IMG/VR virus record: IMGVR_UViG_3300045988_135160
Direction: 5' to 3' (one strand)
DNA: 64,000 nucleotides
DNA from: a virus
This document shows positions 1-64,000 of this stretch, piece after piece. The notes under the pieces are model-generated. The model saw nothing but the letters and a program-made list of their open reading frames with translations. It had not been told where the DNA came from and searched no databases. The position numbers were made by a program, and so were the translations under genes. Each line of letters starts with the position of its first letter. Within the stretch, counting starts at the first letter, position 1.

Positions 1-9
1 GCTAAGTTT

Positions 10-1374
10 ATGAAAGGAAATTCTTTTATGAATCTTACCAATACAGATGATAAGGCTGGAGCCTTCCTGCTCGCCACAGCCATAACAACTGGTGTATCTG
101 ATGCCGTAGGGTTCAGAGAATACATGATGGATCCTTCAAGAGGAATAGATATTCTTAGTGCTATATCTCCGTCATTAGGAGCTAAGGTGAGTGCCGGCAA
201 GTTGGGGAAAAACATATCTGATGCTATTACAAGCGAGAATAATGGTTCTTCTACTGGTACATTGGCTCTTATTAATGGAATGAAGAAACTCAACGGCGAT
301 CCTGATTTTAATATATCTGATTATATGACCATAGATAAGGATGGTGATATAGATTTAAAAGATTATCAGGAAGGTGAACCATTAACTATTACCCAGCTAA
401 GATATGCTGAGAAAAACAGTAGAGTGTCTGATATGATAGCAGGTCAGATGCAGGATGAGATAAAAATGTCTGTATCTCCTGATCAGATTTCTGATAAGTT
501 ATCTCAGTATCATTACCTTGATTCTTACAAAAGATACAATTGGAATGCCGATTCGCCGGAAAAGTCTTTGCAGAAGGCTCAGTTTAGAAGATTGTCTGGT
601 TACATGGCAGGAAAGGTAAATAATCTGGATCCTACTGCTATTAATGCCATTAATATGGATGCCGAGATAGATAATGGCACTGTTAGAAGATTCTTGACTG
701 CTCAAGTAGGTTCCGGTAAAAATTCTTATGTTACAGAAAGGGTTGAGATTACGAATGACGAGCTTCTTAAGGCGGGTATAGATCCTTCGGTCGAGGAGCG
801 TAATTATCCGGTGGATGGTTACAAATCAAGTTTTGGAACCTGTGATTTTGTAGATACCGGAAAGAAGGAAGGTTATTCTTATGATAAGTATCTTATACGT
901 AATGGTCTTCCCCGTTTGGCTTCTAAGGCTGATGTTAAGAATGATCTTTATGATATAGTAAAGGTTCATGGTTCTTACCTTAAGCCAGAAGAAATGAATG
1001 TTGTTAAAACCCTTGTTGATAATTTTATTGACATGTCTGATAATATATCAGTTCAGTTGGAGGGAATGGACGATAGGGGTTCAAGAGAGGTAGCGGTCAA
1101 TTTCTATGACAAAAGGACTAAAAATTCTAAAAATCCTGCATTGTTGTTCTCGGATTTTGTTCCTTTGGATCCAGGTAATGATGAGTATGCGGATTACTGG
1201 AATAGCATTCACCAGAAGTGTCCTCAGTACTTCTTTGTAAAATATGTGAAGGAGGCTGTTCAAGAACGTCTTGATCAGATGAGGGATCCGTATATGAGAG
1301 GAATAAATATCACGCCCAATATGAATGACAAGTTTAGTAAGTTGAACGATTTTTTGCAGAAAATTTATGGCTGA
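10..1374 (+). CDS. hypothetical structural/virion protein (454 aa)
   Basis: Long ORF in six-frame track. Its 3' end overlaps the ATG (1367) of the giant gene by 8 nt, suggesting co-translation in a late module. No recognisable catalytic motif. Confidence 0.55.
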   Translation: MKGNSFMNLTNTDDKAGAFLLATAITTGVSDAVGFREYMMDPSRGIDILSAISPSLGAKVSAGKLGKNISDAITSENNGSSTGTLALINGMKKLNGDPDFNISDYMTIDKDGDIDLKDYQEGEPLTITQLRYAEKNSRVSDMIAGQMQDEIKMSVSPDQISDKLSQYHYLDSYKRYNWNADSPEKSLQKAQFRRLSGYMAGKVNNLDPTAINAINMDAEIDNGTVRRFLTAQVGSGKNSYVTERVEITNDELLKAGIDPSVEERNYPVDGYKSSFGTCDFVDTGKKEGYSYDKYLIRNGLPRLASKADVKNDLYDIVKVHGSYLKPEEMNVVKTLVDNFIDMSDNISVQLEGMDDRGSREVAVNFYDKRTKNSKNPALLFSDFVPLDPGNDEYADYWNSIHQKCPQYFFVKYVKEAVQERLDQMRDPYMRGINITPNMNDKFSKLNDFLQKIYG

Positions 1375-4300
1375 CAATAATATAGATAGATATAATCCTG
1401 CTGCTAAAACCACTTACGAAGATGTGGCAAGGCAAAGGAAATTAGCCGAAGAAGAGAATTACACTCCGGCTACATTACCAGAGACGACAACACCTCTGGT
1501 TCCTAATTATATGCCTGGTGAAGGTGTGTATGCCCAACCTAAATTTCCGGATTACGCATCAAGGATAGCTGCTGCCGAATACGAAGAACCGTATATAGCC
1601 AAGGAGATAAGCAACAGCTACTCAGAGGCACTGGCTCGTAACAGCTACAGGGGGGCTACACCTGCCCCGCCGCCTCTTAATCCCTATGGACCGAAGGTAA
1701 GTATCCGTGAAAGTCATCAGATGGGTAATGATGGGGTATGGCGTACAAAATATTCTAACTATATTCCGGGTATAAACAATGAGGATTATTATGCCAGAAG
1801 ACAGAGCGGATGGAGTAAGTTTTGGAATGGTGTAGGCAAATTCGCTTTAAAGTCCGCATTGTACGGTGCGCAAGGAGTTGTGTCATTGCCTGACAAACTT
1901 ATCAATATGGCATCTGAGGGAAGTTACAAAGCTGCGTTAAACACTAACATGGATAAGTTTGTAGGTGATCTTGACCAGCAAATAGACATGCTTCTTCCCC
2001 ATTATTACAAGAAAGAGGTAGAAGATTATAATTTTGGTCAGAAGCTTTTTAAGGATACCGGTAATTTCTTGTGGAATGACGTCCTTGGTAATGGTATGTC
2101 TTTTACCGTAGGAGCCATGATATCAGCGTACATGACCGGAGGACTTGGAGTTGGATCATTGGGTAATATAGGCGCTAAATTAGGTGGAAGAATCGGAGCT
2201 AAGTTAGCAGCAAGGCAAGCTGCCAATAGGGGCATAGGAAGCCTTAAAAGCGTGTTTAACGACTATGTAAGAAAAGGAGTTGCTACCGGAAGAAATGTAG
2301 GGGAGGCGGCTAAGACCATGACGTTGTTGGCTACCAGTGCCGGATTCGAGTCATCGGTTGAAGCAAATTCTTTTATGAAGCAATCTGAGTCTGATTTCAA
2401 GGATTATTATCGTAAGATTTATGGTCGTGATCCCAATGCAGAGGAAATGGCTGTTTTTCGTAATTCTAATGCTGATGTAGGTAGTGCTATATTTGCCGCC
2501 AATATGGGTATCGTAGGATTATCTAACTGGCTTCTTTTTGGTAAGTATATAGGGTTAGGAGGCAAGGCTATACCAGGGTTGGAAAAGAGGCTCAACAAGC
2601 ATTTATTTGGATTAGGGACGGAAGTTGCGAAGCCGGGAGAGATGGCTATTAAAATAACCAATCCCAATATAGGACAGAAGATAGCAGGCAATGTTTTCAA
2701 TATCATGAAAAGACCGGTATCTGAAGGCTTATGGGAAGAAGGATCTCAAGGTGCTGTTCAGAATACGGCTGAGGAATATGTTAAGTCAAGATATGATAAT
2801 GTCGCCATGAACGGAGCCGTTGATGTTCTTGATGCTATTTCTGAAGGATTTAAAAAGCAATATACGTCTAAAGAAGGATGGACTGAAATAGGAATCGGTG
2901 CTATTATCGGTTCTTTGTTTGGTATGAGAGAAGGCTTCTTTGGGGTGAAAGAGTATAGTAATAGTCAGATCTTGCTGGAAAGGCAAGTGAATGAATATAA
3001 CAAAGCATCTTCTAATCTTAACACGGCGGCTTTGAATACGTTGAAAAAATCAATGAGTTTAGGGCCTCAAGTTCGTTCCGATGCCCAGTCTATGACTGGT
3101 AAGGAGCTTGATGATGCTATGTTTGAAAAGATGTCTATTGACAACCAAATGGGAACCTTAGAGGATTCGGCTGAAAATTTCCGGCAGATGATTGATATGA
3201 TGCCTATTTCGGAAATAGCCGAAGCTAATGGAATGTCTTTGGAAGAGGCAAAGAAATACAAGGACTCTATTATTGATAATTATAATAATCGTCTTTCGGA
3301 TTTCAGATCTGCCCAGAGTTTTGCCGAAGATCTTATAGGTGATGATTCTAAGATTGAGTTTAGGAAATACGTGGCTCGTAATGCTTTTCTTGGTCTTCAA
3401 TCGGAATCAAGAATGAAAGACATAGCTTCTGTCATAGAAACGCTTTCGGGGCAGCCTCGCGTGGCGGATGCTCTAAGTACGTTCTCCCGGCTGTCGGACA
3501 GGGCAAGGGAGCGGGCGATGGCTATCCGTGGCATACGGTCAAGAATAGAAGAACTTGAATCCGAAATAGAAGATCTTGCTACCCGCCCTCGCAACGTAGA
3601 AGGGAAAGATCCACAAGCTGAATCCATACAACGAAAAACCAAAGAATTGGAAAGCCTTAGAACCAATTATAACAATTCGTTGTCTGAGTTATCAACGTTA
3701 ATAGGAAAAGAGTTTTCGATAGAAGAGTTGGTAAGTAAAACCGAATCTGTTTTATCATCTCCTCTTTCTCCCATAAGTTCACAAGATGTAATAGAAGCCT
3801 ATGATACTCTTGTGGCTTTTGATGATTATTTTAATGTAAAATCAAGACAGGAAAAGAAGTTTACAGCCAAAGACAAAGCCATGAGATCCTTGGTAAATGA
3901 ATACCGTAGGAGTTTGATGGACTATAGGAATATGAATAATTTCTTGTCTAAGATGCTTGATAAAAGATTCTTAGCTGAGGAAAACAGGGGATTTTCAAAA
4001 GCGCTGTCTTCTCTATGGTCTACTCCTTATAAGGGGGATGACAAGGTTCCTGATTTTGCAGAGCCTAATAAAGTCGGTGAATATGACACTGATGAGGTAG
4101 TAGATCAAGCTGTGTCAGAAGGTAAGATTTCGGAAGACGAAGCTTGGACTATTAAAGCATTTATGCATGCTCTTGATAAAGTAAGAGAAGATAGGATGAA
4201 GGAAGCGGAAGATAATATAAAAGAGTCACCGCTTACGGAGTCTGTATCAGATGAAGATTATGAGGCTGCTATGGATAATCCTATTATGGTTCCGGTAGTA

Positions 4301-7300
4301 AGGCAGTCTATAATTGATAAATTATATACAGGAAATGCTGATCTTCTTACTGCAAGAGAAAAAGATGTGTATGATAAATACAAACAAGATTTTGATGATT
4401 ATGTATCGTCTTTGGGTGACAGTCCTGTTAATCTCATAAAATCATTATCTGAAAAGGCTGACAGGCTTACAAGTCCGAGATCAGTGTATGAGGAAAATAA
4501 AGCTATTATTGATATGGCTAAGTCTAATTTGGAACCAGATCAAAGGCAGGAACTTGATGATGCTATTTCTTCGTATGTTGATATAATGAACAGGCGGGAC
4601 AAAGGAGAGAAAGTTGACGAAGATAAACTTGCAGATTCGGTATTTACCATAGAAGATCTTGGCCGGGTTGGAAATATCACTGACCTCCTTCCTTATATCG
4701 AGCAAAACAGGATTATCGATAAAGGTCGTATCTCTGAATCTACGTTAAGTAATTTCGGGGAGGATGATGCTAATATAGATTCTCTTGTAAATGAGTTAGA
4801 CGAATCCGATAATACGCCGGGAGCTAACATAGATAGTGCCCAGAATCCAGAGACGTTGATGGTTAGAAGAATATCCAACGATGGCAACGAAAGGTATGAA
4901 ATTGCGGGTCTTAGAGCCGATAAATTTATATCTTCTATAAAATCATTGGTTCCTATTCAAATAAGCTCTGAAACGAACGCTAATGGCACTAAAAGGTATT
5001 CTCTTAACATAGGTGGGGAAACAGCTACTATAATTGAACTGCCTTATCATGCGAGATGGTCTATAGACAAAGAATCGGCTCGTGTTCTTAACCGTTACAC
5101 AGACGTGTCTATTCAGGACGTGGGTAATTCCTATTCTTTGGTTTATAAGCGTCTTGATTCAGATGAGTTGGTTCCGTACAGAACGGGTGTCGGATTCGGA
5201 GAGAATGAGGTAGATAAAATAGATCAGGAAGCATTATCTTCTTTGAAAAAAGGAGATAAGGTTAATCTCGAAATAGATGTAAATGATACTTATAATCAGT
5301 CTCTTTTTGCCGAATACAATGATGCTGTTCAGTCCGGCGATAAAAAAAGAATAGAATCTGCTGAGAATAAACTGGTGTCCAATATGGTTATCAAGGTCAT
5401 GAGTGGGAACAGATTCGTTTCTGTTGTAAAAGCTGATACAGGAGGCATAGATGGTATAAGTAAAATAAGAAGAACGGCTTTTAACAAGTGGAAGAAGGAC
5501 GCCGGCCGGTCGGCTACCATCGGCGTCGGCACGCATGTTGTTGCCCAGACCCTTCCCGGAAGACCGGTGTTTAACATGAAGGTGAACGGTCAAGGATATG
5601 GCCAGGTAGAAAATCTCCCTATTACCGAAAAAGGTGCTGAAAAAGTATCTGATGTCGGATATGTATTAAATGGCAAAGTCGTGCTTAAGAACGGATCTAA
5701 ATACACAGGCTTCCCATTTGCTTATTCTATATTAAATGACAAGGGGAATAATTACAAAAATGTAAGAGTTCCGGTAGTCGTCATCAAAGGTAAAAACGGT
5801 CTTAATTATCTTTTCCCAGTTAGCCTACGTTCTGTAGAATCAGAGGAAGGGCAGAAATGGATGTCTTTTATAGATATGCTGCTTGAATCTGGTGATTCTG
5901 AATTGCTACAGATGGGTCAAGATGATATACAAGATCTTAATGCGTATCTAACCAAGTTAGGTCTTGATCCGGCTTCGTATCAAGTATCGTATTTGAATCC
6001 TATTTCAGGTCTTAGAAAAGCTCGTGAGGCTATAGAAGAATTATCTACAGTTCCTGATGTTGTTAAGTGGGTAGAAGATGGAAGTAGGAGTGTGAAAGAC
6101 ATTGTGACGTCTGAAGTAGAATCTGGAATAGATTTCGAAGGTGAGATGTTTGTCGCTCCTAAGATCAGGATTCAGTTTGGTAAATCATCTTCCAGCCCTA
6201 AGTCGCTTATAGAGGATGATCTTCCTTTCTCTGATGAGGGTAAGACCGTTACTTCTAAAGAATACGTGGATGTTTATGAAGAGGAAATGCCAGAGGAAGG
6301 GACTATCCTGGGGACTCAGCCGGCGCCATTAGCTCAGCCGGCTCCTGCGGCACAAGCCGCGCAGTCTTTACCTGGCAAGAAGCGTACCTCCAGGAAAAAC
6401 TTCTCTCTTATGTTAAACGAAATAGAATCTCATATAGAAAAAGAAGGATTGCCGTCTTATGCTAATATTTTTGATTTTATAGCAAGGAAGATTGTAGGAG
6501 GTGATTTGAGGTTTCTTCGTGAGAGAGGTAATCCTAAAAGCCTTAAGGAAGAAATGGGATTAGAACCTAAAGGAACAGTAGGTGATAAAATATCCACTCC
6601 TTCTAAAAAGGGAGGTAAGACCTTAGAAGAATATGTTTCTTGGCTTCGTTCTCAAACAGATCAGGTGGTGGTTGATTATGTTGGTCCAAGATCTGACGAA
6701 CAAATTATATCAGAGTTGAAAAACTTTTTGAAATATATTAATTTTGTTCCAAGTAAGGCTTTAAATTATTCTCTTAGAGTCAATGGCATGGATACCCTAA
6801 AAGAATATGGCACAAAAGAGGAAGTAGAAAAAATGGAATCTGATATCAATAGTTTGGTTTCTAAAGTTTTGCCTACGGTGGATAATAAAACTGTAGAAGA
6901 TGTTTCTACTGCAATAAAATCAAACAACTTGCCTGCCATATGGAGGCCCGTGGAAAGCCTTGATATGACAAACGAGGAAAAAATAGAGTTTTTGAATAAC
7001 GTAGCAGATTTCCTTAGCGGCATACCAGAGTATGATGCTGTCGTGGAGTCTATAGAGTCAGAATCAGATAATATTTTAAATGATGGAAAAGAAGGAAGTG
7101 CAGAAGGCGGTGCAGTACGCGCTGAGGAAGATGGCGATAAAAAGGGAGATGGAGAAGGCAAAGGACAATCCAGAACAAATGTCGAAGTTAAAGGAAATGT
7201 CGAATTACCTGGATCTGAAGAAGGAAGAGTAGATAACTATAGGAAGAACGGAGATAAGTTCTCTGACATTGCTGAAGTTACTTTATGGCTACTTAGAAGG

Positions 7301-8008
7301 GCTGCCGGCATAACCTCTATCCCGGAAGGAGAAGAGGTTTATGTAGAGGGAGATGAGGTTAATAGTATTATGACCGATATGGAATCAAGGTATGGTATAG
7401 ACACCATCAATCACTCGCATACGACTAAGGCTATAAGGGATCTTAACGGCGTATCAGGTTATAAAGTAGAATACGGCTTAACCTTTTTAACATACGATCC
7501 TTTTATTAGAATATCCAATCCAAGGAAAGAATCTAAGGCCGAGAAAGACGAACCTCGTATATCCGAAGAACCGCTTACTCACATATCAAGGGTAACAACC
7601 CCTTATTTCCTGTACGGCGGCGATGAAGCATATACATCTGTTCCGGCTAAGGTAGAACCTATACCGGAGAAGATAATGGGTCGTAATGGCATTAAATTTG
7701 GTATGAGTGTAGTCGAGTTAACCAAATTAGGGTACAAAAAAGCTGGTGGAAACTGGATATATAAATTCTATATGAACTCAGGTGTGTATGATTTGTATAA
7801 TATCAGTACCGGTGAAGCGTTTAGGGCAAAACCGGATCTTGGAGTTAAGATAAGTTCCAGCGCATTCATCCGTTCTTTATCTCAATCTGGTAGAAAAATA
7901 CAAAATATGATGAGTAGCATGAGCCAGGAAGAGATAGATAGGAATAAGAATCTCGTAGAAGGTTCTGATAATTCGGATTCGATAAATGAGTTAAATAAGG
8001 AGTGTTGA
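1367..8008 (+). CDS. giant 2213-aa protein, probably a virion structural, tape-measure-like or ejection protein
   Basis: Uninterrupted 6.6-kb ORF. Gly-rich hydrophobic segment (GGLGVGSLGNIGAKLGGRIGAKLAARQAANRGIG) typical of tape-measure/internal virion proteins. Long coiled-coil stretches and low-complexity Pro/Ala and Asp/Gly patches. No polymerase DxDGD motif seen. Confidence 0.75.
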   Translation: MADNNIDRYNPAAKTTYEDVARQRKLAEEENYTPATLPETTTPLVPNYMPGEGVYAQPKFPDYASRIAAAEYEEPYIAKEISNSYSEALARNSYRGATPAPPPLNPYGPKVSIRESHQMGNDGVWRTKYSNYIPGINNEDYYARRQSGWSKFWNGVGKFALKSALYGAQGVVSLPDKLINMASEGSYKAALNTNMDKFVGDLDQQIDMLLPHYYKKEVEDYNFGQKLFKDTGNFLWNDVLGNGMSFTVGAMISAYMTGGLGVGSLGNIGAKLGGRIGAKLAARQAANRGIGSLKSVFNDYVRKGVATGRNVGEAAKTMTLLATSAGFESSVEANSFMKQSESDFKDYYRKIYGRDPNAEEMAVFRNSNADVGSAIFAANMGIVGLSNWLLFGKYIGLGGKAIPGLEKRLNKHLFGLGTEVAKPGEMAIKITNPNIGQKIAGNVFNIMKRPVSEGLWEEGSQGAVQNTAEEYVKSRYDNVAMNGAVDVLDAISEGFKKQYTSKEGWTEIGIGAIIGSLFGMREGFFGVKEYSNSQILLERQVNEYNKASSNLNTAALNTLKKSMSLGPQVRSDAQSMTGKELDDAMFEKMSIDNQMGTLEDSAENFRQMIDMMPISEIAEANGMSLEEAKKYKDSIIDNYNNRLSDFRSAQSFAEDLIGDDSKIEFRKYVARNAFLGLQSESRMKDIASVIETLSGQPRVADALSTFSRLSDRARERAMAIRGIRSRIEELESEIEDLATRPRNVEGKDPQAESIQRKTKELESLRTNYNNSLSELSTLIGKEFSIEELVSKTESVLSSPLSPISSQDVIEAYDTLVAFDDYFNVKSRQEKKFTAKDKAMRSLVNEYRRSLMDYRNMNNFLSKMLDKRFLAEENRGFSKALSSLWSTPYKGDDKVPDFAEPNKVGEYDTDEVVDQAVSEGKISEDEAWTIKAFMHALDKVREDRMKEAEDNIKESPLTESVSDEDYEAAMDNPIMVPVVRQSIIDKLYTGNADLLTAREKDVYDKYKQDFDDYVSSLGDSPVNLIKSLSEKADRLTSPRSVYEENKAIIDMAKSNLEPDQRQELDDAISSYVDIMNRRDKGEKVDEDKLADSVFTIEDLGRVGNITDLLPYIEQNRIIDKGRISESTLSNFGEDDANIDSLVNELDESDNTPGANIDSAQNPETLMVRRISNDGNERYEIAGLRADKFISSIKSLVPIQISSETNANGTKRYSLNIGGETATIIELPYHARWSIDKESARVLNRYTDVSIQDVGNSYSLVYKRLDSDELVPYRTGVGFGENEVDKIDQEALSSLKKGDKVNLEIDVNDTYNQSLFAEYNDAVQSGDKKRIESAENKLVSNMVIKVMSGNRFVSVVKADTGGIDGISKIRRTAFNKWKKDAGRSATIGVGTHVVAQTLPGRPVFNMKVNGQGYGQVENLPITEKGAEKVSDVGYVLNGKVVLKNGSKYTGFPFAYSILNDKGNNYKNVRVPVVVIKGKNGLNYLFPVSLRSVESEEGQKWMSFIDMLLESGDSELLQMGQDDIQDLNAYLTKLGLDPASYQVSYLNPISGLRKAREAIEELSTVPDVVKWVEDGSRSVKDIVTSEVESGIDFEGEMFVAPKIRIQFGKSSSSPKSLIEDDLPFSDEGKTVTSKEYVDVYEEEMPEEGTILGTQPAPLAQPAPAAQAAQSLPGKKRTSRKNFSLMLNEIESHIEKEGLPSYANIFDFIARKIVGGDLRFLRERGNPKSLKEEMGLEPKGTVGDKISTPSKKGGKTLEEYVSWLRSQTDQVVVDYVGPRSDEQIISELKNFLKYINFVPSKALNYSLRVNGMDTLKEYGTKEEVEKMESDINSLVSKVLPTVDNKTVEDVSTAIKSNNLPAIWRPVESLDMTNEEKIEFLNNVADFLSGIPEYDAVVESIESESDNILNDGKEGSAEGGAVRAEEDGDKKGDGEGKGQSRTNVEVKGNVELPGSEEGRVDNYRKNGDKFSDIAEVTLWLLRRAAGITSIPEGEEVYVEGDEVNSIMTDMESRYGIDTINHSHTTKAIRDLNGVSGYKVEYGLTFLTYDPFIRISNPRKESKAEKDEPRISEEPLTHISRVTTPYFLYGGDEAYTSVPAKVEPIPEKIMGRNGIKFGMSVVELTKLGYKKAGGNWIYKFYMNSGVYDLYNISTGEAFRAKPDLGVKISSSAFIRSLSQSGRKIQNMMSSMSQEEIDRNKNLVEGSDNSDSINELNKEC

Positions 8009-8088
8009 GTATGAGAAGGAGATTTTTTAATGCTGCGGATAATTTCGTGGGAGGATGTTATAATAAGTTATCCAATGAAGATAGGTGA

Positions 8089-8112
8089 GGTGATTATATA
8101 CCACTTTACACC
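8089..8112. repeat. left 24-bp terminal inverted repeat / conserved 24-mer (reverse orientation)
   Basis: 23/24 match to the reverse complement of 9412-9435. The same 24-mer also occurs at 49288-49310 and 57552-57575. Confidence 0.7.
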
Positions 8113-8134
8113 AAAAGCGTAAAGTAATACATAT

Positions 8135-9358
8135 TTATACGGAAATCCGTACTGGGTTCCACCAAAACCCTCTACCTTCTGGTAACATCGTTACATCAAA
8201 GGATTCTTTTGCTGATTTTCTAATGATGTTAAAAGCACCATTGATATCAGCATTAATAGTCCTACCAAACGAGGTTTTAAACAATCCTCGTTTGGTCCTT
8301 CTTCCTTTGTAAGATTCATGTTTACAAATCCGTTCATTATCCAAAAAGCTACATTTTGAAGTATAAGATTCTTCAACAATCTTAACATTAATACCTTCTA
8401 ATGTTGCTTTATACGATATCATACTGATAAACGAATTAAAAGGAATAGATACAAAGTTCTGATTATTTCGTTTTCCGATATTGATCTCTTGTTTCCAGCA
8501 TTTGTTATGACCGATTATGATCGTATTAATACCATTGGAAACTACGTGATTAATCAATATCCTACTCGCTTTGTGAAGATAATCTTTGATCTTGTTATTT
8601 CTTTTGTTGGTTAATGACCTGATTTGTTTTGAAGTATGTTTATTATCTTTTAATTTAGATTTTAAGAATGCTAATCTTTTATTATAATATTGGTTGATAG
8701 ACTTTAGTGGTCTACCATTGATAATAAAACAAGAACCTGTGTTTGAAACACAAGAAGCTAAATTATCTAATCCTATGTCGATGCCAAGATAGTTCCCATT
8801 ATCGGACATAAGATCTTTTTCCTTCTTATTGTAAACTATTTCAAGAACAATATATCCATTCTTAGGAACGAATCTAAGTTGTTGAATATTTTGTTTATTG
8901 GTTCTTGTTGTAAAAGAAAACTGTTTTGGTAACTTAACAATACCTTGTTTTATCCATTTTTGAGAAAAAGCGATTGTTGTAAAAACAGCAGTAAACAAAC
9001 CATTTTTGTTAAGATACCCAGGCATTCTAACAAATTCAGAATACTCACCTCTATTCTTTTTATTTAAAAGATTGAAGAATGATCTAAAGTTTCTATCTAC
9101 CATCATCAACACTTGCTGAGCAACCGGTGTTGGTAAAGCACGATAGTCGACATCATTTTCTATTCTTAGTTTCTTTTCGAGAGAATAATAATTGAGATAT
9201 TTGTACTTTACAGTATTATCATCCTTGTATTGGAAATAGTGTTGTCTAACAACATACAATCCTTTGTTGTATAAGTTTTTACACTTATGCAATAGGTCTT
9301 GAAGCTCATTGTAATATATTGAACTTTGTTTGATTATATGTTGTTCAACTAATCTCAT
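8135..9358 (-). CDS. tnpB: TnpB (OrfB, IS605 family RNA-guided RuvC nuclease), copy 1
   Basis: RuvC-I LGIDIGLDNLA, RuvC-II VEESYTSKC, zinc finger CSFLDNERICKHESY, RuvC-III INADINGAFNI. Probable start is MRLVEQ (9358) rather than the track start 9397, by analogy with copy 2 (MRLVYKF). Confidence 0.85.
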   Translation of the reverse strand: MRLVEQHIIKQSSIYYNELQDLLHKCKNLYNKGLYVVRQHYFQYKDDNTVKYKYLNYYSLEKKLRIENDVDYRALPTPVAQQVLMMVDRNFRSFFNLLNKKNRGEYSEFVRMPGYLNKNGLFTAVFTTIAFSQKWIKQGIVKLPKQFSFTTRTNKQNIQQLRFVPKNGYIVLEIVYNKKEKDLMSDNGNYLGIDIGLDNLASCVSNTGSCFIINGRPLKSINQYYNKRLAFLKSKLKDNKHTSKQIRSLTNKRNNKIKDYLHKASRILINHVVSNGINTIIIGHNKCWKQEINIGKRNNQNFVSIPFNSFISMISYKATLEGINVKIVEESYTSKCSFLDNERICKHESYKGRRTKRGLFKTSFGRTINADINGAFNIIRKSAKESFDVTMLPEGRGFWWNPVRISV

Positions 9359-9411
9359 GACACAAATGTAGGAATTATTATTTATATAAAAAAACAATTT
9401 CTTATATTTGT

Positions 9412-9435
9412 GGTGTAAAGTTGTATATAATCACC
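9412..9435. repeat. right 24-bp terminal inverted repeat / conserved 24-mer GGTGTAAAGTTGTATATAATCACC
   Basis: Inverted partner of 8089-8112. Lies 14 nt upstream of the ATG at 9449. Confidence 0.7.
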
Positions 9436-9448
9436 AAAGTTAATTACA

Positions 9449-11707
9449 ATGGGTGTCAAATGTCAGATAGAAAAAAAGGAAAATGAAATAAAACGGGTTA
9501 AGGCTCCTAACGGGGAGCCTTCCGTTCTTTACGAAAGTGCTTTAAAAGTATTAGGAAACAGCGAGCGGGCTCTTCAGGTATGGGCTAAGGCTTACACTCC
9601 TGGTTTTTTGTCGTATTACGGTCATTGGAATAACCCGGCTCCAGGGGAGATATTTAATACCGATCCCAATGGCGAACCTCTTTTAGAAGACGTGCTGTCG
9701 TATATGAAGCGTCAGGCTTATTTTGCTGATCCTTTAACGGCTCAGGACATTAAGGATGTAAGGGATTTCCTTTTGTCTACTCATTATTTTTTCAATGCGT
9801 CTTCATTGTCTAATGCTATCCTCTTCGATTTTTATGTAGATGGCAGTTTGATACTGAATGAGCAGAAATTAAGGAGATCCGGTTTGTATGATGAAACAGA
9901 AATAAGTCGTATTTTATCCGATCCTTCTGTTTTAAACGAGGTTTTGACTTCCATGAGAAAGTTAATAGATTCTTCTATTAACGAACATGATAGGGAAAAA
10001 GATAATTATTTTATGTCTATTGACTATCAGTATGGTCCTATTGTTTACAAGGAGGGAGTGTTTAACCAATTTGGTAAAAAGGTACCATATAATCCTTCTG
10101 AGCTTTATTATGCTATGCGTAAAACAGTAGCCGGCATAAAAAACTTTTCTGAATTTTCATCTGCTTTTGAATCGTTGAGAAATTCCTATCCTGAACTGGT
10201 TGAGAAATTCGTTTCTGATAAAGAATTTGCCGAATCTATGTTTGATGAGTTCTCATCTACGAATAAGATTCCGGTAATAAACATAGAAGGGGATGATGTG
10301 GTAGAAGGCAAGAGAAGATCCTTGTCTAAGTTACAAGATCTGTCTTATTACAATCCTGGCAAAATAGAGTTCCTAAGAGCTCGTATATCAGCTTATTTAC
10401 ATAGGGCTAATGCCGACACCGAATCCGATTTAAGAAGCATGATATGGGATATAGAAGAGGCTTGTACGTGGTTTGGCATAGATATAATAGGGACATCGGA
10501 AACTTATGATGGCACAGAAGAATCTTTGAATAAGATAGATAATTTGATGCTGGATCTTGATATTTATGTGGCCAGGCATAATGATGTAAATTATGCTCCA
10601 ACGCTGGCATCTTCTATAGATGATGTTCTTGGTGATAGCACAGATTATTATTCTGAATTATTGCCGGAGTATATGGATAATTTGAATATCGTTTATTCTG
10701 AATCCAATATAGACCCAGTAGAAGCGTTTGAGAAACATTCATTGCTTAAGGTAGGAGATAATCTATATCAAAGGATCAGCAAAGATGATATTAACGAGAT
10801 GTATCAAATATCAACAGTGTTAGCCAAGCACAACCTAACTCATTTTTCTACTAAAATATATCCTGAATCTTGTTTTAAGAACGGCGTTTTGGATAAAGAG
10901 AAAGTACGGAACGTAGATAATAATACGCTCATGGCTTCCATTAAAAAATACGTCAGATCGTTCATGGATTCTCAGAACACGGAGGACATGATAATGACCA
11001 GGATGGCGTTTGGACACCCGGCGGTACTTGACGTTCCTTACGTGGATGTGGATCGGGAGTATAGTCGATACATGAACAAAAAACAAGATAGCGAAAACCC
11101 ATTATCCTTATTCGATTTATACCAATCTTACCTTGACAACAAACTCCATAAAACAAAATTATATGATAATGCCTATAAGTATCTTGACTTCAAACCTGGT
11201 CCATCTTTGGGTCTTATTTCTGATGATCCTGATATTTTGAAATCAATAGAATTATCTTTATCTGGAAAAGACAGGTTGATGTTGTTTGATTATAGCATGA
11301 CCAGTACCGACCCTTCTTTATCAGAATTGTTTTATTTGGAGAAGTATGACTCTTCGTATGCCGGGAATGATTTTGAACACTATTTTTACACCAGGCACCC
11401 GTATCTGTTAAAAGAAAAATCGGGCCCTAATATCGTAGAGCAAGATGGTGTTATAACAGCCGAAGGTATTTATGATAATTTTATAAGAGTAGGTAATAAG
11501 ATATGGTCTAAAGTAAGCGAGAGTAGTTCCGGCTCTATCTACCAAAATCTAACAGGAACCGAATCGGAGGTGAAATACGATTCTACTCAGAAGGCTAAGA
11601 CGGTAGAAACCGATTACGCTCCATACCAAAACAGATCTGGCTTGACGCAAGATATGACCGTAAGCAAGTCTGAATTGGATGATCTTAATAAATTGGAATG
11701 CAAATAA
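9449..11707 (+). CDS. hypothetical 752-aa protein; probable C-terminal body of an MRRRF-family gene split by the TnpB-1 insertion
   Basis: Long ORF with no recognisable motif. The in-frame fusion to the MRRRF mini-ORF at 8010 after removing the TnpB-1 element is an inference from the sequence. Confidence 0.7.
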   Translation: MGVKCQIEKKENEIKRVKAPNGEPSVLYESALKVLGNSERALQVWAKAYTPGFLSYYGHWNNPAPGEIFNTDPNGEPLLEDVLSYMKRQAYFADPLTAQDIKDVRDFLLSTHYFFNASSLSNAILFDFYVDGSLILNEQKLRRSGLYDETEISRILSDPSVLNEVLTSMRKLIDSSINEHDREKDNYFMSIDYQYGPIVYKEGVFNQFGKKVPYNPSELYYAMRKTVAGIKNFSEFSSAFESLRNSYPELVEKFVSDKEFAESMFDEFSSTNKIPVINIEGDDVVEGKRRSLSKLQDLSYYNPGKIEFLRARISAYLHRANADTESDLRSMIWDIEEACTWFGIDIIGTSETYDGTEESLNKIDNLMLDLDIYVARHNDVNYAPTLASSIDDVLGDSTDYYSELLPEYMDNLNIVYSESNIDPVEAFEKHSLLKVGDNLYQRISKDDINEMYQISTVLAKHNLTHFSTKIYPESCFKNGVLDKEKVRNVDNNTLMASIKKYVRSFMDSQNTEDMIMTRMAFGHPAVLDVPYVDVDREYSRYMNKKQDSENPLSLFDLYQSYLDNKLHKTKLYDNAYKYLDFKPGPSLGLISDDPDILKSIELSLSGKDRLMLFDYSMTSTDPSLSELFYLEKYDSSYAGNDFEHYFYTRHPYLLKEKSGPNIVEQDGVITAEGIYDNFIRVGNKIWSKVSESSSGSIYQNLTGTESEVKYDSTQKAKTVETDYAPYQNRSGLTQDMTVSKSELDDLNKLECK

Positions 11708-11751
11708 TTTTTGTATATATATAATATATTTTTTTCATAATTACGATTTGG

Positions 11752-11783
11752 GAAGTGAGGCTTGTGAAAGTCTCACTTTTCTC
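11752..11783 (+). terminator. hairpin with GNRA-like GTGA tetraloop downstream of the 752-aa gene (terminator-like)
   Basis: GAAGTGAGGCTT-GTGA-AAGTCTCACTTT makes a roughly 12-bp stem followed by a T-rich tract. Confidence 0.45.
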
Positions 11784-11917
11784 ATATATGTACGTATATC
11801 AATAACATACAAGAAAAGTTAGATTTTCATTGTTTATGAATTATTTTTGTTAAGTTTGCAATATTAGTTTCAGGAAGGGATTATGGAAAGGTGATTATAT
11901 ACCAAAAATAAAACAAT

Positions 11918-12268
11918 ATGGGATTTATAATCAGAAAGTCAATCATTTATAATATGATGGACGGCAATCAATTAAATTATGAATTTGACAACAGGGATTT
12001 AGATCATATCACATTTAAAGGTGATGGTAAAGAACCTTTTTCATTTAACAGAGTCCTTGTTGAAAATTTAATTGAGACATTTGAGACTATGCAAGATATA
12101 TACTCTGATAATTACGGAATTAAGGTTTATACCGGTAATTGCATAATTCAACTGAATGTAAATCCAAAGAACTTAAGTGAATCCTTTTTTGACGTATATG
12201 ATAGAGATGGGATGAAATTGATATATAGCATACAAAATAGTATCTTGAAAGAAATGTTTGTCATATGA
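11918..12268 (+). CDS. hypothetical protein (116 aa)
   Basis: ORF track. A partial copy of the 24-mer (GGTGATTATATACC, 11890-11903) lies just upstream. Confidence 0.4.
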   Translation: MGFIIRKSIIYNMMDGNQLNYEFDNRDLDHITFKGDGKEPFSFNRVLVENLIETFETMQDIYSDNYGIKVYTGNCIIQLNVNPKNLSESFFDVYDRDGMKLIYSIQNSILKEMFVI

Positions 12269-12582
12269 TTACTAAACAAGATATACAAGCAGCAGCATCG
12301 TATATTTTCCGAAGCAGTTTTGTCTCGGAGGACCAGGCAAGGAAAGCAATGGTAAAAGCCGGCAATAACGCTACCAAGATCCTCGTCAAGACCTTTAGAG
12401 GCAAGTTGTTCAAGAAAGCTTTTGAAAGAGCCCGTAGAGGAAAGGATATCAGTTCTTTTGAAAGACAGGAAAAAGAAAGTGGTTTCAATTTTCTACATAA
12501 TCCTAATAATGGTCGTATGCAAAGCGGTCATATTATAATAGATGGAATTGGTCTGTTTAAACAAATAATTCATGAAAGGTAA
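12265..12582 (+). CDS. hypothetical basic protein (105 aa)
   Basis: ORF with a 4-nt overlap onto the previous gene. Followed by a strong terminator. Confidence 0.4.
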   Translation: MITKQDIQAAASYIFRSSFVSEDQARKAMVKAGNNATKILVKTFRGKLFKKAFERARRGKDISSFERQEKESGFNFLHNPNNGRMQSGHIIIDGIGLFKQIIHER

Positions 12583-12748
12583 AAAAGTTGATATTCGTTT
12601 AGGCAGAGGTCTGGCGAATCAGATTAAGATAAACAAAACCATTCCAGTGTCTCATAAACCAAAAGAAGAACGTCGAATGATGTTTATTTGTGGTGATGAT
12701 ATTGCTTCTCTTATAAAGCGGTTTGAAAACGAATCAAAGTAATATAAA

Positions 12749-12778
12749 GTCGGACATGTGTCTTGTCCGACTTTTTTT
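12749..12778 (+). terminator. rho-independent terminator
   Basis: GTCGGACA-tgtgtct-TGTCCGAC stem followed by a T7 run. Confidence 0.7.
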
Positions 12779-13258
12779 ATATATTTGTGGCATGGCAAGA
12801 GGTTATTATTGGATACCACAAACAGATGAAACGTTAAATGGCAGAAGCTATTACGTGGCTAAGATAGTAGGAGATATCACGTTTGATACTAAACGAAAAA
12901 GAATCGTATTTCAAGCTGATAGGTATTTCCCTGTAGGATCTGTTTTCCATTTTACGCACAATTGCTTCAATTATATCATAACTTGCCGACTTCGTAAGCC
13001 GGGGCTTTGGTTTGAAGCCAGGAGAGAGGATTCGGGCCCTATTTGCCCTGAAGATATTGAGCGCTTTGAATCGGGAAGGTTTATACACCGAGATGGGTAC
13101 ATGCATTACATATAAGCTGAACTTGACGATTTTTCGTCAGATTATAATTTTTTTTTCATATTATTTTTAAGCCATCAGACTGAGAAGTTAGGTGGCTTTA
13201 TTTTTTATGATATGCTTTATTTTTAACTACCTTTGTCTCATAACAAAAATGTTTTATC

Positions 13259-16200
13259 ATGGTATCAACGTGTATTATTAAAAGAGATAATAAAAAGAAA
13301 GTTGTTTCTGTCTCTACCAGATCAGGGGACAGGTCTATGTTGTTTGATAAGATAGCATCTATTCCTCTTATGGAGAACAGGGAACGGGCTACTACTGTTT
13401 TTAAAACCGTATTTTCTAATAAGTTCTTAAAGGATTTTGGCGACTGGAGAAAGAGAGTGCCTATCAACAAACCGGCTTATAATAAGGTTAAATCCAACAT
13501 TGATCTTATTCCGGAAGCTTATAGAGAAAGGGTACTGGATAAGGCTTCTAAGATGAGCAACCCTATTCTTGTGTCAAAATCAGATACACCTTATGGAATC
13601 CGAGAATCGGGCTTTGGATTCTACAGCCAAGATCTGGGTGATAATATTATGTTGGTGGATGCTATGGTTCCGTCAAGTATTTCCGTACCGGAAGGACCTG
13701 GAATAGACGCCGGGCAGTATTTACAAGATGCTATATCTTCGGACTTCACTCCCGTATCTATGGTACAGGATAAGGGTGTTAATTATATGGTTATAAAAGA
13801 CGGTCTTAAGATATTTAGCCCAGAAGAGTTACCACAGACAGATTCTAATCCTGTGGGTGTAACGTATCATACTGGAGAGCCTCGTTTGTTTTTCATGAAC
13901 GATCGTAGTCAATTATTTGAAGATTACGGAGAAGCTCTTCGCTCTGGAGGGAATGATATTAGAATAGGATTCTTATCCGGCACCGTTCAAGAATCTGCCG
14001 TGGATGGCGTGGCAGACATTACTTACAAGGCTGGAAAGTATGTTCTTAATAATCCCAAGTCTTTTATACCGGTCATGACCGCTTCTGCTTCTACTTCTTT
14101 ATCAACAAAAGGTGGTATAATTAACTACCTTATAAAGAAAGGTCTTTTGTCCGGATCCAAGATATTCGATCCGGAAACAAGAAGCTATTATATTACAGGA
14201 GAAGGACATACAGGACAAATTAGACTTTTCAATTCAGCCTTATCCTACACTGAGCTCCGTAATCATTTTGGTTCCGATGTTTCCATGAACGACCAGGGTA
14301 TGATAACCATAAATTCATTGGATAATAGTAAGGTAACTATGAGACTCGCCACCGGAGGAACAGAAAGAGTTAGCAAGGAGCAGATAAAGAGCGATCTTAA
14401 GTCTGGAAGATACAATGAATTGGATGCTAAATACGATCACTTTGATGCGCTTGTAGTTTCATTTATATTAGAAGACAATGATCTTTATGCTGATACTAAA
14501 GCTAAGATAGTATCGGATTATAGCCAAGAGGAACGTAATCAACGAAATTCTATTGTTGAGATACTGAAAACGCTGGGCGTTAGTGTCGTTGGCATGACCG
14601 ATTATATAGAGAAGTACCAAACTAAATACGGACACGAACCTTCTGCTAAGGCATTGGCGGATATTGCCAATAACGTAATAGCAGTCGGTGAAGATGCTAC
14701 TTTGTCTGACTTAGTAGAAGAAACAGCACACTTTCTCGTAGAGGCGTACAGAGATCAGAATGCTGTTGAATCTGTTTTGCAAGATGTAGAAGGCACTGAA
14801 GAATGGAATCAGTATGCAGGTCAGTATTATAATACATACGGTAAGGTATATGAAGGCTCTGAACTTGATAATGCTGTTAGGAGAGAAATTCTTGGAAAGA
14901 TCCTCGCCAGGGAGATGCAGACCGGCACAGCACAGGCGCCGGTAGAGCCCACCTCCTTCCTGGGGCGCGTCCGGCAGCTTTTCTCTGGAATCGTAAGCTG
15001 GCTTAAATCAGCTTTATCAACCCAAAGACAAGATTTGAATAACGTTATTAAAAACATTCGTGATCTTGCCATTACTGACATAGATAAAGGATTTGACACC
15101 TCTCTGTTAAAGGATAATGACTTTACATTATACTCCCTTTCTTCTATGAACAAGAACAAGTTTCTTGAGTCTAAGATCCTGGCATTAAGGAAAACATTAA
15201 GAGACTTACGTCAGATAAGCTCTGATAGGGCTGTAACTACGTCTATGACCCTTGCTCAGCTTAAGACCATAGAAGATAAGATAAATAAGGTAGAGACCGA
15301 AATAGACAAGAATGAGATGGCGGCTGCCATGAACAGCATGATCTCTACAGCCGAAGCTCAGGTCAGATACTTAAGCAATGTGGTGAACACCATCCTTCAT
15401 GGTGATACCAAAGACGGTAAGCTTCACTTCAATACCAATGATCGAAAGAACGTAGATATTATCAACAATCAGGTTCTTCCGATCATGAACGATCTTCGAG
15501 GATATATCCGTAACAGAAGTACCGAATTTGATGAACGTGAAAAGCAGGATTATACAAATAGGATCAATACCGTCATTGCCGACATCAATGGTATTCAGTC
15601 TGATATTAAATCAGTACAAGACCTTGATGAAAGTACGTTGCTTGATAAGTTAATGAACGAACTTCATGTGCCGGCAGATAAGGTAAAGAGAGTAAAAGAA
15701 TTTTTCGACAAGGTTCAACACGATGTTTCTTGGATAAGTAGGTGGTTCGGTATATTAGAGCATTCTTCCAGTCCGTTCAATAACGCTCTTGGAGCTATGA
15801 TTGCCAAAGACAATTACAATGCGATGGTGAATGCCCAGCCCGCCATATCCGATTTCCTGGCATATGCGAAAAAGCATGGTTTTAACAAATCTGAATTTGA
15901 AAAACTGCTTCAGAAAGTAGACGGCAAAACTTCTAATTACCTTCGTAGTGCTCTTGATATGGCTAAATACGATCGTAATAAGAAGCTGGCGCAGATGCGA
16001 GCGTTTGCGACTGCCATGAACATAGAGATATCAGAAGAAGAAATTGGTGATGTGGTTGACAATAACCGTAATTACGTATTTAAAAGAGAAGTAGTTGACA
16101 AGGATGGAAATACGGTTACTGAAAACGCTAAATTCAAACCATCGTCTGATAGGGTTAATACCGATATTTTTACCATCGAGCAGGAAAAGATCTATACAGA

Positions 16201-19200
16201 GCAGATGGAAAAGTGGGATGCTGAAAATTCGGAACTGGAATTTAGCGAAAGTTATGCCACAAGAATGGAATCCATATACAAAAAGGCTGAAGAAGAATTA
16301 GGGTATCCGGTTTCTCAAACAACCAAAGAATATCTTAATGCCCTATCCCGGCAAAAACGGATATTGAGGCAGCCTTTTATTGATAGCGGTGGTAATTTTG
16401 ATGAGGTTGCCTATTTTAAAAGCAGCAATTACGAAGAAGAAGGACTGCTTCGTAAACAACGTAAGGAAGCAGCTTCAGAATACATATATGTAGGAACCAG
16501 GAGAGTGGAAAAAACCGGCGACCAACTTAAGATGGCCAAAGAAATACAAGCTATAAATGAAGTTTGGAGAAAGGAATCAAATAATGCCACTAATGCCGTA
16601 TCAGAATCGTTTTTGCAAAAATTAAGAACGATTCAGAGCGAGTCTGGAGGAGAAGCTGCGCTGAAGACACTTATGTTGGGAGGTCACCTGTCATTCAACG
16701 ATCGGTTTTGGAATGATGTAGAATCAGAACAGTCGGCACGTACCGAATCAAATAACAAGGCTTCGTATCTTAAAATGGCGCATGATATCATTAGTTCTAC
16801 GACAAGTGATAGAGATGCGACTGACGTGGATTCTATTGTGAAAGATATAGAAAAAAATAAGGCTATTATCAAGGAAATAATCGGAAACAATCGCGATGTG
16901 GCTGATATCGGAGAAATTAACGAAGCGACATTTACCTCATCCGAAAGAGATGCTTTTAGGGCCGCATCTGAAGCTATTGAAGCCGATTACGCTATTTTGA
17001 TAGATTATGCTAAGATGGTGGGTCTTGAAGATATTGATAAGTACCTTACTAAAAGCAGTAAGGCTGAAAACGAAGTAAATCAGTCTTATTTAAATGCTCT
17101 TGCTGACTCCAAGGAAGTGGAATGGAAGTTCGTACAACGTCATACTACGGCGAAGAAAGCAAAAAGGATTCAGGCTTTAAGGGATAAGCTGTTTAAGGCT
17201 GCTGATAACCGATATCTGTTTACCGTATCTGAAACCAACTACCTGTCAGAAAAGCTTGGTATAAGCAAAGAATTAGACGGTAGAGATTTCAGGAATGCTG
17301 TTAATGCTAAGATGGCCAGCTTATTTTTAAATAATACAAGAGAAGAGGGCGTAGAAGAAGCTAATGCTATTGTTAATGAATTTGCCAGAAGCCAGGTTTT
17401 TTCGTACTATAAACGCATGGCGCCTACCGGATATGCAGCTATGATCGACAAAATCGGTCGAGGTGAGATAGATGTGGCGCAAATGGTTAAGGACGTACAA
17501 AACGGTACATCCACCCAAGATTATGGCATGGACATATCGTACTTGTCTTTCGACCCTGCAAGGGCATGGGTGGCTGAATCTGAAGCCGAAAATAGCGGTC
17601 GTAATCCTGATTATGTAAAAGATCATGGGTATGGTCATCGAATGCCTAAGAAAAGCCTGTATCGTGACGAATCGTATTTCAATGACTTTGGTATCAAGTA
17701 TGATGCTGACGGTAATGAGGTTGCTACTAAAAACGTAGAGCAGTGGAATATGATTCAAAAACTCAAGGAAATAAAAAGACAATCCCTTGATCTATACAAA
17801 GAGCAGAGCCCGAACCTGTATGCTATTCCACAGATATCCAAACAAGATATAGAACGTGTAGAAGGATTGGGTATTAACTTCAAAAATACGGTTCGTAATT
17901 TTGTATCAGATCTGTGCCTGGACAGAGTAGACGATTCTCTATATGGTAAGACCAGGCAAGGAGAAGTGTATGATCCAGAAGACAGGCTTAGGTCTATACC
18001 TAAATACTACATATATGAATTGGAGAACCAAGATGATGTATCTCACGATTTTGGCTACTCTTATTCGATGCTTATGATGCAGTCATCGTTATACAACGAA
18101 AAGCAGAAGTCTATAGAGCTCGCTCAAGGACTGGAGCAGATGTTACTAAATAAACAATTTGAAGGTGGTAAAAAGGCTGAAGCAACCCAAGCATATCAGA
18201 TGTTCAGGGACTTCTTCAACGATCATTATTATGGCATTAGGATGAACACCAAAAAACTTACGGTGAACATCGGAGGATATACGGTAGACCTTACAAGAAT
18301 TATGATGGCTGTTGAAAGGTTTATGTCGGTCATGAACTTGGCACTGTCTCCATTTGTGGCAGCTACCGGCGCCCTTACCGGCCATATCAACCTCATCATG
18401 GAATCAGCCGTAGGACAGTATATAAGCAAAGATTCCCTTAAATACGCATCGGCTGAGTTTTCCCGTCTTGCGCCATCTTGTATAGCAGAAACCGGAGACA
18501 TAGATAGGAAAAGCAAATTATATGTCATAGGTGAGAGAATGGGGATATTCAATATCCGAAATCGTATGTATGGTGCCGGATACAATAGAGCGGCCAGGAC
18601 CTTAATGCGTTCGCCTATGTATGCTTTTATGGAAATCCTGAACTACCCTCTTGATCCGCAGGTTATGATTGCTACTATGGACAATGTTCGTTATTACAAA
18701 GGCCGGTTCTACACGTTCCAAGATTTCAAGATGGAAAAAGAACGTAATAAAGAACAGAGTACCATAAAAAGAGAATGGAATGCATTAAAAGATCGTACTT
18801 TATGGAGTATGGTAGACGTCGTGGATGGGAAGGTGGTTGTAAAGCCAGGATCGGGTGTTACTGTTGAGGAAGTTGAAACCCAGATGGCTATAACCAGAAA
18901 TCAAGTTCGTAGCTTGTCGCAGATATGTAACGGATCTTTGAATGAAGAAAACCGAACTGCCGCATCGCGCAACTGGATAGCCAGGTTCATGACCGCCCAC
19001 CGAGGATGGTTGGTGCTGGCGGCTCAACGTCTGTGGAAAAGACGTGGCTTCAATTTCCAGACAATGCAAGAAGAGGAAGGGTTGTCAATTACGTTAAAGA
19101 ATATGATAGCCAAAACATTTAGCTTAGCTTCCGAGTCTGGTATGAAAAACATCATAGATGCCTGGAACGAAAATAAAGACAATATGAATGAGGTAGAGAA

Positions 19201-19681
19201 AACCAATATAAAACGTCTCAGTGTCTATGCCGGCACGTTCCTTATCATGCAAGCCGTATCCATGCTTCTTGCCGGATGGCGTGATGATGATGAAAACGAA
19301 GAAAGTTGGCTTACTCAATTTGGATCCTATGTCGGATTCAGAACCATAAACGAAATAGCTTCACAGATGCCGTTTATTATGGAGCTTAACGTTGTAGATA
19401 TCATTAACGACCCGTTTGTCATGGGGCGGAAGTTGAAGGATCTTACTGATCTTAGGAATTACTCACTTGATAAAGTAACATCCGGCACATACAAAGGAGA
19501 GTCTAAGTTATTTAGGCAACTCGCCAAACAGACGTTTATCAAACAATGGTATAATATCAAGACGCCGGAAGACGTAGCGCGTGCCTATAACTGGTGGCAG
19601 CAGACGAACAACAAGTCAATGATGTTTTTCATCGGTGCCACTCCTGATTCAGAAGGAGACGATGATGTGAGCTACAAGTAG
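13259..19681 (+). CDS. giant 2140-aa protein, probable virion/tail structural protein
   Basis: Uninterrupted 6.4-kb ORF that is coiled-coil rich. No DxDGD RNAP motif found, so it is not called a polymerase. Confidence 0.75.
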   Translation: MVSTCIIKRDNKKKVVSVSTRSGDRSMLFDKIASIPLMENRERATTVFKTVFSNKFLKDFGDWRKRVPINKPAYNKVKSNIDLIPEAYRERVLDKASKMSNPILVSKSDTPYGIRESGFGFYSQDLGDNIMLVDAMVPSSISVPEGPGIDAGQYLQDAISSDFTPVSMVQDKGVNYMVIKDGLKIFSPEELPQTDSNPVGVTYHTGEPRLFFMNDRSQLFEDYGEALRSGGNDIRIGFLSGTVQESAVDGVADITYKAGKYVLNNPKSFIPVMTASASTSLSTKGGIINYLIKKGLLSGSKIFDPETRSYYITGEGHTGQIRLFNSALSYTELRNHFGSDVSMNDQGMITINSLDNSKVTMRLATGGTERVSKEQIKSDLKSGRYNELDAKYDHFDALVVSFILEDNDLYADTKAKIVSDYSQEERNQRNSIVEILKTLGVSVVGMTDYIEKYQTKYGHEPSAKALADIANNVIAVGEDATLSDLVEETAHFLVEAYRDQNAVESVLQDVEGTEEWNQYAGQYYNTYGKVYEGSELDNAVRREILGKILAREMQTGTAQAPVEPTSFLGRVRQLFSGIVSWLKSALSTQRQDLNNVIKNIRDLAITDIDKGFDTSLLKDNDFTLYSLSSMNKNKFLESKILALRKTLRDLRQISSDRAVTTSMTLAQLKTIEDKINKVETEIDKNEMAAAMNSMISTAEAQVRYLSNVVNTILHGDTKDGKLHFNTNDRKNVDIINNQVLPIMNDLRGYIRNRSTEFDEREKQDYTNRINTVIADINGIQSDIKSVQDLDESTLLDKLMNELHVPADKVKRVKEFFDKVQHDVSWISRWFGILEHSSSPFNNALGAMIAKDNYNAMVNAQPAISDFLAYAKKHGFNKSEFEKLLQKVDGKTSNYLRSALDMAKYDRNKKLAQMRAFATAMNIEISEEEIGDVVDNNRNYVFKREVVDKDGNTVTENAKFKPSSDRVNTDIFTIEQEKIYTEQMEKWDAENSELEFSESYATRMESIYKKAEEELGYPVSQTTKEYLNALSRQKRILRQPFIDSGGNFDEVAYFKSSNYEEEGLLRKQRKEAASEYIYVGTRRVEKTGDQLKMAKEIQAINEVWRKESNNATNAVSESFLQKLRTIQSESGGEAALKTLMLGGHLSFNDRFWNDVESEQSARTESNNKASYLKMAHDIISSTTSDRDATDVDSIVKDIEKNKAIIKEIIGNNRDVADIGEINEATFTSSERDAFRAASEAIEADYAILIDYAKMVGLEDIDKYLTKSSKAENEVNQSYLNALADSKEVEWKFVQRHTTAKKAKRIQALRDKLFKAADNRYLFTVSETNYLSEKLGISKELDGRDFRNAVNAKMASLFLNNTREEGVEEANAIVNEFARSQVFSYYKRMAPTGYAAMIDKIGRGEIDVAQMVKDVQNGTSTQDYGMDISYLSFDPARAWVAESEAENSGRNPDYVKDHGYGHRMPKKSLYRDESYFNDFGIKYDADGNEVATKNVEQWNMIQKLKEIKRQSLDLYKEQSPNLYAIPQISKQDIERVEGLGINFKNTVRNFVSDLCLDRVDDSLYGKTRQGEVYDPEDRLRSIPKYYIYELENQDDVSHDFGYSYSMLMMQSSLYNEKQKSIELAQGLEQMLLNKQFEGGKKAEATQAYQMFRDFFNDHYYGIRMNTKKLTVNIGGYTVDLTRIMMAVERFMSVMNLALSPFVAATGALTGHINLIMESAVGQYISKDSLKYASAEFSRLAPSCIAETGDIDRKSKLYVIGERMGIFNIRNRMYGAGYNRAARTLMRSPMYAFMEILNYPLDPQVMIATMDNVRYYKGRFYTFQDFKMEKERNKEQSTIKREWNALKDRTLWSMVDVVDGKVVVKPGSGVTVEEVETQMAITRNQVRSLSQICNGSLNEENRTAASRNWIARFMTAHRGWLVLAAQRLWKRRGFNFQTMQEEEGLSITLKNMIAKTFSLASESGMKNIIDAWNENKDNMNEVEKTNIKRLSVYAGTFLIMQAVSMLLAGWRDDDENEESWLTQFGSYVGFRTINEIASQMPFIMELNVVDIINDPFVMGRKLKDLTDLRNYSLDKVTSGTYKGESKLFRQLAKQTFIKQWYNIKTPEDVARAYNWWQQTNNKSMMFFIGATPDSEGDDDVSYK

Positions 19682-19817
19682 ACGAAGAATATCGGACTTG
19701 CATTGTTTTTGTATGATTCCAATATGTTATATTAGCATCGTCAAAGAGTAGATTGTACGTTTTTTGTTCTTACTTGAAAGATTATGTAGGTTAAATTTTT
19801 TCTGAAATTGTTTTCTT

Positions 19818-19860
19818 ACCGGTTCTCAGTCAGAGATGATAGGGAACCGGTTTCTTTTAT
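19818..19860 (+). terminator. rho-independent terminator after the giant gene
   Basis: ACCGGTTC ... GAACCGGT stem followed by TTCTTTT. Confidence 0.5.
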
Positions 19861-19895
19861 GTTGTCAATTATTGCTATCTTGCAAACAAAAAATC

Positions 19896-20513
19896 ATGAG
19901 ACGAAGATTTCAAATAGGGATGGGGGTAAATCCCTCGCTTATAATCAATAAAGGCATATACATCCAACATGTAGATGGAGGATTATATACAAAAGAAAAT
20001 TGGTCTAATAAAGGATATTCCAATGATCTATGCAATGGAATAGCTCTTGTAGATAAAGTGTGTTTTGTTATAGCCACCGAATATATTGGCACATTTAGTT
20101 GGGGTAAGGATGGAGAAATAGACAATATATTTGCACAAGATAGTTCTCATATGGGAACTATTAAAAAGGATTATTGGGGGCGTGAAAATCAGAATGCGTA
20201 TCTTGAATATGATACCAGTAATACAGATTACGCTTTTAATAAAGCTAATAGCTATTTATTTAAAAATGGTCAAAATGGATATGTAGGTGGCGCCGGAGAG
20301 TTTTTTTTGATATCATTGTATGCTAATGAAATAAACGAATGCCTTTTAATGGTAGGAGGTACGATAATGAGTAATAGAATGTGGACATCCACTCGAAATG
20401 AAAAATTTTCCTATTCGTGGTATTATGATATAAACATCCAAGGAGATCATTTGGGTACAGGTTCAAGGGGTAGTTCACGTTATGTCCGTCCTTTTACTGA
20501 ATTAATTTTATAA
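19896..20513 (+). CDS. hypothetical protein beginning MRRRF (206 aa)
   Basis: ORF. Start moved to ATG 19896 (MRRRFQIG), because 19836-19895 overlaps the terminator hairpin. Shares the MRRRF N-terminus with 20518 and the mini-ORF at 8010. Confidence 0.5.
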   Translation: MRRRFQIGMGVNPSLIINKGIYIQHVDGGLYTKENWSNKGYSNDLCNGIALVDKVCFVIATEYIGTFSWGKDGEIDNIFAQDSSHMGTIKKDYWGRENQNAYLEYDTSNTDYAFNKANSYLFKNGQNGYVGGAGEFFLISLYANEINECLLMVGGTIMSNRMWTSTRNEKFSYSWYYDINIQGDHLGTGSRGSSRYVRPFTELIL

Positions 20514-20517
20514 AATT

Positions 20518-21255
20518 ATGAGAAGAAGATTTGAAAATAATGCTAAACTATATGAGTATAAGATAGTTAGCGATTGTATAGGGGGGGGGGTAATCGTAGA
20601 AGGAAAGAAAGTAGGCACCATTCCACAGGGCGGGCAATTTATCTTTCTGTCTAAAAAAGAACGGCTGGATTCCATAAGTGTCCAAGGCGGTGTTCCAATG
20701 GAAGATAGGCAAGAGATCGATAGTCAGGTTGATACGACAGAGGAATTGCTTGAACAGGATTCGGTGGTTCTTGCTATTGCTTTAACAACCTCTCCTTATT
20801 ATGGATTTAGAGTAAGTGTGATAGCACCTGATGAGTTTACGCTAAGAACAACCAATAGGATTAATAGAACCTTTTTAATAACAAGCTTTACTCCACCTGC
20901 TGCTATATACGGTGTAAACTTTGGTGATCCTATTGTCCTTAATTATGATAGTTACCAATATAAGATGCCAGATCTTGTAATTGATGGACCTCATGATAGA
21001 ATAGTTAGGGCAGATCCTAATCTTACTTGGGTTGTAAAATGTACAGACGCCGACTTTAAACCTTTGCCATATCCAGAATCATGGTCTGGCCAAGGTTTAA
21101 ATTCTATGTTCTTATCAGATATGAAACGTCTTGCTCCTGGTGATCATCATGTATCATATACAGCTTATATTAATTTGGACTTGATAAATGATGGCGGAAG
21201 TAAAGTTCATACTGAATATCTGATATTAAAAAAAACACTTAATTTTACGATATGA
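20518..21255 (+). CDS. hypothetical protein beginning MRRRF (245 aa)
   Basis: ORF. Contains a G10 homopolymer at 20581-20590, encoding GGG. Confidence 0.55.
   Translation: MRRRFENNAKLYEYKIVSDCIGGGVIVEGKKVGTIPQGGQFIFLSKKERLDSISVQGGVPMEDRQEIDSQVDTTEELLEQDSVVLAIALTTSPYYGFRVSVIAPDEFTLRTTNRINRTFLITSFTPPAAIYGVNFGDPIVLNYDSYQYKMPDLVIDGPHDRIVRADPNLTWVVKCTDADFKPLPYPESWSGQGLNSMFLSDMKRLAPGDHHVSYTAYINLDLINDGGSKVHTEYLILKKTLNFTI
20581..20590 (+). repeat. G10 homopolymer inside a coding sequence
   Basis: Ten consecutive G within ORF 20518-21255 in an AT-rich genome. Confidence 0.8.
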
Positions 21256-21301
21256 CAACAATCCCCAACCGTACGCCTATTGTATGGTTGGGGATTGTTG
21301 T
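21256..21301. terminator. perfect 15-bp-stem hairpin at the convergent junction of plus and minus gene blocks (bidirectional terminator)
   Basis: CAACAATCCCCAACC (21256-21270) and GGTTGGGGATTGTTG (21287-21301). Confidence 0.65.
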
Positions 21302-21344
21302 AGTTACCATCTTTTCTTGTATAAGCAGAACATGAAATAAGTTT

Positions 21345-21833
21345 CTAAGCATTAACTTCATGACCTCCCCTATCTGTGAAAACTAAACCAATACCTTCTA
21401 TGATATGTCCTACTACAGGAGCTTTGTCAAATTCCTCCTTCGTAGCCCAAGTAGCATTATCAGGCATAAGATCCTTGAATGCGTCCGAAACATCACCTTG
21501 GCACCAGCAGTTATTTGATACAACAATGCCTTTCCCTTCGATATTGATATACATCTTTCTTCCACCACATCCAAGGCTGTTCCATCCGCTCGGTACGTTT
21601 TCCACCATAGGCTTAAGCACCCAGCTTTCACCGTCTATCCTAACCCATCCTGGATCGTCTTTGTGCTTGTCGTACATATTTTGCCAAAAAGAGCATTCGT
21701 AGCACCACCCCCTGTCTTCCATGACAGTTCTTATCTCACACCTTTCAAATCCATCTGCATCCATCGTGTGCGGAGAATGAGGCTGGTGAGGGGTGCCACA
21801 TTTTGGGCATACGAGTTTTAAATTATTTTCCAT
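21345..21833 (-). CDS. hypothetical Cys-rich protein (162 aa)
   Basis: ORF with the same strand as the minus-strand block. CPKCG and CYEC Cys pairs. Confidence 0.5.
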   Translation of the reverse strand: MENNLKLVCPKCGTPHQPHSPHTMDADGFERCEIRTVMEDRGWCYECSFWQNMYDKHKDDPGWVRIDGESWVLKPMVENVPSGWNSLGCGGRKMYINIEGKGIVVSNNCWCQGDVSDAFKDLMPDNATWATKEEFDKAPVVGHIIEGIGLVFTDRGGHEVNA

Positions 21834-21834
21834 A

Positions 21835-22071
21835 TTATTTTACTTTCACGATCTTAATAGAATCTCCGATATTGTATTCCCCTTGGTATCTAACGAATTT
21901 TATGATTCTATTATGTTTAAATATTGAAATTCTTTCGTCTTCAGCATAATACATCACACGTCCACCCTGTAAAGGACGTAAATCATATATAACCCATCCG
22001 TTATTAACCTGACTATCATCATGCGAACATGATGATAACACAAGTGTCATCAATAAAACAAAATACCTCAT
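21835..22071 (-). CDS. putative small lipoprotein (78 aa)
   Basis: N-terminal signal peptide with LSSC lipobox-like motif. Confidence 0.4.
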   Translation of the reverse strand: MRYFVLLMTLVLSSCSHDDSQVNNGWVIYDLRPLQGGRVMYYAEDERISIFKHNRIIKFVRYQGEYNIGDSIKIVKVK

Positions 22072-22266
22072 ATTATTTTCAACATAAAAATTTATAACCT
22101 ATTTTTACTGCCTCTGCTTCTTCTCTCGTATCAAACATTAAGGTAGTGACAGCTCCTATGCCTTCACAAACGTAAGACACTTTCACCCACCACCTAAAAA
22201 CCCCAGAGCCATAATCATCATAGTACGGCTCAGAAAGAACTTCTTCTACATACCCATCCAAATAAT

Positions 22267-22989
22267 TCACGATCGCTCCTCCTTATTTTTAGATTCAGCC
22301 TCTTCAAGTATGCTGATCACCTTATCAACAATATCCGAATCAGACATTTTCTCAATAAAAATATCCATTGCCTTAGTTATGTCATTGGCTTCTTTTTCCT
22401 CAAGAGCTATTTCCCCACCGGTAATAGCATCAGATAATGATGTAGATAAGTGTCTTATCTTATCAATGCTCATAAACGTAAATGGATTACCACCTTGACC
22501 CCCACCCATTTCTTTCATGATCTGATATCCACCTGAGATAAGTCTGCCTGATGTCGTGGCCAAGGAGGATACGATTAGGGACAGTACCGCCGCTTCCGTC
22601 CGCTCCTCGGACACACCCCTCGACCACACGGCTGTCCTTATAGCGCCGGCCAGATCGTCTATGTATGGCATGAGGCAATCTTCCATCGCTTGTGTTATAT
22701 CAGCTATAACCTCACTACGCTCTTTATTTATGTAGTAGATAGAAGCATTGTACCTCTTTATCTCTTTGTCCATATCATTTAAAAGACGCTTGATATTGTG
22801 CTTATACATAGGACCACCCTTAATCACTTCCTTTAGCTTAAGAATGTAATTATAAGCCTGGTCGTTTACGAACAACGTCATGGTCTCAACCGTTGAATGA
22901 AGCGTGTTGAGACTGTTAAGAATCTTATCGAAATTGTTTATCAAATAAGCTTTTCTGGCTTTTGCTGCATAGTTAATCATCGCATTCAA
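22267..22989 (-). CDS. hypothetical protein (240 aa)
   Basis: ORF in a tightly packed, same-strand array. Confidence 0.5.
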   Translation of the reverse strand: MNAMINYAAKARKAYLINNFDKILNSLNTLHSTVETMTLFVNDQAYNYILKLKEVIKGGPMYKHNIKRLLNDMDKEIKRYNASIYYINKERSEVIADITQAMEDCLMPYIDDLAGAIRTAVWSRGVSEERTEAAVLSLIVSSLATTSGRLISGGYQIMKEMGGGQGGNPFTFMSIDKIRHLSTSLSDAITGGEIALEEKEANDITKAMDIFIEKMSDSDIVDKVISILEEAESKNKEERS

Positions 22990-23515
22990 ATTTTAGATTT
23001 TCAAGTTCGTGTATTTGTAACCTAAGAGACTTAATTAAATCCGTTCTCTGTTCCTCTGCATGTTTTAAAGCCTCTTCCTTGCTTTCAAAAGCACAATCCC
23101 CTATCTGATAAGGGGTGTAACGACCAGGAGTGTCGGCTAATAAAAGACCACCACAATCTTCTATTCTGGCTTTTACCTTTCTTATTTTCCCATCTTTTAG
23201 ACACATGTCTGTAACCCATACGAATTTACCATATAATTTATCATACTCTTCTGATCTCTCTTCTTGCAATTCATACCATTTAGGCTTAGGAAATCTTAAT
23301 GTGAATTTAACCTCAGTATCTTTTTCTAAGACATTAATATCGTATGCTTCCGGCCACAGCTCTTTTATGCTGTCTTCGTCTTCGGCATACGCTACAAGTA
23401 TGAATGAATCATCGGATTCACCACTATACCAATATGGATATTTTATAGGCCATTTGACTGGACGGTAGTCGTTACCGCAGTCGGATTTTTTAATGTAAAA
23501 TCTTGCTCTAATCAT
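22973..23515 (-). CDS. hypothetical protein (180 aa)
   Basis: ORF overlapping its neighbours by a few codons. Confidence 0.5.
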   Translation of the reverse strand: MIRARFYIKKSDCGNDYRPVKWPIKYPYWYSGESDDSFILVAYAEDEDSIKELWPEAYDINVLEKDTEVKFTLRFPKPKWYELQEERSEEYDKLYGKFVWVTDMCLKDGKIRKVKARIEDCGGLLLADTPGRYTPYQIGDCAFESKEEALKHAEEQRTDLIKSLRLQIHELENLKFECDD

Positions 23516-23522
23516 ATCGTTA

Positions 23523-23834
23523 TTAATCTGATAATTTTTCTATTTTAATTAATTTTGATGATAGATACATATTCCATTTCCCTCTGCCTCTGTCACCTTT
23601 TTCGTTTTGTTTTTGGATTGTCAAGTACAGATCTCCGTCTTCACATACTTCAACTTTTTTCAAGAAGCCTATCATTTCATCTCCTGTTTCGTGTAAAATA
23701 CGGATCTTATCTCCTTCTTTTAACCCATAATTGGAATCAAAATATTCTTTTTTGATTCTATCAATGTTGTCTTTATGGTTTTTTATAGCATAAAGCTCTT
23801 TTCTTAATAAATAATTTAGTTGTTCTATTGTCAT
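23523..23834 (-). CDS. hypothetical protein (103 aa)
   Basis: ORF with a 4-nt overlap onto the upstream gene. Confidence 0.45.
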   Translation of the reverse strand: MTIEQLNYLLRKELYAIKNHKDNIDRIKKEYFDSNYGLKEGDKIRILHETGDEMIGFLKKVEVCEDGDLYLTIQKQNEKGDRGRGKWNMYLSSKLIKIEKLSD

Positions 23835-24388
23835 TTCTTTTCCTCCTTATTTAATGGTATCAACCCTTTTCCATGCTTGTCATACCACAGCATAGCTATG
23901 CAGTTCCATGCACATTGTGCAAGATGAAAACATCCTGTATCGGGATCCACTCTTTCCCCTTTCATGTATTCCATCAGGTGTCGAAACATCGCAGCACGGT
24001 ACCGTTCAAATCCGTTGTCAAGGTTCTGCCAAGTATTAGGATCGTACTTTTTGGCTCCGGCATGATAGACTTTTACAATGTCCTCAATCTCTTCCATTGG
24101 AAGCAAATCCCATCGTAGTTTATCATCAATGATGTCATTTTTCACCGATTTGTTTTCTATGGGGTCTTTGGTAAGAATAATATCCATAATATCCGTTTCT
24201 ATGACGAACGTCTCCCCATTGCAACAAACCTCAGCATATTTATCATTTACTTCTATGTCTGATACTGCCTCCGCTATAGCTCCTTTGACGATTTTAAATT
24301 CGGCACTGATTATATCATCTTTTAATATGCGAAAAATAGATCCTTTTGGATAAAGGATATTTTCAGTATTATCATCCATCTTTTCCAT
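23831..24388 (-). CDS. MazG-related dATP/dGTP pyrophosphohydrolase-like protein
   Basis: Segment RYRAAMFRHLMEYMKGERVDPDTGCFHLAQCAWNCIAMLWY resembles the phage dATP/dGTP diphosphohydrolase (DUF550-like) signature RHxxxxxxGxxxDxxSGxxHLAHxxxN. Confidence 0.45.
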   Translation of the reverse strand: MEKMDDNTENILYPKGSIFRILKDDIISAEFKIVKGAIAEAVSDIEVNDKYAEVCCNGETFVIETDIMDIILTKDPIENKSVKNDIIDDKLRWDLLPMEEIEDIVKVYHAGAKKYDPNTWQNLDNGFERYRAAMFRHLMEYMKGERVDPDTGCFHLAQCAWNCIAMLWYDKHGKGLIPLNKEEKK

Positions 24389-24440
24389 TGCTTTATCGTT
24401 GTTTTACCTCATTTCGATAGTAATATAATCCATCTTCGTC

Positions 24441-24728
24441 TTACACTCTATCATTCCTGTTTTTCTCAAAATACTGCCTTACGGCTTCAATCGCCTTATC
24501 GTCATCAAAAGCCTCTACAAATTCCTCATAGAATCTATTTCGTTCCATAGAGAACGTGTTGCTTCCTTCCGGAATGGTTCTGAATACAACTACTTTCTCT
24601 CCGTCTATGTTTGTTCCTATTATGTTATTGTGAAGAATAATAGAATAGCGCCCAGAGCTTTTGTTCTGGACGACACTATGTTCGAGATTGTAGAGTCTAA
24701 GTAGTTCTCTTATTTCTTTTACTCCCAT
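24441..24728 (-). CDS. hypothetical protein (95 aa)
   Basis: ORF track only. Confidence 0.4.
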   Translation of the reverse strand: MGVKEIRELLRLYNLEHSVVQNKSSGRYSIILHNNIIGTNIDGEKVVVFRTIPEGSNTFSMERNRFYEEFVEAFDDDKAIEAVRQYFEKNRNDRV

Positions 24729-24770
24729 GTTATGAAAAATATTAAATTCAATAAAATCTATTATGTTTCT

Positions 24771-26028
24771 TTATAAGTTTCCGGATATATTCATTTTGTA
24801 AAATACATTCGTAATCCTTACCGGGTTAAACAATAACCCTCTATCGATTATCCTACGAATTGATTCACAGGAATCACCGACTACTTTTCTCATAATGTTT
24901 AATGCTCCATTTATGTCTGCATTTATGAGTTTTCCTACCGAGGATTGAAACAATCCTCGGTTCTTCCTCTTTCCTAAATAGTTTTCATGTTTTCCTATCT
25001 TCTCAAATGCTAATGAATCACATTTTGAAGTATATGACTCTTCATGAATAACTATTTCAATACCAGCTAATTCACATTTATATTCTAAGTAACTCACCAA
25101 TCTCGCAAAAGGGATTTGTGTGAATTTCTGGTTATTCCTTTTTCCCATATTCACATTCTGTTTCCATCCCTTGTTATAGCCTACAACTAATTTTGTTATC
25201 TTAGAATCGACAAGCAAATCAACTATCTTTCTACTGATTTTATGAAAGACATCTTCTATGTACTGTTCCCTATCATAATATAATTTCTTTATTCGCTTTG
25301 TTATTCCTTTTATCTTTTGTAAATCCTTGATACTATTTAATTTAGCAAGTGTTTTATTAAATAATTGATTGTATGATTTAACAAATTTACCACTAAACAA
25401 AACAGTAAAATCCTCACTTACTAATGTTGCAAGATTATCAATCCCTAAATCGATTGAAGCAACTTTCTCTTCCCTACATTTAGATACTCCAGTATCTTTT
25501 ACCTCATAAATGATTTCTATTTTATATCCACACGCTAATGGTTTTATTCTAATCTGTTTGAAATCTTTTATCAAATCAGAATACTTTTCATATTGAGGAA
25601 TACTTATTGAAATATCTTTTGATAGGATTATTTTTCCATCTTTTATTTTGCAACTCTGATTCGTGTAATACAAATTAAATTCAGATCCTCTTTTTTCTAT
25701 AACTTGGAAGGCCTGGTTTTTCCCTATACTTATTATAATTTTTCTTGTAATCTTGGACCGATTTGTAGTAACCTTTAATGTTTTTATCAAGAATACGAAG
25801 AATTTGTTGTGAACATTGCGCCTTTAATAATTTGTAATTAATATCTCCATCCAAATTCTTGGTATTTTTCATGATAGCATCAAGTTCAAAATAGGACAAC
25901 CACTTATCTTCTTTAGAAAGTGTTTCTCTGAAAATATACAATGCCTGATTGTACAAGTTGTTGCTAATCTTGCATAAAGATGATATATTTTCATTTTGTC
26001 CTATGTTAAACTTATATACTAATCTCAT
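24771..26028 (-). pseudogene. tnpB: TnpB copy 2, disrupted by a frameshift (N-part 25681-26028, C-part 24771-25790)
   Basis: The two overlapping ORFs together align to TnpB-1. They share MRLVYKF, SIDLGIDNLA, EESYTSKC, CDSLAFEKIGKHENY and INADINGALNI. The frame switches within the run at 25691-25696. One extra base there would give a single roughly 430-aa ORF. Confidence 0.75.
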
Positions 26029-26134
26029 GATTTTTAATACATTAAATGCTATTTACAAACCATACATCTAAGATACATATTCCATTTATATTACAGAATA
26101 GAATCAATTATTTTTAATGTTATTTTACATTATA

Positions 26135-26902
26135 TTATTTTACTTTTTTAGAGGTTACAGCCTCTTCTCCCCATTTCTTTACATATATAGATCTCATCAT
26201 GTTCATTAAATTAGAGAAAGAAGAGATGGTTCCCATCTCTATGCAGAATGCAAGATTAGACTGTAGGGTTTCAAGTTCTTTCAACTGCTCCTGTGTAGCC
26301 CTATTTCTTATCATGCTTTCATGCTCATTAAATACAATCCAATTTAAGCCTTTAGCCATCTTGGAGTAATCGGCATCCGGAAATCTTGATATAGCTCTTG
26401 ACAAGACATTGTATTTATCACCTGCCTCTATTCGGTTTAAGATAAGCTTATCTGTTAACCACGTAACAACCTCAGCATACAACATAGGGTTTAGTTCCAT
26501 AGCTACAAGCACCCATATATATGGATTACACATAGTTCTCCTATTCTCTCCTCTACCCATTGTCTTATAAGCTCCCATTTTTTTCATCACTTTTATAAGT
26601 GACTCTTTTTCAACAGATTGTATAAAACCAGGAAATCCTGATTCTATCTTATATCCTTGTTTTTCAAGGATATAGTAAACACGTTCCGCACTCTCCTTAT
26701 TAGATAGGATATTCTCTATTCTCTTTTCATTCCACCCCATCTCAACCCTCTTCTTCGTATAGGCTTCCTGAAGGTCTGTTAAGGACATAAACGAAGTTTT
26801 AGTGTCCTGCTTAATTATTACGCCAAATAATTCTCGGTCTTTTGATACCATTGTAACATTTGTTTTCATAAAATATAACACATAAAAAATAATACGATAC
26901 AA
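26135..26902 (-). CDS. KilA-N domain protein
   Basis: Segment NPYIWVLVAMELNPMLYAEVVTWL matches the KilA-N C-terminal signature (GtWvhpdLA..fA.WlsPeF). Confidence 0.45.
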   Translation of the reverse strand: MYRIIFYVLYFMKTNVTMVSKDRELFGVIIKQDTKTSFMSLTDLQEAYTKKRVEMGWNEKRIENILSNKESAERVYYILEKQGYKIESGFPGFIQSVEKESLIKVMKKMGAYKTMGRGENRRTMCNPYIWVLVAMELNPMLYAEVVTWLTDKLILNRIEAGDKYNVLSRAISRFPDADYSKMAKGLNWIVFNEHESMIRNRATQEQLKELETLQSNLAFCIEMGTISSFSNLMNMMRSIYVKKWGEEAVTSKKVK

Positions 26903-26966
26903 AAATATGTATCGTATTATATCTATACAAATATATTGTGTTAAATTTTATGATTATATTTTTACG

Positions 26967-27329
26967 TTATGCGCCTATGGCTGCCTCTAAATTCCCTATA
27001 ATACCAGTTTCTATGTCATTGATTTTATCATCAATGGTTGAAACCGCATTCTCTAAATCCCCTACAATACTTTCTATATCATCAACAACCGCCTCCATAT
27101 TAGCTACAGCCTCATCTGATTGATAATATCTTTCTGTATCTTGTAACGACTCCGGCATATTATCTCTTGCTTCCGTCTCTTCGTCTAAAATCATATCAAC
27201 ATCATCCTTGGCTGAATCCAGATTATGCCTAACCTCTGACAGCTTTGATTTGATAAACTCAAGATCTGTTTTATGCTTTTCCAAATTGGAAATAATATCC
27301 TCTATTTTCTTACGTCTTTTGCTGTTCAT
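26967..27329 (-). CDS. acidic hypothetical protein (120 aa)
   Basis: ORF with a 4-nt overlap onto the helicase gene. Confidence 0.4.
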   Translation of the reverse strand: MNSKRRKKIEDIISNLEKHKTDLEFIKSKLSEVRHNLDSAKDDVDMILDEETEARDNMPESLQDTERYYQSDEAVANMEAVVDDIESIVGDLENAVSTIDDKINDIETGIIGNLEAAIGA

Positions 27330-28747
27330 GCTTTTATTCTATTATAATATTCGATAATCTTTTCTTTCCTGTCTCCTGGTTTTACTGCCATATTCTCAGC
27401 CAAGAACCTAAAATACGACACTGGTATGTCCTTGAATCTAATTCCTTCATATTTTCCAAACCACATTATTATGCTGTCAAGATCGTCCTCTCTCCTACCA
27501 TCTCCATTTACGGATTTAAGCGAGGCTGCCCGACGAAGGATCTCGTCTTTGGTAATAATATCACCCATCCTTATATTAGACAGAAGTTGATCGCCGGCAA
27601 ACATACACCAGCCCTTAGAAGGGAATTGCTCGATTGTCAGGTCTTCTATCCGACCAAAGCGCCTCATGTTGTCGCAGCAGTCAACTATCAGCGCCTCTTT
27701 CTTGTCAGGATGGATGCGGACGCACCTGCCGAGCACCTGGTAATATGTTGAATATGAGAATGTTGGTCGTCCAAACATCACACAATCAAGTTCGGGAAAA
27801 TCAAATCCGGTAGCAAGCGTTGAATAATTAAAAACCACCTTCAACTTACCTTCTTTGAAATCGGATATGATTTGCTCTCTTTTCTTTTTGGTTGTTAGCG
27901 ATGTTACGACACCGGTTATGGCTCCCATCCTGGCATTCATGAACTCTGATATTCTATTACATGATTCGATAGAATCCATGCAAACCAAAATAGCTTTACG
28001 CTCGTTCATAAGTTGAAGAAGGCGCTTGTAGATAGAGTTGTTTAAGCCGTTTCGTACGATGCTTTCTTTAATAGATTCGTTGGTATATTCGGCTCCGGTA
28101 CTGTTTAATATCAGAGCCGATTCATCAAACGACCATCGTTCGTACTTAAGAGGGCACCAAAATCCCTGAGAAGTTAGCTCTTGTATTTGAGTCACATGAA
28201 CTATCTTCTTAAAGAAATTATGCTCGTCTTTCGTCAGCATATTAAGTTTGCTGTAGTTTCCTTCCAGCATGGAGCTGTAGGTCCGGAGGCGGCAGGGCGT
28301 GGCGGTGAAGCCCAGCACCTTCGCCTCTGGGAACCTGTTCATAAACTCCATAAATTCAGAACCTTCTTCAGGAGAATACCCGCTATGCACCTCATCTATC
28401 AATAATGTGTCTATCCCTATATCTTTCAACCTTGCTACGTCTTTCTTTATGCTTTTAAGTGTAGCATAAGTCATAGCCGATAACTCTTTTTTTTTACATG
28501 AAGCAGAATATATGGTAGGTTTAGAACCGAATGATACAGCCTTCGCATAATTCTGCTCCAGAATCTCTTTAGATGGCTGTAATACAAGGATAGGTCTTTT
28601 TAATTCATGAGCTATCTTGCTAATTATCAAAGACTTCCCCGCTGCACACGGCAAGACTTCTATGCCAGGCTTCTTAGATCTTCCTGTAAGGAACTTAAGC
28701 CCGGCATCTACTGCCTCTTTTTGGTAAGGTCTAAGTTCAAAGCCCAT
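27326..28747 (-). CDS. SF2 DEAD/DEAH-box helicase with a C-terminal DUF3820-like tail
   Basis: Walker A PCAAGKS, DEVH box, FTATP, QVLGRCVRIH motif VI. C-terminal MWFGKYEGIRFKDIPVSYFRFL small phage domain. Confidence 0.8.
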   Translation of the reverse strand: MGFELRPYQKEAVDAGLKFLTGRSKKPGIEVLPCAAGKSLIISKIAHELKRPILVLQPSKEILEQNYAKAVSFGSKPTIYSASCKKKELSAMTYATLKSIKKDVARLKDIGIDTLLIDEVHSGYSPEEGSEFMEFMNRFPEAKVLGFTATPCRLRTYSSMLEGNYSKLNMLTKDEHNFFKKIVHVTQIQELTSQGFWCPLKYERWSFDESALILNSTGAEYTNESIKESIVRNGLNNSIYKRLLQLMNERKAILVCMDSIESCNRISEFMNARMGAITGVVTSLTTKKKREQIISDFKEGKLKVVFNYSTLATGFDFPELDCVMFGRPTFSYSTYYQVLGRCVRIHPDKKEALIVDCCDNMRRFGRIEDLTIEQFPSKGWCMFAGDQLLSNIRMGDIITKDEILRRAASLKSVNGDGRREDDLDSIIMWFGKYEGIRFKDIPVSYFRFLAENMAVKPGDRKEKIIEYYNRIKA

Positions 28748-29114
28748 CGCAATCTATTTTACTGTTTTTTGAAAGTTCTATTATCGCCTCTTTCAACATC
28801 TCCCTTGCTTTATCTTCGTTATCTTCAAGCAAGCATACACTGCACGATATGCCCATACGATCCCCATAAGCCTCGGCATTACCTAATGTGAATGCGCAGC
28901 AGTAATCATAATCCATGTTTTTTGCTACGGCAATAAACTGATTATCTTCTATCAGTACAGCATATTCAGCATCAGTTTCACACATGATAATGGCTTTATC
29001 TTTTTTTATAGACAACACCTTGTTTCTGAAAAGTCCGTTATAAATCCATAGTTCTTTTCCTGTATTTTTATAAAACACAGCCATATCTTCCTTGATTGTG
29101 ACTTCTTTTTTCAT
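28737..29114 (-). CDS. hypothetical protein (125 aa)
   Basis: ORF track only. Confidence 0.45.
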   Translation of the reverse strand: MKKEVTIKEDMAVFYKNTGKELWIYNGLFRNKVLSIKKDKAIIMCETDAEYAVLIEDNQFIAVAKNMDYDYCCAFTLGNAEAYGDRMGISCSVCLLEDNEDKAREMLKEAIIELSKNSKIDCDGL

Positions 29115-29117
29115 GAC

Positions 29118-29474
29118 TTACTTGTGTTTAACATCAGTAATTAAAATGTATTTTTTAACAATATCTTCAAGACTCACAGAAGAACGTATATATGGTTTTT
29201 CTTCGTACTCATATAGAACGTACCCTTCTTTTATGTCTAATATCTTAATCACATGCTTGCCTCTTTCAAATGGATCCTCAAAGTAGTTCTTATGTTCGTA
29301 TCTTTGACCGACTTTGATTTTGTCAGTTTTCTTCTTCATCTTATAACGATCTACTGCTCTACCTGTTTTTATGAAAGCTGTCGTGAGTAAGTATAATAAA
29401 ACTAAATACAAAAGGATCGCTACTCCACATATTAGATCTTCTTTCATTGGACTCCTTTTAAATAGTTGAACCAT
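29118..29474 (-). CDS. membrane protein (118 aa)
   Basis: One predicted TM helix (ILLYLVLLYLLTTAFI). Confidence 0.4.
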   Translation of the reverse strand: MVQLFKRSPMKEDLICGVAILLYLVLLYLLTTAFIKTGRAVDRYKMKKKTDKIKVGQRYEHKNYFEDPFERGKHVIKILDIKEGYVLYEYEEKPYIRSSVSLEDIVKKYILITDVKHK

Positions 29475-29613
29475 ATATCCTCCATCTTCTCCTGAAGCTC
29501 AAACGCTTTCTTGAAATTCCCGCATCGTACAGCAACGTCTCTCATGTATGTCAAGTTTATAACTTCCGGATCTTGCCGGTATTTTGTTCTTAACTTTTGA
29601 ACATCCTCGTATT

Positions 29614-30633
29614 TCATCGTTTTATCTTTTTAGACGGATCCCAATCTGAAGAGAAAGGGCATTCGTTTTTGTTATGTAATCCAAAGTCACAATAGTAACA
29701 CAGTGCTGACGGGCAGGGTAGCTTGTTTTGCGGAACAGGCTGGCTTAGGGTGGCACGCCGCTTGCTATACCTGGCTCCTTCTGCTCCCTGGATGTATGCC
29801 TGAAATGTTTTTACACTATTATCTTCAAAATCATACATTTTAGACAAAGTGTCATTTAGCATCTCTATAGATTTTGTTTTACGTTCCTCATCCACCTTAA
29901 CCTTTTGGTATTGTCTGGTCCTGGTAAAGAAATAGATGTTCATATCTGGCAGAACTCCACCATATTTTCTATAGATGTAAAACGAATATATAGGATGCTG
30001 TAAATTCGTTTCCAACTTCTTAGAATCAAAAACCTTATTACCTGATTTCCAATCTATGACATAATGGTGAACTACGTTCTTGCTTTTTATAGCCAGATGA
30101 AGGTCTACCGATCCTACTATGTACACATGAGTATGAATTACTCCATTTATGTTAACAGGCTTAGGAAGACGGTACGGCAGCACAAAATCTTCTTCGACTC
30201 CAACTATAGCGCCGTGTCTGATAAGTTTCTCGCAGGGATTAAGATCACTATCAGCTATCATAAACCTATTGCCGTCTTTTTTGAACAGATCCACAATCCA
30301 AGCAAGAAGCTCTCCAGATTGCTTCATGGCTATCATCATATTTTCCGGTGATTGCCAAGGTATGTCTTCTTGGTAAGCATAGTAACTTATAGCTTCCCCC
30401 AGGTCTTTGCCAGAAGGCTGTCTTCCGTTCTTGAAGAAGTATTCCAGTGTCTTATGAATAACCGTACCATAAGACGTAGCTTCTTGTTTTTCCGTAGACC
30501 TTTTGCCCTCCACGTAAGTTTTATACCATTTCATTGGACAAGTAAGAAACGTATCTATCTGGGAATAAGATATGGCAAGACGTTTCACACCATTAAACTC
30601 CTTATATAGCAAATGCGTTTCCGGGACCATCAT
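29614..30633 (-). CDS. Cas4/RecB-like PD-(D/E)xK nuclease with Cys cluster
   Basis: Motifs SYSQIDTFLTCP, GSVD, VIDWK (ExK) and QHPIY (QxxxY). Cys cluster CPSALCYYC plus the N-terminal Cys fits a Cas4-type Fe-S ligand set. Confidence 0.6.
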   Translation of the reverse strand: MMVPETHLLYKEFNGVKRLAISYSQIDTFLTCPMKWYKTYVEGKRSTEKQEATSYGTVIHKTLEYFFKNGRQPSGKDLGEAISYYAYQEDIPWQSPENMMIAMKQSGELLAWIVDLFKKDGNRFMIADSDLNPCEKLIRHGAIVGVEEDFVLPYRLPKPVNINGVIHTHVYIVGSVDLHLAIKSKNVVHHYVIDWKSGNKVFDSKKLETNLQHPIYSFYIYRKYGGVLPDMNIYFFTRTRQYQKVKVDEERKTKSIEMLNDTLSKMYDFEDNSVKTFQAYIQGAEGARYSKRRATLSQPVPQNKLPCPSALCYYCDFGLHNKNECPFSSDWDPSKKIKR

Positions 30634-30989
30634 AAGTCATTGTCTTTAAATCCTTCTGGGTAATATACAACATATTTCTTGCCATCCTCCGGCGTCATGG
30701 CGAATTGCATGTAGTTATTACGATTACGATGTTTGCCATCCAATCCTCGTTTCCAATACAGGATACCGTCTATATCCACATAAGATCGGCCTCGGTCGGC
30801 TCTAACCACGTCCGTGTGTAGCAGATACCCGTCGGAAGACACAATCCACACTTTATCCCCTTTGCTTAAATAAGATATTCTTTTTCTTACAACAACCCTT
30901 TTCTTATTATCCAATACAAATTCCTCGTCAGTCATACTCTTCATCCTCCTCTTCTTCTGTTTCAAAATCAATTCCATAATACTGATCAT
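30630..30989 (-). CDS. hypothetical protein (119 aa)
   Basis: ORF with a 4-nt overlap. Confidence 0.45.
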   Translation of the reverse strand: MISIMELILKQKKRRMKSMTDEEFVLDNKKRVVVRKRISYLSKGDKVWIVSSDGYLLHTDVVRADRGRSYVDIDGILYWKRGLDGKHRNRNNYMQFAMTPEDGKKYVVYYPEGFKDNDL

Positions 30990-31142
30990 AATGCTTGGTC
31001 AGTTCTTCTGGTTCTAAATCTTGTCCAAAATCCATGTTAAAAATATCGTAATTAGTAAAGCACTGTTCCTGCCGGCAGGAAATCTATGAATGCTGCTTTT
31101 ATTTCTTCAATTAGGCCCAAGTGTAACCCTGGGCCATTGTAT

Positions 31143-32843
31143 TTATTTTTTGTCATCTCCTTTTAGCTTCTTTAAAGTATCTGCAATCGGAAGCTGATCA
31201 ATGACTCCCAATGCCGGAGCGACGGTCTTAACAACATTGTTAAGGAAATTACCGGTACTGTTCTGACCGCCGTCAAATACCGTGATATTTCCGAGGTTAA
31301 TGTGCTCAAATGCCTTAACCTGTTCTCCGGCAATTTCTTTCCACTGATTAACCATCTTGTACTGGATGGCGATCTGAGGATTGGATTCTGCTGCTTCCAC
31401 CATAGCCTTAAATCCGTCGGCTTCTGCCATCAACGACTTTTTCTTACCTTCGGCTTCCGCTTCCAGCTTCATCTGAATAGCTTTTGCTTCCGCCTCTGCT
31501 TTTGCCAAATGTGCTGCTGCTTCAGCATCGGCCCGGCGTTTGATCTTCTCGGCCTCGGCATCAGCTTGCAACATAGCCTCCTGCTTCTGAATTTCAGCCG
31601 GCACAATCTTTTCAGCTTTAAGCGCAGCTTGAACCTTCTTAGCTTTAGCTTCTTCCACTTCTTTATCAGCAAGCTCTTTTGCCGTTTTCACAGCCGCTTC
31701 CGATTTAACTTTCTCTTCTCCGGCTTTCTTTTCTGATTGAGCTTTGATAACCTGCAATTCTGATTCTGATACAGCAACCTCTTTCTGGGCATTGTTGTAG
31801 CCTACAGAAGCATTTTTCTCAGCCTCAGCTTTCTTAATCTGAGCTTCAGAGTCTTGTATTGCTATAGCTGCTTGTTTGTCAGCTTCAGCTTTATTCTTTC
31901 CAACTTCTTCCATTCTTTCGGCTTCAGCTTTGTTTACTTCAAGTTCCGCCTTAGATCTTGCAATCGCTGATTCCTTGTCAGCCAAAGTCTTTGCTATAGC
32001 CGCAGCCCTATCTCTATCGGCTTGAGCTACACCGATCTGTTTTTCTTTATCGGTTAAAGCCAAAGCTACTTCTTTTTCTTTCTTTGTTTCAGCTACTACC
32101 GTTTCTTTTTCTTTTTCAGTATAGGCAATTTGAATCTCTTGCTCTTTTTGGGTATTAGCTACAGCCGTTTCTTTTTCCTTCTGTTGTACAGCAATCTTAA
32201 TAGCACCCAGCTTTTCCTGTTCTTCGATATTAGCCTGTGCTTCGTTCAGAGCCTTGCTTTCAGCCTCTTTACCAAGATTCATGATGTAGCCGGCTTCATC
32301 TCTGATGTCACTGATGTTAATGTTCAAAAGATAAAGACCCAATTTATTAAGTTCGTTATCAATGTTTTTTCTTGCCTTATCCAAAAACTCATCCCTATCA
32401 GAATTAAGTTTTTCGATTGTCATTTCGGCAATAATCAAACGCATCTGACCGTAAACGATGTCTGTAATAAGATTTTCAGTAGATTCGGTATCCATCCCCA
32501 AAAGTCTTTCTGCTGCATTTTGCATGATTTCAGGATTTGTACTGATAGCTACTGTAATAGTTGTAGGCACATCTACTCTAATATTCTGAGATGACAAAGC
32601 ACCGGTAAGCCTACAATCTATTTGCATAGGCTCCATAGACAAAACATCATAGCTTTGAATAATAGGCAAGACAAATGCCGCTCCACCATGATATAATTTT
32701 GCCGACTTCTTTTCCCCACCTGTCTTACCGTAAACGACCAAGACCTGATTAGGCTTACATCTACGATACCTTGATAAGACTCCGATGATTGTCAAAATAA
32801 TCACTACAGCTAAGATGGCTGACACGTACATAATTGTTGTCAT
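31143..32843 (-). CDS. flotillin-like SPFH (band-7) domain protein
   Basis: N-terminal TM helix, SPFH core (QVLVVYGK...GGAAFVLPIIQSYDVLSMEPMQID), then a long Glu/Ala/Lys-rich flotillin-repeat coiled coil. Same architecture as FloT/YuaG. Confidence 0.8.
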   Translation of the reverse strand: MTTIMYVSAILAVVIILTIIGVLSRYRRCKPNQVLVVYGKTGGEKKSAKLYHGGAAFVLPIIQSYDVLSMEPMQIDCRLTGALSSQNIRVDVPTTITVAISTNPEIMQNAAERLLGMDTESTENLITDIVYGQMRLIIAEMTIEKLNSDRDEFLDKARKNIDNELNKLGLYLLNINISDIRDEAGYIMNLGKEAESKALNEAQANIEEQEKLGAIKIAVQQKEKETAVANTQKEQEIQIAYTEKEKETVVAETKKEKEVALALTDKEKQIGVAQADRDRAAAIAKTLADKESAIARSKAELEVNKAEAERMEEVGKNKAEADKQAAIAIQDSEAQIKKAEAEKNASVGYNNAQKEVAVSESELQVIKAQSEKKAGEEKVKSEAAVKTAKELADKEVEEAKAKKVQAALKAEKIVPAEIQKQEAMLQADAEAEKIKRRADAEAAAHLAKAEAEAKAIQMKLEAEAEGKKKSLMAEADGFKAMVEAAESNPQIAIQYKMVNQWKEIAGEQVKAFEHINLGNITVFDGGQNSTGNFLNNVVKTVAPALGVIDQLPIADTLKKLKGDDKK

Positions 32844-32874
32844 AACTTTTAAAATTTAATTGTTGATAAAAAAA

Positions 32875-33369
32875 TTAGATAATTAATTCTCCTTCTTCGT
32901 ATTTTATATTCACCTTGTCACCGTTTTTGTAAGTTTTTCCAGACAAGCATCTTACTCTCATTTGCTCCTGTCTTCCATTTTTCGAAATATTTACCATATA
33001 ATGATTCTTCCCTGATCTAAACACTATCTCCACCTCTCTGCCATTTAAATCTTCCGGACATTCGTACACCATTTCTTGCTTTAACTTAAGAAGTAACTTA
33101 TATACGTAAAACAAAACGATAAAGAAAAACGACCCTATCACAACCCCTACTAAATGGGAACCCGAAAAGTAGGTAGTCCAGCTATATCCAAGAATAAAAT
33201 GTGTTATGCCCTTGAATGATATGATGTCCGACAAAGACATACTTAAATCAGAAGCATCATCAATATCAATATCCGTATCCAGATCAGATCCTAATATCGA
33301 CAACAAAAACTGTATAACAAAAGCAAATGACGCTATTAAAGCCATGCATAAAATTATGTCACTTCCCAT
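32875..33369 (-). CDS. NfeD-like membrane protein (flotillin partner)
   Basis: 2-3 TM helices plus a C-terminal beta-rich soluble domain (GKTYKNGDKVNIKYEEGELII). Sits immediately upstream of the flotillin gene, as in the yuaF-floT pair. Confidence 0.5.
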   Translation of the reverse strand: MGSDIILCMALIASFAFVIQFLLSILGSDLDTDIDIDDASDLSMSLSDIISFKGITHFILGYSWTTYFSGSHLVGVVIGSFFFIVLFYVYKLLLKLKQEMVYECPEDLNGREVEIVFRSGKNHYMVNISKNGRQEQMRVRCLSGKTYKNGDKVNIKYEEGELII

Positions 33370-33610
33370 ATCCTTCTGTTATTATTTTGTAAACAAGATC
33401 AGTCATATCTTTGATGGTCTCCATATCATAATCATTAATAACAATATTGAATTTTTGTTCCACCATCACTTCCAGTTCAATTTGATCGATAGAATCTAAT
33501 CCAAGTTCTTTAAACGTCACATCTTCTTCATGAACTATATCTATTTCCGAATTAAGAAACTGAGTAATAATTATATCCTCTATTATCTTTCTGATTCTTA
33601 CTTTTTCCAT
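33359..33610 (-). CDS. acyl carrier protein-like (83 aa)
   Basis: LGLDSIDQIELEVMVEQKF matches the ACP phosphopantetheine-attachment DSL/helix-II signature. Overlaps both neighbours, suggesting translational coupling. Confidence 0.55.
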   Translation of the reverse strand: MEKVRIRKIIEDIIITQFLNSEIDIVHEEDVTFKELGLDSIDQIELEVMVEQKFNIVINDYDMETIKDMTDLVYKIITEGYGK

Positions 33611-34311
33611 TGCTTTCTAATTTTGTTAAATAAATACGTTTTTATGTTTTTCAATCGCTCTTTGTCTGTTTCAGAACTTCCGGTAAACAAATAATCCGGA
33701 TTGCCTTTAGCCGGCGGCGTAGGCAATTTAGATACGGCAAACAACCAATCCATTTCCTTATTCTTCTTAGACTCCAAATAAGGCTCGGTAGCGATCTTAA
33801 ATTTTTCAGCTATTAAGTCAAAGAGCTTTGAATTTTTAAGGTTCATATGGACCGAAAAGGCCTGAGAAGGCGGTTTCCATATGAAGTTACATAAGCTCAT
33901 TGTATAATCTCCTGACTCTGCTATATAAGATTCCGTTACCTGAAGTATGACCTCTTTCTTGAATGAGGTGTTACCCATAAACCAACACAACCTGGATTCC
34001 GCTTCTTTTCTGCTGACACCTATGTCTTTTGAATACGATTCGTACATTCCTATCATAATCTTCAACGTTTCCAGAACCTCGTCTGTCATCTCCGGTGTCT
34101 CTATATAATTCACAAAAGACGTTCCTTTGTTGGTCAATCTCATCACGCCTGATTTTAATTTCTCAACCAGGCCAAGCTCTATATACCTCCCAGCATCTTT
34201 TTCCAGCATGGCTTCGATCATAACCGTATCCTTCTGTCTTATAGCAAGAAGATTAGCCAGATCATTAGGAGTCATGTCTGATGCTGCAAGTTGTCTGAAA
34301 TTGATGTACAT
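33598..34311 (-). CDS. hypothetical protein (237 aa), first gene of the ACP/NfeD/flotillin operon
   Basis: ORF with a 13-nt overlap onto the ACP gene. Confidence 0.5.
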   Translation of the reverse strand: MYINFRQLAASDMTPNDLANLLAIRQKDTVMIEAMLEKDAGRYIELGLVEKLKSGVMRLTNKGTSFVNYIETPEMTDEVLETLKIMIGMYESYSKDIGVSRKEAESRLCWFMGNTSFKKEVILQVTESYIAESGDYTMSLCNFIWKPPSQAFSVHMNLKNSKLFDLIAEKFKIATEPYLESKKNKEMDWLFAVSKLPTPPAKGNPDYLFTGSSETDKERLKNIKTYLFNKIRKQWKK

Positions 34312-34313
34312 GC

Positions 34314-34523
34314 CTAATCAGCTTTAATAAAAATAACATCCTTACCATCCTCCCTCTCTACGTGATTACACGGGCCTGCGACTACATCTACCGACCCGCA
34401 TGTAATGTGGTCATTAAATATACATCCTTCACATCCTAAGTCTGGCTCTGGAGCATCCACACATTTTAATCTCACAAGTCCGGCATCAAACACTTCTCCT
34501 ACTTTAAATTCCTTCTTTTCCAT
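34314..34523 (-). CDS. small Cys-rich protein (69 aa)
   Basis: CxxC pairs (CEGC ... CNH). Confidence 0.35.
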   Translation of the reverse strand: MEKKEFKVGEVFDAGLVRLKCVDAPEPDLGCEGCIFNDHITCGSVDVVAGPCNHVEREDGKDVIFIKAD

Positions 34524-34538
34524 ATTTCCTCCTTGTTT

Positions 34539-35141
34539 TTAACTGTTGTACCCTTCTTTGATAATCGAATTTCTACCGGTAGATACCGACTGTCGAAGAT
34601 CGTCATGTACAGAATCTACCGTAGAATACTTGTTTCTGGTTGTAAAAATCACTTCCAGCATCTCCTTGTAATCACCTAAAGCTACTTCATATCTCGGATC
34701 TACTTTGGCTTTTCTTTCGGCCTCGGCATTACTCTTAGCCAGCTCTCGGTCAAGAAGATCTTCTTTGATTCGGTCAGCAATCATATCAAGTTCTTTTTTT
34801 ATGACTTCTCCTGCTGCCCGAAGTTGACCTTCTACGTCGCCAAGCTGATCTTGGACGGTTCCTATTTCTTTCTTTAGGCGATCGTATTCGTTAATCATAC
34901 CCATATCACCTGCATAGCCGGAAAAGTCCTTGATTATTCTGGTTCCTTCTTTAAGGAGTTCAATAACTCGTCTTTTACGTTCTCTGCTTATTAAAGACGG
35001 AAGACGATAATTCATATCCGCCACCGCCTTATCATGTATGGAGTTGATTAAAAACATCTCTCTTTCATCCCCTGCAAACTCAGTAAGAACCAAAAGGAAC
35101 TTACTTATCAGGTATTCGTTTTCTTCTACTGTTAGTCTCAT
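34539..35141 (-). CDS. hypothetical coiled-coil protein (200 aa)
   Basis: ORF track only. Confidence 0.5.
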   Translation of the reverse strand: MRLTVEENEYLISKFLLVLTEFAGDEREMFLINSIHDKAVADMNYRLPSLISRERKRRVIELLKEGTRIIKDFSGYAGDMGMINEYDRLKKEIGTVQDQLGDVEGQLRAAGEVIKKELDMIADRIKEDLLDRELAKSNAEAERKAKVDPRYEVALGDYKEMLEVIFTTRNKYSTVDSVHDDLRQSVSTGRNSIIKEGYNS

Positions 35142-35156
35142 GGTTCTTATTTTTTT

Positions 35157-36293
35157 TTAATACAATGACTGTTCTTCCTTTGTCTCTTGTTCTTGATCTT
35201 GATTGTTCGTAACGTCTTCCACAGTATAGAGCTTGGGCGGCGTCGGCGGCTGGTTGGGGTTCACGAACTTCGTCCCGCCCTCCCCGTACATCCATCCATG
35301 TCCCGGCAGTATCTCTGGGTGGATTGTATTAGTAAGCTCTTCCATACTAACTTGCCTTACCTTCAGTATATGATGAAATACCAGTCCGGCTGTCCTGAAT
35401 GATGTTTTGTTTTCAGTTTTAAACCTATCAAGGGTCTGATACCAGTCTTTCCCAAATATCATATACTTATCCAGCCCGTACCTACGAGGATTGTGCAAAC
35501 CTATCATTAACGTACATAACTGACCCAGCGTATCGGATTGGTAAAAATCAGAAAGACGCGGAGGCTGCTCTTGTGGGCTTTTTATCCTTCCTTCTATTTC
35601 TCTGTTGAATTGGGATATGATGAGGAAAAATATGTTTTTATATACTAATTTAGCTTCGTTCATAACCGCCACCAAATCATCTATAGCCGACTTAGGATCT
35701 AATCCCATTCTTTTTATCAAAGCAATATGATCGACTTTAAATATTATAAGACGTTTGTCTTTATGTTTGGTAGCTATATGATACACAGCCGCCTCAAACT
35801 CTTTTACCGTACACGGAGCATCGATGTATATTATATTATTCCTGATTTCACCTTGAAGGATTTCAAACATCCTCATCTCTTCTACTGTATTAGAATCTTG
35901 CCTTCTTAATATTTCAGGAGCTCGCATTTTCATATCCTGGCTCATTCTACGAAGAAGAAGATCTTGAGGATTCATTTCGAACTCGCAATTAACAAGAAAA
36001 TAATCTTCTGCTTGCGGGTTGATCATCGGATTCATAACATTTTCCAATATCTTTTGAGCCACATACGATTTACCTACAGATGGCCGGGCTCCTATGGCAA
36101 TAGCGTGCTGAGGAAAAATACCTCCAAGCAAAGCCTCATCAATATAATCGTATCCGGTTTTAGCGGGGATAAGCTCTCCCCGCCTGTATTTCAAGATATT
36201 CTCATACGCCTCTTCCATAACCTGTTTGGAGGTTTTGAAAATATTCCGGATGTTAACTTTTGTCGTTTTGTTATCGAATGTTCCAAACTCCAT
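35157..36293 (-). CDS. DnaB-like replicative helicase (RecA-fold C-terminal domain)
   Basis: GYDYIDEALLGGIFPQHAIAIGARPSVGKS is the DnaB Walker A/H1 region. Walker B-like LIIFKVDHI. Confidence 0.65.
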   Translation of the reverse strand: MEFGTFDNKTTKVNIRNIFKTSKQVMEEAYENILKYRRGELIPAKTGYDYIDEALLGGIFPQHAIAIGARPSVGKSYVAQKILENVMNPMINPQAEDYFLVNCEFEMNPQDLLLRRMSQDMKMRAPEILRRQDSNTVEEMRMFEILQGEIRNNIIYIDAPCTVKEFEAAVYHIATKHKDKRLIIFKVDHIALIKRMGLDPKSAIDDLVAVMNEAKLVYKNIFFLIISQFNREIEGRIKSPQEQPPRLSDFYQSDTLGQLCTLMIGLHNPRRYGLDKYMIFGKDWYQTLDRFKTENKTSFRTAGLVFHHILKVRQVSMEELTNTIHPEILPGHGWMYGEGGTKFVNPNQPPTPPKLYTVEDVTNNQDQEQETKEEQSLY

Positions 36294-36298
36294 TGTGA

Positions 36299-37558
36299 TT
36301 ATTCGTTATTATGTGTATTTGCTTTATATCCATATGATTGATCTACTTCAATAGAAGTCAATCCATGTCCTATATATTTTAATTTTTTATATGATATATT
36401 TTTCTCATTTTCCCCATCTATATCTTTTATTTTAAAACTACCAGAAAGTCTTCTTGCGTAAATAAATCGTTTTTCACCATAAAACATTACTTTATCAAAT
36501 AGTCTAAACCCAAATACCCTAAATGGTGATTGATTCATTCTTTTGATCCCTCCCTTTTGCATCTTCATTTTATGAATTTGCCTATTATGTCTCCGTGTGA
36601 GTTTCATCTTGAAATGATATCCAAGCCTTTTTGCTTTAAAATTCTCTGAGATAACAAATGCATCAGAAACATGGGACTTTTCGATTCTATGTTTTATCCG
36701 ATTATGTTTCGTTATATATCCAAATGTCATACTAACGTTTGGATATAATGACTTCAATTTATCGAATAACTTCCATTTCATGATTCCCATCGCGGCCGCA
36801 TCACGAAGTGAAGTTCCTCTTTTTACCTTCAATTTAATATTCCCCTTATGGTACTCCTTATGGCAAGTTTCACATAAAGTAATCAAATTAGAAGGTGAAT
36901 CTCCACCAGTCTTTCGCGATTCGATATGGTGGATATTAAGAATAGGATTTTTCGATTTTCCCTTACAATGCTGGCATTTGTGACCATCACGAAAAAGTAT
37001 GTATTCTCGAACATTCCAAAATCCAAGTTGCTCGCCTTGCTGGTATTCTTTTCCCAATATATCAGGATTCTTAATCTTTTGAGTATCAAACTGAGAAGTT
37101 TCTATAATTAATCTTGAAACAGGAAGGATAGAATGTATAAAACTGACAACCTTAATATGGGAATCAATTTTTTGACAAACAGATGGAGCTATCCATCCTT
37201 GGCGCTTCGACTTTATTCTGTTATTAAATCTCGGCTTTCTATACCTTATCCTATTCCTTCTCGCTTTCCTCAATTCTCTTCTTGTCGAAAGCAAATTAAT
37301 GATATCATTTCTCAGAATAACTTCACTTGCGTAAAGCTCCTTGCTTTTCGTCGTAGCTGATAGACCAACATGTTTAGTTCCAGCATCAACGCCTAACACA
37401 ATTTCCTGTTTGTAATCAGATGTGACGTACATTAATTTGATGGTAAACGGACATAAGTTGACAACAACTGCCTTTTTGTCTTTAAGCAGTCTTCTAACCT
37501 TACCATGCCTTGTTGTTGGCATCAAAGGTTTACCATCTATGTCTTGTACGTACACCAT
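36299..37558 (-). CDS. iscB: IscB RNA-guided nuclease (PLMP, split RuvC and HNH), copy 1
   Basis: N-terminal DGKPLMPTTRHGKVRRLLK (PLMP domain). RuvC-I LGVDAGTKHVGLSA. HNH CQHCKGKSKNPILNIHHIESRKTGGDSPSNLITLCETCHKEYH. RuvC-III SHVSDAFVI. Size of 419 aa is typical of IscB. Confidence 0.85.
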   Translation of the reverse strand: MVYVQDIDGKPLMPTTRHGKVRRLLKDKKAVVVNLCPFTIKLMYVTSDYKQEIVLGVDAGTKHVGLSATTKSKELYASEVILRNDIINLLSTRRELRKARRNRIRYRKPRFNNRIKSKRQGWIAPSVCQKIDSHIKVVSFIHSILPVSRLIIETSQFDTQKIKNPDILGKEYQQGEQLGFWNVREYILFRDGHKCQHCKGKSKNPILNIHHIESRKTGGDSPSNLITLCETCHKEYHKGNIKLKVKRGTSLRDAAAMGIMKWKLFDKLKSLYPNVSMTFGYITKHNRIKHRIEKSHVSDAFVISENFKAKRLGYHFKMKLTRRHNRQIHKMKMQKGGIKRMNQSPFRVFGFRLFDKVMFYGEKRFIYARRLSGSFKIKDIDGENEKNISYKKLKYIGHGLTSIEVDQSYGYKANTHNNE

Positions 37559-37810
37559 TTGTTACAAACTAATTTTTAATTAATAACTACTATTCGTAGT
37601 AAGTCAGATATATTTCAATCTGTTAGTACCCATCGCCAATGTTATTCAGAGGTTTCTTACAAGCAACACTGTATCCAAATACAAATACTGTTTAATCACC
37701 TGCCTTAGAGCCTGGAGCTTGGATAAACACTCCAGGGTAACTATACATTCTCCGATAACGTAGTGCTCGAAGCACTTAGGCTAATAACCGGCCAGTAAAA
37801 CTGGATATAC
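36377..37810 (-). mobile_element. non-autonomous IS200/IS605-like IscB element 1 (iscB plus upstream omega-RNA block; boundaries approximate)
   Basis: Similarity to copy 2 extends from about codon 394 (YKKLK) through the roughly 230-nt upstream conserved block, then stops. Confidence 0.45.
37559..37810 (-). ncRNA. putative IscB omega-RNA (guide at the 5' end, about 37791-37810)
   Basis: Non-coding block immediately 5' of iscB-1, conserved with the block 5' of iscB-2. Two hairpins show compensatory changes: CCTGGAG/CTCCAGG versus CTACGAA/TCCGTAG, and GTGCT/AGCAC versus GTGTT/AACAC. Confidence 0.55.
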
Positions 37811-37843
37811 AAAAAAGTAAAATTCTATTTGTCTTTTTGTATA

Positions 37844-38119
37844 TTATTTCGGAGATCTTGCATTTTTGTCACCTTTCGTATCCGACTTGGATCCCCTATT
37901 AGCTTTTACTGATTTATACCTAAGACCGTTCTTGGTATGAGAACAATCCTTGCCTTTCCTCCAGCCCTTGCCCTTCTTCTTGTCCGTTTCGTAGTTTTTA
38001 CGACCAAGCTCCCGGCGTTTGGCTTTCTGTTCCGGTCTGGCATTTATCTCCTTGTCCTTTTTAGCCTTTTTCTTCCTGGCTTCTGGATGAGTCCTGTAGT
38101 ACTCTGTTGATCTGCCCAT
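37844..38119 (-). CDS. highly basic Lys/Arg-rich small protein (91 aa)
   Basis: ORF with more than 35 percent K+R. Confidence 0.4.
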   Translation of the reverse strand: MGRSTEYYRTHPEARKKKAKKDKEINARPEQKAKRRELGRKNYETDKKKGKGWRKGKDCSHTKNGLRYKSVKANRGSKSDTKGDKNARSPK

Positions 38120-38171
38120 GTGCTTATATTTTTTTTGATTAATAATAGCACAAAGATAGGCAATTCGCGCC

Positions 38172-38738
38172 CTATTTCAACCTGCCGTAGCTCATATCAG
38201 GATCACACCAGACATACCCATCTTTCTCATCATGGAGATACTCAGGACATCCTCTACATGCGCTACTTCCTGACACTATTTGATTGTTCTTATTAGGGCA
38301 CTTATCTCCAGGCTTATGCCATTCTATTCTCGAACCTGATCGTTCTTTGTTTACATGACAGAACTGAAAGATTTTTCCCATCGTCTTCTCGCCGAACATA
38401 CCTATATGTGTGTATTCTTCCGGTATAGAGAGAAATCCAGATAAATCTTTATACATCCTTTTCCGTTCCTCCGGCGTAGACCATAGTCTGTCAAGTTCGG
38501 CATGGACTCTTATCTTAAGAGATCTCAGTGATGGCCCCGCAAGCCGGCCTTTAGCTTTTCCCTTATTCGGCCCTGATTCATGAACACCGACATAAGCGTT
38601 GCATGGTTTGCACATCATAACCATACCTAAGCCTTTTCTGCTATATATTTTATCGGCATTGACCAGCTCGGTTTCCCTTCCGCAATAAGGACAAATTTCG
38701 CCTCTTAAAACCCGTTGTTGGCGCTCATTAAGTTCCAT
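38172..38738 (-). CDS. zinc-finger protein (188 aa)
   Basis: CPYCG, CKPC and CRGC Cys pairs. Confidence 0.5.
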   Translation of the reverse strand: MELNERQQRVLRGEICPYCGRETELVNADKIYSRKGLGMVMMCKPCNAYVGVHESGPNKGKAKGRLAGPSLRSLKIRVHAELDRLWSTPEERKRMYKDLSGFLSIPEEYTHIGMFGEKTMGKIFQFCHVNKERSGSRIEWHKPGDKCPNKNNQIVSGSSACRGCPEYLHDEKDGYVWCDPDMSYGRLK

Positions 38739-38980
38739 ACCCTATTCTTTTGTTTTTCTTTAAACTTTTCATACAAACTGCTTTCAGTTTCCATTTCCGA
38801 AACCTCTACCTCTACGTCCTCTCTTTTGAAAATTACTTTCTTGGCTGTCGGATACGCGCATTTAGAGATACGAATAGCATTACGAATAGCGTAAACAAAA
38901 TACGTTTCTGGTGACGATTCGATCACCACTACCTCATTTAAAGTGTTTTTGTAATTTTCCATATTATCTACTTGCTTCAA
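38705..38980 (-). CDS. hypothetical protein (91 aa)
   Basis: ORF track only. Confidence 0.35.
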   Translation of the reverse strand: MKQVDNMENYKNTLNEVVVIESSPETYFVYAIRNAIRISKCAYPTAKKVIFKREDVEVEVSEMETESSLYEKFKEKQKNRVWNLMSANNGF

Positions 38981-39314
38981 TTATATAACCCGGATGATCT
39001 TCGCACGCCTCTTTATATTCGATAAGAAACTTAAGAAATGAATCATAAGACCCCCATCCATTTTCTGGCTCGTATTTCAAAAGACTTTTTCTCTTGGAGA
39101 TCATAATACATATACCTTTTGTAAGTACATTCTTCATCTCATTGGTATATATTTCTCTATACAATTCTTCTGGTCTCCAAACATAATCGTACAGCGTTTC
39201 TTTATTTTCTGATACGAATATTCTTTGTGCCATCTTGTTCATGTTGTGGGTGATGTTTGCAACCCATTCACGATCCTCTTTCTTCTTGTTCTTAATATAA
39301 ACATCCAGGCTCAT
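38964..39314 (-). CDS. hypothetical protein (116 aa)
   Basis: ORF track only. Confidence 0.4.
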   Translation of the reverse strand: MSLDVYIKNKKKEDREWVANITHNMNKMAQRIFVSENKETLYDYVWRPEELYREIYTNEMKNVLTKGICIMISKRKSLLKYEPENGWGSYDSFLKFLIEYKEACEDHPGYIIEASR

Positions 39315-40305
39315 GATATTTTTCTTTTATCTTGTTACTAATTATCAAATCTGCCACATCATCTCCGTCTCCTACATTTTCAACATTTTGAAGATAGTCC
39401 GATACTTTTATCCTTGACTTCATCATCATCCCATCTATCTTTTTACTCCATGTCTCAAATGCTTGTCCTTTGTCCGGAAAAGCTACAGTCTTTCTATCTT
39501 TTAAAACATCTATCACTTCCGGCCTTAGATTCTGCAACCCACCGGTAGCTACAAATAACTCATCCGGTTTATTCACGGCGCATATAATAGCCGTCTTTTC
39601 TGATTCCACCAGATTAACCACCTTATCCGGATACTGGCTTAGAAGATGCTCTCCGAACAGGCATTGTCTAAACAAGAAGTCCCTTGCATGCAACGAATGA
39701 TAAAACATAACATGAGGCCGCTCATTGTCACCGTCTTTTTCCTTCACTCTTTTTACATCAATCTCATTCCCCTGGCTGTCGGTCTTTATATAAAAGTCCA
39801 TGATCTTGCCGGTTCTGCATACAAAGTCCTTATCTATCTGCCAGAATATACAACACCCTTTCCATCCCCATAAGTCCATTGTTCCGACATGATACCTTCT
39901 GAACACATCAGATACCCTTTCTTTTCCCCATAGAGACGATAAAAATCTAAATACGGTGTTTCTATCGTCTGGAACCACAGTCCTCTCAAACTCGCTAAAA
40001 GGTATGTAATTTACAACGTCAGGATTTACAGGAGGACGATAAGCTCTTATGCACTTATTTCCCGAAATCCAAAGATCTTTGTCACCTACATCCTTGCCGG
40101 TAGGTCGTTTATCATAACCGCAAGTTCGTTCATGATCGCATCTTCCAAACTCATTGCCAACGACCTGACCGGTCGCCACATCAATATAAGGGGTAAGGCA
40201 CCGGCTTTTCCCGCAAGCCGGGCAGGTTAGCTTCAGTCGGCTCCTGCCAGGCCTGCGGTCAAGTTGAAACCGAGGTACGTTTTCGTATTTTCTAAAATCA
40301 AGCAT
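39292..40305 (-). CDS. DNA primase-like protein (zinc finger plus TOPRIM-like region)
   Basis: Zn ribbon CPACGKSRC...CDHERTCGY. Downstream acidic cluster VESEKTAIICAV ... AFPDKGQ compatible with TOPRIM. Confidence 0.45.
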   Translation of the reverse strand: MLDFRKYENVPRFQLDRRPGRSRLKLTCPACGKSRCLTPYIDVATGQVVGNEFGRCDHERTCGYDKRPTGKDVGDKDLWISGNKCIRAYRPPVNPDVVNYIPFSEFERTVVPDDRNTVFRFLSSLWGKERVSDVFRRYHVGTMDLWGWKGCCIFWQIDKDFVCRTGKIMDFYIKTDSQGNEIDVKRVKEKDGDNERPHVMFYHSLHARDFLFRQCLFGEHLLSQYPDKVVNLVESEKTAIICAVNKPDELFVATGGLQNLRPEVIDVLKDRKTVAFPDKGQAFETWSKKIDGMMMKSRIKVSDYLQNVENVGDGDDVADLIISNKIKEKYHEPGCLY

Positions 40306-40327
40306 CCTTAGCTCCTCTCATTGCTTT

Positions 40328-41656
40328 TTATATCATGAATCTTTTAGACATTTCCTCTGCAATATCATATACAACCGTATGATCTTCTTCATTGTACGGC
40401 TTATTGATATTCAACACTCCTTTTCTCACTTTAAACTTCTTATCTTTTCTAAGGTGATTCAACATACCTTGTTGGAACACGCAGTCCGCCTTTTCAAGTG
40501 CTATACTGTCTTCTGTCCATTCTTTCAACGTATATCCTTTGCTGCTCGTGCTTTTTGGAGAAAAGTTCATAATACGTGCATCAATCCCATACCATGCTTT
40601 AACCATTCTTCTTTCAGCTTCTAATTGAAATGCGTATGATTCCCATATTCCCCCTGATTTAAAGTCGAGAATAACCACTTCTTCCTTCTCCACGTCTCTT
40701 ACCTCCTTCTTCGGATCACCTTTTTTAAACTGCCCTGTAGCCCTTTGATACACGGCTCCAAAATAACCTTCTTCTTTGTATTTGAATGTCATTTTAACCA
40801 TCGCATCTATCGGCGTAGCTACTAAATAGTCTTCTAATGACAATATTCTTTCAATCATCATCGGCTTAACCTTATACTCTGAACAAAATTTGGCAAACTT
40901 CATAATTCTGACAATCATATCATCAAGATCATCAATACTGTTAAAAAACCGATCAAGATTTTTCTTAGATATTTTCAGCTTGCCTTCTTGCACTGTCTTA
41001 ACTACAAAGCTTCGATTTAAGACCATATCTCTACCTGTTAGGTACAATCCGTACAGATAGTGCATGATCGTTCCCCTGTCGGCTTCATACTGTGCCACCT
41101 CTTCCGGATTGCGACCAAGCATCTTCATCTCTTGCTTCCATTCCTGAAGTGCGGTCTTATCATCTACATACCCATCTTTGATTAAAGTTGTTACCGAAGC
41201 ATATATCTTGGCCGTTCCATCATCCATCTTCCTTACATAAAAACGATTATCGTCTAATGTCAATCTTACGAATTTGGGAGTCTCAATCTTCTTCAACTCA
41301 TCGCAGATATAAAACGGCTCTAACGTTTCTTGATTTTCTGTAAACGGATTCGAATCTTCCTCTCCAGGGTTAGGATCTGCTTCCTCTGCCGGAGCTTCCG
41401 GTTCTTCTCCCTGGGCCTGCTCTGGCTCAGGCGCCGGCTCTTTAACTACTGGAACCTGTCCGCCTCTTTCTGCTATGTCTTTGTTTTTTATTAAAGACAT
41501 AACTTCCTTTCTCAATTGCTCCGGTGTTTGATTAGGATCTGACACCGACATCACAACATCGTTCATTCTAAACAACGTATTTTCTACTCCTTCCACCATA
41601 GGGACAAACCCTAAATCTGTTAATATTTTAATCTTTTCTTCTATCATACCTGTCAA
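40328..41656 (-). CDS. hypothetical protein, possible PD-(D/E)xK-fold (442 aa)
   Basis: Pro/Glu-rich linker. C-terminal VVILDFKSGG ... YAFQL resembles a (D/E)xK core. Weak. Confidence 0.45.
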   Translation of the reverse strand: MTGMIEEKIKILTDLGFVPMVEGVENTLFRMNDVVMSVSDPNQTPEQLRKEVMSLIKNKDIAERGGQVPVVKEPAPEPEQAQGEEPEAPAEEADPNPGEEDSNPFTENQETLEPFYICDELKKIETPKFVRLTLDDNRFYVRKMDDGTAKIYASVTTLIKDGYVDDKTALQEWKQEMKMLGRNPEEVAQYEADRGTIMHYLYGLYLTGRDMVLNRSFVVKTVQEGKLKISKKNLDRFFNSIDDLDDMIVRIMKFAKFCSEYKVKPMMIERILSLEDYLVATPIDAMVKMTFKYKEEGYFGAVYQRATGQFKKGDPKKEVRDVEKEEVVILDFKSGGIWESYAFQLEAERRMVKAWYGIDARIMNFSPKSTSSKGYTLKEWTEDSIALEKADCVFQQGMLNHLRKDKKFKVRKGVLNINKPYNEEDHTVVYDIAEEMSKRFMI

Positions 41657-42155
41657 TTATTTCAATAATCAACCTACCTCTTTCTTTAATCATTCCCCTG
41701 CTTTCCATATCCAGTACCTTCTTTACCGCATACTTCCACACAAAAGGAAATTCTGTTTCAAGTTTATCAAATTCCATCCGGTCAAGATACATGTCGAATA
41801 CCGTATGCTCCGATTCATGTAGAAAAACTATATTATCTCTGCAAGTGGCAACAGACTTATATATCCTTTTTGGAAGTATGTGACATACGTTACATACTGT
41901 AGGAAAATGGATAGCCCTACCAGTCATAGACATCCGAATACTATTCAGCTCTTCCAGCATAAGACGAAAAAACCCGGATAAATCCGGGCTCTCTAACTTT
42001 TTCTTCTTGCTGCTGTTTTTAATGGATGTAATTCTGTTTTTTTTCTTCGGAGTCAACTCTTTGCTCCTGCAAGCCTGGCATAAGCCATGACTTCTTATCA
42101 TCACTTTTCGTCCGCATCGTTCGCAGACGTATAGTTTCTTTTCCTTGCTTTCCAT
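41628..42155 (-). CDS. zinc-ribbon protein (175 aa)
   Basis: CERCG...CQAC and CNVCH motifs. Confidence 0.45.
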   Translation of the reverse strand: MESKEKKLYVCERCGRKVMIRSHGLCQACRSKELTPKKKNRITSIKNSSKKKKLESPDLSGFFRLMLEELNSIRMSMTGRAIHFPTVCNVCHILPKRIYKSVATCRDNIVFLHESEHTVFDMYLDRMEFDKLETEFPFVWKYAVKKVLDMESRGMIKERGRLIIEIIDRYDRRKD

Positions 42156-42340
42156 TCGAATAATAATGATATTATTGAAAAGAACAATCCCGCTGAAGCC
42201 AGTAGATAAGGTACGTTCATTAATAATTTAGATACCTCGTCTGTCTTAATCACTATCAGAAGGAAAGCGCCTGCTGAAAGCAATAATATTATCGCCACAA
42301 CAAGCGCTATGTTGGAAACTACATCAGCCTTACTCTTCAC
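42101..42340 (-). CDS. small membrane protein (79 aa)
   Basis: Two hydrophobic helices. Confidence 0.35.
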   Translation of the reverse strand: MKSKADVVSNIALVVAIILLLSAGAFLLIVIKTDEVSKLLMNVPYLLASAGLFFSIISLLFEWKARKRNYTSANDADEK

Positions 42341-42827
42341 TCTTCTTCTCGCCTAATTTTTCAGCTCCCTTCTGAAGATCATATTTGAATACGTCAATGA
42401 TCTTCGTTTCAGCAATAGCTTCGCAATTCCAGTCGCCTAACGTGCCCTGCATGCCTTTAGTCAACACAGCTTCGGCATCCTTGGGATTGCCGGCCTGGAC
42501 ATACATATAGCATGGTGTTTTCTTTTCTTTACCTTTCTTTTCATCCAGTGTAATGTAATTCACCTTACACTTATACCAGTACTCAGCTTCTCCGTTGAAG
42601 AAGATTTCCGACACTTTAATAGGATTTATTTTAACAATGTCGAACACTTGAAATAAATCCTTGAAAATCTCTAAAGATCTTGATTCTGCCTCTGTATAAG
42701 ATAAGGCATCTACCAAATACTTTTCAGTTACCTTCTTTTTTTTGCCGTTCTCGATATTATCAATCTCGGCTTTTACTGTGATTTCAAACCAACGATTCAT
42801 GTCTATATTTTTATTCAAATTAATCAA
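42330..42827 (-). CDS. hypothetical protein (165 aa)
   Basis: ORF. Its start overlaps the iscB-2 stop. Confidence 0.45.
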   Translation of the reverse strand: MINLNKNIDMNRWFEITVKAEIDNIENGKKKKVTEKYLVDALSYTEAESRSLEIFKDLFQVFDIVKINPIKVSEIFFNGEAEYWYKCKVNYITLDEKKGKEKKTPCYMYVQAGNPKDAEAVLTKGMQGTLGDWNCEAIAETKIIDVFKYDLQKGAEKLGEKKSEE

Positions 42828-44050
42828 TCCATTTCCTTTTGTACCATAAAGCGTTTACACCTTGATAATTTCAATTTCTTGTATGTAATATCTCTTTGGT
42901 TTTTACCATCAATATCTCGAATATTAAAACTACCGGTTTTACGCCTTGCGAATATAAAATAATAACTGTTTTCAAACATAACCCTATCAAACAATCGGAA
43001 ACCAAAAACTTCAAAAGGAGATTGATTTGGTCTTTTTATCCCTCCTTTTGGAATCTTTTGTTTATGGATCTGACGATTATGTCTTCTTACTAATCTTACT
43101 TTATAATAATATCCTAACCTTATAGCATCAAAGTTTTTAGAAATAACAAATGCATCGAAAACATGAGATTTTTCAATACCATGTTTAATCCTATTGTATT
43201 TTGTAACATAACCGAAAGTCATAGAAACTCTGTTGTATTTAGACCTTAGTTCTTCATACAATCTCCATTTCATTATTCCCATTACGGCTGCGTCGCGAAG
43301 CGACGATCCCCGTTTGATCTTTAAATCTATATTACCTTTATGGTATTCTTTATGACAAGTTTCACATAAGGTAATAAGATTAGATGGGGAATCTCCACCT
43401 GTCTTTCGTGATTCAATATGATGAACATTCAATACTGGGTCTTTTGACTTTCCCTTACAATGCTGGCATTTATGTCCATCTCTTGCTAAAACATATTCCC
43501 TAACGTTCCAAAATCCAAGTTGATCACCCTCCTGATATTCTTTACCTGATATATTAGGATTGTTAATCTTTTGAGTATCAAATTGAGCTACTTCGATAAC
43601 AATACGAGATATTGGTAATATAGAACATACATTGTCAATAACACGAATATGGGCGTCTACTTTGTATTTCACCGAAGGTGCTACCCATCCCGGACGCTTA
43701 CTTTTTATTCTATTATCAAAACGAGGTTTTCTATATCTCAATCTATTTCGTCTTGATCTTCGTAGCTCCCTTCTGGTAGACAAAAGATCTACGATATCAT
43801 TTCTAAGGATAACTTCACTGCTGTAAAGTTCTTTGCTTTTCGTTGTAGCCGATAGACCAACATGTTTAGTACCAGCATCAACGCCTAACACAATTTCTTG
43901 TTTGTAATCAGATGTTACGTACATTAATTTGATGGTAAACGGACATAGGTTTACAACGATTGCCTTTTTGTCTTTAAGCAGTCTCCTAACCTTACCATGC
44001 CTTGTTGTAGGCATCATAGGTTTACCATTTATGTCTTGTACGTACACCAT
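42824..44050 (-). CDS. iscB: IscB RNA-guided nuclease, copy 2 (about 80 percent identical to copy 1)
   Basis: Same PLMP, RuvC and HNH motifs (MVYVQDINGKPMMPTTRHGKVRRLLK; CQHCKGKSKDPVLNVHHIESRKTGGDSPSNLITLCETCHKEYH). C-terminus diverges from copy 1 after YKKLK. Confidence 0.85.
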   Translation of the reverse strand: MVYVQDINGKPMMPTTRHGKVRRLLKDKKAIVVNLCPFTIKLMYVTSDYKQEIVLGVDAGTKHVGLSATTKSKELYSSEVILRNDIVDLLSTRRELRRSRRNRLRYRKPRFDNRIKSKRPGWVAPSVKYKVDAHIRVIDNVCSILPISRIVIEVAQFDTQKINNPNISGKEYQEGDQLGFWNVREYVLARDGHKCQHCKGKSKDPVLNVHHIESRKTGGDSPSNLITLCETCHKEYHKGNIDLKIKRGSSLRDAAVMGIMKWRLYEELRSKYNRVSMTFGYVTKYNRIKHGIEKSHVFDAFVISKNFDAIRLGYYYKVRLVRRHNRQIHKQKIPKGGIKRPNQSPFEVFGFRLFDRVMFENSYYFIFARRKTGSFNIRDIDGKNQRDITYKKLKLSRCKRFMVQKEMD

Positions 44051-44300
44051 ATCTACAAACGTTTTTAATGTTTATTCAACATAAGTCAGAGTGAAACTCT
44101 GTTAGTACCCATCGCCAATGTTATTTAAGGTTTTTTTTGTAAGCAACACTGTTCCTGAATACCAGAACTGTTTAATCACTTACCTTAGAGCTACGAACTT
44201 GGGCAAACATCCGTAGGTAACTATCTATTCTTAAATAACGTAGTGTTTGTTTCAACACTTAGGCTAATAATCGGAATAGCTTTTGGCTATTATGCATAAT
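42869..44300 (-). mobile_element. non-autonomous IS200/IS605-like IscB element 2 (boundaries approximate)
   Basis: Extent of nucleotide and protein similarity to element 1. Confidence 0.45.
44051..44300 (-). ncRNA. putative IscB omega-RNA, copy 2 (guide about 44281-44300)
   Basis: Conserved with 37559-37810. Compensatory stem changes support a structured RNA. Confidence 0.55.
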
Positions 44301-44509
44301 ACAATACAAATTGTTTATGATTTGTATGGGTTATGCATTATTCTCGATTATTTACTATCGTGGCCACGAAATACTTACACCCCTCTAAGTGCGTCAGGGC
44401 TTCAATCATAGCTTCTTTTATCTCTTTTTCTTCCATTCTGTTTGTTTTTTTGGACAAAGATATGCCTTTTGATAATAAAAAAGATTCAAAATGATTTAAT
44501 TTAGCTTAA

Positions 44510-45178
44510 TTACTGCTCTTTTGATTCGTCCGGTATAGGCATGTCAAACTTTTTTCTGATAAACGACTCTGTTTCTTCGTTGAATGGATAGGCCTCCTCG
44601 ATAAAATTCATAGCTACCTCCATGTCACCGTCTGCTATATCTTTATACCTTTCAAAGATACCAACCAGGTCATTGTTGTATGAACGTTCTTGTTTTATGT
44701 TGTACACGTATTTCAATACCCTGTCTTTGATTTCATTGGCTTTTTTCACAGTATCATTGAAAGAATTTATACTTTCCAATTCTGGATCTTTGTTTTCCTT
44801 GTTTACCTTATCAAACTCTTCCTTGCTATATCCCGCTTCTCCTGTAATGGCTGGGCAAACACTTCCATTTATGATCCAAAACTGCTCATACGATCCTATC
44901 AGAAACTTTGATTCCATTTTAAATGCATTATATTTAATAAGCAAATTAGCCACCTCTGTTGCACCTTCTATGGTTCTAAAACCGATGCCGATATCTTTTA
45001 ACATAAATACTGGAACTCCAGTTCTTGGATACACGACTTCTTTTTTGTTCTTTATATTCCAGTTTTTAGCTTCAATTGGAATACCTTTACCAGCAAGCTC
45101 TTTGTCTATATACAGATATATCTCTTTGCATGTCAATGACACAATCTCATCTCTGCTTAAATCAAAAACTGTTTTCAT
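44510..45178 (-). CDS. hypothetical protein (222 aa)
   Basis: ORF. An antisense ORF at 44622-45200 was rejected. Confidence 0.5.
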   Translation of the reverse strand: MKTVFDLSRDEIVSLTCKEIYLYIDKELAGKGIPIEAKNWNIKNKKEVVYPRTGVPVFMLKDIGIGFRTIEGATEVANLLIKYNAFKMESKFLIGSYEQFWIINGSVCPAITGEAGYSKEEFDKVNKENKDPELESINSFNDTVKKANEIKDRVLKYVYNIKQERSYNNDLVGIFERYKDIADGDMEVAMNFIEEAYPFNEETESFIRKKFDMPIPDESKEQ

Positions 45179-45378
45179 TTATTTTTATTTATTAAATTAA
45201 ACAATCTACCTCTTTGTTCGGGCTCCGTATATTCAACCCATATATCGGCTGCCACATTTCTAAGAAATTCCATAAAGTCTTGATGATCCCTGTATTCAGC
45301 AGAATCAACTTTTCTCACAAAACTTAGAATTTCCTTTAACATCTTATTGTTTTCTTCAAGAAGTTCTCTGTCGGTCAT
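45175..45378 (-). CDS. hypothetical protein (67 aa)
   Basis: ORF with a 4-nt overlap. Confidence 0.35.
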   Translation of the reverse strand: MTDRELLEENNKMLKEILSFVRKVDSAEYRDHQDFMEFLRNVAADIWVEYTEPEQRGRLFNLINKNK

Positions 45379-45498
45379 AACCTTTCATATTTTCTTCTTA
45401 AGTCTTTACCTGCCCAGATATCATGATCTTTTTCTTGTTCTTGATAAATCTTTGCTGCTTTTTCAATATCTTCTCTTTTCATAATTTTATACTTTAAT

Positions 45499-45834
45499 CT
45501 AACCTCCAATAAAATCATCGGGAGTTATATATCCTACTGATTCCATACGGTCTATAATCTCATTCGCATTCATTTCTGAACCGTTCCATTCAAGTATGAT
45601 TTCATTTCCTGAAGCCATGCTCAAATTAGGCTCATTATCTCTAAATCCTGAGAAAGCAAGATGTTCCCAAATGGATTGCAGTGCAAGATCCGCTTCGTTT
45701 TGTTTGTTTTCTGCTTTCTTTATGGCATTTCTTAATTTTTTATTCATTATCACCCCCTTTCTTCTTCGCATGGGAGCAAGTCCTCGATGTATGCCCAGCG
45801 CATATAATGATCCTTTTCTGAAAGTTCTTCCCAT
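45499..45834 (-). CDS. hypothetical protein (111 aa)
   Basis: ORF track only. Confidence 0.4.
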   Translation of the reverse strand: MGRTFRKGSLYALGIHRGLAPMRRRKGVIMNKKLRNAIKKAENKQNEADLALQSIWEHLAFSGFRDNEPNLSMASGNEIILEWNGSEMNANEIIDRMESVGYITPDDFIGG

Positions 45835-46001
45835 GGCTTGCTCTTGGTTAAATAGACCAAATCATAAGCACCGTCAATATCCTCCACAATGAGCAGTTTC
45901 CCTTTGTCTGGCTTTTCTCTTGCATCGTGCCACACGCTGTTAATGCGCCATTCTGCACCAGCTTTAAAAAGAGGAACAGCAAATTCTATATCTTGTTTCA
46001 T
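45750..46001 (-). CDS. hypothetical protein (83 aa)
   Basis: ORF track only. Confidence 0.35.
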   Translation of the reverse strand: MKQDIEFAVPLFKAGAEWRINSVWHDAREKPDKGKLLIVEDIDGAYDLVYLTKSKPWEELSEKDHYMRWAYIEDLLPCEEERG

Positions 46002-46045
46002 GTCTTATTATTGTTTAATTAATTTAAATATTTTTAGTTTTGAAA

Positions 46046-46291
46046 TTATTTAATATGCTTATCGGCTGGATTGATTATCAATCCATCGTCACATGAAGGG
46101 AATGATATGTTAGATTCTCCATTATCAAGATTAGTCAGTTTAACCGTTCCAGCATATTCATCATCCACAAAAAACAATTGATCCGAAGAAACCACAAACC
46201 TGCATTGATATGCATTCATCATTGCTCCAAGTTGTCTAATCTTAGTTTTAATCTCTAAAAGTTGAGCGTTGTTGATTATATTCTTATTCAT
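46046..46291 (-). CDS. hypothetical protein (81 aa)
   Basis: ORF track only. Confidence 0.35.
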   Translation of the reverse strand: MNKNIINNAQLLEIKTKIRQLGAMMNAYQCRFVVSSDQLFFVDDEYAGTVKLTNLDNGESNISFPSCDDGLIINPADKHIK

Positions 46292-46444
46292 ATTTTATTA
46301 AAGTTTATCTATTATTTTGTCACCCATTTCCTGCCATTCATCACTCACGCTTATAACCAATCCTATGACAGTGAATGATAATAACAACGTAAAAATAAGC
46401 CATAACAGAAAGCAGATAAAAACACATACATACCTCATGATTTT

Positions 46445-47191
46445 TCAGTTGTTAGATAAAAGCAAAATCGGTTCATTTGACTCCGCAATTGCTTTTATTT
46501 GTTCTGGATTGATAAAACTCTTGACTTGTTCACTTATCTTACAAATAGATTTGATCATATCAACGAATAATTTTGAGGTGCATTCGTTGCATTCCACTTC
46601 CATTACCGGCTTATATCGATTGTATGACATACCTGCTACACAATTCAGCCAGTGCGCATAGGTTCCTTTTTCTGTATTTAACCTGCTGTATTCTACTTTT
46701 GTCTCTCCATTTCCATATTCAATTACTCTTTTTAGAAATGGTTTTGCATAAACACTAAAACCGAAAGGTTGGGTGTTTAAGGCATCTAAACGGGAAGTTC
46801 CATCCCTCCATTCTCCATTTTCATCGCCTCCTGTCCATTCCTTAGAGGGGTTAGGGACAATATTTCCGTTTTTGTCATAGGAAAACATGCAATTCGTTTC
46901 CAGTTGATACTTAATAATAGGCACTTCTTCTACTATTTTATAACTCAAACATCTCTTTAAAACTTCCCTGATTTGACTTTCCAAATCAGAAAGTGCTATA
47001 CTATTAAAATATCCTTCATTGCCTAATCTGTTTGTAGGTAATTTGATCCCATAAGAATGAATCTTGTCCACATCTTCTTTTGACAAGGTAGTGGTAAACA
47101 CTCCTTCTTTGGTGACATTTACTTTAACAGTTACGGACAAACTGTTGTTAGCATTCTTTTCCGTTATATTTAGTGTTGTTAATGCTGCCAT
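46445..47191 (-). CDS. hypothetical protein (248 aa)
   Basis: ORF track only. Confidence 0.5.
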   Translation of the reverse strand: MAALTTLNITEKNANNSLSVTVKVNVTKEGVFTTTLSKEDVDKIHSYGIKLPTNRLGNEGYFNSIALSDLESQIREVLKRCLSYKIVEEVPIIKYQLETNCMFSYDKNGNIVPNPSKEWTGGDENGEWRDGTSRLDALNTQPFGFSVYAKPFLKRVIEYGNGETKVEYSRLNTEKGTYAHWLNCVAGMSYNRYKPVMEVECNECTSKLFVDMIKSICKISEQVKSFINPEQIKAIAESNEPILLLSNN

Positions 47192-47209
47192 AATCAGAAC
47201 TTTTTAAAA

Positions 47210-47461
47210 TCAATTCGAATAAATATAATACATTCCTGCTTCATATACCTTATGTACATCAGGGTCATTCTTGTCTTCCGGTTCCAATTCACTCTCTTCG
47301 CGAGTATAATCCCATTCAGAGTTGTAGTACATATCCTCATTTGTTTTCTCCAAGGAGCAATCTTTCATCAAATTCATATTTTCTCCCCATACTGCAACTT
47401 CTTGTCGTTGCTCTTCTTCTGTCATAAGGGATATTTTGTCTTTTAATTCTTTCCAGGTCAT
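47210..47461 (-). CDS. hypothetical acidic protein (83 aa)
   Basis: ORF track only. Confidence 0.35.
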   Translation of the reverse strand: MTWKELKDKISLMTEEEQRQEVAVWGENMNLMKDCSLEKTNEDMYYNSEWDYTREESELEPEDKNDPDVHKVYEAGMYYIYSN

Positions 47462-47485
47462 GATTTCTAAAATATGATCAATAAT

Positions 47486-47869
47486 TCATTCTACATCAAA
47501 AAGTTGATCTAACACCAATAATTCTGCATCCATATCTTCATCTTTCGGGAAACGAACTTTTATATTTCCAAACTTAGATGTCTTAAACAAGATGTAGGGG
47601 TTCATGTCTTCGGCGGTCACCGGCTTATATTCCTTAACTTCCGACATCTTGAGATACCAGTCACCTATTTTTACAAACCCAGAAAAGATAGAACACAGAT
47701 GCGCTTTTACAGACTGTATCTCCTTTTTATCTTTGAAAGGTATAATTTCGTCCTTTCCCCTTATCCTGATTGACAAGAAAGGACGAATGTTATCTGTTTC
47801 ATTTTGAAATTTGAAGCCTGTTATGGCTTGCTTGGGGATTCTTCTTCCCATTAATATAAAATAGCTCAT
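47486..47869 (-). CDS. hypothetical protein (127 aa)
   Basis: ORF track only. Confidence 0.45.
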   Translation of the reverse strand: MSYFILMGRRIPKQAITGFKFQNETDNIRPFLSIRIRGKDEIIPFKDKKEIQSVKAHLCSIFSGFVKIGDWYLKMSEVKEYKPVTAEDMNPYILFKTSKFGNIKVRFPKDEDMDAELLVLDQLFDVE

Positions 47870-48180
47870 TGTGATAAGTGATTTTGTTTTATGTTAGGTA
47901 AGTAATTTGTAATAACATCAAGTGATATCCATAACTCTGGCTCTATGCTGTTTTTTATTCTATCACTGAAAAGAGAATTATCATCACAATCACAATGAGA
48001 GATTGTGATATAACAATCTTGATAATCCCACCAATGAGCCGATTTAAAATCGTCTCCTCCATTCCAAAACCCTATTCTTATACCTCTTGGGTTGAAATCT
48101 TCATCTATCCAACTTGGGTGATAAGCCAACACTTCTTCTCCCTCTGAAGGTTTTTCCTCTTTGTATTTCTTCCAGTCCAT
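47866..48180 (-). CDS. hypothetical protein (104 aa)
   Basis: ORF with a 4-nt overlap. Confidence 0.45.
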   Translation of the reverse strand: MDWKKYKEEKPSEGEEVLAYHPSWIDEDFNPRGIRIGFWNGGDDFKSAHWWDYQDCYITISHCDCDDNSLFSDRIKNSIEPELWISLDVITNYLPNIKQNHLSQ

Positions 48181-48191
48181 TTCACTTTTAA

Positions 48192-48992
48192 TTAGTTAGA
48201 TACAAATATACAAGTTTTACTAAGATACCCTTCTGTCATCTCTATAAAGTTCACACAATCTAATTTGCTTAACTTGTAAATCAATGCCGGATTGTGTACT
48301 ATGGCTATAATTTGTGTTTGTGGTTTATGGAATGACAATACATTATAAATTTGCATTATGTTGTCAATGTCAAGATTCCTATCTGGCTCATCCATGAGAA
48401 CCGTGTATTCAAAACTGCTTTCTGTTAATGTTATGCGGTTTCTTTCATAATACTTCAACAGGTTATCAATTCTTTTAATCCAAAACGCATTTGATTTTTT
48501 CTTGTATTCTACAAGATCTTGTATTGGAAACGTATAATCCTTTTGACCGAACATTAAATTGAAAAGTGATTCCAATGATAACACCACTTTCTCTCCATAA
48601 GATCTTCTAATATTATTCACATACAAATCTAAGTTGCTGATGTTTTTCAATACACTATCTCGATTCATCTCCGCCGATGGCAATAAACGGAATACTTTCC
48701 CTGCATAATCGGATGATATGTCAATCCCATCAAGAACCTTGTCATCATCATCATCAAATATAGGTGGAAAATCCAGTGCCTCGATCGGTATTTCAGAGCA
48801 CATGGATTTCTCACATAACGCATACATTGATATGATGTTAAGCAAAGTTGATTTTCCACTACCGTTTTTACCTACAATCACATTCACTCCTGGCTTGAAA
48901 ATAAATTCTCTACCATTTTCAAACGCTTCTATGTCAGAAACGTATTCAAAAGGAGTTTTTGTATTGTCTTTTATTTTTACTTTATATATCAT
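48192..48992 (-). CDS. P-loop ATPase (ABC/AAA_21-like)
   Basis: Walker A VGKNGSGKSTLL, Walker B/D-loop LMDEPDRNLD, H-loop IVHNP. Confidence 0.6.
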   Translation of the reverse strand: MIYKVKIKDNTKTPFEYVSDIEAFENGREFIFKPGVNVIVGKNGSGKSTLLNIISMYALCEKSMCSEIPIEALDFPPIFDDDDDKVLDGIDISSDYAGKVFRLLPSAEMNRDSVLKNISNLDLYVNNIRRSYGEKVVLSLESLFNLMFGQKDYTFPIQDLVEYKKKSNAFWIKRIDNLLKYYERNRITLTESSFEYTVLMDEPDRNLDIDNIMQIYNVLSFHKPQTQIIAIVHNPALIYKLSKLDCVNFIEMTEGYLSKTCIFVSN

Positions 48993-49287
48993 TTTATACT
49001 GGCTATGTTATAAAACATACGGATGTTATTTAATTTCATATTTTTCTTCTCTAACTTTGTTTTACTCAATCGAATCATATAGTCCCTTGTTTCGGACAAG
49101 ACGGTTGGGTAAAAGAGGTCTTTGATATAAGGTTTTACCCTAAAAAAATATTCGTTGGGTAAGTAAAATCAAAAACGTTTTGTTTAGTAAAAGAATCCGG
49201 TGATCTCACTTTCGAGCAACCGGTAGAGGGTATTGGTGATACCCAGTATGAAGTTTCATACAAATGTATATTGTTTTACGCTTTTTT

Positions 49288-49310
49288 GCGTAAAGTGGTG
49301 TATAATCACC
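49288..49310 (+). repeat. solo copy of the conserved 24-mer (GCGTAAAGTGGTGTATAATCACC) with an upstream hairpin
   Basis: Matches 9412-9435 and 57552-57575 at more than 20 of 24 positions. Preceded by TTTACGC-tttttt-GCGTAAA hairpin, as in the copy at 8084-8134. Confidence 0.6.
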
Positions 49311-49333
49311 TTGATGTTATCATTGTAATCCTT

Positions 49334-50314
49334 TTAAAAATCAATTACCGCCCGAACCATGTCTCCGATGTGCTTGTTGCCGGTGCCCGTGAGGCCACTG
49401 GAGAAGACCACGTACCACGCGACGGCCTGGCTGCTCTCAGTACTGGACCAATACCACGTCGAGGAGAGGGGAGATGCCGAAACATAAGTGAATGCTTTGT
49501 TTAGTTCGTCCATATAATGGGCCATTAAATTTAATTGACCAAGAGATGGTATATACTCGCCATCTTCCAGCAGATTTCTCAATTTTGGATTTCTGGCTAC
49601 AAGGCGTTCCGTATTGCCGCATCCGTCAATGTCAAACAGCGCATCACATTCACGTTCGTAATATGTCCCACTTCCGGATTCTTCACGGCTATCATCGTCA
49701 AGCAATTGTACGATATCATGCTCCGTCAGTGAGATTGCAAATGACATGTATCTGTGCTTCAACCCGATGTATCGTACACAATCTTTGGAGTTATCGCCGG
49801 TAAACGGCTCTGCATGTCCGTCTTCGTAGATTATATACAGTCCGTCAGTTGACTCTTTCTTATCCTCTTCGGATGGTACTCTGTTTTCACATGTACATTT
49901 CTCACTTTTGGATCTTACGATTATATTCAATTCATTTAATACATGATTCCTGATGACATTCTCGCACGCTCTTCTTATAAAATCATGATCTCTTTGTTTG
50001 AGTTCATCATTCACCATGCATCTGATCCAGTTTTCTATCTGGTTGTCACCTCCATATGTATTAACCATGTACCGTTTTACGTGTTTCTCCAATAACGGCT
50101 CTATGTTTTTGATTATATCTTCTTTGGTAAGGTGAAGTTCATTTAATATACAGTTCCTTACTGCCCTTAACGGACAATTTGACGAATTGTCTTCATATAC
50201 GATTTCTGCTCTATTTTGTCCTTTCTCTGTCACAATACGACCTGCTATTTCCCCTATGTTTATTTTTTTCGCCGTTTCTAAATCAAACGGAATTGTTGCT
50301 GTTCTCTGTTCCAT
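49334..50314 (-). CDS. hypothetical protein (326 aa), paralog of the downstream gene
   Basis: N-terminus MEQRTATIPFDLETAKKINIGEIAGRIV resembles MENPIIVPFDLNTARKIKSGEIEGSV of 50319-51062. Confidence 0.5.
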   Translation of the reverse strand: MEQRTATIPFDLETAKKINIGEIAGRIVTEKGQNRAEIVYEDNSSNCPLRAVRNCILNELHLTKEDIIKNIEPLLEKHVKRYMVNTYGGDNQIENWIRCMVNDELKQRDHDFIRRACENVIRNHVLNELNIIVRSKSEKCTCENRVPSEEDKKESTDGLYIIYEDGHAEPFTGDNSKDCVRYIGLKHRYMSFAISLTEHDIVQLLDDDSREESGSGTYYERECDALFDIDGCGNTERLVARNPKLRNLLEDGEYIPSLGQLNLMAHYMDELNKAFTYVSASPLSSTWYWSSTESSQAVAWYVVFSSGLTGTGNKHIGDMVRAVIDF

Positions 50315-50318
50315 GATC

Positions 50319-51062
50319 TTATTTGCTTTTATTAGTTCCTAAAAGATGCTCATTTCCTTGGTATGGGATACACTCTTTGTATCTCAAACCTCCCAAGCAT
50401 TCATATTTATATTCTTCTTCTCTTACTCTGGCAAATAAGTGTAGATTCCAATTTCCCAAATTGCTCGCTCTCACCAAGACTTGATCGAATGGCTTAAAAT
50501 CGTATTTCTTTTGTCCGTCAAGTAAATATTCGTACTTACTTAGATATTGTTTTATTATTCCTGCTTTTTTAAGGTTTTCTGTATTAGCAATTCTTTCAGC
50601 AAAAGATTTTTTCTCTTCCTCTGTGGCTAATCTAACATACTTGGATTTATCCTCACCACACACACTTGTCCATATTGGAACTTCTTCAGATGTAATCTCG
50701 CCATATGCCGATATACCATATATGCATCCCATATCTCCTTCTCTATTAATAATACCATTATATATAAATGGGTTCCCAAGCGTGCTTATTAATACATCTC
50801 CTTTCTTAAAATACGCTCCAGCCTCTACTTCCAATTCCAGAACGTTGTTGAAAAAAGTACGACCTTCTGTATCGGCATATATAGCACTTATCCCAGATTC
50901 ATCTTTTTTTACAAAAAGTAAATTATAACGATCTGCACAGTCTTTTGACTCATATACAAATTCTATTTTAATATTACCAATTAATACTGAACCTTCTATT
51001 TCTCCGCTTTTAATTTTTCTCGCCGTATTTAAATCAAACGGAACAATAATTGGATTTTCCAT
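50319..51062 (-). CDS. hypothetical protein (247 aa), paralog of the upstream gene
   Basis: Shared N-terminal domain. Confidence 0.5.
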   Translation of the reverse strand: MENPIIVPFDLNTARKIKSGEIEGSVLIGNIKIEFVYESKDCADRYNLLFVKKDESGISAIYADTEGRTFFNNVLELEVEAGAYFKKGDVLISTLGNPFIYNGIINREGDMGCIYGISAYGEITSEEVPIWTSVCGEDKSKYVRLATEEEKKSFAERIANTENLKKAGIIKQYLSKYEYLLDGQKKYDFKPFDQVLVRASNLGNWNLHLFARVREEEYKYECLGGLRYKECIPYQGNEHLLGTNKSK

Positions 51063-51108
51063 ATCTTTTTATTTTTAATTATGTAATCAATAAAACAAGA
51101 TGGGTTAC

Positions 51109-52170
51109 TTAAACCCATCCCAGTTGTTTTGCTATTCTCTCCATTTCGTTATATGCTATCCTATGACATCCAGCGGTTAGCAAATCGTTTTCGTACCGAT
51201 TTAGACTCCACTGGCGACCGGTGATGTCCTCCACCAGACCGTGCCGAAACTCGGCGCCCCGGTGCATTGCCGACACAGCCCGCCACAGTTTTCTGGCTTC
51301 TGCTACTCCAATCTTTATCTGTTTACTTGTCTCAATAATATTTCCTTTTATACGGATCCAGGCGTTAGGTTTTTCACCAGGAATATAGAAAGGTGTATTC
51401 AAGAAATTTATTTCTCCTGACTTCCACTCTTCCAGTTTTTCATCAAAATCCTTGTAACGGGCTTCTTCTTCCTTTCTTAATCCCTCTAATTTTATTCTTT
51501 CTCTTTCTTCCTCACCCTTTCTCCATCTTTCAGATCTTTCTGAATACTTAATCCATGTACCTTCCCCGCAAACTTCATCTACAATCACATTTACGGTCCC
51601 TAACACTTTTAATCCTTGATGATCCAATAAAATTTGAAAGATGCGTTTTAATTCATGTACGTGCTTACGCTTGATACTATCTCCGCTCTTGGATAATTCA
51701 TGATTGGTTCCAAGCCAATCATTAGCACTCTTTTTAAGGATACTCTTAGCAGTTCCCATGTTAAAGAACTGAATGTAATCCATCATATTCCCAAAAGCGC
51801 CCCAAATATCTGTATAAGATAATTCTGTTTTAGCTCTTTTGTATTTTTCAATAGACTTCTTAATTGATTCCAGTTTGCTGGCAACAAACCTCATATTACC
51901 AGTATCCGATATATTATCCCCTACACTGAAAACCATTGCCCAAGTTGGTATCGCATTACGAACATAGCATTGATGTTTGCTCGTGATAGCAGAATAATAA
52001 TCTTCATTTATCAGGTATGCTTTCTTCCCTTGTTTGTTTTTTACTATTCTCCCGACTTCAAAGTGATACCCATAAGAATAAATACTTGTACCTTCAAAGA
52101 AGAAATTGCTCCCTGATGCTGATTCTTCTTGTTCATGAGCCCACAAGTGAGCGACCATTGAATTGTTCAT
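51109..52170 (-). CDS. hypothetical protein (353 aa)
   Basis: ORF track only. Confidence 0.5.
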   Translation of the reverse strand: MNNSMVAHLWAHEQEESASGSNFFFEGTSIYSYGYHFEVGRIVKNKQGKKAYLINEDYYSAITSKHQCYVRNAIPTWAMVFSVGDNISDTGNMRFVASKLESIKKSIEKYKRAKTELSYTDIWGAFGNMMDYIQFFNMGTAKSILKKSANDWLGTNHELSKSGDSIKRKHVHELKRIFQILLDHQGLKVLGTVNVIVDEVCGEGTWIKYSERSERWRKGEEERERIKLEGLRKEEEARYKDFDEKLEEWKSGEINFLNTPFYIPGEKPNAWIRIKGNIIETSKQIKIGVAEARKLWRAVSAMHRGAEFRHGLVEDITGRQWSLNRYENDLLTAGCHRIAYNEMERIAKQLGWV

Positions 52171-52182
52171 ATAAATATCTTT

Positions 52183-52497
52183 TTAATTGTTTAACTTACC
52201 TTTATCATATGACATTCTCTTTTCGTATTTTTCAATACGTTCGGTTATCATATCGCAGAAGACTTGCCCCTCTTTTTCGGAACCTCTGAAGTAACCAATC
52301 ATCTTCAGGATATTCCCGTTAAACTCATGGACAAACTTGTTATAATAATGTTCACCCATAACTTTCCCGTATTTTCCCATAAACAAATCCTTGTCTAACG
52401 ACTCATCCTTGAAACAACGGTTGTAATCCCATCTTACAATACGAAACAATGTTTCAAAATCCAATCTTTCCATATCCTGTATTTTATTTAAGCTCAA
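52183..52497 (-). CDS. hypothetical protein (104 aa)
   Basis: ORF track only. Confidence 0.4.
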   Translation of the reverse strand: MSLNKIQDMERLDFETLFRIVRWDYNRCFKDESLDKDLFMGKYGKVMGEHYYNKFVHEFNGNILKMIGYFRGSEKEGQVFCDMITERIEKYEKRMSYDKGKLNN

Positions 52498-53380
52498 ACT
52501 TAATACCTTCCGGCAACTGAGAGCGGTCTACCTTATTCACAAAATCATCAAACTCTTCCTGTGTGATTTTTTCTCCATAACCGTTCCAGTTGAAAGACAA
52601 AGTGTTCGTGTGAGAATAATATATAACATTATCGGTAGACAACCCATAATCAAACACACAGAGCATTATCTTCTTTTCTGCTTCTGCTTGTCTGATTTTC
52701 TTATCGTATCGCTCACAAATTTCAGCACGCTTTGCCGCCATCTTTGCTTTATGGGCTTCCACTCTGCGTTTCTCTATATTTTCTGAGGAATAATGCCCGG
52801 CTTTAATACGCTCTTCAATAAGAGATCGTTCCTCGTCCGTTAGTGTTAAAACAAATCTTTCTTCTTCCGGCTTATATGGATTAACCCACTTCTTACCACA
52901 CAATTTTTCAAGTTCCGCAATAAGTTCTTCTGATTCTCTTTTCCATCTATCCACGATCCCAAGATTGAAAAGCATATACTTGAAATACAACTTATCCTCA
53001 GAGGCTTTATATAATTCTACGCATTCTTGTTCTGATATACGCAAATACTCCATTGCCACAGACATACCGCTTCTTCTAACGTGATATATGCCATTTTCCA
53101 CCGGATACATAGGAGCACCATAATGGTTACAAAGATGCAACGATATGAATTTTGCCAATTCCGGAAAATGTTTTGCAACTTCATCATGGCAGCAGCCTCC
53201 TAAGTAATCCTCATATTTTCCATGCTTGTTTTTCCAGTCAACGTCGGCTGTTATGCTCCAGTCGCATATGTTATTTTTGCAGTCATCATCCAAAGAGATT
53301 CTAACTGTTATTCTATAATCTTCTTCATTTTCTGTAAAGAATTTTGTACCTGAATAAAACAGTTTGTTTGTAGTTTCCAT
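52484..53380 (-). CDS. hypothetical protein (298 aa)
   Basis: ORF track only. Confidence 0.5.
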   Translation of the reverse strand: METTNKLFYSGTKFFTENEEDYRITVRISLDDDCKNNICDWSITADVDWKNKHGKYEDYLGGCCHDEVAKHFPELAKFISLHLCNHYGAPMYPVENGIYHVRRSGMSVAMEYLRISEQECVELYKASEDKLYFKYMLFNLGIVDRWKRESEELIAELEKLCGKKWVNPYKPEEERFVLTLTDEERSLIEERIKAGHYSSENIEKRRVEAHKAKMAAKRAEICERYDKKIRQAEAEKKIMLCVFDYGLSTDNVIYYSHTNTLSFNWNGYGEKITQEEFDDFVNKVDRSQLPEGIKFELK

Positions 53381-53391
53381 ATTGTTTTAAT

Positions 53392-53625
53392 TTAATCATT
53401 ACACTTATGAAAAATAAAATCTGCACACTCTCCGGGAAGTGTTCCTGCGTCATTACAACGGTAAAACCCCTGCGTTCCCCAGTCTACATCTACCGGATAA
53501 CCTTCTGCTGCTTCCAAGAAGCGTTGGATTTCCTCACATTCTTCATCCGTTAATCCAGTGTAATCATCATTGATTAACGGGCAAGCCCAATAAGAGGGCA
53601 GTCTGTATCTTATTACTTCTATCAT
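53392..53625 (-). CDS. hypothetical protein (77 aa)
   Basis: ORF track only. Confidence 0.35.
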   Translation of the reverse strand: MIEVIRYRLPSYWACPLINDDYTGLTDEECEEIQRFLEAAEGYPVDVDWGTQGFYRCNDAGTLPGECADFIFHKCND

Positions 53626-54014
53626 GGCTTTATCAGTTTACAAATTGCATCTTCAAATACCGGAATCATCCCTTTTTCTCTAAAATAAGCGGTAGCCACT
53701 TTGAAAGCATACAAAGGATTTACCTTCTTAATTTCATGCGACGATTTATAAAAAGCAAGTGGCTGACATACATAGAAGTTTTCATTGCCAAGACATCCGA
53801 AAACTCTATTCATAGTTATTTCATTGCAATTACTACCGCCTAATATTATTAAGTCACATCCGGTCTTTCTGGTTCCCAGAATAAATATCTTATTCTTGTT
53901 TTTCGGTTGCATAAATATCTCCTTGTCGATTTTAAACCAGTCACTCTGGCAACTCTCCACATCCCGACGAACGATTTCGTCAATTTCACGGGCATATTCT
54001 TCTTGTGTTTTCAT
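53622..54014 (-). CDS. hypothetical protein (130 aa)
   Basis: ORF track only. Confidence 0.45.
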   Translation of the reverse strand: MKTQEEYAREIDEIVRRDVESCQSDWFKIDKEIFMQPKNKNKIFILGTRKTGCDLIILGGSNCNEITMNRVFGCLGNENFYVCQPLAFYKSSHEIKKVNPLYAFKVATAYFREKGMIPVFEDAICKLIKP

Positions 54015-54051
54015 AAGATATGTTATTAAAAATGATAACTAAATATGTTTC

Positions 54052-54465
54052 TTAAAAGAAACTCCAACAAAATGTTACGATAAATTCTCCCATTCCGTAT
54101 TCAGCAAGTTGCTTAAACGATTCTATCCCATTGCAGTAACAAAAAACATCATCATTGTCATCATCGTTGATGTTCAATGATAGTTTCATTGTCTTTCTTT
54201 GTTCATCTCCTGTCTCTTTCCGTACAATCTGACATTCTACGTATTCAGGCTCCTTCCCTGTTCTTTCTACAAATTCATGAAACCTTAAATCAATTTCATG
54301 TTTGACTTCTTCAATGTTGGATATTATCACCTCGTTTTCACAATTCGAGCAAATAGCATGCATGAAAGATCCATCAAAATAATCTATTATTTTTCCGGTA
54401 TTCGGATTTACTATGGCTTCACAGGCAACATTTGTTCCACCACATCTTGTACATATATATCCCAT
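54052..54465 (-). CDS. zinc-ribbon protein (137 aa)
   Basis: CTRCG ... CSNC pairs. Confidence 0.45.
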   Translation of the reverse strand: MGYICTRCGGTNVACEAIVNPNTGKIIDYFDGSFMHAICSNCENEVIISNIEEVKHEIDLRFHEFVERTGKEPEYVECQIVRKETGDEQRKTMKLSLNINDDDNDDVFCYCNGIESFKQLAEYGMGEFIVTFCWSFF

Positions 54466-54609
54466 AATTATCTGTTTTTAAAATGTTCAACAATTTCATC
54501 TACTGTAGTCTTACGCCACACAAAGCAGGCCGCATCTCCCATAAACCGGAGCTCTTCGCACTTTATCCACTTGTCTCCTGTGGCGTCCGTCACTATCAGC
54601 CATTATAAC

Positions 54610-55419
54610 CTATTCTTCTAAATCATTCTCTATCATAACTTCCTTTATCAATTCATCTGTCTCCTCGTAACATCCCCAGCAAGAATCAACCTCTTCCCAT
54701 TCTTCACAATCTTCATCCTCTCTTGATTCGTCTTTGTATTTCTTGGTAAATGCTACCTTCTTTTCAAGAACGTACCCTTTTACATCTCCCCACATCCACA
54801 TACCTATGGACTTTACTTCATTATCTATAATTTTGGCACAATCTTCTTTCCAGTCTCCTTCCTTATCGCAGACTTCATTATCATATTTTTCTTTTGTAAC
54901 GTATGCTATCCCTTTTATATAATCACCTTGACTATAACCCCTTGTTGACCACTCTATAGCCACCACATCTTTTCCATATTTGGATATGATATCTAACAGG
55001 TCTTCATCATCCAGATCCTCTATTAATTCCCCTCTGCAATCAAAGTCCGTCAAATCACTTGGAAAAAACTCTTGACCTATATATGGACTTGTCTTATGCT
55101 TCAACTCCCATACATTGCTACCTCTGTTGTATGTGAATGAGATCCCATTCGCTTCCCCTTTCTTTAAATATTTTACAATGTCTTTCTGTTCTATATGCTT
55201 CATTACAATAGCATCAATAACATCTCTAAGATTATGCTTGTTATCGTAGAAGAAAGTTTTCCAATTGCATTCATCATGCAATCGATGCATATCAGAGTAT
55301 TCAAAAAAGAATGACCCAAACAAACCCCAATTAGTTATAGGGCATTCTGAATCACGGCAATAATACACTTTAATGCGATAATCACCTACTTCTTTTGTTG
55401 TAATAAGATCGTCTTCCAT
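54610..55419 (-). CDS. hypothetical protein (269 aa)
   Basis: ORF track only. Confidence 0.5.
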   Translation of the reverse strand: MEDDLITTKEVGDYRIKVYYCRDSECPITNWGLFGSFFFEYSDMHRLHDECNWKTFFYDNKHNLRDVIDAIVMKHIEQKDIVKYLKKGEANGISFTYNRGSNVWELKHKTSPYIGQEFFPSDLTDFDCRGELIEDLDDEDLLDIISKYGKDVVAIEWSTRGYSQGDYIKGIAYVTKEKYDNEVCDKEGDWKEDCAKIIDNEVKSIGMWMWGDVKGYVLEKKVAFTKKYKDESREDEDCEEWEEVDSCWGCYEETDELIKEVMIENDLEE

Positions 55420-55430
55420 GTCTTTATATT

Positions 55431-55883
55431 TTAAATAGTTCTTAATTTTTCTTCGATAAATTCATCTATTACATCATAGTATGAGCCATCAAAATCCCCA
55501 TATTTCTCTGTAAACTCTTTAGCCCACTCTTGAATGATGGCAAATGCCTCTTCCCTGCTACATTCTTTTAATCCCATTAGATCATCCACGGCTATCACCG
55601 ACATCTCTTGCAGATTTCGTAAATAATTCAAATCTATGCTATATGGTAGCTTGCCTACTTCTATACATACATAATGACCTTGTTTAAAGGCATCCTGCAA
55701 GTCTTCAAGACTCTCTATCAATGACTCAGACTCATCATCTATTCTTATCTTGTATAACTCAAAATCTTCATTTTCTGCCGACACCCATATCTTATAGGCT
55801 TTTTCGTTGGACAATCTTTTCCAAACAAATCCGTCACTGAATACAATTAGGCTACCTGTTACTATCGTATTTTTCATAACCAC
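55431..55883 (-). CDS. hypothetical protein (150 aa)
   Basis: ORF track only. Confidence 0.45.
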   Translation of the reverse strand: MVMKNTIVTGSLIVFSDGFVWKRLSNEKAYKIWVSAENEDFELYKIRIDDESESLIESLEDLQDAFKQGHYVCIEVGKLPYSIDLNYLRNLQEMSVIAVDDLMGLKECSREEAFAIIQEWAKEFTEKYGDFDGSYYDVIDEFIEEKLRTI

Positions 55884-55885
55884 TT

Positions 55886-56200
55886 TTAATCTGTTATTCT
55901 GTAATAATAATCAAGTTCTTCTCCCTTAAAGTTGTTCATGGCATACTCGTCAGCTTCTCGCCACAACCGGTCATACAATGCAGCCAGTTCGCGATCACCT
56001 TCATAATGCTGCCAGATTTTATGATTCAATACAAGCGTTAATTCCGTGAAAAACTTATAATCATCTTTCCATTCATTAAACGCACGTCTGTAGGTATCCT
56101 TGACACCTGCTATACCATACTTGTCGGCTATGCTGAAATCTTCCCAAAAGGTAGTCATTAGGTTATAGCCCACTTCTTTCATAAATTCTTTGAATGTCAT
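55886..56200 (-). CDS. hypothetical protein (104 aa)
   Basis: ORF track only. Confidence 0.45.
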   Translation of the reverse strand: MTFKEFMKEVGYNLMTTFWEDFSIADKYGIAGVKDTYRRAFNEWKDDYKFFTELTLVLNHKIWQHYEGDRELAALYDRLWREADEYAMNNFKGEELDYYYRITD

Positions 56201-56325
56201 AAGCTATTATTTTAGGTATATAATTACCTCATTAAATTTTTGAAGGTAGTTATATACAATATTATACCAACCATGTTGTAGAACATAAAGTAAAATAGTA
56301 TATATCTTATTTTAATCACGTAATT

Positions 56326-57558
56326 TTGTATCATAAAACTGATAAGGAAATGATTAAAGGTTACAAATATAGATTAGATCCTACACCGGAACAGATTGTC
56401 CAAATGGAGAAAACATTTGGATGTTGTAGGTATGTCTATAATTGGGCTCTTGATCTGAAAATTAAAACTTATCAGGGTGAAAAAAGATCTTTGTCAGCAG
56501 TTGATTTATGCAAGCAGCTAACATTACTCAAAAAAGATGAGAACCATCTTTGGCTAAATGAAGTATCTAATGAATGCTTGCAACAATCTATACGCTGTAT
56601 GGATAGTGCCTTCACCAAATTCTTTAGAGAACATACCGGATTTCCCAAATTCAAATCCAAACATAGGGATAAGAACGTTTTTAAGAATGTCAATTCTGTT
56701 AAGTTTGATTTTGAAAATAACAGAGTTAAGATTCCTATCATTGGTTGGGTAAAGTTTTTTGCCAATCGGTCCTTTGAAGGTGAGATTGGTACGATAACAA
56801 TATCTAAATCATCAACCGGTAAGTTTTATGCAAGTGTCTTAATAGATGACGGTATTCCTAATCCTGACAAATTTGCTATCAATTCCGATACAACAGTAGG
56901 AATTGATGTGGGAATTAAGGATTTCGCCGTCTTATCCAATGGGCAGGTTTTTAGTAATCCGAAGTATTTGGAATCTGTGCAGAAAAGATTAGGATGCTTG
57001 CAAAGAAGGTTTAGTCGCAAACATAAAGGAAGCAACCGATACAAGAAGGCAAAACATGATATTGCCGTTTGTCATGAACGGATTCGAAACCGTAGACAAG
57101 ATTTCTTACACAAGGTCAGTAAGAAGATAGTAAGTGAAAACCAAACTATTATCATCGAAGATCTTAATGTAGAAGGTATGTTGAAAAATCATTGCCTTGC
57201 TAAGGGTATTGCTTCTGCATCTTGGAGCGAGTTCTTCAGGATGCTGCAATATAAATCAGATTGGCGCGGTGTTAATTTAATTCGGATAGGTAGATTCGAG
57301 CCGAGTTCTAAGATGTGCGGATGTGGATACATACATCGTGATCTTAAGTTATCGGATCGAGTATGGACTTGTCCTGAATGTGGCGCCGTCAATGATCGTG
57401 ATTTACTTGCAGCGAATAACATTAAAAGATTTGGGTTAGAAAAGAAGAATCTTCTAACCCAAGAAAATATTAACAAGACACCGGTGGTGAACCGGGAGGG
57501 GGACGTGGAGTTGTCGGCGGTAGCCGGAGCTGTGAAGCGTCAAAATGTACTGGTGTAA
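56326..57558 (+). CDS. tnpB: TnpB (IS605 OrfB family), copy 3, from a different subfamily than copies 1 and 2
   Basis: N-terminal YRLDPTPEQ HTH. RuvC-I VGIDVGIKDFAVLSNG. RuvC-II IIIEDLNV. Zn finger CGCGYIHRDLKLSDRVWTCPECG. RuvC-III NDRDLLAANNI. Opposite strand to the surrounding genes. Confidence 0.85.
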   Translation: MYHKTDKEMIKGYKYRLDPTPEQIVQMEKTFGCCRYVYNWALDLKIKTYQGEKRSLSAVDLCKQLTLLKKDENHLWLNEVSNECLQQSIRCMDSAFTKFFREHTGFPKFKSKHRDKNVFKNVNSVKFDFENNRVKIPIIGWVKFFANRSFEGEIGTITISKSSTGKFYASVLIDDGIPNPDKFAINSDTTVGIDVGIKDFAVLSNGQVFSNPKYLESVQKRLGCLQRRFSRKHKGSNRYKKAKHDIAVCHERIRNRRQDFLHKVSKKIVSENQTIIIEDLNVEGMLKNHCLAKGIASASWSEFFRMLQYKSDWRGVNLIRIGRFEPSSKMCGCGYIHRDLKLSDRVWTCPECGAVNDRDLLAANNIKRFGLEKKNLLTQENINKTPVVNREGDVELSAVAGAVKRQNVLV

Positions 57559-57929
57559 ACTGGTATATAATCACCTTCTCTTATATCTTTATATTCTTCT
57601 GGTCGTTTTCTGTTACCGTCTTTTATATAATTTACCCACAGTCTATCTTCTATGCTCTTAATCGCATTCTCTATAGTAAATTCGTCGCTGACACACATTA
57701 AACACGAAGACCCTGTTTTCTTATGTGGTTTATATACCCTTGAAAAAGACCACATTTTTATCCTGTCGTATATATATCCGTTGTTTGGATAAACGAATCC
57801 TATCCGGCTGTCACCTTCTTTGGCATAAAATACACCTGGCTCCTTCCCGCCCTTTCTATATACTACGAATCCTTTTTCTTTTAGGATCTTAACCACTTTA
57901 TTTAATTTATTTTCTACGTTCATTTTCAT
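57540..57929 (-). CDS. hypothetical protein (129 aa); C-terminus encoded by the 24-mer
   Basis: ORF. The last codons (GDYIPVYTSTF) read through the reverse complement of the 24-mer and overlap the tnpB-3 3' end. Confidence 0.45.
   Translation of the reverse strand: MKMNVENKLNKVVKILKEKGFVVYRKGGKEPGVFYAKEGDSRIGFVYPNNGYIYDRIKMWSFSRVYKPHKKTGSSCLMCVSDEFTIENAIKSIEDRLWVNYIKDGNRKRPEEYKDIREGDYIPVYTSTF
57552..57575 (+). repeat. conserved 24-mer GGTGTAAACTGGTATATAATCACC overlapping the tnpB-3 stop codon
   Basis: Near-identical to 9412-9435 and to the reverse complement of 8089-8112. A partial direct copy, GGTATATAATTACCTC, lies at 56215-56230 upstream of tnpB-3. Confidence 0.65.
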
Positions 57930-58380
57930 GCAAAAATTTAAAAACGACCTTCATTACATTTCCAAAGTTCTCCACCTTAACCCACTCGTGAGCTACTGCT
58001 CTAAGTACGGATGTTTCGTATGTCGGAATATCGTCTTCTTCAACCACCTTACAAGAAGCCAGAACTCCTTCAGTCGGCTTTAGTCCGAGGTCATGCAGCT
58101 CGCAGAGACCGCCCGGCTGGCGGAATGCGCACCACCCGTCTTTCTCTGTTGGCTGGATCATCGCTATTGGTTTTTCTTTCACTGCAAGATACCCTACCAT
58201 CCACATTGTTTCTTTTAACCTGTCAGCGTATCCGGCATCTATGATAGCCTCTATGTCTTTTGGCGTACCAATACAAGGAACTTTACACATGTTTTTACAT
58301 TTATCACATGTACAAGGTTGCTCCCATCTGTTATGATCTATGCCTACCAACTTCTTTATCCGTTCTACTTCTTCTTTCAT
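57907..58380 (-). CDS. Cys-rich hypothetical protein (157 aa)
   Basis: CTCDKCKNMCKVPC cluster. Confidence 0.45.
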   Translation of the reverse strand: MKEEVERIKKLVGIDHNRWEQPCTCDKCKNMCKVPCIGTPKDIEAIIDAGYADRLKETMWMVGYLAVKEKPIAMIQPTEKDGWCAFRQPGGLCELHDLGLKPTEGVLASCKVVEEDDIPTYETSVLRAVAHEWVKVENFGNVMKVVFKFLHENERRK

Positions 58381-58381
58381 A

Positions 58382-58663
58382 TTATACTATCTCTGTTAGT
58401 TTTTCATAATACAACTTCATTTCCGGTGAAGCATATTCCATGAATGCTTCGAATAAGTAGGGTACCTCTATTATCATATTCACATTACAACCTTCTGCCT
58501 GTGAAAGAGATTCAAGATCATTGCTGTATGAACACGTTACATGAGCTCCTACATTAAACACATGTAAATCTAATCTTACATATTCCATACATAAATCTAA
58601 CGCTTTAAACAAGTTTTCTACCTCAATCTCCTGAAATAGGTCTATAAACATCCTTAAATCCAT
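58382..58663 (-). CDS. hypothetical protein (93 aa)
   Basis: ORF track only. Confidence 0.4.
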   Translation of the reverse strand: MDLRMFIDLFQEIEVENLFKALDLCMEYVRLDLHVFNVGAHVTCSYSNDLESLSQAEGCNVNMIIEVPYLFEAFMEYASPEMKLYYEKLTEIV

Positions 58664-59046
58664 TATTTTACTACCCTTTCTATGTGTTTAATTAATACTA
58701 CCGCCATTCCATTGCCGGTTTTTATCGCACATTCCGATCCTTTTATCCATTCTACACATCCTACATACTTTTCTGTAGAATGAAAACCTGGATTGTATTT
58801 TCCAGATGTACTGAACTCTACCGTATCCCCTACCTTCAGATCATCAAAAGCAATAGACCATGTGGTCCAAATTCTATCATGTCTCCCAGGCTGAATGGCT
58901 CCGATTACGCCTTTTTTACGACCGTTTTTTATCGCTCTTAGTATTATCTTTCTATCACCTTCGATAAGGCTGCAAAAGCGCCCGTAAAAGGTCAAATCAA
59001 CCTGTTTTCCTCCTATTTCTTCTCTTATTTTTGTTATTCTGTTCAT
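58663..59046 (-). CDS. hypothetical protein (127 aa)
   Basis: ORF track only. Confidence 0.45.
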   Translation of the reverse strand: MNRITKIREEIGGKQVDLTFYGRFCSLIEGDRKIILRAIKNGRKKGVIGAIQPGRHDRIWTTWSIAFDDLKVGDTVEFSTSGKYNPGFHSTEKYVGCVEWIKGSECAIKTGNGMAVVLIKHIERVVK

Positions 59047-59270
59047 TTTCTGATTTTGTTTTATTTTTTTCCTTGTTTTTTCTATCTTCTATAGAAGATG
59101 ATAATAACATTATCTTTTCTATGTTACTTTTTGACTGTAAAAAAGAATCGCATTTCATTACTACTACCACCTTCTTAAGTTCCCCATTATCGTATAGCGA
59201 TACACGCATCATGTTTTGCACCTCGTCCACTATCAGACCTGGAGTAGTCTTAGCCATTTTGCGTAGCTTA

Positions 59271-59555
59271 TTATACTCCGGTCTTTCCATTTCCTCTGTT
59301 TATTACTCTATAGTATTTATCCTTATCCCCTTCTTTCAACTTCTCCAGATAGAAAATTCCATCATGTAAATGAGACAAACAAAACCTGTATCCGTATTTC
59401 TGTACTCTTCTTACATGATCCCGCAGTCTTATCTCTTCACTTTTGTCTTGTACTTTGATTTTAATACTGTCTCCTTCTTTGATTGTGTATAAAATAGTTT
59501 GAATCTCTTCTTTTTTCATCTTATAAAATATTTTAACGGCAGCACCTATACTCAC
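59271..59555 (-). CDS. hypothetical protein (94 aa)
   Basis: ORF track only. Confidence 0.4.
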   Translation of the reverse strand: MSIGAAVKIFYKMKKEEIQTILYTIKEGDSIKIKVQDKSEEIRLRDHVRRVQKYGYRFCLSHLHDGIFYLEKLKEGDKDKYYRVINRGNGKTGV

Positions 59556-59582
59556 GCACCACTACTGCCTTATGTTTAACAA

Positions 59583-60392
59583 TTAAATACTTAACTCTTC
59601 AATGGTCAAGCCTTTTTCTTTTGCCCACTTTAGCATCGCGCATAATTCTGTTTCTGACTTATATTTCGGATCACGCCACGCCCATCCGAATTTATCCAGG
59701 ACATGATGATATAATTCGTCGGCCTTTGCCGTGTAAATGTCTTTGAATAAATGCTCCGAACCTTCCGGTATAAGCATCTCTGTTGTTGCAAAATCGGAAT
59801 ACGATAAACATCCGTAAGCATATTCTGTTATTTCACTCCATGCTTCTCCGGCTTTAAATCCAAATTCTTTTACAAAAGCCAAAGTTAGATACATATTTAA
59901 TAATATTGTTACATCATATCCGGAATCCGACTTTCTTTCTATTATTTCCTTTTCAAATTCCTTTAAATCTTCAGGTCCTAAAAAGATGTATCCTGATACC
60001 GACCGGTAATTAGTCTCCGCATACTTCTTGCATTTATCATCATTGACAATCTTACTAATGTTAGATAACATCTTTTGCCTCCATTCATCACAAAACTCTA
60101 CCTCTACGTTCATCCAATCAGTACCATAATTATATTCTTTCGGATATCCGACCGATGTTACCTTTATGTTATTCACGCCATATCCGTAAAGGCGTTCACT
60201 TACCTCATTCGCCCATTCCTGTACAAAAGGAATAAACTTATTGTAATAAGAATCAAAATCAAAATCCGATTCCTCCTCATATTCTGGCATCTCTTCATAA
60301 TCCTGTTCAAAGAAATGACGAGGATCTGCTATTGTTTCGTAGAAACTTACGTTAATGAAACAAAACTCGTTGGTTGTCGTTTTTAATATCAT
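59583..60392 (-). CDS. hypothetical protein (269 aa)
   Basis: ORF track only. Confidence 0.5.
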   Translation of the reverse strand: MILKTTTNEFCFINVSFYETIADPRHFFEQDYEEMPEYEEESDFDFDSYYNKFIPFVQEWANEVSERLYGYGVNNIKVTSVGYPKEYNYGTDWMNVEVEFCDEWRQKMLSNISKIVNDDKCKKYAETNYRSVSGYIFLGPEDLKEFEKEIIERKSDSGYDVTILLNMYLTLAFVKEFGFKAGEAWSEITEYAYGCLSYSDFATTEMLIPEGSEHLFKDIYTAKADELYHHVLDKFGWAWRDPKYKSETELCAMLKWAKEKGLTIEELSI

Positions 60393-60643
60393 AACTTTTT
60401 GTATTTACGTACATTTTTCTTGCCATAGAATCTACACATGGCACGAATCTGACTATAAAATACTTTTGTCCTCCTGGCCTCAAAGTATTTAAACATTTCT
60501 TCATTCTTTGTTTCCCAAACGTAATCCGTTTGGGAACTCATGCGATCTTTCTCCTTGCGTGAATAATGGTAATATGATACCACAACACGTTTCATACCAT
60601 TCTTTACAGGTACGATATTTACGTCTATACTATTCTCTGTCAT
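60389..60643 (-). CDS. hypothetical protein (84 aa)
   Basis: ORF with a 4-nt overlap. Confidence 0.4.
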   Translation of the reverse strand: MTENSIDVNIVPVKNGMKRVVVSYYHYSRKEKDRMSSQTDYVWETKNEEMFKYFEARRTKVFYSQIRAMCRFYGKKNVRKYKKL

Positions 60644-60762
60644 ATTATTATTGTTTTATGCATTATACAAATACAAAGAGCGCATACCTTCACAGGCCGG
60701 CGCTCCTTTCAATAAAAATGAAAAAACTAATATTACATAAACATATTGTTTTCTACTCTTTA

Positions 60763-60996
60763 TTACAATACTTTTGTTCCGCAATTATTATATCTTCCGT
60801 ACTCTTTTTTCGTATCATTCAAGATTTCAAAAACCATCTTCTTGTGATCTTCGTTTGGTAACCTATCCTTAACAGCCGATATTACGCCCGCTATAGACGT
60901 AAAGCCTGAATCTGTTATTGAACACAGCAACACGCCTCTGTCGGCTCCGGTGCTTATTGCTGACGCCTTTATAATATCATTCTTATATATTCTCAT
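60763..60996 (-). CDS. hypothetical protein (77 aa)
   Basis: ORF. The tRNA-like element lies immediately upstream. Confidence 0.4.
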   Translation of the reverse strand: MRIYKNDIIKASAISTGADRGVLLCSITDSGFTSIAGVISAVKDRLPNEDHKKMVFEILNDTKKEYGRYNNCGTKVL

Positions 60997-61017
60997 AACT
61001 TTTTTGTTTTATTGTTT

Positions 61018-61100
61018 GTGAGATGCCCAGAATCGAACCAGGACCGGCACATACGCACCGGCACGCCGCGTCATCCCCTCTATGATGCAGAAATAGGCAT
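61018..61100 (-). other. tRNA-like element 1 (T-arm GGTTCGATTC plus acceptor-like ...CATCTCACA); a full cloverleaf could not be folded
   Basis: Minus strand reads ...CCTGGTTCGATTCTGGGCATCTCACAAAC. Shares this 3' module with 62262-62350. A matching 5' acceptor strand was not found. Confidence 0.3.
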
Positions 61101-61171
61101 GCCTATCCTCACGAACCGACATGCCAAAACCCAAAACTTAATTTGATGAATAAAATAGATTAACAAAAATA

Positions 61172-61486
61172 CTATTCTAATTCTTTTATAATATCTTTCA
61201 CAATATTCAGCCTTACCTCCTTCGTTTCTGGACTAATACAGCCAAACCATCCATATATCCTCCATTCTTCTTCTGGTTCTGTAGCCATACTTTTCTTTTC
61301 CTCCAATTCCGGGAAATATATTCTCACCATTTCGTCTGAACGAAACTCATAGATATTTTTATGTGTTTTGAAATACATAAACACTACATTTCTTAACGCA
61401 ACACATATGTATTCCCCATCCTCTAACCTATCAATCATCTCATATACCTTTTTCCATATGAATAATCGCTCTTCTTTTGTAAACAT
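61172..61486 (-). CDS. hypothetical protein (104 aa)
   Basis: ORF track only. Confidence 0.45.
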   Translation of the reverse strand: MFTKEERLFIWKKVYEMIDRLEDGEYICVALRNVVFMYFKTHKNIYEFRSDEMVRIYFPELEEKKSMATEPEEEWRIYGWFGCISPETKEVRLNIVKDIIKELE

Positions 61487-61494
61487 ATCTTTCT

Positions 61495-61842
61495 TTATTT
61501 TTGTGGTATTATTTGACTGTACGCAGACTTTTCCATGTACACAACACTATGTTCCCGTCCAAGTATTTTCTTTGCTGCTTCTTTCTTTATCGCGCAATAT
61601 CTCCCTGTACGATACGGATTCTTTTGATCTGATCCATCCTCGACTTCGATAATAAAACAACCTCCGTCATCTATTATCTTTTTGCAATTGTCACATATTT
61701 CTCCCGTGCATATATGATGCGGCGCCTGCCCTTTGATGTTATTCCCTAATAAAGCAATCCCCATCTCTTCACCGCATACTATGCATAGTTCTATGGATGG
61801 ATTCAACCCATGCTCTGGATGCAATACAATACCGTCTTTCAT
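61495..61842 (-). CDS. Cys-rich zinc-binding hypothetical protein (115 aa)
   Basis: CIVCGEE ... CTGEICDNC Cys pairs. Confidence 0.45.
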   Translation of the reverse strand: MKDGIVLHPEHGLNPSIELCIVCGEEMGIALLGNNIKGQAPHHICTGEICDNCKKIIDDGGCFIIEVEDGSDQKNPYRTGRYCAIKKEAAKKILGREHSVVYMEKSAYSQIIPQK

Positions 61843-62243
61843 TTTCTATCCTCCTTTATTAATTCTATTATAAACTTTTTATCTTGTTCCCACAATGGCA
61901 GCCCTTCTTTTACTGTGTATGCCACTGTTTCCCTCTCTCCTATTAATCGCACGGCAATCTCTCTTGCTTTCAAGTCATCCTCCTCATGCGATTTGTTTAT
62001 TAAATCATAGGCACATGATTCCACCTTTTGCCTTTCGATTATTATCGAACCCATTAACTCGCTTATATGCGATCCTAAAAACGATAAGACATTAATAGCT
62101 TTCCCAATATCATTTGAAATAGCACTTGCTAAATACATCTTATCCATATACTCCGGCAAAGCCTCGTATGCCGTTTCTATGTTTTTATACTGATTTTCGT
62201 TTACCTCCCTTTTAATCAGTTCTTCAAATTCTTCTTTTAACAT
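61839..62243 (-). CDS. hypothetical protein (135 aa; start moved to MLKEEF)
   Basis: The track ORF 61839-62390 has a 49-aa N-terminal extension. That extension is the translation of the conserved tRNA-like element. ATG at 62243 chosen. Confidence 0.45.
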   Translation of the reverse strand: MLKEEFEELIKREVNENQYKNIETAYEALPEYMDKMYLASAISNDIGKAINVLSFLGSHISELMGSIIIERQKVESCAYDLINKSHEEDDLKAREIAVRLIGERETVAYTVKEGLPLWEQDKKFIIELIKEDRK

Positions 62244-62261
62244 GTTCTTCCCTATTTTAAT

Positions 62262-62350
62262 GTTGTGTGAGATCGCCGGAATCGAACCGACTTGCTGCAC
62301 CATGAATCCCATAAAGCAAATGCTCCGATCTTCGCAGATGGGAGCATTCT
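62262..62350 (-). other. tRNA-like element 2 (GTCGGTTCGATTCCGGCGATCTCACAC)
   Basis: Same T-arm/acceptor-like 3' module as element 1. Sits directly 5' of the gene at 62243. Confidence 0.3.
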
Positions 62351-62578
62351 GTCTAAAGCATAAGAAAATTAATGAAGAAATTTTTCTCACTTACGCCATA
62401 GCATCTAAAATAGCTATCAGCACTATTTCTATGACAAACATAATAGAAAATATCTTAAATGCCTTTTTCATATCGCTATCTCCTCCTTTTTATTTTTTTT
62501 AGTTCCACAATAAACTGTTCCGGCTCTGCTCCGACCTACGTTCCACCTACAACCGCAGGCCTTAGCCCAAGGCGCCGC

Positions 62579-62848
62579 CTACTCCCCCTCTATGGCAGCC
62601 TGTTCGTACCTACAAATCCAATCTCCATCTATACAACTATCACTACGCGATAATAAACATTTATCCTTATAACAATCATAAAAAATACACCTATCACAAC
62701 TGTAATCCTTAACGTCTACACAGCTAACTACCTTAGCATATACTATTCCATCACTGCCTTCTATTCCTTTTACCCCGAAAATAGAACCTTCTACCTCCTT
62801 ACTCAAATCTAAGTCAGGCGCAAAGTCATATACGTTCATACCATCCAT
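62579..62848 (-). CDS. Cys-rich hypothetical protein (89 aa)
   Basis: ORF. CDRCIFYDCYKDKC cluster. Confidence 0.4.
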   Translation of the reverse strand: MDGMNVYDFAPDLDLSKEVEGSIFGVKGIEGSDGIVYAKVVSCVDVKDYSCDRCIFYDCYKDKCLLSRSDSCIDGDWICRYEQAAIEGE

Positions 62849-62937
62849 ATTTTAATTGTTAAACATCCCGCTTAAAAAAAAATACTCACATAATGCAGTC
62901 CTCAACCCTTAATCTGTTGGAAGGAACCTATATAATG

Positions 62938-63044
62938 CTGTTTTAAACCCTTATCATATTGAATTTTGTGGAAATGATCTACAGAACACTGTTTTAAAAC
63001 GCTTATCTATTGAATTTTGTTGGTTATCTATTGAATTTTGTTGG
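62938..63044. repeat. iteron-like direct repeats (two 21-bp tandem units TTATCTATTGAATTTTGTTGG plus a degenerate third, within a roughly 40-bp higher-order unit)
   Basis: 63003-63023 and 63024-63044 are identical. 62951-62971 is a variant. CTGTTTTAAA(C)CC..TTATC precedes units 1 and 2. Confidence 0.7.
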
Positions 63045-63573
63045 TAGGGAGTGCCCTCCCTCTCCCCCTCTCCAACCCCGGCTAATCCTCCGGCTTTCCG
63101 CATAGAACCTGCGCTCTCGGCCTCACTACCGGCATACGGAGAGCGCTACAAGCTTATACTCTGGCATGAAGTATGGGGTATTTAGAGATAATATCATTCC
63201 ATAGAGAGAATAGAGAGCCTTCAGCCCACGCCCTACCGCCTGCTCCTCCTATCAAGATAGATATTTAAGCCTATAATCAAAGCCAATAAAGAAAAGCAAA
63301 AGACCATTACAATATTATACTGATCCGGTCCGTACTCCAACATAGAGCGAATACCAACCGACAGAAAATACAAGTCAGCTACTAATAAAAACCACCACAT
63401 AAAATAAAAAAAATACAATAAGTATGTCCGAAAATACGGGGATTATAAAACCTAACTAATTGATAATCAAGCATACATAATTTTTAAGAAAAGTACAATA
63501 AGCCTAATTTTCAATCCATAGAGACGAAAAAGGCGGAATCCGGAACCCTATTTTGGGCCAGAAAACCGCATAA

Positions 63574-63667
63574 AGTTTCGTTTTAGACCAATTTTAACGA
63601 CATGATATAGACAAAATACCGGCATTATATCCAAACTATCCTATTTTAGTTTCGTTTTAGACCAATA
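63574..63667. repeat. 19-bp direct repeat AGTTTCGTTTTAGACCAAT, two copies (63574-63592 and 63648-63666)
   Basis: Exact match seen in the non-coding tail. Confidence 0.7.
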
Positions 63668-63771
63668 TAGCTTACATCCGCCGTTCACTCTCAGAATATC
63701 CTACCCGTAAATAGAAAGAGTAGGATACAAAAATAGGGCTGCTCCGATATTCGAAACAACCCTACTCCTGT

Positions 63772-63978
63772 TTAAATACTGTTTATGTTTTCCTTCACGT
63801 AAGTTCGTGATGTATGGACTTTACGTTTGCATTTGTCCTTTCCCGTATCGGCATGATACGCTTCTTTGAGATCACGATACAACATAAATTCCCGATACGC
63901 TCTTTTCCGCTTTTCTTTAGCTTCTTTCCTGGACAGACCGCGGACGTCTACCATATGAGATTTAAATTTCCTTTCCAT
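63772..63978 (-). CDS. basic small protein (68 aa)
   Basis: ORF at the window edge. Lys/Arg-rich. Confidence 0.3.
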   Translation of the reverse strand: MERKFKSHMVDVRGLSRKEAKEKRKRAYREFMLYRDLKEAYHADTGKDKCKRKVHTSRTYVKENINSI

Positions 63979-64000
63979 TTTCTTTATGCTTTAATTATGA

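Follow-up and report, generated by a model that had tools for sequence, protein, structure and literature searches.

Results

Features of the locus

The window, by which we mean the whole 64,000-nt stretch of DNA analysed (IMG/VR virus record IMGVR_UViG_3300045988_135160), carries a transposable element in a hypervariable cassette slot between the gene for a 2213-aa protein, labelled structural from its position, and the gene for a 752-aa protein (Table 1). The only ORF inside the element is tnpB, which lies on the minus strand, as proposed in a first-pass annotation made from the sequence alone, and which gave a Pfam OrfB_IS605 match. The ends of the element are formed by the 24-mer GGTGATTATATACCACTTTACACC and its inverse with one mismatch; no match of this kind appeared in 100 shuffles, and the inverted repeats described in that annotation were thus confirmed. 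The extra TCACC next to the right end is also present in the related locus L164, twice; an 8-bp duplication of TAATCACC is found in L161, and in L278 compared with L303. A second element of the same kind encodes a canonical TnpB that is very different from TnpB-1. Rfam searches at the gathering threshold retrieved nothing from positions 8000–9500; the only Rfam matches in the window were two HEARO RNAs elsewhere.

Table 1. Coordinates of the element, its parts and its neighbours in the window
Feature	Position	Strand	Remarks
MRRRFF-gene remnant	8011..8088	+	native for 24 codons, then a fused codon (AGG) and TGA
Predicted guide segment, 5'-TCACCTATCTTCATTGGATA	8069..8088	-	follows the right end directly on its 3' side; deduced from the sequence and from what is known of TnpB
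GGTGA, 5-bp tandem duplication of the right-end (RE) terminus	8084..8088		TCACC on the element strand
Non-autonomous transposable element, 1347 bp	8089..9435	-	IS1595-type inverted ends; sole gene tnpB
Right-end TIR	8089..8112	-	located at the tnpB 3' end; the predicted omegaRNA scaffold has its 3' end here
Predicted omegaRNA/reRNA scaffold region	8089..8320	-	fold z-score; covariation
tnpB-1, 407 aa, IS607 lineage	8135..9358	-	Pfam, PHROG, homologue alignment
Left-end TIR	9412..9435	-	inverse of 8089-8112
Residue of the original intergenic hairpin spacer, its last 13 nt (AAAGTTAATTACA)	9436..9448	+	
752-aa gene, intact and independent	9449..11707	+	own ATG; no Pfam or PHROG match
Lone right end left from a tnpB-1-type element	49195..49310	+	terminal ~115 nt, TIR included
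Further element of this kind (1331 bp), inverted ends of the same type	56245..57575	+	tnpB-2 at 56350-57558

The element replaced most of a small accessory gene

Beside the right end lies a mini-ORF with the translation MRRRFFNAADNFVGGCYNKLSNEDR, followed by a stop. Its existence had been recognized in the first-pass annotation with coordinates 1 nt off, the ATG being at 8011 (not 8010) and the TGA at 8086–8088 (not 8085–8087); the MRRRF N-terminus that it was said to have in common with the genes at 19896 and 20518 is present, the likeness being limited to five residues. We compared the locus with 81 relatives, namely phage csAssE-Sib (OR575929.1) and 80 IMG/VR contigs, in which MRRRFF or MRRRY genes are separate from an independent 752-aa gene. 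The MRRRFF gene is intact in 39 of the 80 IMG/VR relatives (L006 and 38 others), where it encodes 175 aa, has its own stop (end LYKSVL) and is followed by the hairpin spacer. Homology between the window and this intact allele stops at 8083, and codons 25–175 together with part of the spacer, 471 bp in all, are missing from the window. The proposal that a TnpB-only element bounded by inverted repeats had disrupted a gene of the MRRRF family therefore holds. A simple insertion into the same gene is seen in L191, in which TAAGTTAT is duplicated; the empty allele in L006 has it once. The MRRRFF, MRRRY, MRRRF (19896 and 20518) and 752-aa proteins matched no family in Pfam or PHROGs, so that the term 'structural gene' is an assumption from position.

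The first-pass annotation went further, reading the element as an insertion that splits a single gene running from MRRRF to the end of the 752-aa ORF and whose precise excision would act as an on/off switch for a late gene. Its written junction, ...AATGAAGATAG joined to AAAGTTAATT..., corresponds to deletion of 8085–9435 (1351 nt), which does read D-R-K-L-I-T-M in frame, and not to the span given for it, 8084–9435. The in-frame join rests on boundaries other than those of the element: exact removal of the repeat-bounded element (8089–9435, 1347 nt) keeps the TGA stop, and removal of the element with its 5-bp terminal duplication (8084–9435) shifts the frame. Moreover, an in-frame join over the 13-nt linker has a chance probability of ~0.28 and so is not evidence for a former fusion. 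No uninterrupted homologue of 8010–11707 was found among the 81 relatives. The 752-aa gene starts natively at its own ATG in 81/81 of them, with an in-frame stop 21–60 nt upstream, and the first ORF ends before this ATG in 79/79; the protein is 99% identical over residues 1–752 to its closest relatives and at least 93% identical in all 80 IMG/VR loci. With the MRRRFF gene ending at its own stop and 471 bp of small gene and spacer gone, excision cannot restore anything, and there is no reversible switch. A single split gene is refuted by these relatives, in a way that the first-pass annotation had itself foreseen, and we give it next to no credence. The outcome for the phage is the irreversible loss of a dispensable accessory gene, and annotation should treat the 752-aa gene as intact and the 25-codon ORF as a dead remnant.

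Read-through or recoding of TGA was also considered, and was dropped because ORFs of 2213 and 2140 aa are read in the standard code.

Ends, duplications and bacterial relatives

The tnpB-1 element family is multicopy and occupies many different sites in related epsilon crAss-like phages. TIRs of 24 bp and 8-bp duplications are seen in both tnpB families; in the tnpB-1 family, 8-bp duplications flank 18 of 47 distinct junction pairs, 15 of them perfectly. As the duplication is kept in only 18/47 junction pairs, rearrangement beside the ends is frequent.

A search with the first 21 nt of the TIR retrieved the pattern in at least 120 bacterial loci, mostly from Bacteroidota, for which inverted pairing, 8-bp duplications and an enclosed transposase provide independent evidence. 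Duplications of 8 bp flank 42 of the 63 bacterial inverted pairs. Most of the pairs are MITEs of 110–260 bp, and those of 1.85–3.3 kb encode proteins matching Pfam DDE_Tnp_IS1595 (E 2e-29 and 3e-41). No TnpB was found in the 120 TIR-bearing bacterial loci examined, and no IS1595 transposase in the element, the window, ~300 phage loci or the crAss-like records of the phage collection. Lacking a DDE transposase, the element can only be a non-autonomous member of the IS1595 family. Among the matches listed, no host known for this phage had a partner transposase whose TIRs are near-identical.

TnpB-1

TnpB-1 matches Pfam OrfB_IS605 (PF01385, E 1.5e-22), the Cas12f1-like TNB domain (PF07282, E 1.4e-12) and PHROG 506; a PDB sequence search gave no match at E ≤ 1e-3. 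Across 26 homologues at 50–95% identity, D194, E330 and D371 are invariant and E329 nearly so, the canonical RuvC-II glutamate position is an invariant glycine (Gly283), and the zinc finger has been lost, leaving a degenerate site. This matches the alternative-glutamate RuvC arrangement described in PMC10711439. A protein 57% identical to TnpB-1 (P0117) is encoded directly after a Resolvase gene, and IS607 copies of Helicobacter phages are 37–38% identical. These comparisons put TnpB-1 in the IS607 lineage as a member with the alternative RuvC glutamate. Having neither the canonical RuvC-II glutamate nor the zinc finger, it is a presumed nuclease on the grounds of conservation. A Parabacteroides goldsteinii record with a 90%-identical TnpB was rejected as host evidence, as it is a 4.3-kb contig that carries both tnpB types and is probably phage-derived.

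Predicted omegaRNA, guide and flanking motif

The right-end region folds with z = -6.8 and is predicted to form the scaffold of an omegaRNA. In its putative terminal hairpin, 8120–8133, a subterminal inverted TIR-like copy, pairs with 8095–8108 of the right-end TIR, and compensatory changes were found at five pairs across 32 copies. The predicted guide now starts with the duplicated TCACC and so would no longer match the intact MRRRFF allele.

The duplication-bearing sites of the tnpB-1 family carry TWAT at positions -3 to +1 (TWA/T, the slash marking the junction) in 15 of 18 cases, compared with 4 of 84 bacterial elements (Fisher 8e-12) and a background frequency of 1.8%. The motif is asymmetric: neither an A at position 8 nor a TWA appears in mirror image. 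It also differs by cargo: TWAT adjoins 23/39 sites of the tnpB-1 family and AAAT 16/24 sites of the tnpB-2 family (Fisher 1.4e-8), despite near-identical ends. The difference between TWA/T and AAA/T fits a TAM specific to each cargo, as far as flanking sequence can suggest.

Deletion derivatives

The window, L049 and L158 have a common left-end junction and three different right-end junctions, each lying exactly after TTA or TAA with T as the next base in the intact allele. Searching IMG/VR for the primary insertion (right end joined to TTAACTTT) gave nine unrelated chance matches and no genuine one, and the left-end/spacer junction was found there in only two contigs, both already among the relatives. 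The contig of the window itself has no exact match in IMG/VR.

Discussion

Proposed history and alternatives

We consider it likely that positions 8089–9435 are a non-autonomous IS1595-type element that carries TnpB as its cargo, is moved in trans and probably spreads through RNA-guided homing. During infection, the bacterial host would supply the IS1595-type transposase in trans. The first insertion would have been into the spacer hairpin at TAA/TTAACTTT; an adjacent deletion on the right-end side, through intramolecular transposition or recombination with a second direct copy, would then have brought the right end up against TTA/TATCTTCA within the MRRRFF gene, and a later self-targeted event would have added the 5-bp TCACC duplication. 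The omegaRNA would read from the right end into the flank and guide TnpB, which would cut element-free alleles with a TAM-like TWA(T) beside the guide match, and recombination in replicating or co-infecting phage genomes would copy the element in.

The same element could be mobilised in trans in the same way with TWA/T reflecting the preference of the partner transposase and TnpB being passive cargo or serving another role. The right-end terminus itself contains TAA/TCACC, duplications consistent with insertion there recur, and the right-end junctions of the deletion derivatives likewise fall at the motif. However, target preferences of DDE transposases are normally two-fold symmetric, which this motif is not; bacterial elements with these TIRs lack it, and it changes with the TnpB cargo although the TIRs barely do, so that we think this explanation unlikely. 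Far less probable is an ordinary solo-TnpB element of the IS200/IS605 (IS1341-type) or IS607 kind, for which a Y1 or serine TnpA would act in trans and the repeats would be incidental. Solo TnpBs of both families are common (PMC10691335) and TnpB-1 is of the IS607 lineage, yet IS200/IS605 and IS607 elements have neither TIRs nor duplications (PMC13565253, PMC6188088), both of which are present here, and the IS607 relative P0117 lacks these TIRs. The first-pass annotation was thus right to call the inverted repeats atypical for IS200/IS605. Fusions of TnpB elements with group I introns have been described (PMC13565253), which would allow an IStron-like self-splicing intron whose flanking coding sequence is rejoined in RNA; with no group I intron detected at 8000–9500, tnpB antisense to the flanking genes and the flanking coding sequences not forming one gene in any relative, this is the least credible account of all.

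Relation to known systems

On the favoured reading of a trans-mobilised IS1595-type element, the closest relatives of the ends are insertion sequences and MITEs of the IS1595 family (DDE_Tnp_IS1595 or ISXO2-like). The TIRs are ~20–22/24 identical to those of transposase-bearing elements of Flavobacterium, Aquimarina, Mucilaginibacter and Bacteroidales, the target-site duplication is likewise 8 bp, and the bacterial elements include non-autonomous derivatives as well as passenger genes (RhuM, KilA-N). In contrast to these, the phage element has no transposase, carries TnpB, resides in phage genomes and shows the asymmetric TWA/T context.

The arrangement resembles the DDE-associated and solo TnpBs of Altae-Tran et al. 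(2023, PMC10691335) in that TnpB lies between symmetrical inverted DDE ends, with its 3' end within 250 bp of the transposon end, and in that solo copies presumably rely on mobilisation in trans. DDE families listed with TnpB in PMC13565253 are ISL2, IS630 and IS1031. In the text of PMC10691335 and PMC13565253, to which this comparison was confined, no family with IS1595-type ends is named; such a branch may lie within the DDE-1 to DDE-6 set of the PNAS census. Here, unlike in those systems, the carrier is a crAss-like phage, and target duplication and TAM-like geometry are documented. With the TnpBs of IS607 (ISXfa1; H. pylori IS607) TnpB-1 shares its protein lineage, as seen in its identity to the Resolvase-adjacent homologue, and an alternative RuvC-II glutamate lying shortly before the degenerate zinc-finger site; as in IS607 reRNAs (PMC10711439), the first right-flanking nucleotide is fixed, here as T. 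The element differs from IS607 in having no serine recombinase, in its TIRs and 8-bp duplications and in the loss of the zinc finger. IS1341-type solo TnpBs of IS200/IS605 likewise have TnpB as sole gene and a predicted 3'-end omegaRNA, but use single-strand transposition to insert 3' of a tetra- or pentanucleotide, without TIRs or duplication. Fanzor2*/Fanzor1 (PMC10711439) are also IS607-lineage nucleases captured by a DDE transposon with TIRs and TSDs, and a Fanzor-only element of the Spodoptera frugiperda ascovirus (PMC10711439) is a comparable non-autonomous, nuclease-only copy in a virus genome. In contrast to Fanzors, the present family is prokaryotic (phage and Bacteroidota) and has D-Phi-G rather than DPG at RuvC-I, and would be an independent capture outside the Fanzor clade.

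Implications

The tnpB element family is a multicopy and evidently active example in abundant human-gut phages. TnpB is usually discussed together with scarless transposons, either single-strand (IS200/IS605) or serine-recombinase (IS607) ones, as its partners. Links to DDE cut-and-paste elements count as rare among prokaryotes and as the step from which the eukaryotic Fanzors arose. It is possible, and we put it forward tentatively, that IS607-lineage TnpBs have been captured repeatedly by IS1595-type ends in crAss-like phages and behave as RNA-guided gene drives within phage populations. If so, prokaryotes would offer a parallel to the capture event behind the Fanzors, and the captured nuclease would, through its own TAM, constrain the sites at which copies land or persist; in the strongest version, TAM recognition by TnpB would directly steer the target choice of the transposase. 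Each insertion with an 8-bp duplication would create an empty-site allele that can be cut via the element's own guide, and such a gene-drive element would erase or replace neighbouring accessory cassettes. The family offers clean duplications, autonomous and MITE relatives in bacteria and two TnpB cargos, each with its own flanking motif. The coexistence of an RNA-guided nuclease with a duplication-making transposase thus becomes testable, as do what sets the TAM and whether elements of this kind cause the turnover of cassettes in the structural modules of phages.

Structure of the tnpB-1 locus

The feature at 8089-9435 is a non-autonomous IS1595-type element that carries a TnpB of the IS607 lineage as cargo and has destroyed a dispensable accessory gene. 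The first-pass annotation had read the locus as one long gene running from an MRRRF start into the 752-aa gene, split by the element and restored by its precise removal, and as an on/off switch if the element could still be excised. The 24-bp inverted repeats flanking tnpB-1 are real (no match to the inverse pairing in 100 shuffles), and the mini-ORF ahead of them is present, its coordinates having been off by one base. The junction as written corresponds to a deletion of 8085-9435 (1351 nt), which does give an in-frame join (...N-E-D-R-K-L-I-T-M-G-V-K...) but does not follow the element boundaries: taking out the repeat-bounded unit keeps the TGA, and deleting 8084-9435, the unit together with a 5-bp duplicated terminus, shifts the frame. 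An in-frame join over the 13-nt linker has a chance of about one in four.

Features of the tnpB-1 locus and of related elements in the window
Feature	Position	Strand	Description
Upstream large ORF	1367-8008		2213 aa; TGA stop at 8006-8008
Start of MRRRFF gene	8011-8083		first 73 nt of intact allele
Mini-ORF	8011-8088		MRRRFFNAADNFVGGCYNKLSNEDR; ATG 8011, TGA 8086-8088
GGTGA	8084-8088		between gene remnant and element
Element	8089-9435		1347 nt
Inverted repeats	8089-8112; inverse at 9412-9435		GGTGATTATATACCACTTTACACC; 1 mismatch
tnpB-1	8135-9358	minus	407 aa, between repeats; Pfam OrfB_IS605 and Cas12f1-like TNB domains
End of spacer	9436-9448		last 13 nt
752-aa gene	9449-11707	+	intact
HNH-endonuclease ORFs (PHROG 119)	36299-37558, 42824-44050	minus	408-419 aa; each with HEARO RNA just upstream
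HEARO RNA (Rfam RF02033)	37622-37847	minus	full-length; 100.9 bits
HEARO RNA (Rfam RF02033)	44101-44293	minus	full-length; 113.1 bits
Solo right-end remnant, tnpB-1 type	about 49195-49310	+	3 mismatches in 24-mer; terminal hairpins kept with compensatory changes
Second element	56245-57575	+	1331 bp; tnpB-2 at 56350-57558; same type of inverted ends

The window shares 91% identity with the epsilon crAss-like phage csAssE-Sib (OR575929.1, 151 kb, human gut; PMC11054128). There, the structural gene precedes a separate 192-aa gene beginning MRRRY, after which come a spacer and a 752-aa gene starting MGVKCQ. The 752-aa protein is encoded at 93-99% identity in 80 IMG/VR loci, where a cassette slot of variable content separates the two large genes. 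This slot contains one complete 175-aa gene (MRRRFFNAADNFVGGCYNKLSNED-IKRLGGKRPY...LYKSVL*; the MRRRFF gene) followed by a hairpin spacer (TAATTAACTTTGCAAAAAAGTTAATTACA) in 39 loci, the MRRRY gene alone in 17, both genes in nine and other TnpB-like ORFs in several. The 752-aa gene has its own ATG in 81/81 relatives, and an in-frame stop precedes it by 21-60 nt; the first ORF terminates ahead of that ATG in 79/79, and a fused gene was found in none of the 81. One long ORF is thus refuted, by an observation that the first-pass annotation had itself named.

The other TnpB-like ORFs of the slot (L005, L025, L063 and similar loci with a gap of ~1960 bp, and L033, L043 and L076) encode 358 aa on the plus strand or 379 aa, with N-terminus MISYKYNIYH, on the minus strand; as it holds several kinds of such ORF, the slot is a hotspot for several OMEGA elements. 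The small structural-module genes at 8011, 19896 and 20518 of the window and at 4497 of the relative locus L001 begin MRRR(F/Y) and then diverge completely, are swapped or stacked from relative to relative and match no Pfam or PHROG family. The N-terminus described as common to the three window genes is confirmed for MRRRF, with nothing shared beyond these five residues. The common start may be a shared docking or signal motif.

Consequences of the insertion and junction dynamics

Compared with the intact allele, 471 bp in total are absent from the window, and the MRRRFF gene is therefore irreversibly truncated; the 752-aa gene remains intact. Both the proposed restoration and the switch are wrong. 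Inside the left end, TATATTTG (9403-9410, plus strand) points outward to the 752-aa gene, 39 nt ahead of its ATG, and fits the Bacteroidetes -7 promoter consensus TAnnTTTG; as a putative promoter it might drive transcription across the inserted DNA.

The same element recurs in two IMG/VR contigs (L049/L434 and L158/L127), joined to the spacer at an identical left-end position; at the right end, these copies meet the MRRRFF gene at two further sites, different from that in the window. All three right-end junctions sharing this left end fall exactly after TTA or TAA, with T next in the intact allele, which argues for the same site-choosing process as in ordinary insertions. They could stem from intramolecular transposition that deleted adjacent DNA, or from recombination after a second direct insertion. 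The right-end terminus (...TATAA|TCACC) itself includes the T-W-A|T motif described below. An additional TCACC directly follows the right end once in the window (8084-8088) and twice in L164, and L161 has an additional full 8-bp TAATCACC there, as does L278 relative to L303, the octamer being the sole difference between the latter two. Insertion into the element's own right end, then tandem collapse, would generate these extra copies.

Element ends of the IS1595 type

Close TnpB-1 relatives occur in at least 579 IMG/VR stretches; 47 distinct junction pairs could be read from the best 80 of these (89-97% identity). An 8-bp direct target duplication flanks the 24-bp inverted repeats in 18 of these 47 pairs from the best 80, perfectly so in 15. 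One of these 18, L191, represents a simple insertion into the MRRRFF gene: TAAGTTAT stands on either side of it, and the empty allele has a single copy. The first-pass annotation had rightly called inverted repeats atypical of IS200/IS605: such elements, like those of IS607, lack inverted repeats and duplications alike (PMC13565253, PMC6188088), whereas the tnpB-1 family has both, and the tnpB-1 element belongs to neither group. The tnpB-2 family likewise generates 8-bp duplications; its product in the window shares 23% identity with TnpB-1 over 145 aa and has a canonical HTH, IIIEDL glutamate and CxxC zinc finger. The tnpB-2 stop codon falls within the right-end repeat, and the window copy has the left-end flank AAA|T, its duplication not preserved. 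In L265, of the same family, the two flanks together form an inverted repeat (ccaaatac... / ...gtatttgg), as would be expected for an inversion product of intramolecular transposition.

A search for the ends (GGTRATTATATACNNNTTTAC) in one genome per prokaryotic species retrieved at least 120 loci. Among the matches listed, most belong to Bacteroidota (Chryseobacterium, Flavobacterium, Aquimarina, Parabacteroides, Rikenella, Alistipes and many Bacteroidales MAGs), 8-bp duplications flank 42 of 63 inverted pairs, and most bacterial pairs enclose MITEs of 110-260 bp. Pairs of 1.85-3.3 kb among these matches encode a ~300-aa protein with Pfam DDE_Tnp_IS1595 (E 2e-29 and 3e-41), in some cases with RhuM or KilA-N passengers; TnpB was absent from all 120 bacterial loci listed. 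No IS1595 transposase was found in the window, in ~300 phage loci or in the crAss-like records of the phage collection. The elements in the phages are therefore non-autonomous members of the IS1595 type whose cargo is tnpB, and would naturally be mobilised in trans by a host transposase. A 4.3-kb contig (L435; GCA_949386655.1, labelled Parabacteroides goldsteinii) carries tnpB-2-like and 90%-identical tnpB-1-like genes side by side with these terminal inverted repeats; probably phage sequence that was binned into a bacterial assembly, it is possibly a hint of the host.

TnpB-1 lineage, predicted guide RNA and flanking motif

Outside its own family, TnpB-1 is nearest to proteins of Lak megaphages (46%), a Bacteroides phage (41%) and Staphylococcus phages, and Helicobacter phage IS607 copies adjoining a resolvase are 37-38% identical. 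In five contigs a Resolvase gene immediately precedes the homologue P0117 (57%), which lacks IS1595-type ends; these ends are present on 57-60% identical homologues of other phages. Across 26 aligned homologues D194, E330 and D371 are invariant and E329 nearly so, glycine invariably replaces the canonical RuvC-II glutamate (IIIGHN), and the zinc finger has been lost. As judged from this alignment, the pattern is the alternative-glutamate arrangement known from the IS607 TnpB lineage ancestral to Fanzors (PMC10711439).

The terminal 232 nt on the tnpB-1 strand fold with z = -6.8, and compensatory changes occur at five pairs across 32 copies of the right-end region, some of them in a terminal hairpin that joins 8120-8133 with 8095-8108, the right-end repeat and its subterminal inverted copy. 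Such a fold would have the appearance of a predicted omegaRNA scaffold. The solo right-end remnant is possibly a stand-alone guide RNA gene, or else may be a deletion relic.

The motif T-W-A|T, three bases before the duplicated octamer plus its first base, is found at 15/18 duplication-bearing tnpB-1-family sites (-3 T 17/18, -1 A 16/18, +1 T 18/18), and the mirrored positions are unconstrained. Its background within the window is 1.8%, and bacterial elements with the same ends have it in 4/84 orientation-cases among the matches listed (Fisher 8e-12 versus the tnpB-1 family). Distinct left-end flanks differ between the families (Fisher 1.4e-8), with TWAT in 23/39 and AAAT in one for tnpB-1, and AAAT in 16/24 and TWAT in two for tnpB-2. 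The motif could alternatively reflect the insertion preference of a partner transposase; a target-adjacent motif (TAM) would produce such an asymmetric pattern, one that varies with the nuclease rather than the ends. At the empty site the motif stands immediately 5' of the stretch that comes to adjoin the right end on insertion, the would-be guide. The constant T just beyond the right end is reminiscent of IS607 reRNAs, which take a fixed right-flanking nucleotide into the scaffold (PMC10711439).

Relation to known systems

A 2023 survey catalogued TnpBs in DDE transposons whose ends are symmetrical, as well as solo TnpBs with such ends (PMC10691335), and a 2026 review lists ISL2, IS630 and IS1031 as TnpB-associated DDE families (PMC13565253). 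We found no literature linking TnpB to IS1595-type ends, and none on the occurrence of such elements in crAss-like phages. All that the csAssE-Sib paper mentions is a pair of TnpB genes with 18% identity (PMC11054128). Besides its two TnpB elements, the window contains two IscB/IsrB-type OMEGA elements, each a HEARO RNA paired with an HNH ORF. The tnpB-1 element is most closely paralleled by eukaryotic cut-and-paste transposons that have captured IS607-type nucleases, among them a non-autonomous, Fanzor-only ascovirus element (PMC10711439). The main interest of the finding lies in the geometry of duplication and TAM and in the phage setting.

Follow-up and report, generated by a model that had tools for sequence, protein, structure and literature searches.

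The window, that is, the whole 64,000-nt stretch of IMGVR_UViG_3300045988_135160 that was analyzed, holds the block under study at positions 31143-34311 on its minus strand. An earlier note on this DNA had described four minus-strand ORFs in the block, and the ORF listing bore out their coordinates and lengths (Table 1). The block is situated between a DnaB-like helicase and a PD-(D/E)XK exonuclease; these two genes and the neighboring 200-aa gene keep their order in related phages, the exonuclease being present in all of them. Over positions 29000-38000, the DNA is 94.9% identical to that of csAssE-Sib, a crAss-like phage of 151 kb. Given such flanks and such identity, the block is phage DNA and not flanking host DNA. 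The term "early region" applied to it was derived from its position among the replication genes. Relative to csAssE-Sib, the window carries an additional RRXRR-HNH endonuclease beside dnaB. The phage is uncultured and is among the most abundant kinds of human-gut virus.

The four genes had been described as translationally coupled by overlapping stops and starts. This held for two junctions only, the 237-aa and acyl carrier protein (ACP)-like genes overlapping by 13 nt and the ACP-like and 164-aa genes by 11 nt; the flotillin start does not overlap the 164-aa stop, and the common flotillin deletion described below has its upstream end in the AT-rich spacer between them. The segment 3' of the flotillin gene folded at -27 kcal/mol (z = -2.74), and 0 of 200 shuffles folded as well. 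Its hairpins may terminate the cassette or mark its 3' limit, and the segment disappears together with flotillin in the deletion variants. The annotation of csAssE-Sib places a small 50-aa ORF there. The 119-aa protein beyond it gave no family match in Pfam, PHROG, and NCBIfam searches and has a 46%-identical relative in a P0060-type phage.

Table 1. Features of the block and its surroundings, in window coordinates
Feature	Position	Strand	Basis
PD-(D/E)XK exonuclease, conserved downstream border of cargo slot	29614..30633	-	Pfam PDDEXK_1 (9e-21), PHROG 69
119-aa protein of unknown function, distal end of variable slot	30630..30989	-	No family match
Segment absent from commonest flotillin-less conspecifics	31042..32871	-	blastn junction mapping
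Two stable RNA hairpins directly 3' of flotillin stop	31057..31139	-	RNA folding
Flotillin, 566 aa	31143..32843	-	ORF listing, Pfam Band_7 and Flot
AT-rich spacer, 31 nt, NfeD-like stop to flotillin start	32844..32874	-	Sequence reading
NfeD2-like (YuaF/YqiJ-type) flotillin partner, 164 aa	32875..33369	-	Predicted fold, topology, synteny, transitive profile
Orphan acyl-carrier-protein-like gene, 83 aa	33359..33610	-	Pfam PP-binding, PHROG 5934
Conserved replication-module backbone gene, 237 aa	33598..34311	-	Outside flotillin cargo
Conserved 200-aa protein; with DnaB, upstream backbone of replication module	34539..35141	-	Order kept in relatives
DnaB-like replicative helicase	35157..36293	-	Pfam DnaB_C (1.2e-17), PHROG 37407 (2.5e-39)

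The reading of the 566-aa protein as a FloT-like flotillin with a transmembrane (TM) segment, an SPFH domain, and a coiled coil was well founded. Pfam Band_7 (PF01145) matched residues 30-211 (E value of 3e-25; 89.7 bits against a cut-off of 23.6), and Pfam Flot (PF15975) matched C-terminal residues 450-559 (1.3e-9; 38.6 bits against a cut-off of 27). With a single hydrophobic segment at the N terminus, the layout comprises an anchor (residues 1-28), the SPFH domain (~30-215), an E/A/K/Q-rich coiled coil (~215-465), and the Flot domain (~450-560); the coiled coil was judged from composition, 64% of residues 215-465 being E, A, K, or Q. Sequence matches in the PDB were to flotillin-2 (6e-23) and flotillin-1 (6e-18), with QmcA also matched. 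The FloT equivalog NF058507 of NCBIfam aligned with residues 9-275 only and scored 147 bits (7e-43) against a cut-off of 700, and PHROG gave no family match for this flotillin. On these profile matches, the phage protein is a member of the flotillin family (SPFH2, FloT-YqiK type) and not a FloT equivalog. By analogy, it would form an oligomeric membrane scaffold or cage.

The identification of the 164-aa protein as NfeD-like stood on fold, topology, synteny, and a transitive profile, but not on a direct profile search, in which there was no Pfam or NCBIfam NfeD match even at an E value of ≤10. Its Bacteroidaceae orthologs likewise gave no Pfam NfeD (PF01957) match at that threshold. The predicted protein consists of a TM helix, an acidic D-rich loop, two further TM helices, and a C-terminal OB-like beta-barrel (residues 112-163) of the "partner-binding" kind; the helices of the model span residues 2-25, 52-69, and 72-101, and the hydrophobic segments span 1-30 and 67-96. 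Among 83 members of its family, 4 matched NfeD (best E value of 6e-5), and the family profile matched YuaF across the whole soluble domain of the latter (E = 0.031). The P. massiliensis ortholog is named "NfeD-like C-terminal domain-containing protein" in UniRef, and in a Planctomycetia MAG the partner of an SPFH gene weakly matches YqiJ_N and NfeD. The gene lies directly upstream of the SPFH gene in the window, the sister phage, Bacteroides salyersiae, and Phocaeicola massiliensis. Fold, topology, synteny, and the deep family profile together place the protein with the weakly conserved NfeD partners of the YuaF/YqiJ type. Hinderhofer et al. (2009, PMC2636767) describe SPFH2 flotillin homologs whose operons also encode NfeD2 proteins of weak conservation, YuaF/YqiJ, and the pattern at the phage locus matches this description, supporting the identity of the pair. 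A pair known from cells as a membrane-scaffold module is thus found within bona fide phage DNA beside an ACP-like gene.

The ACP-like protein matched Pfam PP-binding above its cut-off (9e-8; 32.7 bits against 20.8) and PHROG 5934, "acyl carrier protein"; its score against the NCBIfam ACP equivalogs was below cut-off throughout (best 32.8 against 71). The serine expected for phosphopantetheinylation is present, but in the motif LDSID rather than the DSL originally reported. The protein has a pI of 4.3, and its gene has the lowest GC content in the block (0.29). The serine was found in 232 of 239 ACP-like ORFs, all from the flotillin-bearing species (that of the window and its sister), while the slot ACPs of related phages lack it and have Asp (FDDLD, n = 6) or Tyr (FDYFD, n = 1). 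Between the sister species the ACPs are 38% identical, with a dN/dS of 0.35. No genes for a PPTase, acyl-ACP synthetase, Fab enzyme, or acyltransferase were present among the 206 annotated features of csAssE-Sib, and no ACP partner enzymes were found in the neighborhood of the block. Judged from these comparisons, the ACP is a separate, fast-evolving orphan cargo gene. Since it overlaps both neighbors and its serine is kept in the two flotillin-bearing species, a functional link between the ACP and the NfeD-flotillin pair is possible.

A structure check of the 237-aa protein returned an N-terminal MarR-like winged helix followed by a helical C-terminal domain of unknown function, so that it looks like a DNA-binding winged-helix protein. 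Its gene belongs to a conserved order of DnaB helicase, 200-aa protein, 237-aa protein, a variable slot, and the PD-(D/E)XK exonuclease. A relative at 60% identity has genes for a DNA methylase and two radical-SAM proteins in the slot, together with an ACP that lacks the serine; in one at 52% identity the slot is empty, and relatives at 36-43% identity are without the ACP. The 237-aa gene occurs in relatives without ACP, NfeD, or flotillin genes and is present without any of them in L098, and one relative combines the 237-aa and ACP genes with other cargo and has neither NfeD nor flotillin. The 237-aa gene is a backbone gene of the replication module in this crAss-like clade, and the variation shows that the slot between it and the exonuclease is a cargo hotspot. 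The four-gene synteny sought in other phages was found in csAssE-Sib and in the sister species, which retains the same order, but not in the relatives at 36-60% identity.

The nearest non-phage flotillins were encoded on chromosomal contigs of B. salyersiae and P. massiliensis; in both, a homologous 165-aa gene directly precedes the flotillin gene, and an ACP is absent. The phage flotillin is 77% identical to these two Bacteroidaceae proteins in the SPFH domain, 53-59% in the middle region, and 74-75% in the C-terminal region, and the NfeD-like protein is 41-43% identical to its Bacteroidaceae counterpart. A scan of the genome collection revealed nothing nearer. As far as these identities go, the pair is a capture from a chromosomal two-gene operon of Bacteroidaceae, the Bacteroides-type hosts of the phage, a donor assignment based on two bacterial sequences. 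The GC3 of the flotillin gene is 0.37 in the phage, compared with 0.50 in the host gene. The capture took place long ago, the codon composition having ameliorated to the phage value and two phage species having since diverged.

The flotillin dN/dS was 0.06 between the sister species and 0.032 within the species, and that of the NfeD-like gene was 0.09, or 0.11 even in flotillin-less genomes; these are pooled pairwise values that are not phylogenetically independent, and the between-species dS is saturated. At 83% amino acid identity between the sister species, flotillin exceeds DnaB (78%). By these measures, flotillin is clearly under strong purifying selection and functional. Nevertheless, only 54 of 78 conspecific IMG/VR loci were flotillin positive; 20 (~26%) had the ACP and NfeD genes without flotillin, and 4 had larger deletions, and one conspecific retains neither ACP nor flotillin. 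The flotillin-loss alleles have at least 7 different junctions. By blastn, position 32872 is joined to 31041 in L096 and 32870 to 31044 in L100, the upstream edges in L096, L100, and L116 falling at 32870-32873. The common deletion thereby takes out the flotillin ORF in full, along with the spacer ahead of it and ~100 nt beyond its stop. The coiled coil also showed many in-frame deletions, which ranged from 2 to 159 aa and often removed a multiple of 11 residues. Being conserved where present and missing from about a quarter of genomes, the pair behaves as optional accessory cargo. The frequent clean loss of flotillin shows it to be dispensable, so that any benefit must depend on context.

We therefore favor, with somewhat better than even confidence, a reading in which a backbone gene of the replication module stands beside an interchangeable cargo slot that contains the orphan ACP-like gene and a captured Bacteroidaceae membrane-scaffold pair of conditional use. 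As to timing, we infer that the pair would be transcribed along with the replication genes. Flotillin would then be anchored by its N terminus in the inner face of the host cytoplasmic membrane and, by way of its SPFH domain and coiled coil, build up an oligomeric scaffold of the flotillin type. Comparable assemblies are formed by flotillin-1/2, HflK/C, and QmcA. The NfeD-like protein would dock on flotillin through its OB domain, and the 74-77% identity to the host flotillin in the globular domains suggests that the phage protein could co-assemble with the host scaffold or replace it. The likely benefit is conditional: in some hosts or under some conditions, the pair may keep or reorganize the integrity or fluidity of the membrane, or its protein complexes, during infection, which is a guess by analogy with bacterial flotillins. 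The earlier note had proposed replication-compartment assembly, superinfection exclusion, or defence interference as possible roles.

An arms-race role, in which the pair, possibly with the ACP, mediates superinfection exclusion or counters membrane-targeting abortive-infection effectors (pore-forming effectors, for example, could be sequestered or buffered inside an SPFH cage), is a reading that we consider unlikely. The slot is a hotspot of diversity, and the methylase and pair of radical-SAM genes that it contains in one relative are typical anti-restriction or DNA-modification cargo; polymorphic presence together with strong purifying selection is what conflict genes of conditional use ordinarily display, and both the hypervariable coiled-coil length and the fast-evolving adjacent ACP would fit. 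However, PADLOC gave no defence-family match for flotillin, the NfeD-like protein, or the ACP, flotillin evolves very slowly and, apart from its indels, gives no indication of diversifying selection, and the literature searched contained no known anti-defence or exclusion protein of the SPFH type. A more specific proposal, which we regard as distinctly unlikely, casts the phage protein as a dominant, tunable mimic of the host flotillin that would co-assemble with host flotillin and NfeD, its cage geometry set by coiled-coil length. With the serine-bearing ACP, translationally coupled to the NfeD partner, it could form a conflict platform against host defences or competing phages, and the flotillin-positive and -negative states would be under frequency- or host-dependent selection. 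If this were true, the retention of NfeD under purifying selection in flotillin-less genomes would mean that the phage NfeD is able to act directly on the flotillin of the host.

Control of proteolysis we consider improbable. HflK/C, QmcA/YbbK, and the B. subtilis flotillins associate with the membrane protease FtsH, and the phage scaffold might enclose or modulate FtsH or another host membrane protease, stabilizing phage or host proteins. The FtsH interaction is summarized for SPFH1 (YbbK with YbbJ) and SPFH3 (HflK/C) (Hinderhofer et al. 2009, PMC2636767), QmcA was among the PDB matches, and the title of 3cp0 has an NfeD partner "implicated in regulation of membrane protease activity." The phage protein is, however, of the flotillin (SPFH2) and not the HflK/C or stomatin type, its 164-aa partner is without a ClpP-type protease domain, and the neighborhood has no evident FtsH-related gene or known FtsH substrate. 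The proposal of the earlier note, that the four genes are one functional operon coupling acyl or lipid chemistry of the ACP to flotillin microdomains, whereby the phage would remodel host lipid metabolism, we judge very improbable. The overlaps joining the first three genes, the order shared with the sister species, and the serine kept in flotillin-bearing species speak for it, but the genes do not co-occur across relatives: the 237-aa gene is found without the others, and the ACP without NfeD or flotillin. In addition, the Bacteroidaceae operon lacks an ACP, 20 of the 78 conspecific loci have the ACP but no flotillin, one genome has neither, the relatives' slot ACPs are serine-less, the genome is without annotated acyl-ACP enzymes or a PPTase, and the 237-aa protein resembles a DNA-binding protein. 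An origin of the block as host flanking DNA, contamination, a chimeric assembly, or a functionless decaying passenger was refuted by the results. The pair is clearly of bacterial origin and often deleted, but the same arrangement between phage replication genes recurs in >160 IMG/VR contigs, the complete 151-kb GenBank genome, and the sister species, its composition is that of the phage, and a flotillin dN/dS of 0.03-0.06 rules out neutral decay.

Flotillins with NfeD partners occur widely in bacteria, but what they do is poorly understood; phage SPFH genes have appeared in genome papers since 2006 without an assigned function. A complete host-type NfeD-flotillin operon under strong purifying selection in an abundant human-gut crAss-like phage bears on both. 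Its natural conspecific states (operon present, flotillin absent, and coiled coils of different lengths) form an allelic series that offers a ready comparison for asking how a flotillin scaffold serves a cell attacked by a virus and whether NfeD can act on a heterologous (host) flotillin.

Part of this was already known. In csAssE-Sib (GenBank OR575929.1), essentially the same species, the same four genes are annotated as flotillin family protein, transmembrane protein, acyl carrier protein, and hypothetical protein; that record identifies neither the NfeD-like nature of the 164-aa protein nor the winged helix of the 237-aa one, and our literature search found no paper discussing this phage. 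SPFH/Band-7 genes are also known from the T4-like phages 44RR, Aeh1, and RB43, from the Vi01-like Sajous1 (gp200), and, as a "flotillin family protein," from Vibrio phage KIT04. These likewise encode membrane proteins of unknown function, and some of the genomes carry an ACP (Sajous1 gp186). All of these are distant, the KIT04 flotillin being ~34% identical, and upstream of the latter there is only a gene for an 82-aa TM protein that has no OB domain; none of them is known to belong to an NfeD-flotillin operon of recent host type or to vary in presence among members of one phage population. The slot resembles the variable accessory ("moron" or anti-defence) slots of other phages in its fixed position between backbone genes and in cargo that differs among related phages, here empty, ACP with methylase and radical-SAM genes, or ACP with NfeD and flotillin. 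It differs in that the cargo is a membrane-scaffold operon and not a recognized defence or anti-defence gene. The pair itself shares the order of an NfeD2-type gene followed by flotillin with B. subtilis yuaF-floT (yuaG), E. coli yqiJ-yqiK, and the B. salyersiae/P. massiliensis pair, and its flotillin has the anchor, SPFH domain, EA-rich coiled coil, and C-terminal Flot domain of the bacterial SPFH2 operons. In contrast to these operons, it sits in the replication gene cluster of a lytic-type crAss-like phage, is preceded by an overlapping ACP-like gene that they lack, and has a shorter and length-polymorphic coiled coil, the protein measuring 566 aa compared with 622-659 aa in the hosts.

A host-type operon of a flotillin and its putative NfeD2-type partner sits in a cargo hotspot of the replication module of this crAss-like phage. 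The four minus-strand ORFs of the block were recovered at exactly the coordinates given in the earlier note, which had also described all four genes as overlapping. The 237-aa gene and the acyl carrier protein (ACP) gene do overlap, by 13 nt, as do the ACP and 164-aa genes, by 11 nt, but the start of the flotillin gene is separated from the 164-aa stop codon by a 31-nt AT-rich spacer, which leaves overlaps among the other three genes alone. The block is flanked by a DnaB-like helicase and a PD-(D/E)XK exonuclease (Pfam, PHROG), and positions 29000 to 38000 were 94.9% identical to csAssE-Sib (OR575929.1), a complete 151-kb crAss-like phage genome of the same species from the human gut. These replication-gene neighbors and this identity establish the block as phage DNA rather than a host flank. 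The csAssE-Sib record exhibits the crassvirus hallmarks of muzzle and ring proteins, BACON-type carbohydrate-binding proteins, and a DGR, and annotates the block as "flotillin family protein," "transmembrane protein," "acyl carrier protein," and "hypothetical protein." No paper on csAssE-Sib or on any crAss flotillin was found in the literature searched.

Features of the flotillin block and of other elements in the window
Feature	Coordinates	Strand	Length
Flotillin	31143-32843	-	566 aa
NfeD-like protein	32875-33369	-	164 aa
ACP-like protein	33359-33610	-	83 aa
Winged-helix protein	33598-34311	-	237 aa
Two RNA hairpins	31057-31139	-	
RRXRR-HNH endonuclease	36299-37558	-	
TnpB/IS605 OrfB-type gene	8135-9397	-	
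TnpB/IS605 OrfB-type gene	56326-57558	+	

The phage is very common. Its flotillin is encoded in 165 IMG/VR loci, the best 80 of which are at least 97% identical. The IMG/VR scans covered the best 80 loci each and were dominated by one abundant species, and the scan with a 37%-identity relative as the query gave no match; more distant gene contexts were taken from look-ups of individual contigs. Scans with sigma-70 promoter and terminator models, which are unsuited to Bacteroides/crAss promoters, performed at chance (17 found versus 16.1 expected; 2 versus 4.2), and no operon boundaries were based on them.

The flotillin assignment was confirmed by Pfam matches to Band_7 (3e-25) and Flot (1.3e-9), both over the cut-off. 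The protein has one hydrophobic segment, at the N terminus (residues 1 to 28), and a stretch at residues 215 to 465 of which 64% is E, A, K, or Q; among solved structures, human flotillin-2 and flotillin-1 are its closest relatives. No PHROG family matched it, and full-length flotillins are rare among phages, with 2 of 50,697 GenBank phage records having a match that spans 80% or more of its length. Within this single phage species, the coiled coil (residues ~160 to 465; window 31450-32240 for residues ~200 to 465) is a hotspot of length variation, in which proteins otherwise 97 to 100% identical show many independent in-frame deletions, from 2 to 159 aa long. Among their sizes (2, 6, 9, 11, 22, 33, 85 to 99, and ~156 aa in proteins P0099 to P0218), multiples of 11 aa, 11 itself included, recur often and hint at a hendecad-type repeat register; some of the length variants could be short-read assembly artefacts. 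Directly 3' of the flotillin stop codon are two stable RNA hairpins (-27 kcal/mol, z = -2.74), and deletion variants that lack flotillin lack them too; in csAssE-Sib the same stretch is annotated as a 50-aa ORF.

For the 164-aa protein, which the earlier note had called NfeD-like, direct profile matching failed, while the predicted fold, topology, and operon context agreed with the claim. It matched no Pfam, NCBIfam, or PHROG family, NfeD being absent from the Pfam and NCBIfam results even at E<=10, and phmmer and a six-sequence family profile retrieved noise alone from the PDB (an anti-sigma factor antagonist and a de novo protein). An exhaustive profile search gave a family of 407 cluster representatives, mostly of 155 to 210 aa; 4 of 83 full-length members reached Pfam NfeD (best E = 6e-5), and of the profiles tried only the one built from 83 sequences reached YuaF, its best PDB match (E=0.031), covering the whole soluble domain. 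The AlphaFold model has three TM helices and a C-terminal beta-barrel at residues 112 to 163, predicted with confidence (pLDDT 82 to 89). A Planctomycetia flotillin is preceded by a 208-aa protein of the same layout with weak matches to YqiJ_N and NfeD; hhalign of a small 164-aa family profile against this partner aligned the OB region at a low probability of 19.8% (E=0.0011) and was not relied on by itself. Flotillin-like SPFH2 genes have been described in operons with "minimally conserved" NfeD homologs (YuaF and YqiJ) recognizable mainly by structure (Hinderhofer et al. 2009, PMC2636767), and the weak sequence signal of the 164-aa protein together with its flotillin operon context fits this pattern. 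Fold, topology, and operon context thus support the assignment of the 164-aa protein as a probable NfeD2-type (YuaF/YqiJ-like) flotillin partner. Upstream of the flotillin of Vibrio phage KIT04 (L002:4680-4928) there is an 82-aa protein with a TM/acidic-loop/TM arrangement as in the NfeD-like N terminus and without the OB domain.

The closest nonphage flotillins, P0218 (62% identity) and P0207 (50%), are encoded on chromosomal contigs among housekeeping genes, and exact matches of the neighboring housekeeping proteins assigned these donor-type contigs to Bacteroides salyersiae and Phocaeicola massiliensis. Directly upstream of each flotillin is an unannotated 165-aa gene, with no ACP. The 165-aa proteins are 41 to 43% identical to the phage 164-aa protein over the full length, and the P. 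massiliensis protein is named "NfeD-like C-terminal domain-containing protein" in UniRef. By region, the phage flotillin was 77% identical to Bacteroidaceae, 49% to Planctomycetia, and 34% to KIT04 flotillins in the SPFH domain (residues 1 to 215); 53 to 59%, 34%, and 38% in the coiled coil (216 to 465); and 74 to 75%, 32%, and 32% in the C-terminal domain (466 to 566). A genome-contig scan with a single flotillin query, limited by overly specific peptide patterns, returned a Planctomycetia MAG at 34% alone. Judged from these sequence comparisons, Bacteroidaceae were the source of the NfeD-like and flotillin pair. The capture was not recent, since the GC3 of the phage gene (0.37) is phage-like, compared with 0.50 for the host gene.

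The 237-aa protein matched no Pfam, NCBIfam, or PHROG family, and structure prediction gave a winged helix plus an all-helical part. A PADLOC match to LmuC was weak (E=0.002, 16 bits) and was judged to be noise, and the idea that it is a PPTase or acyltransferase acting with ACP was dropped, given this fold and the occurrence of the protein without ACP. Its family is far wider than those of the other block genes, reaching down to 36% identity, and what lies between its gene and the exonuclease varied among relatives. In the sister species, a second flotillin-bearing phage species (237-aa protein, 76% identity; flotillin, 83%), this slot holds the same block. In a relative 60% identical (L003), it holds an overlapping ACP-like gene and, beyond it (L003:6941-9946), a DNA methylase, two small ORFs, and two adjacent radical-SAM genes, possibly a DNA modification cassette. 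In a relative 52% identical, the slot is empty and the exonuclease follows directly, and in relatives 36 to 43% identical it lacks ACP. The four-gene synteny therefore extended to the sister species, but other relatives had an empty slot or other cargo, and the proposal that the four genes form one functional unit did not survive, as the 237-aa gene occurs without the rest. The comparison defines a conserved backbone of DnaB, a 200-aa protein, the 237-aa protein, the variable slot, and the exonuclease, with ACP and the NfeD-flotillin pair as cargo.

Next to dnaB is the RRXRR-HNH endonuclease gene (Pfam 2e-58 and 1e-8). csAssE-Sib apparently lacks it; the alignment of that genome to positions 29000-38000 is split in two and spans 82% of the query. 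Conspecific loci also differ in where the dnaB match lies and in its N terminus (tblastn start, ~3810 versus ~5046), which suggests a mobile homing-endonuclease polymorphism. Both TnpB genes (OrfB_IS605 and Cas12f1-like TNB domains) are oriented against the genes around them, and copies occur elsewhere in relatives (L004, L254, and csAssE-Sib).

The ACP assignment was upheld (Pfam PP-binding, 32.7 bits versus a cut-off of 20.8; PHROG 5934, "acyl carrier protein"), although the motif reported as DSL actually reads LDSID. The protein is acidic (pI 4.3), and the GC content of its gene, 0.29, is below that of every other gene in the block. Its copies in the two flotillin-bearing species share 38% identity, compared with 63 to 83% for neighboring genes, and its within-species dN/dS is 0.35 versus 0.03 to 0.09 for neighbors. 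Of 239 ACP-like ORFs, 232 keep the attachment serine, all of them from the species of the window or its sister species. At the same position in related phages (e.g., L003:6675-6938 and L123:3412-3666), slot ACPs read FDDLD (six ORFs) or FDYFD (one ORF), the replaced serine making phosphopantetheinylation impossible there. No PPTase, Fab, or acyltransferase genes are annotated in csAssE-Sib. Because of the fast, separate evolution of ACP, its serine-less relatives, and the lack of annotated partner enzymes, a flotillin-linked lipid-carrier role is unsupported, and the slot "ACPs" of phages may be adaptors rather than carriers. A carrier role is still conceivable in the species of the window, where the serine is conserved and the ACP gene overlaps that of the NfeD-like protein.

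Between the two phage species, the flotillin dN/dS was approximately 0.06, an approximate value as dS was saturated (~2 or undefined); flotillin is better conserved (83% identity) than DnaB (78%) and the 237-aa protein. Owing to this saturation, pooled within-species dN/dS was computed, giving 0.032 for flotillin, 0.093 for the NfeD-like protein, and 0.114 for the latter in flotillin-less genomes alone. Among 78 complete IMG/VR loci, selected solely for a 237-aa protein at least 98% identical, the flotillin region was present in 54, ACP and the NfeD-like gene occurred without flotillin in 20 (2 with a truncated NfeD), and 4 had larger deletions or a replaced ACP. Junction mapping revealed at least seven distinct deletion end-points. 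The commonest deletion (window 31042-32871) removes the spacer, the flotillin ORF, and ~100 nt downstream with both hairpins. In-frame fusions of the NfeD N terminus, or the ACP region, to the last ~60 to 135 flotillin residues were also observed (P0020, P0027, P0028, P0031, P0032; L109, L162), with junctions at window 33075|31556 and 33348|31503. The operon is thus kept by purifying selection in at least two phage species and is dispensable, having been lost repeatedly within populations. Eight loci (L113, L118, L140, L143, L146, L153, L166, and L168) have a ~360-nt extra insert between flotillin (or NfeD) and a 119-aa gene, relative to window ~30978-31044, which is more variation in the same hotspot.

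We infer that the NfeD-flotillin pair is expressed together with the replication genes. On the inner side of the host membrane, flotillin would assemble into an SPFH scaffold to which the NfeD-like protein docks, and the phage scaffold might mix with the 74-77%-identical host scaffold. Any benefit would be context dependent, for example in keeping or reorganizing membrane integrity or membrane-protein complexes during infection. A role in conflict, through superinfection exclusion or the countering of membrane-acting defenses, would agree with the position in a cargo hotspot, with the methylase and radical-SAM genes that take the slot in a relative, and with the presence/absence polymorphism, and we consider it unlikely but the stronger of the functional rivals; PADLOC gave no defense-system match for flotillin, the NfeD-like protein, or ACP. 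A scaffold that regulates FtsH or another membrane protease is more doubtful still. With the 237-aa gene and ACP each found apart from the pair, a four-gene lipid operon is disfavored, as is an artefact, the same block being present in a sister species.

Listings of SPFH/Band-7 genes go back to 2006, for the T4-like phages 44RR, Aeh1, and RB43 (PMC1524935), Vi01-like phages list an SPFH protein and an ACP (PMC10892097), and ACP modules have been noted in jumbophages (PMC13573597). Flotillin annotations were already present for KIT04 and csAssE-Sib. In light of these listings, a phage-borne flotillin is itself a known kind of gene; new here are the recognition of its likely NfeD2 partner, the apparent Bacteroidaceae origin, the split between backbone and cargo, and a natural series of genomes with flotillin, without it, or with length variants of it. 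The Bacteroidaceae operon resembles the phage pair in its 165-aa gene and flotillin, whereas it has no ACP and the phage does.

Follow-up and report, generated by a model that had tools for sequence, protein, structure and literature searches.

On the minus strand of the analysed stretch of phage DNA (64,000 nucleotides, hereafter the window), positions 36294-37856 hold a complete and probably active OMEGA element of the IS200/IS605 (ISC) kind, 1563 nt in length, which comprises an iscB gene together with its omega-RNA (HEARO), without a transposase, and which runs in the same direction as the replication genes of its host, a roughly 150-kb human-gut phage. By class, it is a known kind of selfish mobile element, i.e. 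a transposase-less ISC of IS200/IS605 type. The explanation that best fits the overall results, to which we assign a probability of about 0.7, is that the element homes between phages in the manner predicted for IscB and its omega-RNA. IscB and omega-RNAs are well characterised and their identification is routine; the value of the present case lies in its setting. The window contains a second such element (copy 2, at 42801-44351 on the same strand), the element introduced above being referred to as copy 1.

The iscB gene and its omega-RNA

The iscB coding sequence of copy 1 lies at 36299-37558 on the minus strand and encodes 419 residues, as given in the preliminary description of this DNA. 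Profile searches, which that description had suggested as a check, returned Pfam RRXRR (PF14239; 2.1e-58, model positions 1-174 of 174) and HNH (9.5e-09, residues 195-238), and the top sequence matches in the PDB are IscB chains (2e-41 to 2e-43), including 7utn and 7xht at 2e-41. The proposed IscB architecture (PLMP, RuvC-I, HNH insert and RuvC-III) is borne out, with a PLMP motif (residues 11-14), RuvC-I (D58, in GVD58AG), an arginine-rich bridge helix, RuvC-II (E153), an HNH domain with two CxxC pairs (CQHC at 195-198, HH at 210-211, N224 and CETCH at 229-233), RuvC-III (H296/D299, in SHVSD299AF) and a C-terminal region. The order of these domains, from PLMP through RuvC-I, bridge helix, RuvC-II and HNH to RuvC-III, is that of OgeuIscB (PDB 7UTN, 7XHT), with the motifs GIDPG, LELNRF and DHYLDAY of which the phage catalytic residues D58 (GVDAG), E153 and H296/D299 align. 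OgeuIscB is longer (496 versus 419 residues) and the alignment covers residues 2-334 only; beyond residue 334 of 419, where alignment to solved IscB structures ends, the C-terminal tails, in which a TAM-interacting domain would be expected, vary between subfamilies. On this profile and motif evidence, the open reading frame is a genuine, intact IscB gene. Of 82 phage homologues, 81 retain the catalytic motifs, and dN/dS is 0.05-0.10; the gene is under strong purifying selection, with its catalytic residues intact.

The omega-RNA scaffold of copy 1, which starts ATCTCCGAAATAAT and also forms the omega-RNA-side (RE) end of the element, occupies 37559-37856 on the minus strand. It matches the Rfam family of IscB omega-RNAs, HEARO (RF02033), at 37622-37847 (minus strand; 100.9 bits, E 1.4e-19), the gathering score (GA) being 83 bits and the full model (positions 1-211) being matched at both window copies. 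In the predicted fold, hairpin 1 (37805-37844) and hairpin 2 (37792-37804) are accompanied by the HEARO core and by two more 3' hairpins before the iscB ATG. The preliminary description had picked out the 285-nt gap at 37559-37843 as a conserved omega-RNA-like block; this gap does align with the stretch 5' of the second iscB, with near-continuous identity from ~37790 to the ATG. It had also proposed examination with a covariance model and of structural conservation at homologous loci. HEARO scores above the gathering threshold in all 15 homologous loci tested, besides both window copies, and the consensus fold of 12 phage omega-RNAs comprises 74 pairs, of which 32 have compensatory changes, both partners differing while pairing is preserved. 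As judged from the covariance model and these compensatory changes, the block 5' of iscB is an IscB omega-RNA. The outcomes that would have refuted the preliminary description, such as a lack of profile hits or of structural conservation at homologous loci, were not observed. The extent of the block was underestimated, the conserved RNA and the element beginning at 37856. As in the OgeuIscB/OMEGA system, an omega-RNA of HEARO type and ~300 nt is encoded immediately before the gene, in the same orientation, the (here predicted) guide lying at its 5' end. The phage omega-RNA differs in that its first HEARO stem carries an insertion of two additional hairpins.

Copy 2 is organised in the same way, with a scaffold at 44051-44351, an iscB gene at 42824-44050 encoding a protein of 408 residues (75% identical to that of copy 1) and a 23-nt tail. 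The second iscB with a similar 5' stretch, to which the preliminary description had referred, is thus located, and the upstream HEARO match (44101-44293, minus strand) is stronger than that of copy 1, at 113.1 bits. Folding as DNA gives z values of -3.5 (37775-37858) and -5.2 at the omega-RNA ends of the two window copies; no hairpin was detected at the far ends (z = -1.4 for copy 1, +1.4 for copy 2). In subfamilies L005 and L024 a hairpin is present after the iscB stop codon.

Element ends, predicted guide and insertion rule

The omega-RNA-side boundary of copy 1 was placed by homology to relatives whose junctions are fixed by comparison of filled with empty sites, and is ambiguous by 2 nt at the border between guide and element. 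The homology of an element-free phage, csAssE-Sib, to the window ends at 37856. A boundary at AATAAT, the start of the Rfam model, was rejected, relatives in other contexts sharing 8-9 nt more on the 5' side. With the element beginning at 37856, rather than at ~37810, the TAA at 37844-37846 lies within the start of the element, which therefore supplies the stop codon of the upstream 91-residue open reading frame.

IscB guides derive from the DNA that flanks the element on its omega-RNA side (Meers et al., PMC10055086), and on this basis the expected copy-1 guide is a 16-nt stretch of phage flank, 37872-37857 on the minus strand (GTGACAAAAATGCAAG), directly 5' of the element. Because the boundary is ~50 nt further 5' than the guide that had been proposed earlier (the reverse complement of about 37791-37810), the predicted guide falls inside the upstream gene, at the 3' end of the 91-residue frame. 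The earlier assignment must be withdrawn, since 37791-37810 belongs to the scaffold, where it forms a hairpin (CCAGttttaCTGG plus the end of a larger hairpin) of conserved structure, with sequence covarying between the copies. The predicted guide of copy 2 is GTGGCCACGATAGTAA (44352-44367, minus strand). A 7-nt match by eye between the first 10 nt of copy 1 and its scaffold, which might have indicated pairing, is missing in copy 2 and was taken as chance.

At the other (LE) end, far from the omega-RNA, the last 5 nt of copy 1 are TCACA (36294-36298, minus strand). They separate the iscB stop codon (36299-36301) from an ATG at 36291-36293, the start codon of a 378-residue open reading frame with a Pfam DnaB_C match (1.2e-17), in agreement with the 5-nt distance to a DnaB-like helicase gene noted at the outset. 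Related subfamilies end in either TCACA or ATAGAC directly before an ATG, and copy 2 is likewise followed by an ATG (42798-42800), the start codon of a DUF4494 gene. An ATG was present at all 10 of the 3' junctions examined in the element family, eight of these ATGs starting open reading frames of 95-567 residues. Comparison of filled with empty sites, across ~80 related phage loci and their element-free alleles, revealed that the junctions (flank^ATG) are exact and scarless in three contexts (L051, L058 and L077) and near-exact, with 2 nt different, in a fourth (L057); in the element-free alleles of all four the guide-equivalent flank runs directly into ATG, which is the donor-joint geometry that Meers et al. 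(PMC10055086) described for IscB. By these comparisons, members of the phage IscB family are placed scarlessly, directly before an ATG that in most cases opens a same-strand gene, and the conserved ATG has the character of a TAM-like motif. This rule holds at the level of the family; for copy 1, which is without a matching empty allele, the junction was placed by homology. We considered, and rejected, an original insertion at the ATG with which dnaB starts in the empty alleles (ACAAAA^ATGCAAG), as the element would in that case start with ATG, would target itself and would be 7 nt longer than its relatives.

The tight fit of iscB against dnaB follows from the family's preference for sites immediately before ATG start codons. 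The element does lie inside the phage replication module, as the preliminary description stated; the implication of a replication link does not follow, the family-wide preference for ATG being sufficient to account for the position, and the adjacency to dnaB is, on the comparative evidence, a family insertion habit with no sign of a link to replication.

Probable spread between phages and the element-free alleles

We propose that read-through transcription of the upstream gene is the probable source of the omega-RNA. A scan for sigma-70 promoters and terminators found no more sites than in shuffled sequence, with no promoter above chance. The first 16 nt of the RNA (37872-37857), which are phage flank, would act as guide, and IscB with its omega-RNA would cut the genome of an element-free phage where that flank directly joins an ATG-type motif. 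Repair of the break would use as template a co-infecting or sister genome in which the element is present, and would thereby copy the element into the cut genome. The element's own copy would be spared because the element begins AT(C/T/A), not ATG.

The distribution of the elements is consistent with such homing. The nearest GenBank phage, csAssE-Sib (93-95% identical), is without both copies, another phage (L082) has copy 1 and lacks copy 2, and a third (L154) has flanks that are 99.5% identical to the window, yet is without copy 2. Copy 1, over its 1563 nt plus 55 nt of 3' flank, differs by 0-5 mismatches (99.7-100% identity) from five other phage contigs in which the adjoining DNA is 95.4-98.3% identical, and one of the five, an independent ENA contig, has 0 mismatches over the 1563 nt of the element versus 21 in 658 and 47 in 1180 in the flanks. 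Because the element is near-identical where the adjacent DNA is only 95-98% identical, these data point to recent horizontal copying of copy 1 between related phages, i.e. to homing. A homing or parasitic role, raised as one option in the preliminary description, gains support from this near-identity across diverged backgrounds and from presence and absence among near-identical phages. General phage recombination is an alternative route by which the element might pass between backgrounds.

The predicted guides have matches in element-free relatives. The copy-2 16-mer has 23 close matches (0-2 mismatches), followed by ATG in 19 and by ACG in four; on the 3' side of copy 2, ~200 nt are absent relative to element-free phages. 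The copy-1 guide has 110 matches in element-free loci (67 perfect, 43 with one mismatch), and ATG follows the protospacer in none of the 110, AGG being present in all of them; this puzzle counts against the homing explanation. In IMG/VR, the exact copy-1 guide-plus-ATG 17-mer was found in only three unrelated contigs, close to chance expectation. At the copy-1 site, 32 nt of dnaB that all sampled empty alleles have are replaced by a different 49 nt, such that copy 1 is not a simple insertion relative to them, which likewise counts against homing; 79 element-free loci have the different 32-nt sequence in place of the copy-1-type dnaB 5' end. The variant dnaB 5' end (MEFGTFDNKTTKVN..., 36239-36290, minus strand) is always found with the element: four contigs from IMG/VR and one from ENA (JGI/ENA metagenomes) have it, all five carry the element, and no element-free allele of this type was found among them. 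No source of the 49-nt block was found among 200 loci. The 36239-36290 variant is apparently flank co-converted with the element.

A more far-reaching interpretation, which we offer tentatively and at clearly less than even odds, is that a phage-resident and transposase-independent IscB lineage acts as an RNA-guided gene drive, passing from one gut phage to another on co-infection. The use of the ATG start codon as adjacent motif would mean that the element lands between genes without harm, and the susceptible alleles at the copy-1 site would all have been converted, leaving those with the resistant AGG.

Alternative explanations and relationship to known systems

The most serious competitor to homing, which we consider unlikely but far from negligible, is an ordinary non-autonomous IS200/IS605 transposon, moved by a Y1 TnpA encoded by an unseen part of the phage or by the host, with IscB acting solely in restorative homing, in which it cuts the sister copy so that an excised element is regained, and with no transfer between phages. 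Scarless insertion beside a fixed short motif in four contexts is the signature of TnpA peel-and-paste transposition, the hairpins at the omega-RNA end are strong, and tnpA lies directly downstream of iscB in two of 32 bacterial relatives (both Syntrophomonas). Lack of a neighbouring tnpA is itself compatible with TnpA-dependent movement, since the gene is near only ~1.5% of iscB genes generally, ~98.5% being without it (PMC10055086). A tblastn search of limited sensitivity found no Y1 transposase, either in the window or up to 4 kb from any of 82 iscB loci; this lack of a cognate transposase, together with that of a detected hairpin at the far end, is also a difficulty for the favoured explanation. 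Members of this phage group can carry Y1 genes, which were present in ~20 IMG/VR contigs, including three with iscB; however, the only TnpA found in the related phages is part of an IS608-like tnpA-tnpB element, the target (TTAC) and ends of which are unrelated to those of the iscB element, and we rejected it as mobiliser. There were no copy-1-carrying contigs among those recovered by the TnpA scan. Restorative homing alone, moreover, leaves unexplained an identical element in backgrounds 2-5% apart, and replacement-type insertions such as that of copy 2 are irreversible by excision, yet are found in diverged backgrounds.

It is improbable that the phage has domesticated IscB, whether for attack on the host and rival phages or for RNA-guided repression in the neighbourhood of dnaB, instead of hosting a self-propagating element. 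The strong purifying selection and the phage-specific nature of the clade, with best cellular relatives at most 63% identical, are in favour of a domesticated gene, and the guide matches element-free related phages, such that cutting without repair would exclude competitors; use against competitors, one of the roles raised in the preliminary description, is described for classical homing endonucleases (review PMC13565253). A fixed benefit is, however, hard to reconcile with the rarity of the element among close relatives (79 element-free versus ~8 filled loci at the copy-1 site). The same family is present in at least 14 unrelated contexts. The guide is simply the neighbouring flank, as for any IS605-type element, and the intact nuclease residues argue against a repressor of the TldR type.

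The idea of a decaying or inactive relic, or of a plain protein-guided HNH homing endonuclease (i.e. one with its own DNA-binding modules and without RuvC or guide RNA), which accords with the 'HNH endonuclease' or hypothetical labels of GenBank phage homologues and with the lack of an ATG-bearing cleavable target for copy 1, is already largely refuted and most improbable given the full RRXRR/RuvC/HNH architecture with all catalytic residues, the low dN/dS, an omega-RNA above the Rfam threshold with covariation, and the recent activity that is implied because the element is identical across backgrounds.

With respect to known systems, the phage elements have parallels in IS200/IS605-family elements with iscB from Geobacillus stearothermophilus (Meers et al., PMC10055086). 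In these, too, the omega-RNA abuts one end, flanking DNA provides the guide, a short conserved motif lies at the other end, guide and motif are contiguous in the element-free site (here for copy 2 and for contexts L051, L057, L058 and L077), and most copies are without tnpA. They are chromosomal, whereas the elements here are phage-borne, with no cognate TnpA known; their reported motif is TTCAT, rather than ATG, and most of the phage insertions coincide precisely with the start codon of a same-strand gene. The phage population data, in contrast to the G. stearothermophilus case, suggest copying between genomes and not only restoration after excision. The motif predicted here, ATG, also differs from that of OgeuIscB (NWRRNA; PMC12660989). 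The free-standing homing endonuclease genes of T-even phages (Seg and Mob; intronless homing) are similar in that a small nuclease gene located between conserved genes is present or absent in close relatives and has the same sequence in diverged backgrounds, accompanied by a short co-converted flank (for the concept, see PMC13565253). They differ in that their targets are recognised by protein, rather than (as predicted here) by a guide RNA, and in that they rely on target substitutions for self-protection, where the phage IscB elements would rely on the splitting of the protospacer from its adjacent motif.

The IscB relatives in IMG/VR (179 confirmed by tblastn, in at least 14 flank contexts) form a clade of at least 179 genes confined to large gut phages, with a simple rule of insertion just 5' of ATG, mostly at start codons, and the copy-1 locus has a homing-like population signature, i.e. 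identity in backgrounds 2-5% apart together with a short hitch-hiking flank. Because natural donor and recipient alleles are known, the system is directly testable. If homing is confirmed, phage IscB elements would be an unrecognised driver of gut phage genome mosaicism, as well as a source of compact nucleases (~410 residues) with a very short adjacent motif. Were the gene-drive interpretation true, it would provide the first evidence from natural populations for 'non-restorative' OMEGA homing, a process that, for phages, was still regarded as theoretical in a 2026 review (PMC13565253); we found no reports of IscB homing in phages in the literature searched. IscB homologues are present in 30 GenBank phage records, including Clostridium phage c-st and Ralstonia and Staphylococcus Silviavirus phages, and HEARO has been reported in Silviavirus genomes (PMC13346280). 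These proteins are at most 52% identical to copy-1 IscB and are annotated only as HNH endonuclease or hypothetical, with no insertion rule or spread described, in contrast to the phage elements analysed here.

Proteins, omega-RNAs and phage lineage

Both IscB-like ORFs of the window, one of 419 aa (copy 1, 36299-37558, minus strand) and one of 408 aa (copy 2, 42824-44050, minus strand), cover the whole of the Pfam RRXRR model (2e-58 and 3e-60, respectively) and match the Pfam HNH family (about 1e-8). The closest solved structures are IscB chains, e.g. those of OgeuIscB (7utn/7xht; 2e-41), with the alignment extending over residues 2-334 and including D58, E153, H210/H211, N224, H296/D299 and two CxxC pairs. 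The IscB motifs listed in the preliminary description were all found, and the profile matches, whose absence it had named as refuting, are present, so that the observation is confirmed. The two proteins share 75% identity; full length (406-419 aa) and all of the catalytic motifs are kept in 81/82 phage homologues, for which pairwise dN/dS values are 0.05-0.10.

The 285-nt gap 5' of the copy 1 iscB is alignable with the stretch 5' of the copy 2 iscB, and both match the full Rfam HEARO model (RF02033; the family now known as IscB omega-RNA), with scores of 100.9 bits for copy 1 and 113.1 bits for copy 2, the gathering score being 83 bits. HEARO matches above threshold were also present 5' of iscB in 15/15 further loci, both phage and bacterial, and a consensus fold of 12 phage omega-RNAs comprises 74 pairs, with compensatory changes in 32 of them. 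The proposal that the conserved upstream block encodes an omega-RNA is thus borne out, including with respect to structural conservation. A scan for sigma-70-type promoters gave nothing above chance.

The IMG/VR scan identified 179 stretches encoding IscB relatives, from which 80 loci were kept (75-100% identical, nearly all on gut phage contigs of ~80-160 kb); several IMG/VR contigs carry two IscB copies. The best cellular relatives, from a search of 185,579 species genomes of bacteria and archaea, are ≤63% identical and those in GenBank phages, which are annotated as 'HNH endonuclease' or hypothetical, ≤52% identical; the window IscBs thus belong to a phage-resident IscB lineage. The presence of HEARO in phage genomes has been reported, i.e. 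for Staphylococcus Silviavirus (PMC13346280).

Phage csAssE-Sib (OR575929, 151 kb, human gut) shares 93-95% identity with the window over this region, where its annotation shows a replication module (DnaB-like helicase, primase/helicase and replication factor) and where both iscB insertions are absent. As described earlier, the iscB stop codon of copy 1 lies 5 nt from the ATG of a DnaB-like ORF, which matches DnaB_C (1.2e-17). Just downstream of the replication genes are ORFs for a flotillin-like protein of 566 aa (31143-32843) and an acyl-carrier-protein-like protein of 83 aa (33359-33610), both annotated as such in csAssE-Sib and both unusual cargo for a phage.

Element ends and the ATG junction

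Element ends were taken from one subfamily present in many different flanks, and junctions from element-free alleles in other fetched phage loci. In iscB orientation, with ^ marking the junction, the element-free alleles read GATAGGTA^ATGGCTAAG (locus L058), AATGAAC^ATGTTCGG (L077) and GCTGATG^ATGAGG (L051), for which the junction is exact, and GAAAGACG^ATGTGG (L057), for which it is 2 nt different. The element start is always AT(T/A/C)..CTC..AATAAT, which precedes the point where the Rfam model begins by 8-9 nt, and its end is always immediately 5' of an ATG; the initial AT common to the element and the ATG leaves a 2-nt ambiguity in the junction. An ATG was present at the 3' junction in 10/10 cases examined, 8 of these ATGs starting same-strand ORFs of 95-567 aa, and no target duplication was observed at the filled versus empty junctions compared. 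This rule explains why copy 1 is wedged against the dnaB-like gene and copy 2 against the DUF4494 gene; given the dense coding of phage genomes, it is likely that only insertions just 5' of start codons are tolerated. Phage tRNA genes adjoin several of the family insertion sites in related phages (L057:5263-5336, L024:3427-3500 and L051:5830-5902), and a tRNA follows the element end at a distance of 10-15 nt in L057 and L072.

The elements share the geometry of IS200/IS605 iscB elements, in which the omega-RNA lies at one end, the flank next to it provides the guide and the other end is bordered by a short motif, with guide and motif being contiguous in the element-free site only (Meers et al., PMC10055086). 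At the junction of the element itself the sequence is ATC, ATT or ATA and in no case ATG, a difference that would shield the element from the nuclease it encodes.

Copy 1 is placed at 36294-37856 by sequence comparison, from the csAssE-Sib breakpoint and from the homology that its 5' end (ATCTCCGAAATAAT) shows with other subfamilies, so that the element would supply the final four codons of the upstream 91-aa ORF together with its stop codon. The predicted copy 1 guide is GTGACAAAAATGCAAG (37872-37857). The overall interpretation of the preliminary description is supported except for the position of the guide, which it had put at about 37791-37810; that segment corresponds to the second hairpin of a pair inserted into the first HEARO stem, and was ruled out as the guide because its sequence varies between copies with its pairing kept.

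Evidence for spread between phages, and altered insertion sites

The presence and absence of the elements is interleaved with backbone similarity. At the copy 1 site, flank identity to the window is about 97-98% throughout, in 79 element-free loci as in the few filled ones; one related locus (L082) has copy 1 and lacks copy 2, and another (L154) has flanks 99.5% identical to those of the window, yet is without copy 2. Copy 1 (1563 nt) plus the next 55 nt shows 0-5 differences from four IMG/VR contigs and none from an independent ENA contig (UMEG01007062.1), whereas the adjoining 0.7-1.2 kb on either side is 95.4-98.3% identical in these five contigs (21/658 and 47/1180 mismatches for the ENA contig). 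The identical tract extends beyond copy 1 by 29 nt on the 5' side and by about 65-80 nt on the 3' side, the pattern that recent copying into diverged genomes with a short co-conversion tract would produce; general recombination may also account for it. The divergence of copy 2 is roughly in step with that of its own flanks, and it thus looks like an older insertion.

Compared with every sampled empty allele, copy 1 is more than a simple insertion: at its site, 32 nt encoding the DnaB start (MQEEIANRIDIRR...) have given way to 49 nt of different sequence (MEFGTFDNKTTKVNIRN...), a block that occurs solely with the element (in the window, four IMG/VR contigs and one metagenome contig). The copy 1 protospacer is present in 110 element-free loci (67 perfect, 43 with one mismatch), and is followed by ATG in none of the 110 and by AGG in all of them. 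In IMG/VR the exact guide plus ATG 17-mer occurs in only three unrelated viral contigs of 20-38 kb (L256, L257 and L258), about the chance expectation; in these, ATGG follows the full 16-nt copy 1 guide, and the match falls within a coding region of no relation. It may be that the susceptible alleles are all converted or unsampled, that the copy 1 IscB accepts another motif, or that copy 1 spread by ordinary recombination. Two alleles, GAGATAGCAAATAGG versus GATCTGAAAAATAAA, differing at 7/15 positions, occur directly after the protospacer in element-free phages (the homologue of window 36239-36300, e.g. in loci L086-L201), with surroundings about 98% identical; the site is a local hotspot exactly at the predicted cleavage/TAM side.

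In genomes that carry the element, 3/8 contexts (copy 2, L072 and the L024 group) show deletion or replacement of the stretch between the insertion ATG and a further ATG located 58-200 nt downstream. This may reflect recombination after two nearby insertions, or co-conversion of a donor-type flank. The second IscB element (42798-44367) lies directly 5' of the DUF4494 start codon; about 200 nt are missing 3' of it compared with 23 element-free relatives, and the missing DNA codes for the C-terminal two thirds of what csAssE-Sib has annotated as a small ORF of 86 aa.

Relation to known systems and transposases

By protein, RNA and layout, the elements belong to the IscB/omega-RNA (HEARO) family and, within IS200/IS605, to the ISC branch; the sole defining feature that failed in the comparison is the transposase, which most iscB elements are without (PMC10055086). 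In behaviour they resemble the free-standing homing endonuclease genes of T-even phages, from which they would differ in that recognition is by RNA. This mode, termed 'non-restorative homing', was still considered theoretical for phages in a 2026 review (PMC13565253). The interest of the present elements is moderate and lies not in the identification itself, but in a lineage specific to phages, in the ATG/start-codon rule of insertion and in a population pattern that bears the signature of recent spread.

A search of limited sensitivity found no Y1 transposase in the window, nor up to 4 kb from any of 82 iscB loci, and neither window copy has a hairpin at the element end far from the omega-RNA; tnpA adjoins iscB in 2/32 bacterial relatives. 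Three related phages carry an IS608-like tnpA-tnpB element of 1650 bp (L119:2360-4009, also in L128 and L177; equivalent window site 38354/38355), comprising a tnpA of 132 aa (Pfam Y1_Tnp, 1e-38) and, divergent to it, a tnpB of 379 aa (Pfam OrfB_IS605 and TNB domain). It is inserted after TTAC, ends ..TCAA, and truncates a DUF3268 zinc-finger gene, of which the window has an intact version (38172-38738); the same replication module is thus host to a second kind of OMEGA element. The IS608-like TnpA was rejected as a mobiliser of the iscB elements, from which its target (TTAC) and ends differ. In the IMG/VR scan, no such TnpA was found in contigs with copy 1; it occurs in about 20 IMG/VR contigs, three of which also carry iscB.

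Follow-up and report, generated by a model that had tools for sequence, protein, structure and literature searches.

Two diverged HEARO-type RNAs upstream of IscB genes in a gut phage genome

The locus raises the question of why two diverged blocks of DNA, each upstream of an open reading frame for an IscB-type protein, keep their base pairing where their letters differ. The blocks lie in a 64,000-nt stretch of virus DNA (IMG/VR record IMGVR_UViG_3300045988_135160), referred to here as the window. Positions 30000-50000 were 94% identical to phage csAssE-Sib (OR575929, locus L001; 151 kb, human gut) with 77% of the query covered, and the window is part of a ~150-kb gut phage. The csAssE-Sib genome has replication-module genes in common with the window and lacks both IscB insertions. 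Feature coordinates are collected in Table 1.

Identity and fold of the RNA

Scanned against Rfam, the full 64,000 nt gave two matches in total, both to RF02033 (HEARO) on the minus strand: 37847-37622 in copy 1 (100.9 bits) and 44293-44101 in copy 2 (113.1 bits). Both scores exceed the gathering threshold (GA 83), and both copies covered model positions 1-211 of 211. Each RNA is co-oriented with an IscB ORF and lies directly 5' of it, with 28 nt (copy 1) or 18 nt (copy 2) between the RNA end and the iscB ATG. In bacterial genomes, too, HEARO was found 5' of iscB genes that are distantly related (47-56% protein identity). In its full-length model match, and in position and strand relative to iscB, the window RNA resembles the omega RNAs of OgeuIscB and GstIscB.

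HEARO, or omega RNA, was reportedly described bioinformatically in 2009 and demonstrated to be the IscB guide RNA in 2021. It is encoded 5' of iscB, serves as the guide of the nuclease, and is bounded by the transposon end, with a guide derived from the flank (Meers et al.; Goltsman et al.; review). Since Rfam recognises both copies and the family, its IscB link and its function are published, the two blocks are diverged copies of an RNA kind that is already known. We put the probability that both are the minus-strand omega RNA (HEARO, RF02033) of an IscB nuclease at about 0.93. The identification itself is of little weight, as a standard Rfam scan identifies both copies. A structured RNA 5' of IscB was what the initial annotation had proposed, and the RF02033 matches and adjacent IscB ORFs bear this out.

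That proposal started from two hairpins, whose coordinates and letters proved exact on direct reading. The first is CCTGGAG (37711-37717) with CTCCAGG (37730-37736) in copy 1 and CTACGAA (44191-44197) with TCCGTAG (44210-44216) in copy 2; four of its seven pairs are doubly substituted and still pair (C-G to T-A, T-A to A-T, G-C to C-G and G-C to A-T). The second is GTGCT/AGCAC (37763-37775) and GTGTT/AACAC (44243-44258), the loop being 3 nt long in the former and 6 nt in the latter. They correspond to helix 6, with double changes in 5/8 pairs, and helix 3 of the fold described below.

Covariation was measured on a larger alignment. IMG/VR held 179 relatives of IscB-1, from which 80 loci were fetched; 50 distinct-looking upstream regions gave the 44 distinct rows of alignment A2. 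Of the 69 pairs predicted by RNAalifold, 30 showed compensatory double changes. The structure used for counting was Rfam-like, with 74 pairs, the nexus stem and the pseudoknot included. Among the 44 distinct sequences, 97.6% of pair cells were paired, versus 33-44% after the 3' partner had been slid by 1-3 columns, and 30 pairs held double changes versus 2-7 in the slid controls (69-74 pairs). The covariation score was 0.272 versus 0.03-0.06 slid. None of 500 column shuffles matched the observed value on any of five measures. Between the two window copies, 45 of the 74 pairs were identical, 17 were doubly compensated, 6 had changed on one side and 5 were broken in one copy. The substitutions are thus pair-correlated in the larger alignment, and the claim of selection on RNA pairing stands.

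The fold includes the nexus stem and pseudoknot expected of HEARO. The pseudoknot helix was 100% paired; of its pairs, one carried a double change, found in one sequence, and another a one-sided change. A constant U-U occurs once in the nexus stem. P1 reads AUAAU/AUUAU in the phage family, not GUCAA/UUGAC as in the bacterial relatives, and encloses one large and one small hairpin in both groups.

The transcribed strand, a detail missing from the initial annotation, was fixed as minus because more pairs are standard when G-U is read on that strand: 71/74 and 68/74 in the two window copies as minus-strand RNA, compared with 63/74 as plus-strand RNA. The sixth pair of the first hairpin in copy 2 points the same way, being A-C on the plus strand and G-U on the minus strand.

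In the solved IscB complex, a 5' guide of ~16-17 nt runs directly into the guide adaptor hairpin; next are the nexus stem, the central stem, stem-loop 2 and the nexus pseudoknot hairpin with its pseudoknot, and in the 3' part a linker and two terminal hairpins (Kato et al.). The helices common to this RNA and the window copies are P1, or guide adaptor, with its enclosed hairpins, the nexus, the central stem, the pseudoknot hairpin, the pseudoknot and the terminal hairpins. Stem-loop 3 of OgeuIscB, located between central stem and nexus 3' strand, has no counterpart in the window RNA, which also differs from known omega RNA in that its pseudoknot uses the loop of the first internal hairpin.

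Two details of the initial annotation need correction. The segments that it listed as single-stranded are nearly invariant, as it had said, but most of them are paired; they are strands of conserved long-range helices and of the pseudoknot. Thus AATAACATTGGCGATGGGTAC holds the 3' strands of the central stem, nexus stem and pseudoknot, TTATTAGCCTAAG the P1 3' strand and nexus 5' strand, and GTGATTAAACAG and ACAGTGTTGC are both strands of the long hairpin. The invariance of these segments is probably explained by their place in the core held by IscB, where they make up the pseudoknot and the helices in contact with the protein; peripheral hairpins would need pairing only, and so drift by compensatory change. 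The RNA is present throughout the proposed block (37590-37800) but is wider, spanning about 37586-37848 plus a 5' guide, and the block had left out the 5' guide-adaptor region. At the other end, the terminal hairpins (helices 10 and 11) lie 3' of the RF02033 model and covary, so the RNA runs to 37586 and 44068. The curated model therefore under-covers the window RNA (37586-37622 and 44068-44101); RF02033 has been noted to lack downstream elements of the RNA (Meers et al.).

Table 1. Coordinates of the inserted elements, RNAs, candidate guides and genes in the window.
Feature	Position	Strand	Sequence or remark
Inserted element 1	36243-37856	minus	omega RNA, iscB-1, degenerate tail
Inserted element 2	42801-44348	minus	linker, omega RNA, iscB-2, 23-nt tail TTAATTTGAATAAAAATATAGAC
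iscB-1	36299-37558	minus	419 aa; PLMP motif, RuvC, RRXRR bridge helix, HNH
iscB-2	42824-44050	minus	408 aa; RRXRR and HNH
Constant linker, copy 1	37849-37856	minus	AUCUCCGA; between phage flank and P1
Constant linker, copy 2	44343-44348	minus	AUCGAG
Candidate 16-nt guide, copy 1, flank-derived	37857-37872	minus	GUGACAAAAAUGCAAG; placed by the published IscB model
Alternative 16-nt candidate guide, copy 1, P1-adjacent	37863-37848	minus	AUGCAAGAUCUCCGAA
Candidate 16-nt guide, copy 2, flank-derived	44349-44364	minus	placed by the published IscB model
Alternative candidate guide, copy 2, P1-adjacent	44358-44343	minus
Omega RNA scaffold, copy 1	37586-37848	minus	RF02033 match and covariation
P1 5' strand, copy 1	37848-37843	minus	AAUAAU
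Large hairpin, copy 1	37844-37805	minus	followed by small hairpin CCAG/CUGG
P1 3' strand, copy 1	37788-37783	minus
Nexus stem, copy 1	37781-37777 with 37639-37635	minus
Stem-loop, copy 1	37776-37762	minus	second hairpin of the initial annotation
Central stem, copy 1	37759-37750 with 37651-37641	minus
Pseudoknot hairpin, copy 1	37736-37711	minus	first hairpin of the initial annotation
Long hairpin, copy 1	37703-37659	minus
Pseudoknot, copy 1	37724-37720 with 37632-37628	minus
Terminal hairpins, copy 1	37622-37605 and 37600-37586	minus
Omega RNA scaffold, copy 2	44068-44342	minus	RF02033 match and covariation
P1 5' strand, copy 2	44342-44337	minus	AAUAAU
Large hairpin, copy 2	44338-44292	minus	small hairpin AUAGC/GCUAU
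P1 3' strand, copy 2	44271-44266	minus
Nexus, copy 2	44264-44260 with 44118-44114	minus
Stem-loop, copy 2	44259-44242	minus	second hairpin of the initial annotation
Central stem, copy 2	44239-44230 with 44130-44120	minus
Pseudoknot hairpin, copy 2	44216-44191	minus	first hairpin of the initial annotation
Pseudoknot, copy 2	44204-44200 with 44111-44107	minus
Terminal hairpins, copy 2	44101-44087 and 44082-44068	minus

The iscB genes and their insertion sites

Both genes matched Pfam RRXRR (E 2e-58 for iscB-1, 3e-60 for iscB-2) and HNH (1e-8 in iscB-1). OgeuIscB-type chains in the PDB were matched at E~1e-41 to 1e-43, with the PLMP and RuvC/HNH motifs aligned. The two proteins are 79% identical, and comparison of the genes gave a dN/dS of 0.083 at a dS of about 1.85. 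Both genes are intact and under strong purifying selection, and the dS value marks them as old paralogous lineages, with no recent duplication.

Site 1 carries window positions 36243-37855 in place of 31 nt of csAssE-Sib (7242-7272 of that genome), and site 2 carries 42841-44350 in place of 144 nt (12444-12587). At site 1 of csAssE-Sib, the upstream ORF overlaps the start of a DnaB-like helicase gene; in the window, the N-terminus of this helicase is recoded (MEFGTFDNKTTKVNIRNIF... vs MHEEIANRIDIRRIF...). At site 2, an 86-aa ORF of csAssE-Sib is cut to 34 codons in the window, and element 2 ends directly 5' of the ATG of a DUF4494 gene (42800-42798). A search with the right flank of site 1 found no clean empty allele; the flank occurred in four contigs only, all of them element-bearing.

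The iscB-distal end of element 1 has no clean junction. IscB-1 is without the usual stop and ~80-nt tail, and its C-terminal ~15 aa are a read-through extension across the fossil of another insertion site. The fossil, AATCATATGGATATAAAGCAAATA (36316-36339, minus, inside the iscB-1 3' end), agrees at 23/24 nt with the right junction and first gene codons of that other site (L028-type loci). Because copy 1 carries the junction and flank of another site, it reached its present place with foreign flank by recombination, not by precise transposition.

Three further candidates near site 2 were dropped. The 86-aa csAssE-Sib ORF was considered as a decayed IscB and rejected, as its similarity was nil. 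Derivation of the 23-nt tail of element 2 from native sequence upstream of the DUF4494 gene was rejected because 218/2000 shuffles scored equally well. An 8-mer, ATCGAGAA, is repeated 72 nt past element 2, at a number about that expected by chance.

Junctions, linker and candidate guide

Clean pairs of occupied and empty alleles were found at four sites among the fetched phage loci. With junctions marked by a slash, the pairs are GTAATGAAC/ATGTTCGG (empty) and GTAATGAAC/ATTCTCGCGAATAAT...GAAGATATGAAT/ATGTTCGG (occupied); GGTA/ATGGCT and GGTA/ATTCTCGCG...ATAGAC/ATGGCT; AATG/ATGAGG and GATG/ATAACTTCA...GTTTAT/ATGAGG; and GCCGAT/GTGGTG and GCCGAT/ATTCTCGCG...ATAGAC/ATGGTG. The first letters of the element are AT, the target is not duplicated, and the left flanks are unrelated between sites. 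The right flank began with ATG in all 8 distinct right flanks (c7/W2/c2 types); the next phage gene usually starts at this ATG, which in one case precedes a tRNA gene. On the opposite strand ATG(R) reads YCAT, and so resembles TTCAT, the TAM and target motif of the Geobacillus IscB (GstIscB) element, which reads as ATG-type on the other strand.

At one site, ending in TGTGAAAG(A/C)CGAT (e.g. L076 2900-2960 and L081 5782-5849), 34 empty alleles continue as GAT/GTGGT, one of them with GCGGT, and the occupied alleles (L057, L069, L072, L076 and L078) as ...ATAGAC/ATGGT. Either the A at the first base past the element belongs to the element, or the empty alleles carry a variant in the TAM position.

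These junctions resemble those of IS200/IS605 (ISC) elements mobilised by TnpA in trans: insertion beside a short motif is precise and without target duplication, the motif is in one flank (ATG, or CAT/ on the other strand), and the element start (AT...) resembles the target motif (AT G), as TEM and TAM do. A subterminal hairpin is a further likeness; at the omega-RNA end, a covarying hairpin lies ~15 nt inside the boundary and folds well as ssDNA (z = -4.6). The junction behaviour is best read as that of an IS200/IS605-type element, with a putative TAM beside the iscB-distal end and a putative guide in the flank at the omega-RNA end.

The likeness to IS200/IS605 elements has limits. No hairpin was detected at the iscB-distal end (fold z = 0.27), where the folded stretch stopped ~36 nt short of the element end, and no palindrome was seen by eye in the remaining AT-rich tail; a subterminal imperfect palindrome was thus detected at one end, not at both as in ISC transposons. 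Searches by tblastn with sequences taken as those of IS608 and ISDra2 TnpA gave nothing better than E = 0.37 for tnpA in the 64-kb window and all fetched loci (~90 related loci). TnpA may be encoded by the host; tnpA was reported near only ~1.5% of iscB genes (Meers et al.). Among candidate hosts, a Phocaeicola MAG carries an IscB with 69% identity. At several insertions, 30-150 nt of flank have been replaced, and neither window copy has a perfect junction when compared with csAssE-Sib. This replacement and the fossil in copy 1 are not predicted by precise TnpA excision and insertion.

Between flank and P1, the elements carry a linker of 6-10 nt (ATTCTCGCG, ATCGAG, ATCTCCGA, ATAACCTCA, ATATCTGC and others) that is conserved within sub-lineages and homologous between them. 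Flanks at the omega-RNA end vary between sites, and the constant linker separates them from P1. In the occupied and empty pairs, the homologous linker is missing from empty sites and is therefore part of the element. The bacterial relatives have variable sequence directly 5' of P1. Beside copy 2, homology to csAssE-Sib ends at about 44351. The boundary of the copy 1 linker was placed by analogy and from the loss of homology to csAssE-Sib; its sequence, AUCUCCGA, is homologous to ATTCTCGCG, ATAACCTCA, ATATCTGC and similar linkers of related elements.

The OgeuIscB guide abuts the adaptor hairpin, and a linker before P1 therefore implies either that the guide is not simply flank or that a spacer is tolerated. 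By comparison with published IscB systems, we somewhat favour the flank as the functional guide. The linker may consist of a transposon-encoded end motif and a spacer, or it may be former flank that the element took in when its boundary moved outwards; such sliding, with capture of flank, has been seen experimentally for IS200/IS605 elements (Meers et al.).

A rather improbable alternative is that the omega RNA is real but the flank does not reprogramme its guide, whose seed position is taken by the constant linker. Specificity would then be largely fixed, either as a fossil of an earlier home site or domesticated, for example for attack on competitor phages, or empty sites would not be cut. 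Canonical HEARO position 1 is the P1 5' strand, and the phage family has conserved, element-borne nucleotides exactly where the bacterial relatives are variable; the reported boundary sliding and the fossil at the other end of copy 1 also agree with such a history. Against this, the P1-adjacent 14-mers of eight sub-lineages had no ATG-flanked target in 735 kb of related phage DNA at up to 2 mismatches, nor one near empty sites. Sub-lineages differ in the length and sequence of their linkers, a pattern more in keeping with a transposon-end motif and spacer than with a guide under selection, and the strong purifying selection on IscB speaks against a system that is dead. A search of IMG/VR with ATTCTCGCGA followed by ATGA or ATGG returned, among the matches listed, unrelated contigs, 14-mers being too short for a collection of that size.

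Two other candidates in this region were not retained. A guide inside the element that matches the empty sites of csAssE-Sib was rejected, since colinear flank homology was all that was found. A sigma-70-like promoter at 37843-37872 on the minus strand (GTGACA-18-AATAAT, 10/12, with P1 AATAAT as the -10) was set aside because its -35 lies in site-specific flank and the match count is within shuffle expectation.

Proposed mechanism and comparison with known systems

In the best reading, the RNA and iscB together form a compact tnpA-less element of IS200/IS605-like (ISC) type in a ~150-kb gut phage. As in the OgeuIscB and GstIscB work, the omega RNA would be transcribed with the co-oriented upstream phage gene, or by read-through from it, and its scaffold would bind IscB and replace the missing REC lobe. 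Following published work, ~16 nt at the RNA 5' end, from the flanking DNA of the element, would base-pair with a target in DNA that has a TAM on its 3' side, here presumably ATG and usually ATGR. IscB would cut element-free copies of the site, and recombination with an occupied copy would restore or spread the element. Among related phages that infect the same cell, such a cycle would be a form of RNA-guided homing.

The same RNA might instead be a cis-regulatory 5' leader of the iscB mRNA, acting on translation or stability and not in trans as a guide. It does lie in the 5' UTR, with its last hairpins at the short distances from the start codon given above. The match to HEARO is full-length, however, and HEARO is experimentally the IscB guide RNA; the nexus and pseudoknot architecture is that bound to IscB in the solved complex (Kato et al.). 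We regard a leader as very improbable. Slighter still is the chance that the compensatory changes record DNA hairpins for a TnpA-type transposase (transposon-end palindromes), for this could apply to the large 5' hairpin alone, which has the subterminal position and ssDNA fold noted above and covaries in 8/11 pairs, whereas the ten other helices use G-U pairs present only in the minus transcript and include long-range stems and a pseudoknot spanning ~150 nt, and the two hairpins first noticed lie in the core, not at the element end.

A broader reading of the omega RNA elements is tentative, and we think it less probable than not by some distance: tnpA-less IscB-omega RNA cassettes may have colonised ~150-kb human-gut phages at ATG-adjacent sites by RNA-guided homing, with 6-10 built-in nt in the guide seed position. 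About 180 copies of the cassette family were found in IMG/VR at a minimum of 8 insertion sites, often 2 per genome. Cassettes insert directly 5' of ATG, where the spacers are a few nt in length, and the TAM would then be the start codon itself. If true, this would mean an undescribed spacer-tolerant guide architecture or a partly fixed guide.

The elements of the phage family differ from known IscB elements in being in phage genomes and in very short spacers directly before start codons (in one case before a tRNA gene). Like the free-standing homing endonuclease genes of phages (T4 seg/mob), they place a nuclease gene between conserved phage genes, are polymorphic for presence and absence, and in some alleles have diverged adjacent flanks. 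They differ from these in that target recognition would be RNA-guided, not protein-based, and in junctions that are base-exact at several sites, as in transposons. Like the Cas9 crRNA:tracrRNA and the TnpB reRNA or omega RNA, the window RNA would be the guide scaffold for an adjacently encoded RuvC(-HNH) nuclease. It differs in lacking a CRISPR array, in having its putative guide 5' (3' in TnpB) and in a scaffold much larger than tracrRNA.

The main use of the result would be correct annotation, two gut-phage ORFs of the 'HNH endonuclease' type being probable RNA-guided IscB nucleases with their own guide RNAs. For work on OMEGA systems, the loci provide dozens of natural pairs of occupied and empty alleles within one phage lineage; the putative ATG TAM would make start codons landing sites, and the conserved linker makes it worth asking what defines the guide in the phage IscB family. 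The ATG landing sites, the linker, the allele pairs and the two lineages per genome might be worth following up.

IscB/HEARO nucleases in viral genomes have already been noted in the literature. IscB homologues in GenBank phage records were labelled 'HNH endonuclease' or hypothetical, and all were at most 54% identical to the window IscBs; examples are NC_007581 133981-134994, NC_054462 35712-36932 and OP940114 105109-106179. The carriers are Clostridium phage c-st, Ralstonia phages and Staphylococcus phages (~141 kb genomes). A 20-kb contig assigned to 'Vibrio olivae' (L086, NZ_JBHMEP010000019.1) held a phage-family IscB (79% identical) and a HEARO match; it looks like a gut-phage-like element in a marine Vibrio assembly, on a contaminating or misbinned contig.

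Like the window, the related phage genomes IMG/VR 3300045988_063881, _098445 and _108138 each have two IscB elements, located at separate sites. One further locus, L008 (IMGVR_UViG_3300045988_105904), is a mosaic that combines a 5' hairpin and omega RNA of c7 type with an IscB C-terminus and 3' tail of c1 type, which points to recombination between element lineages.
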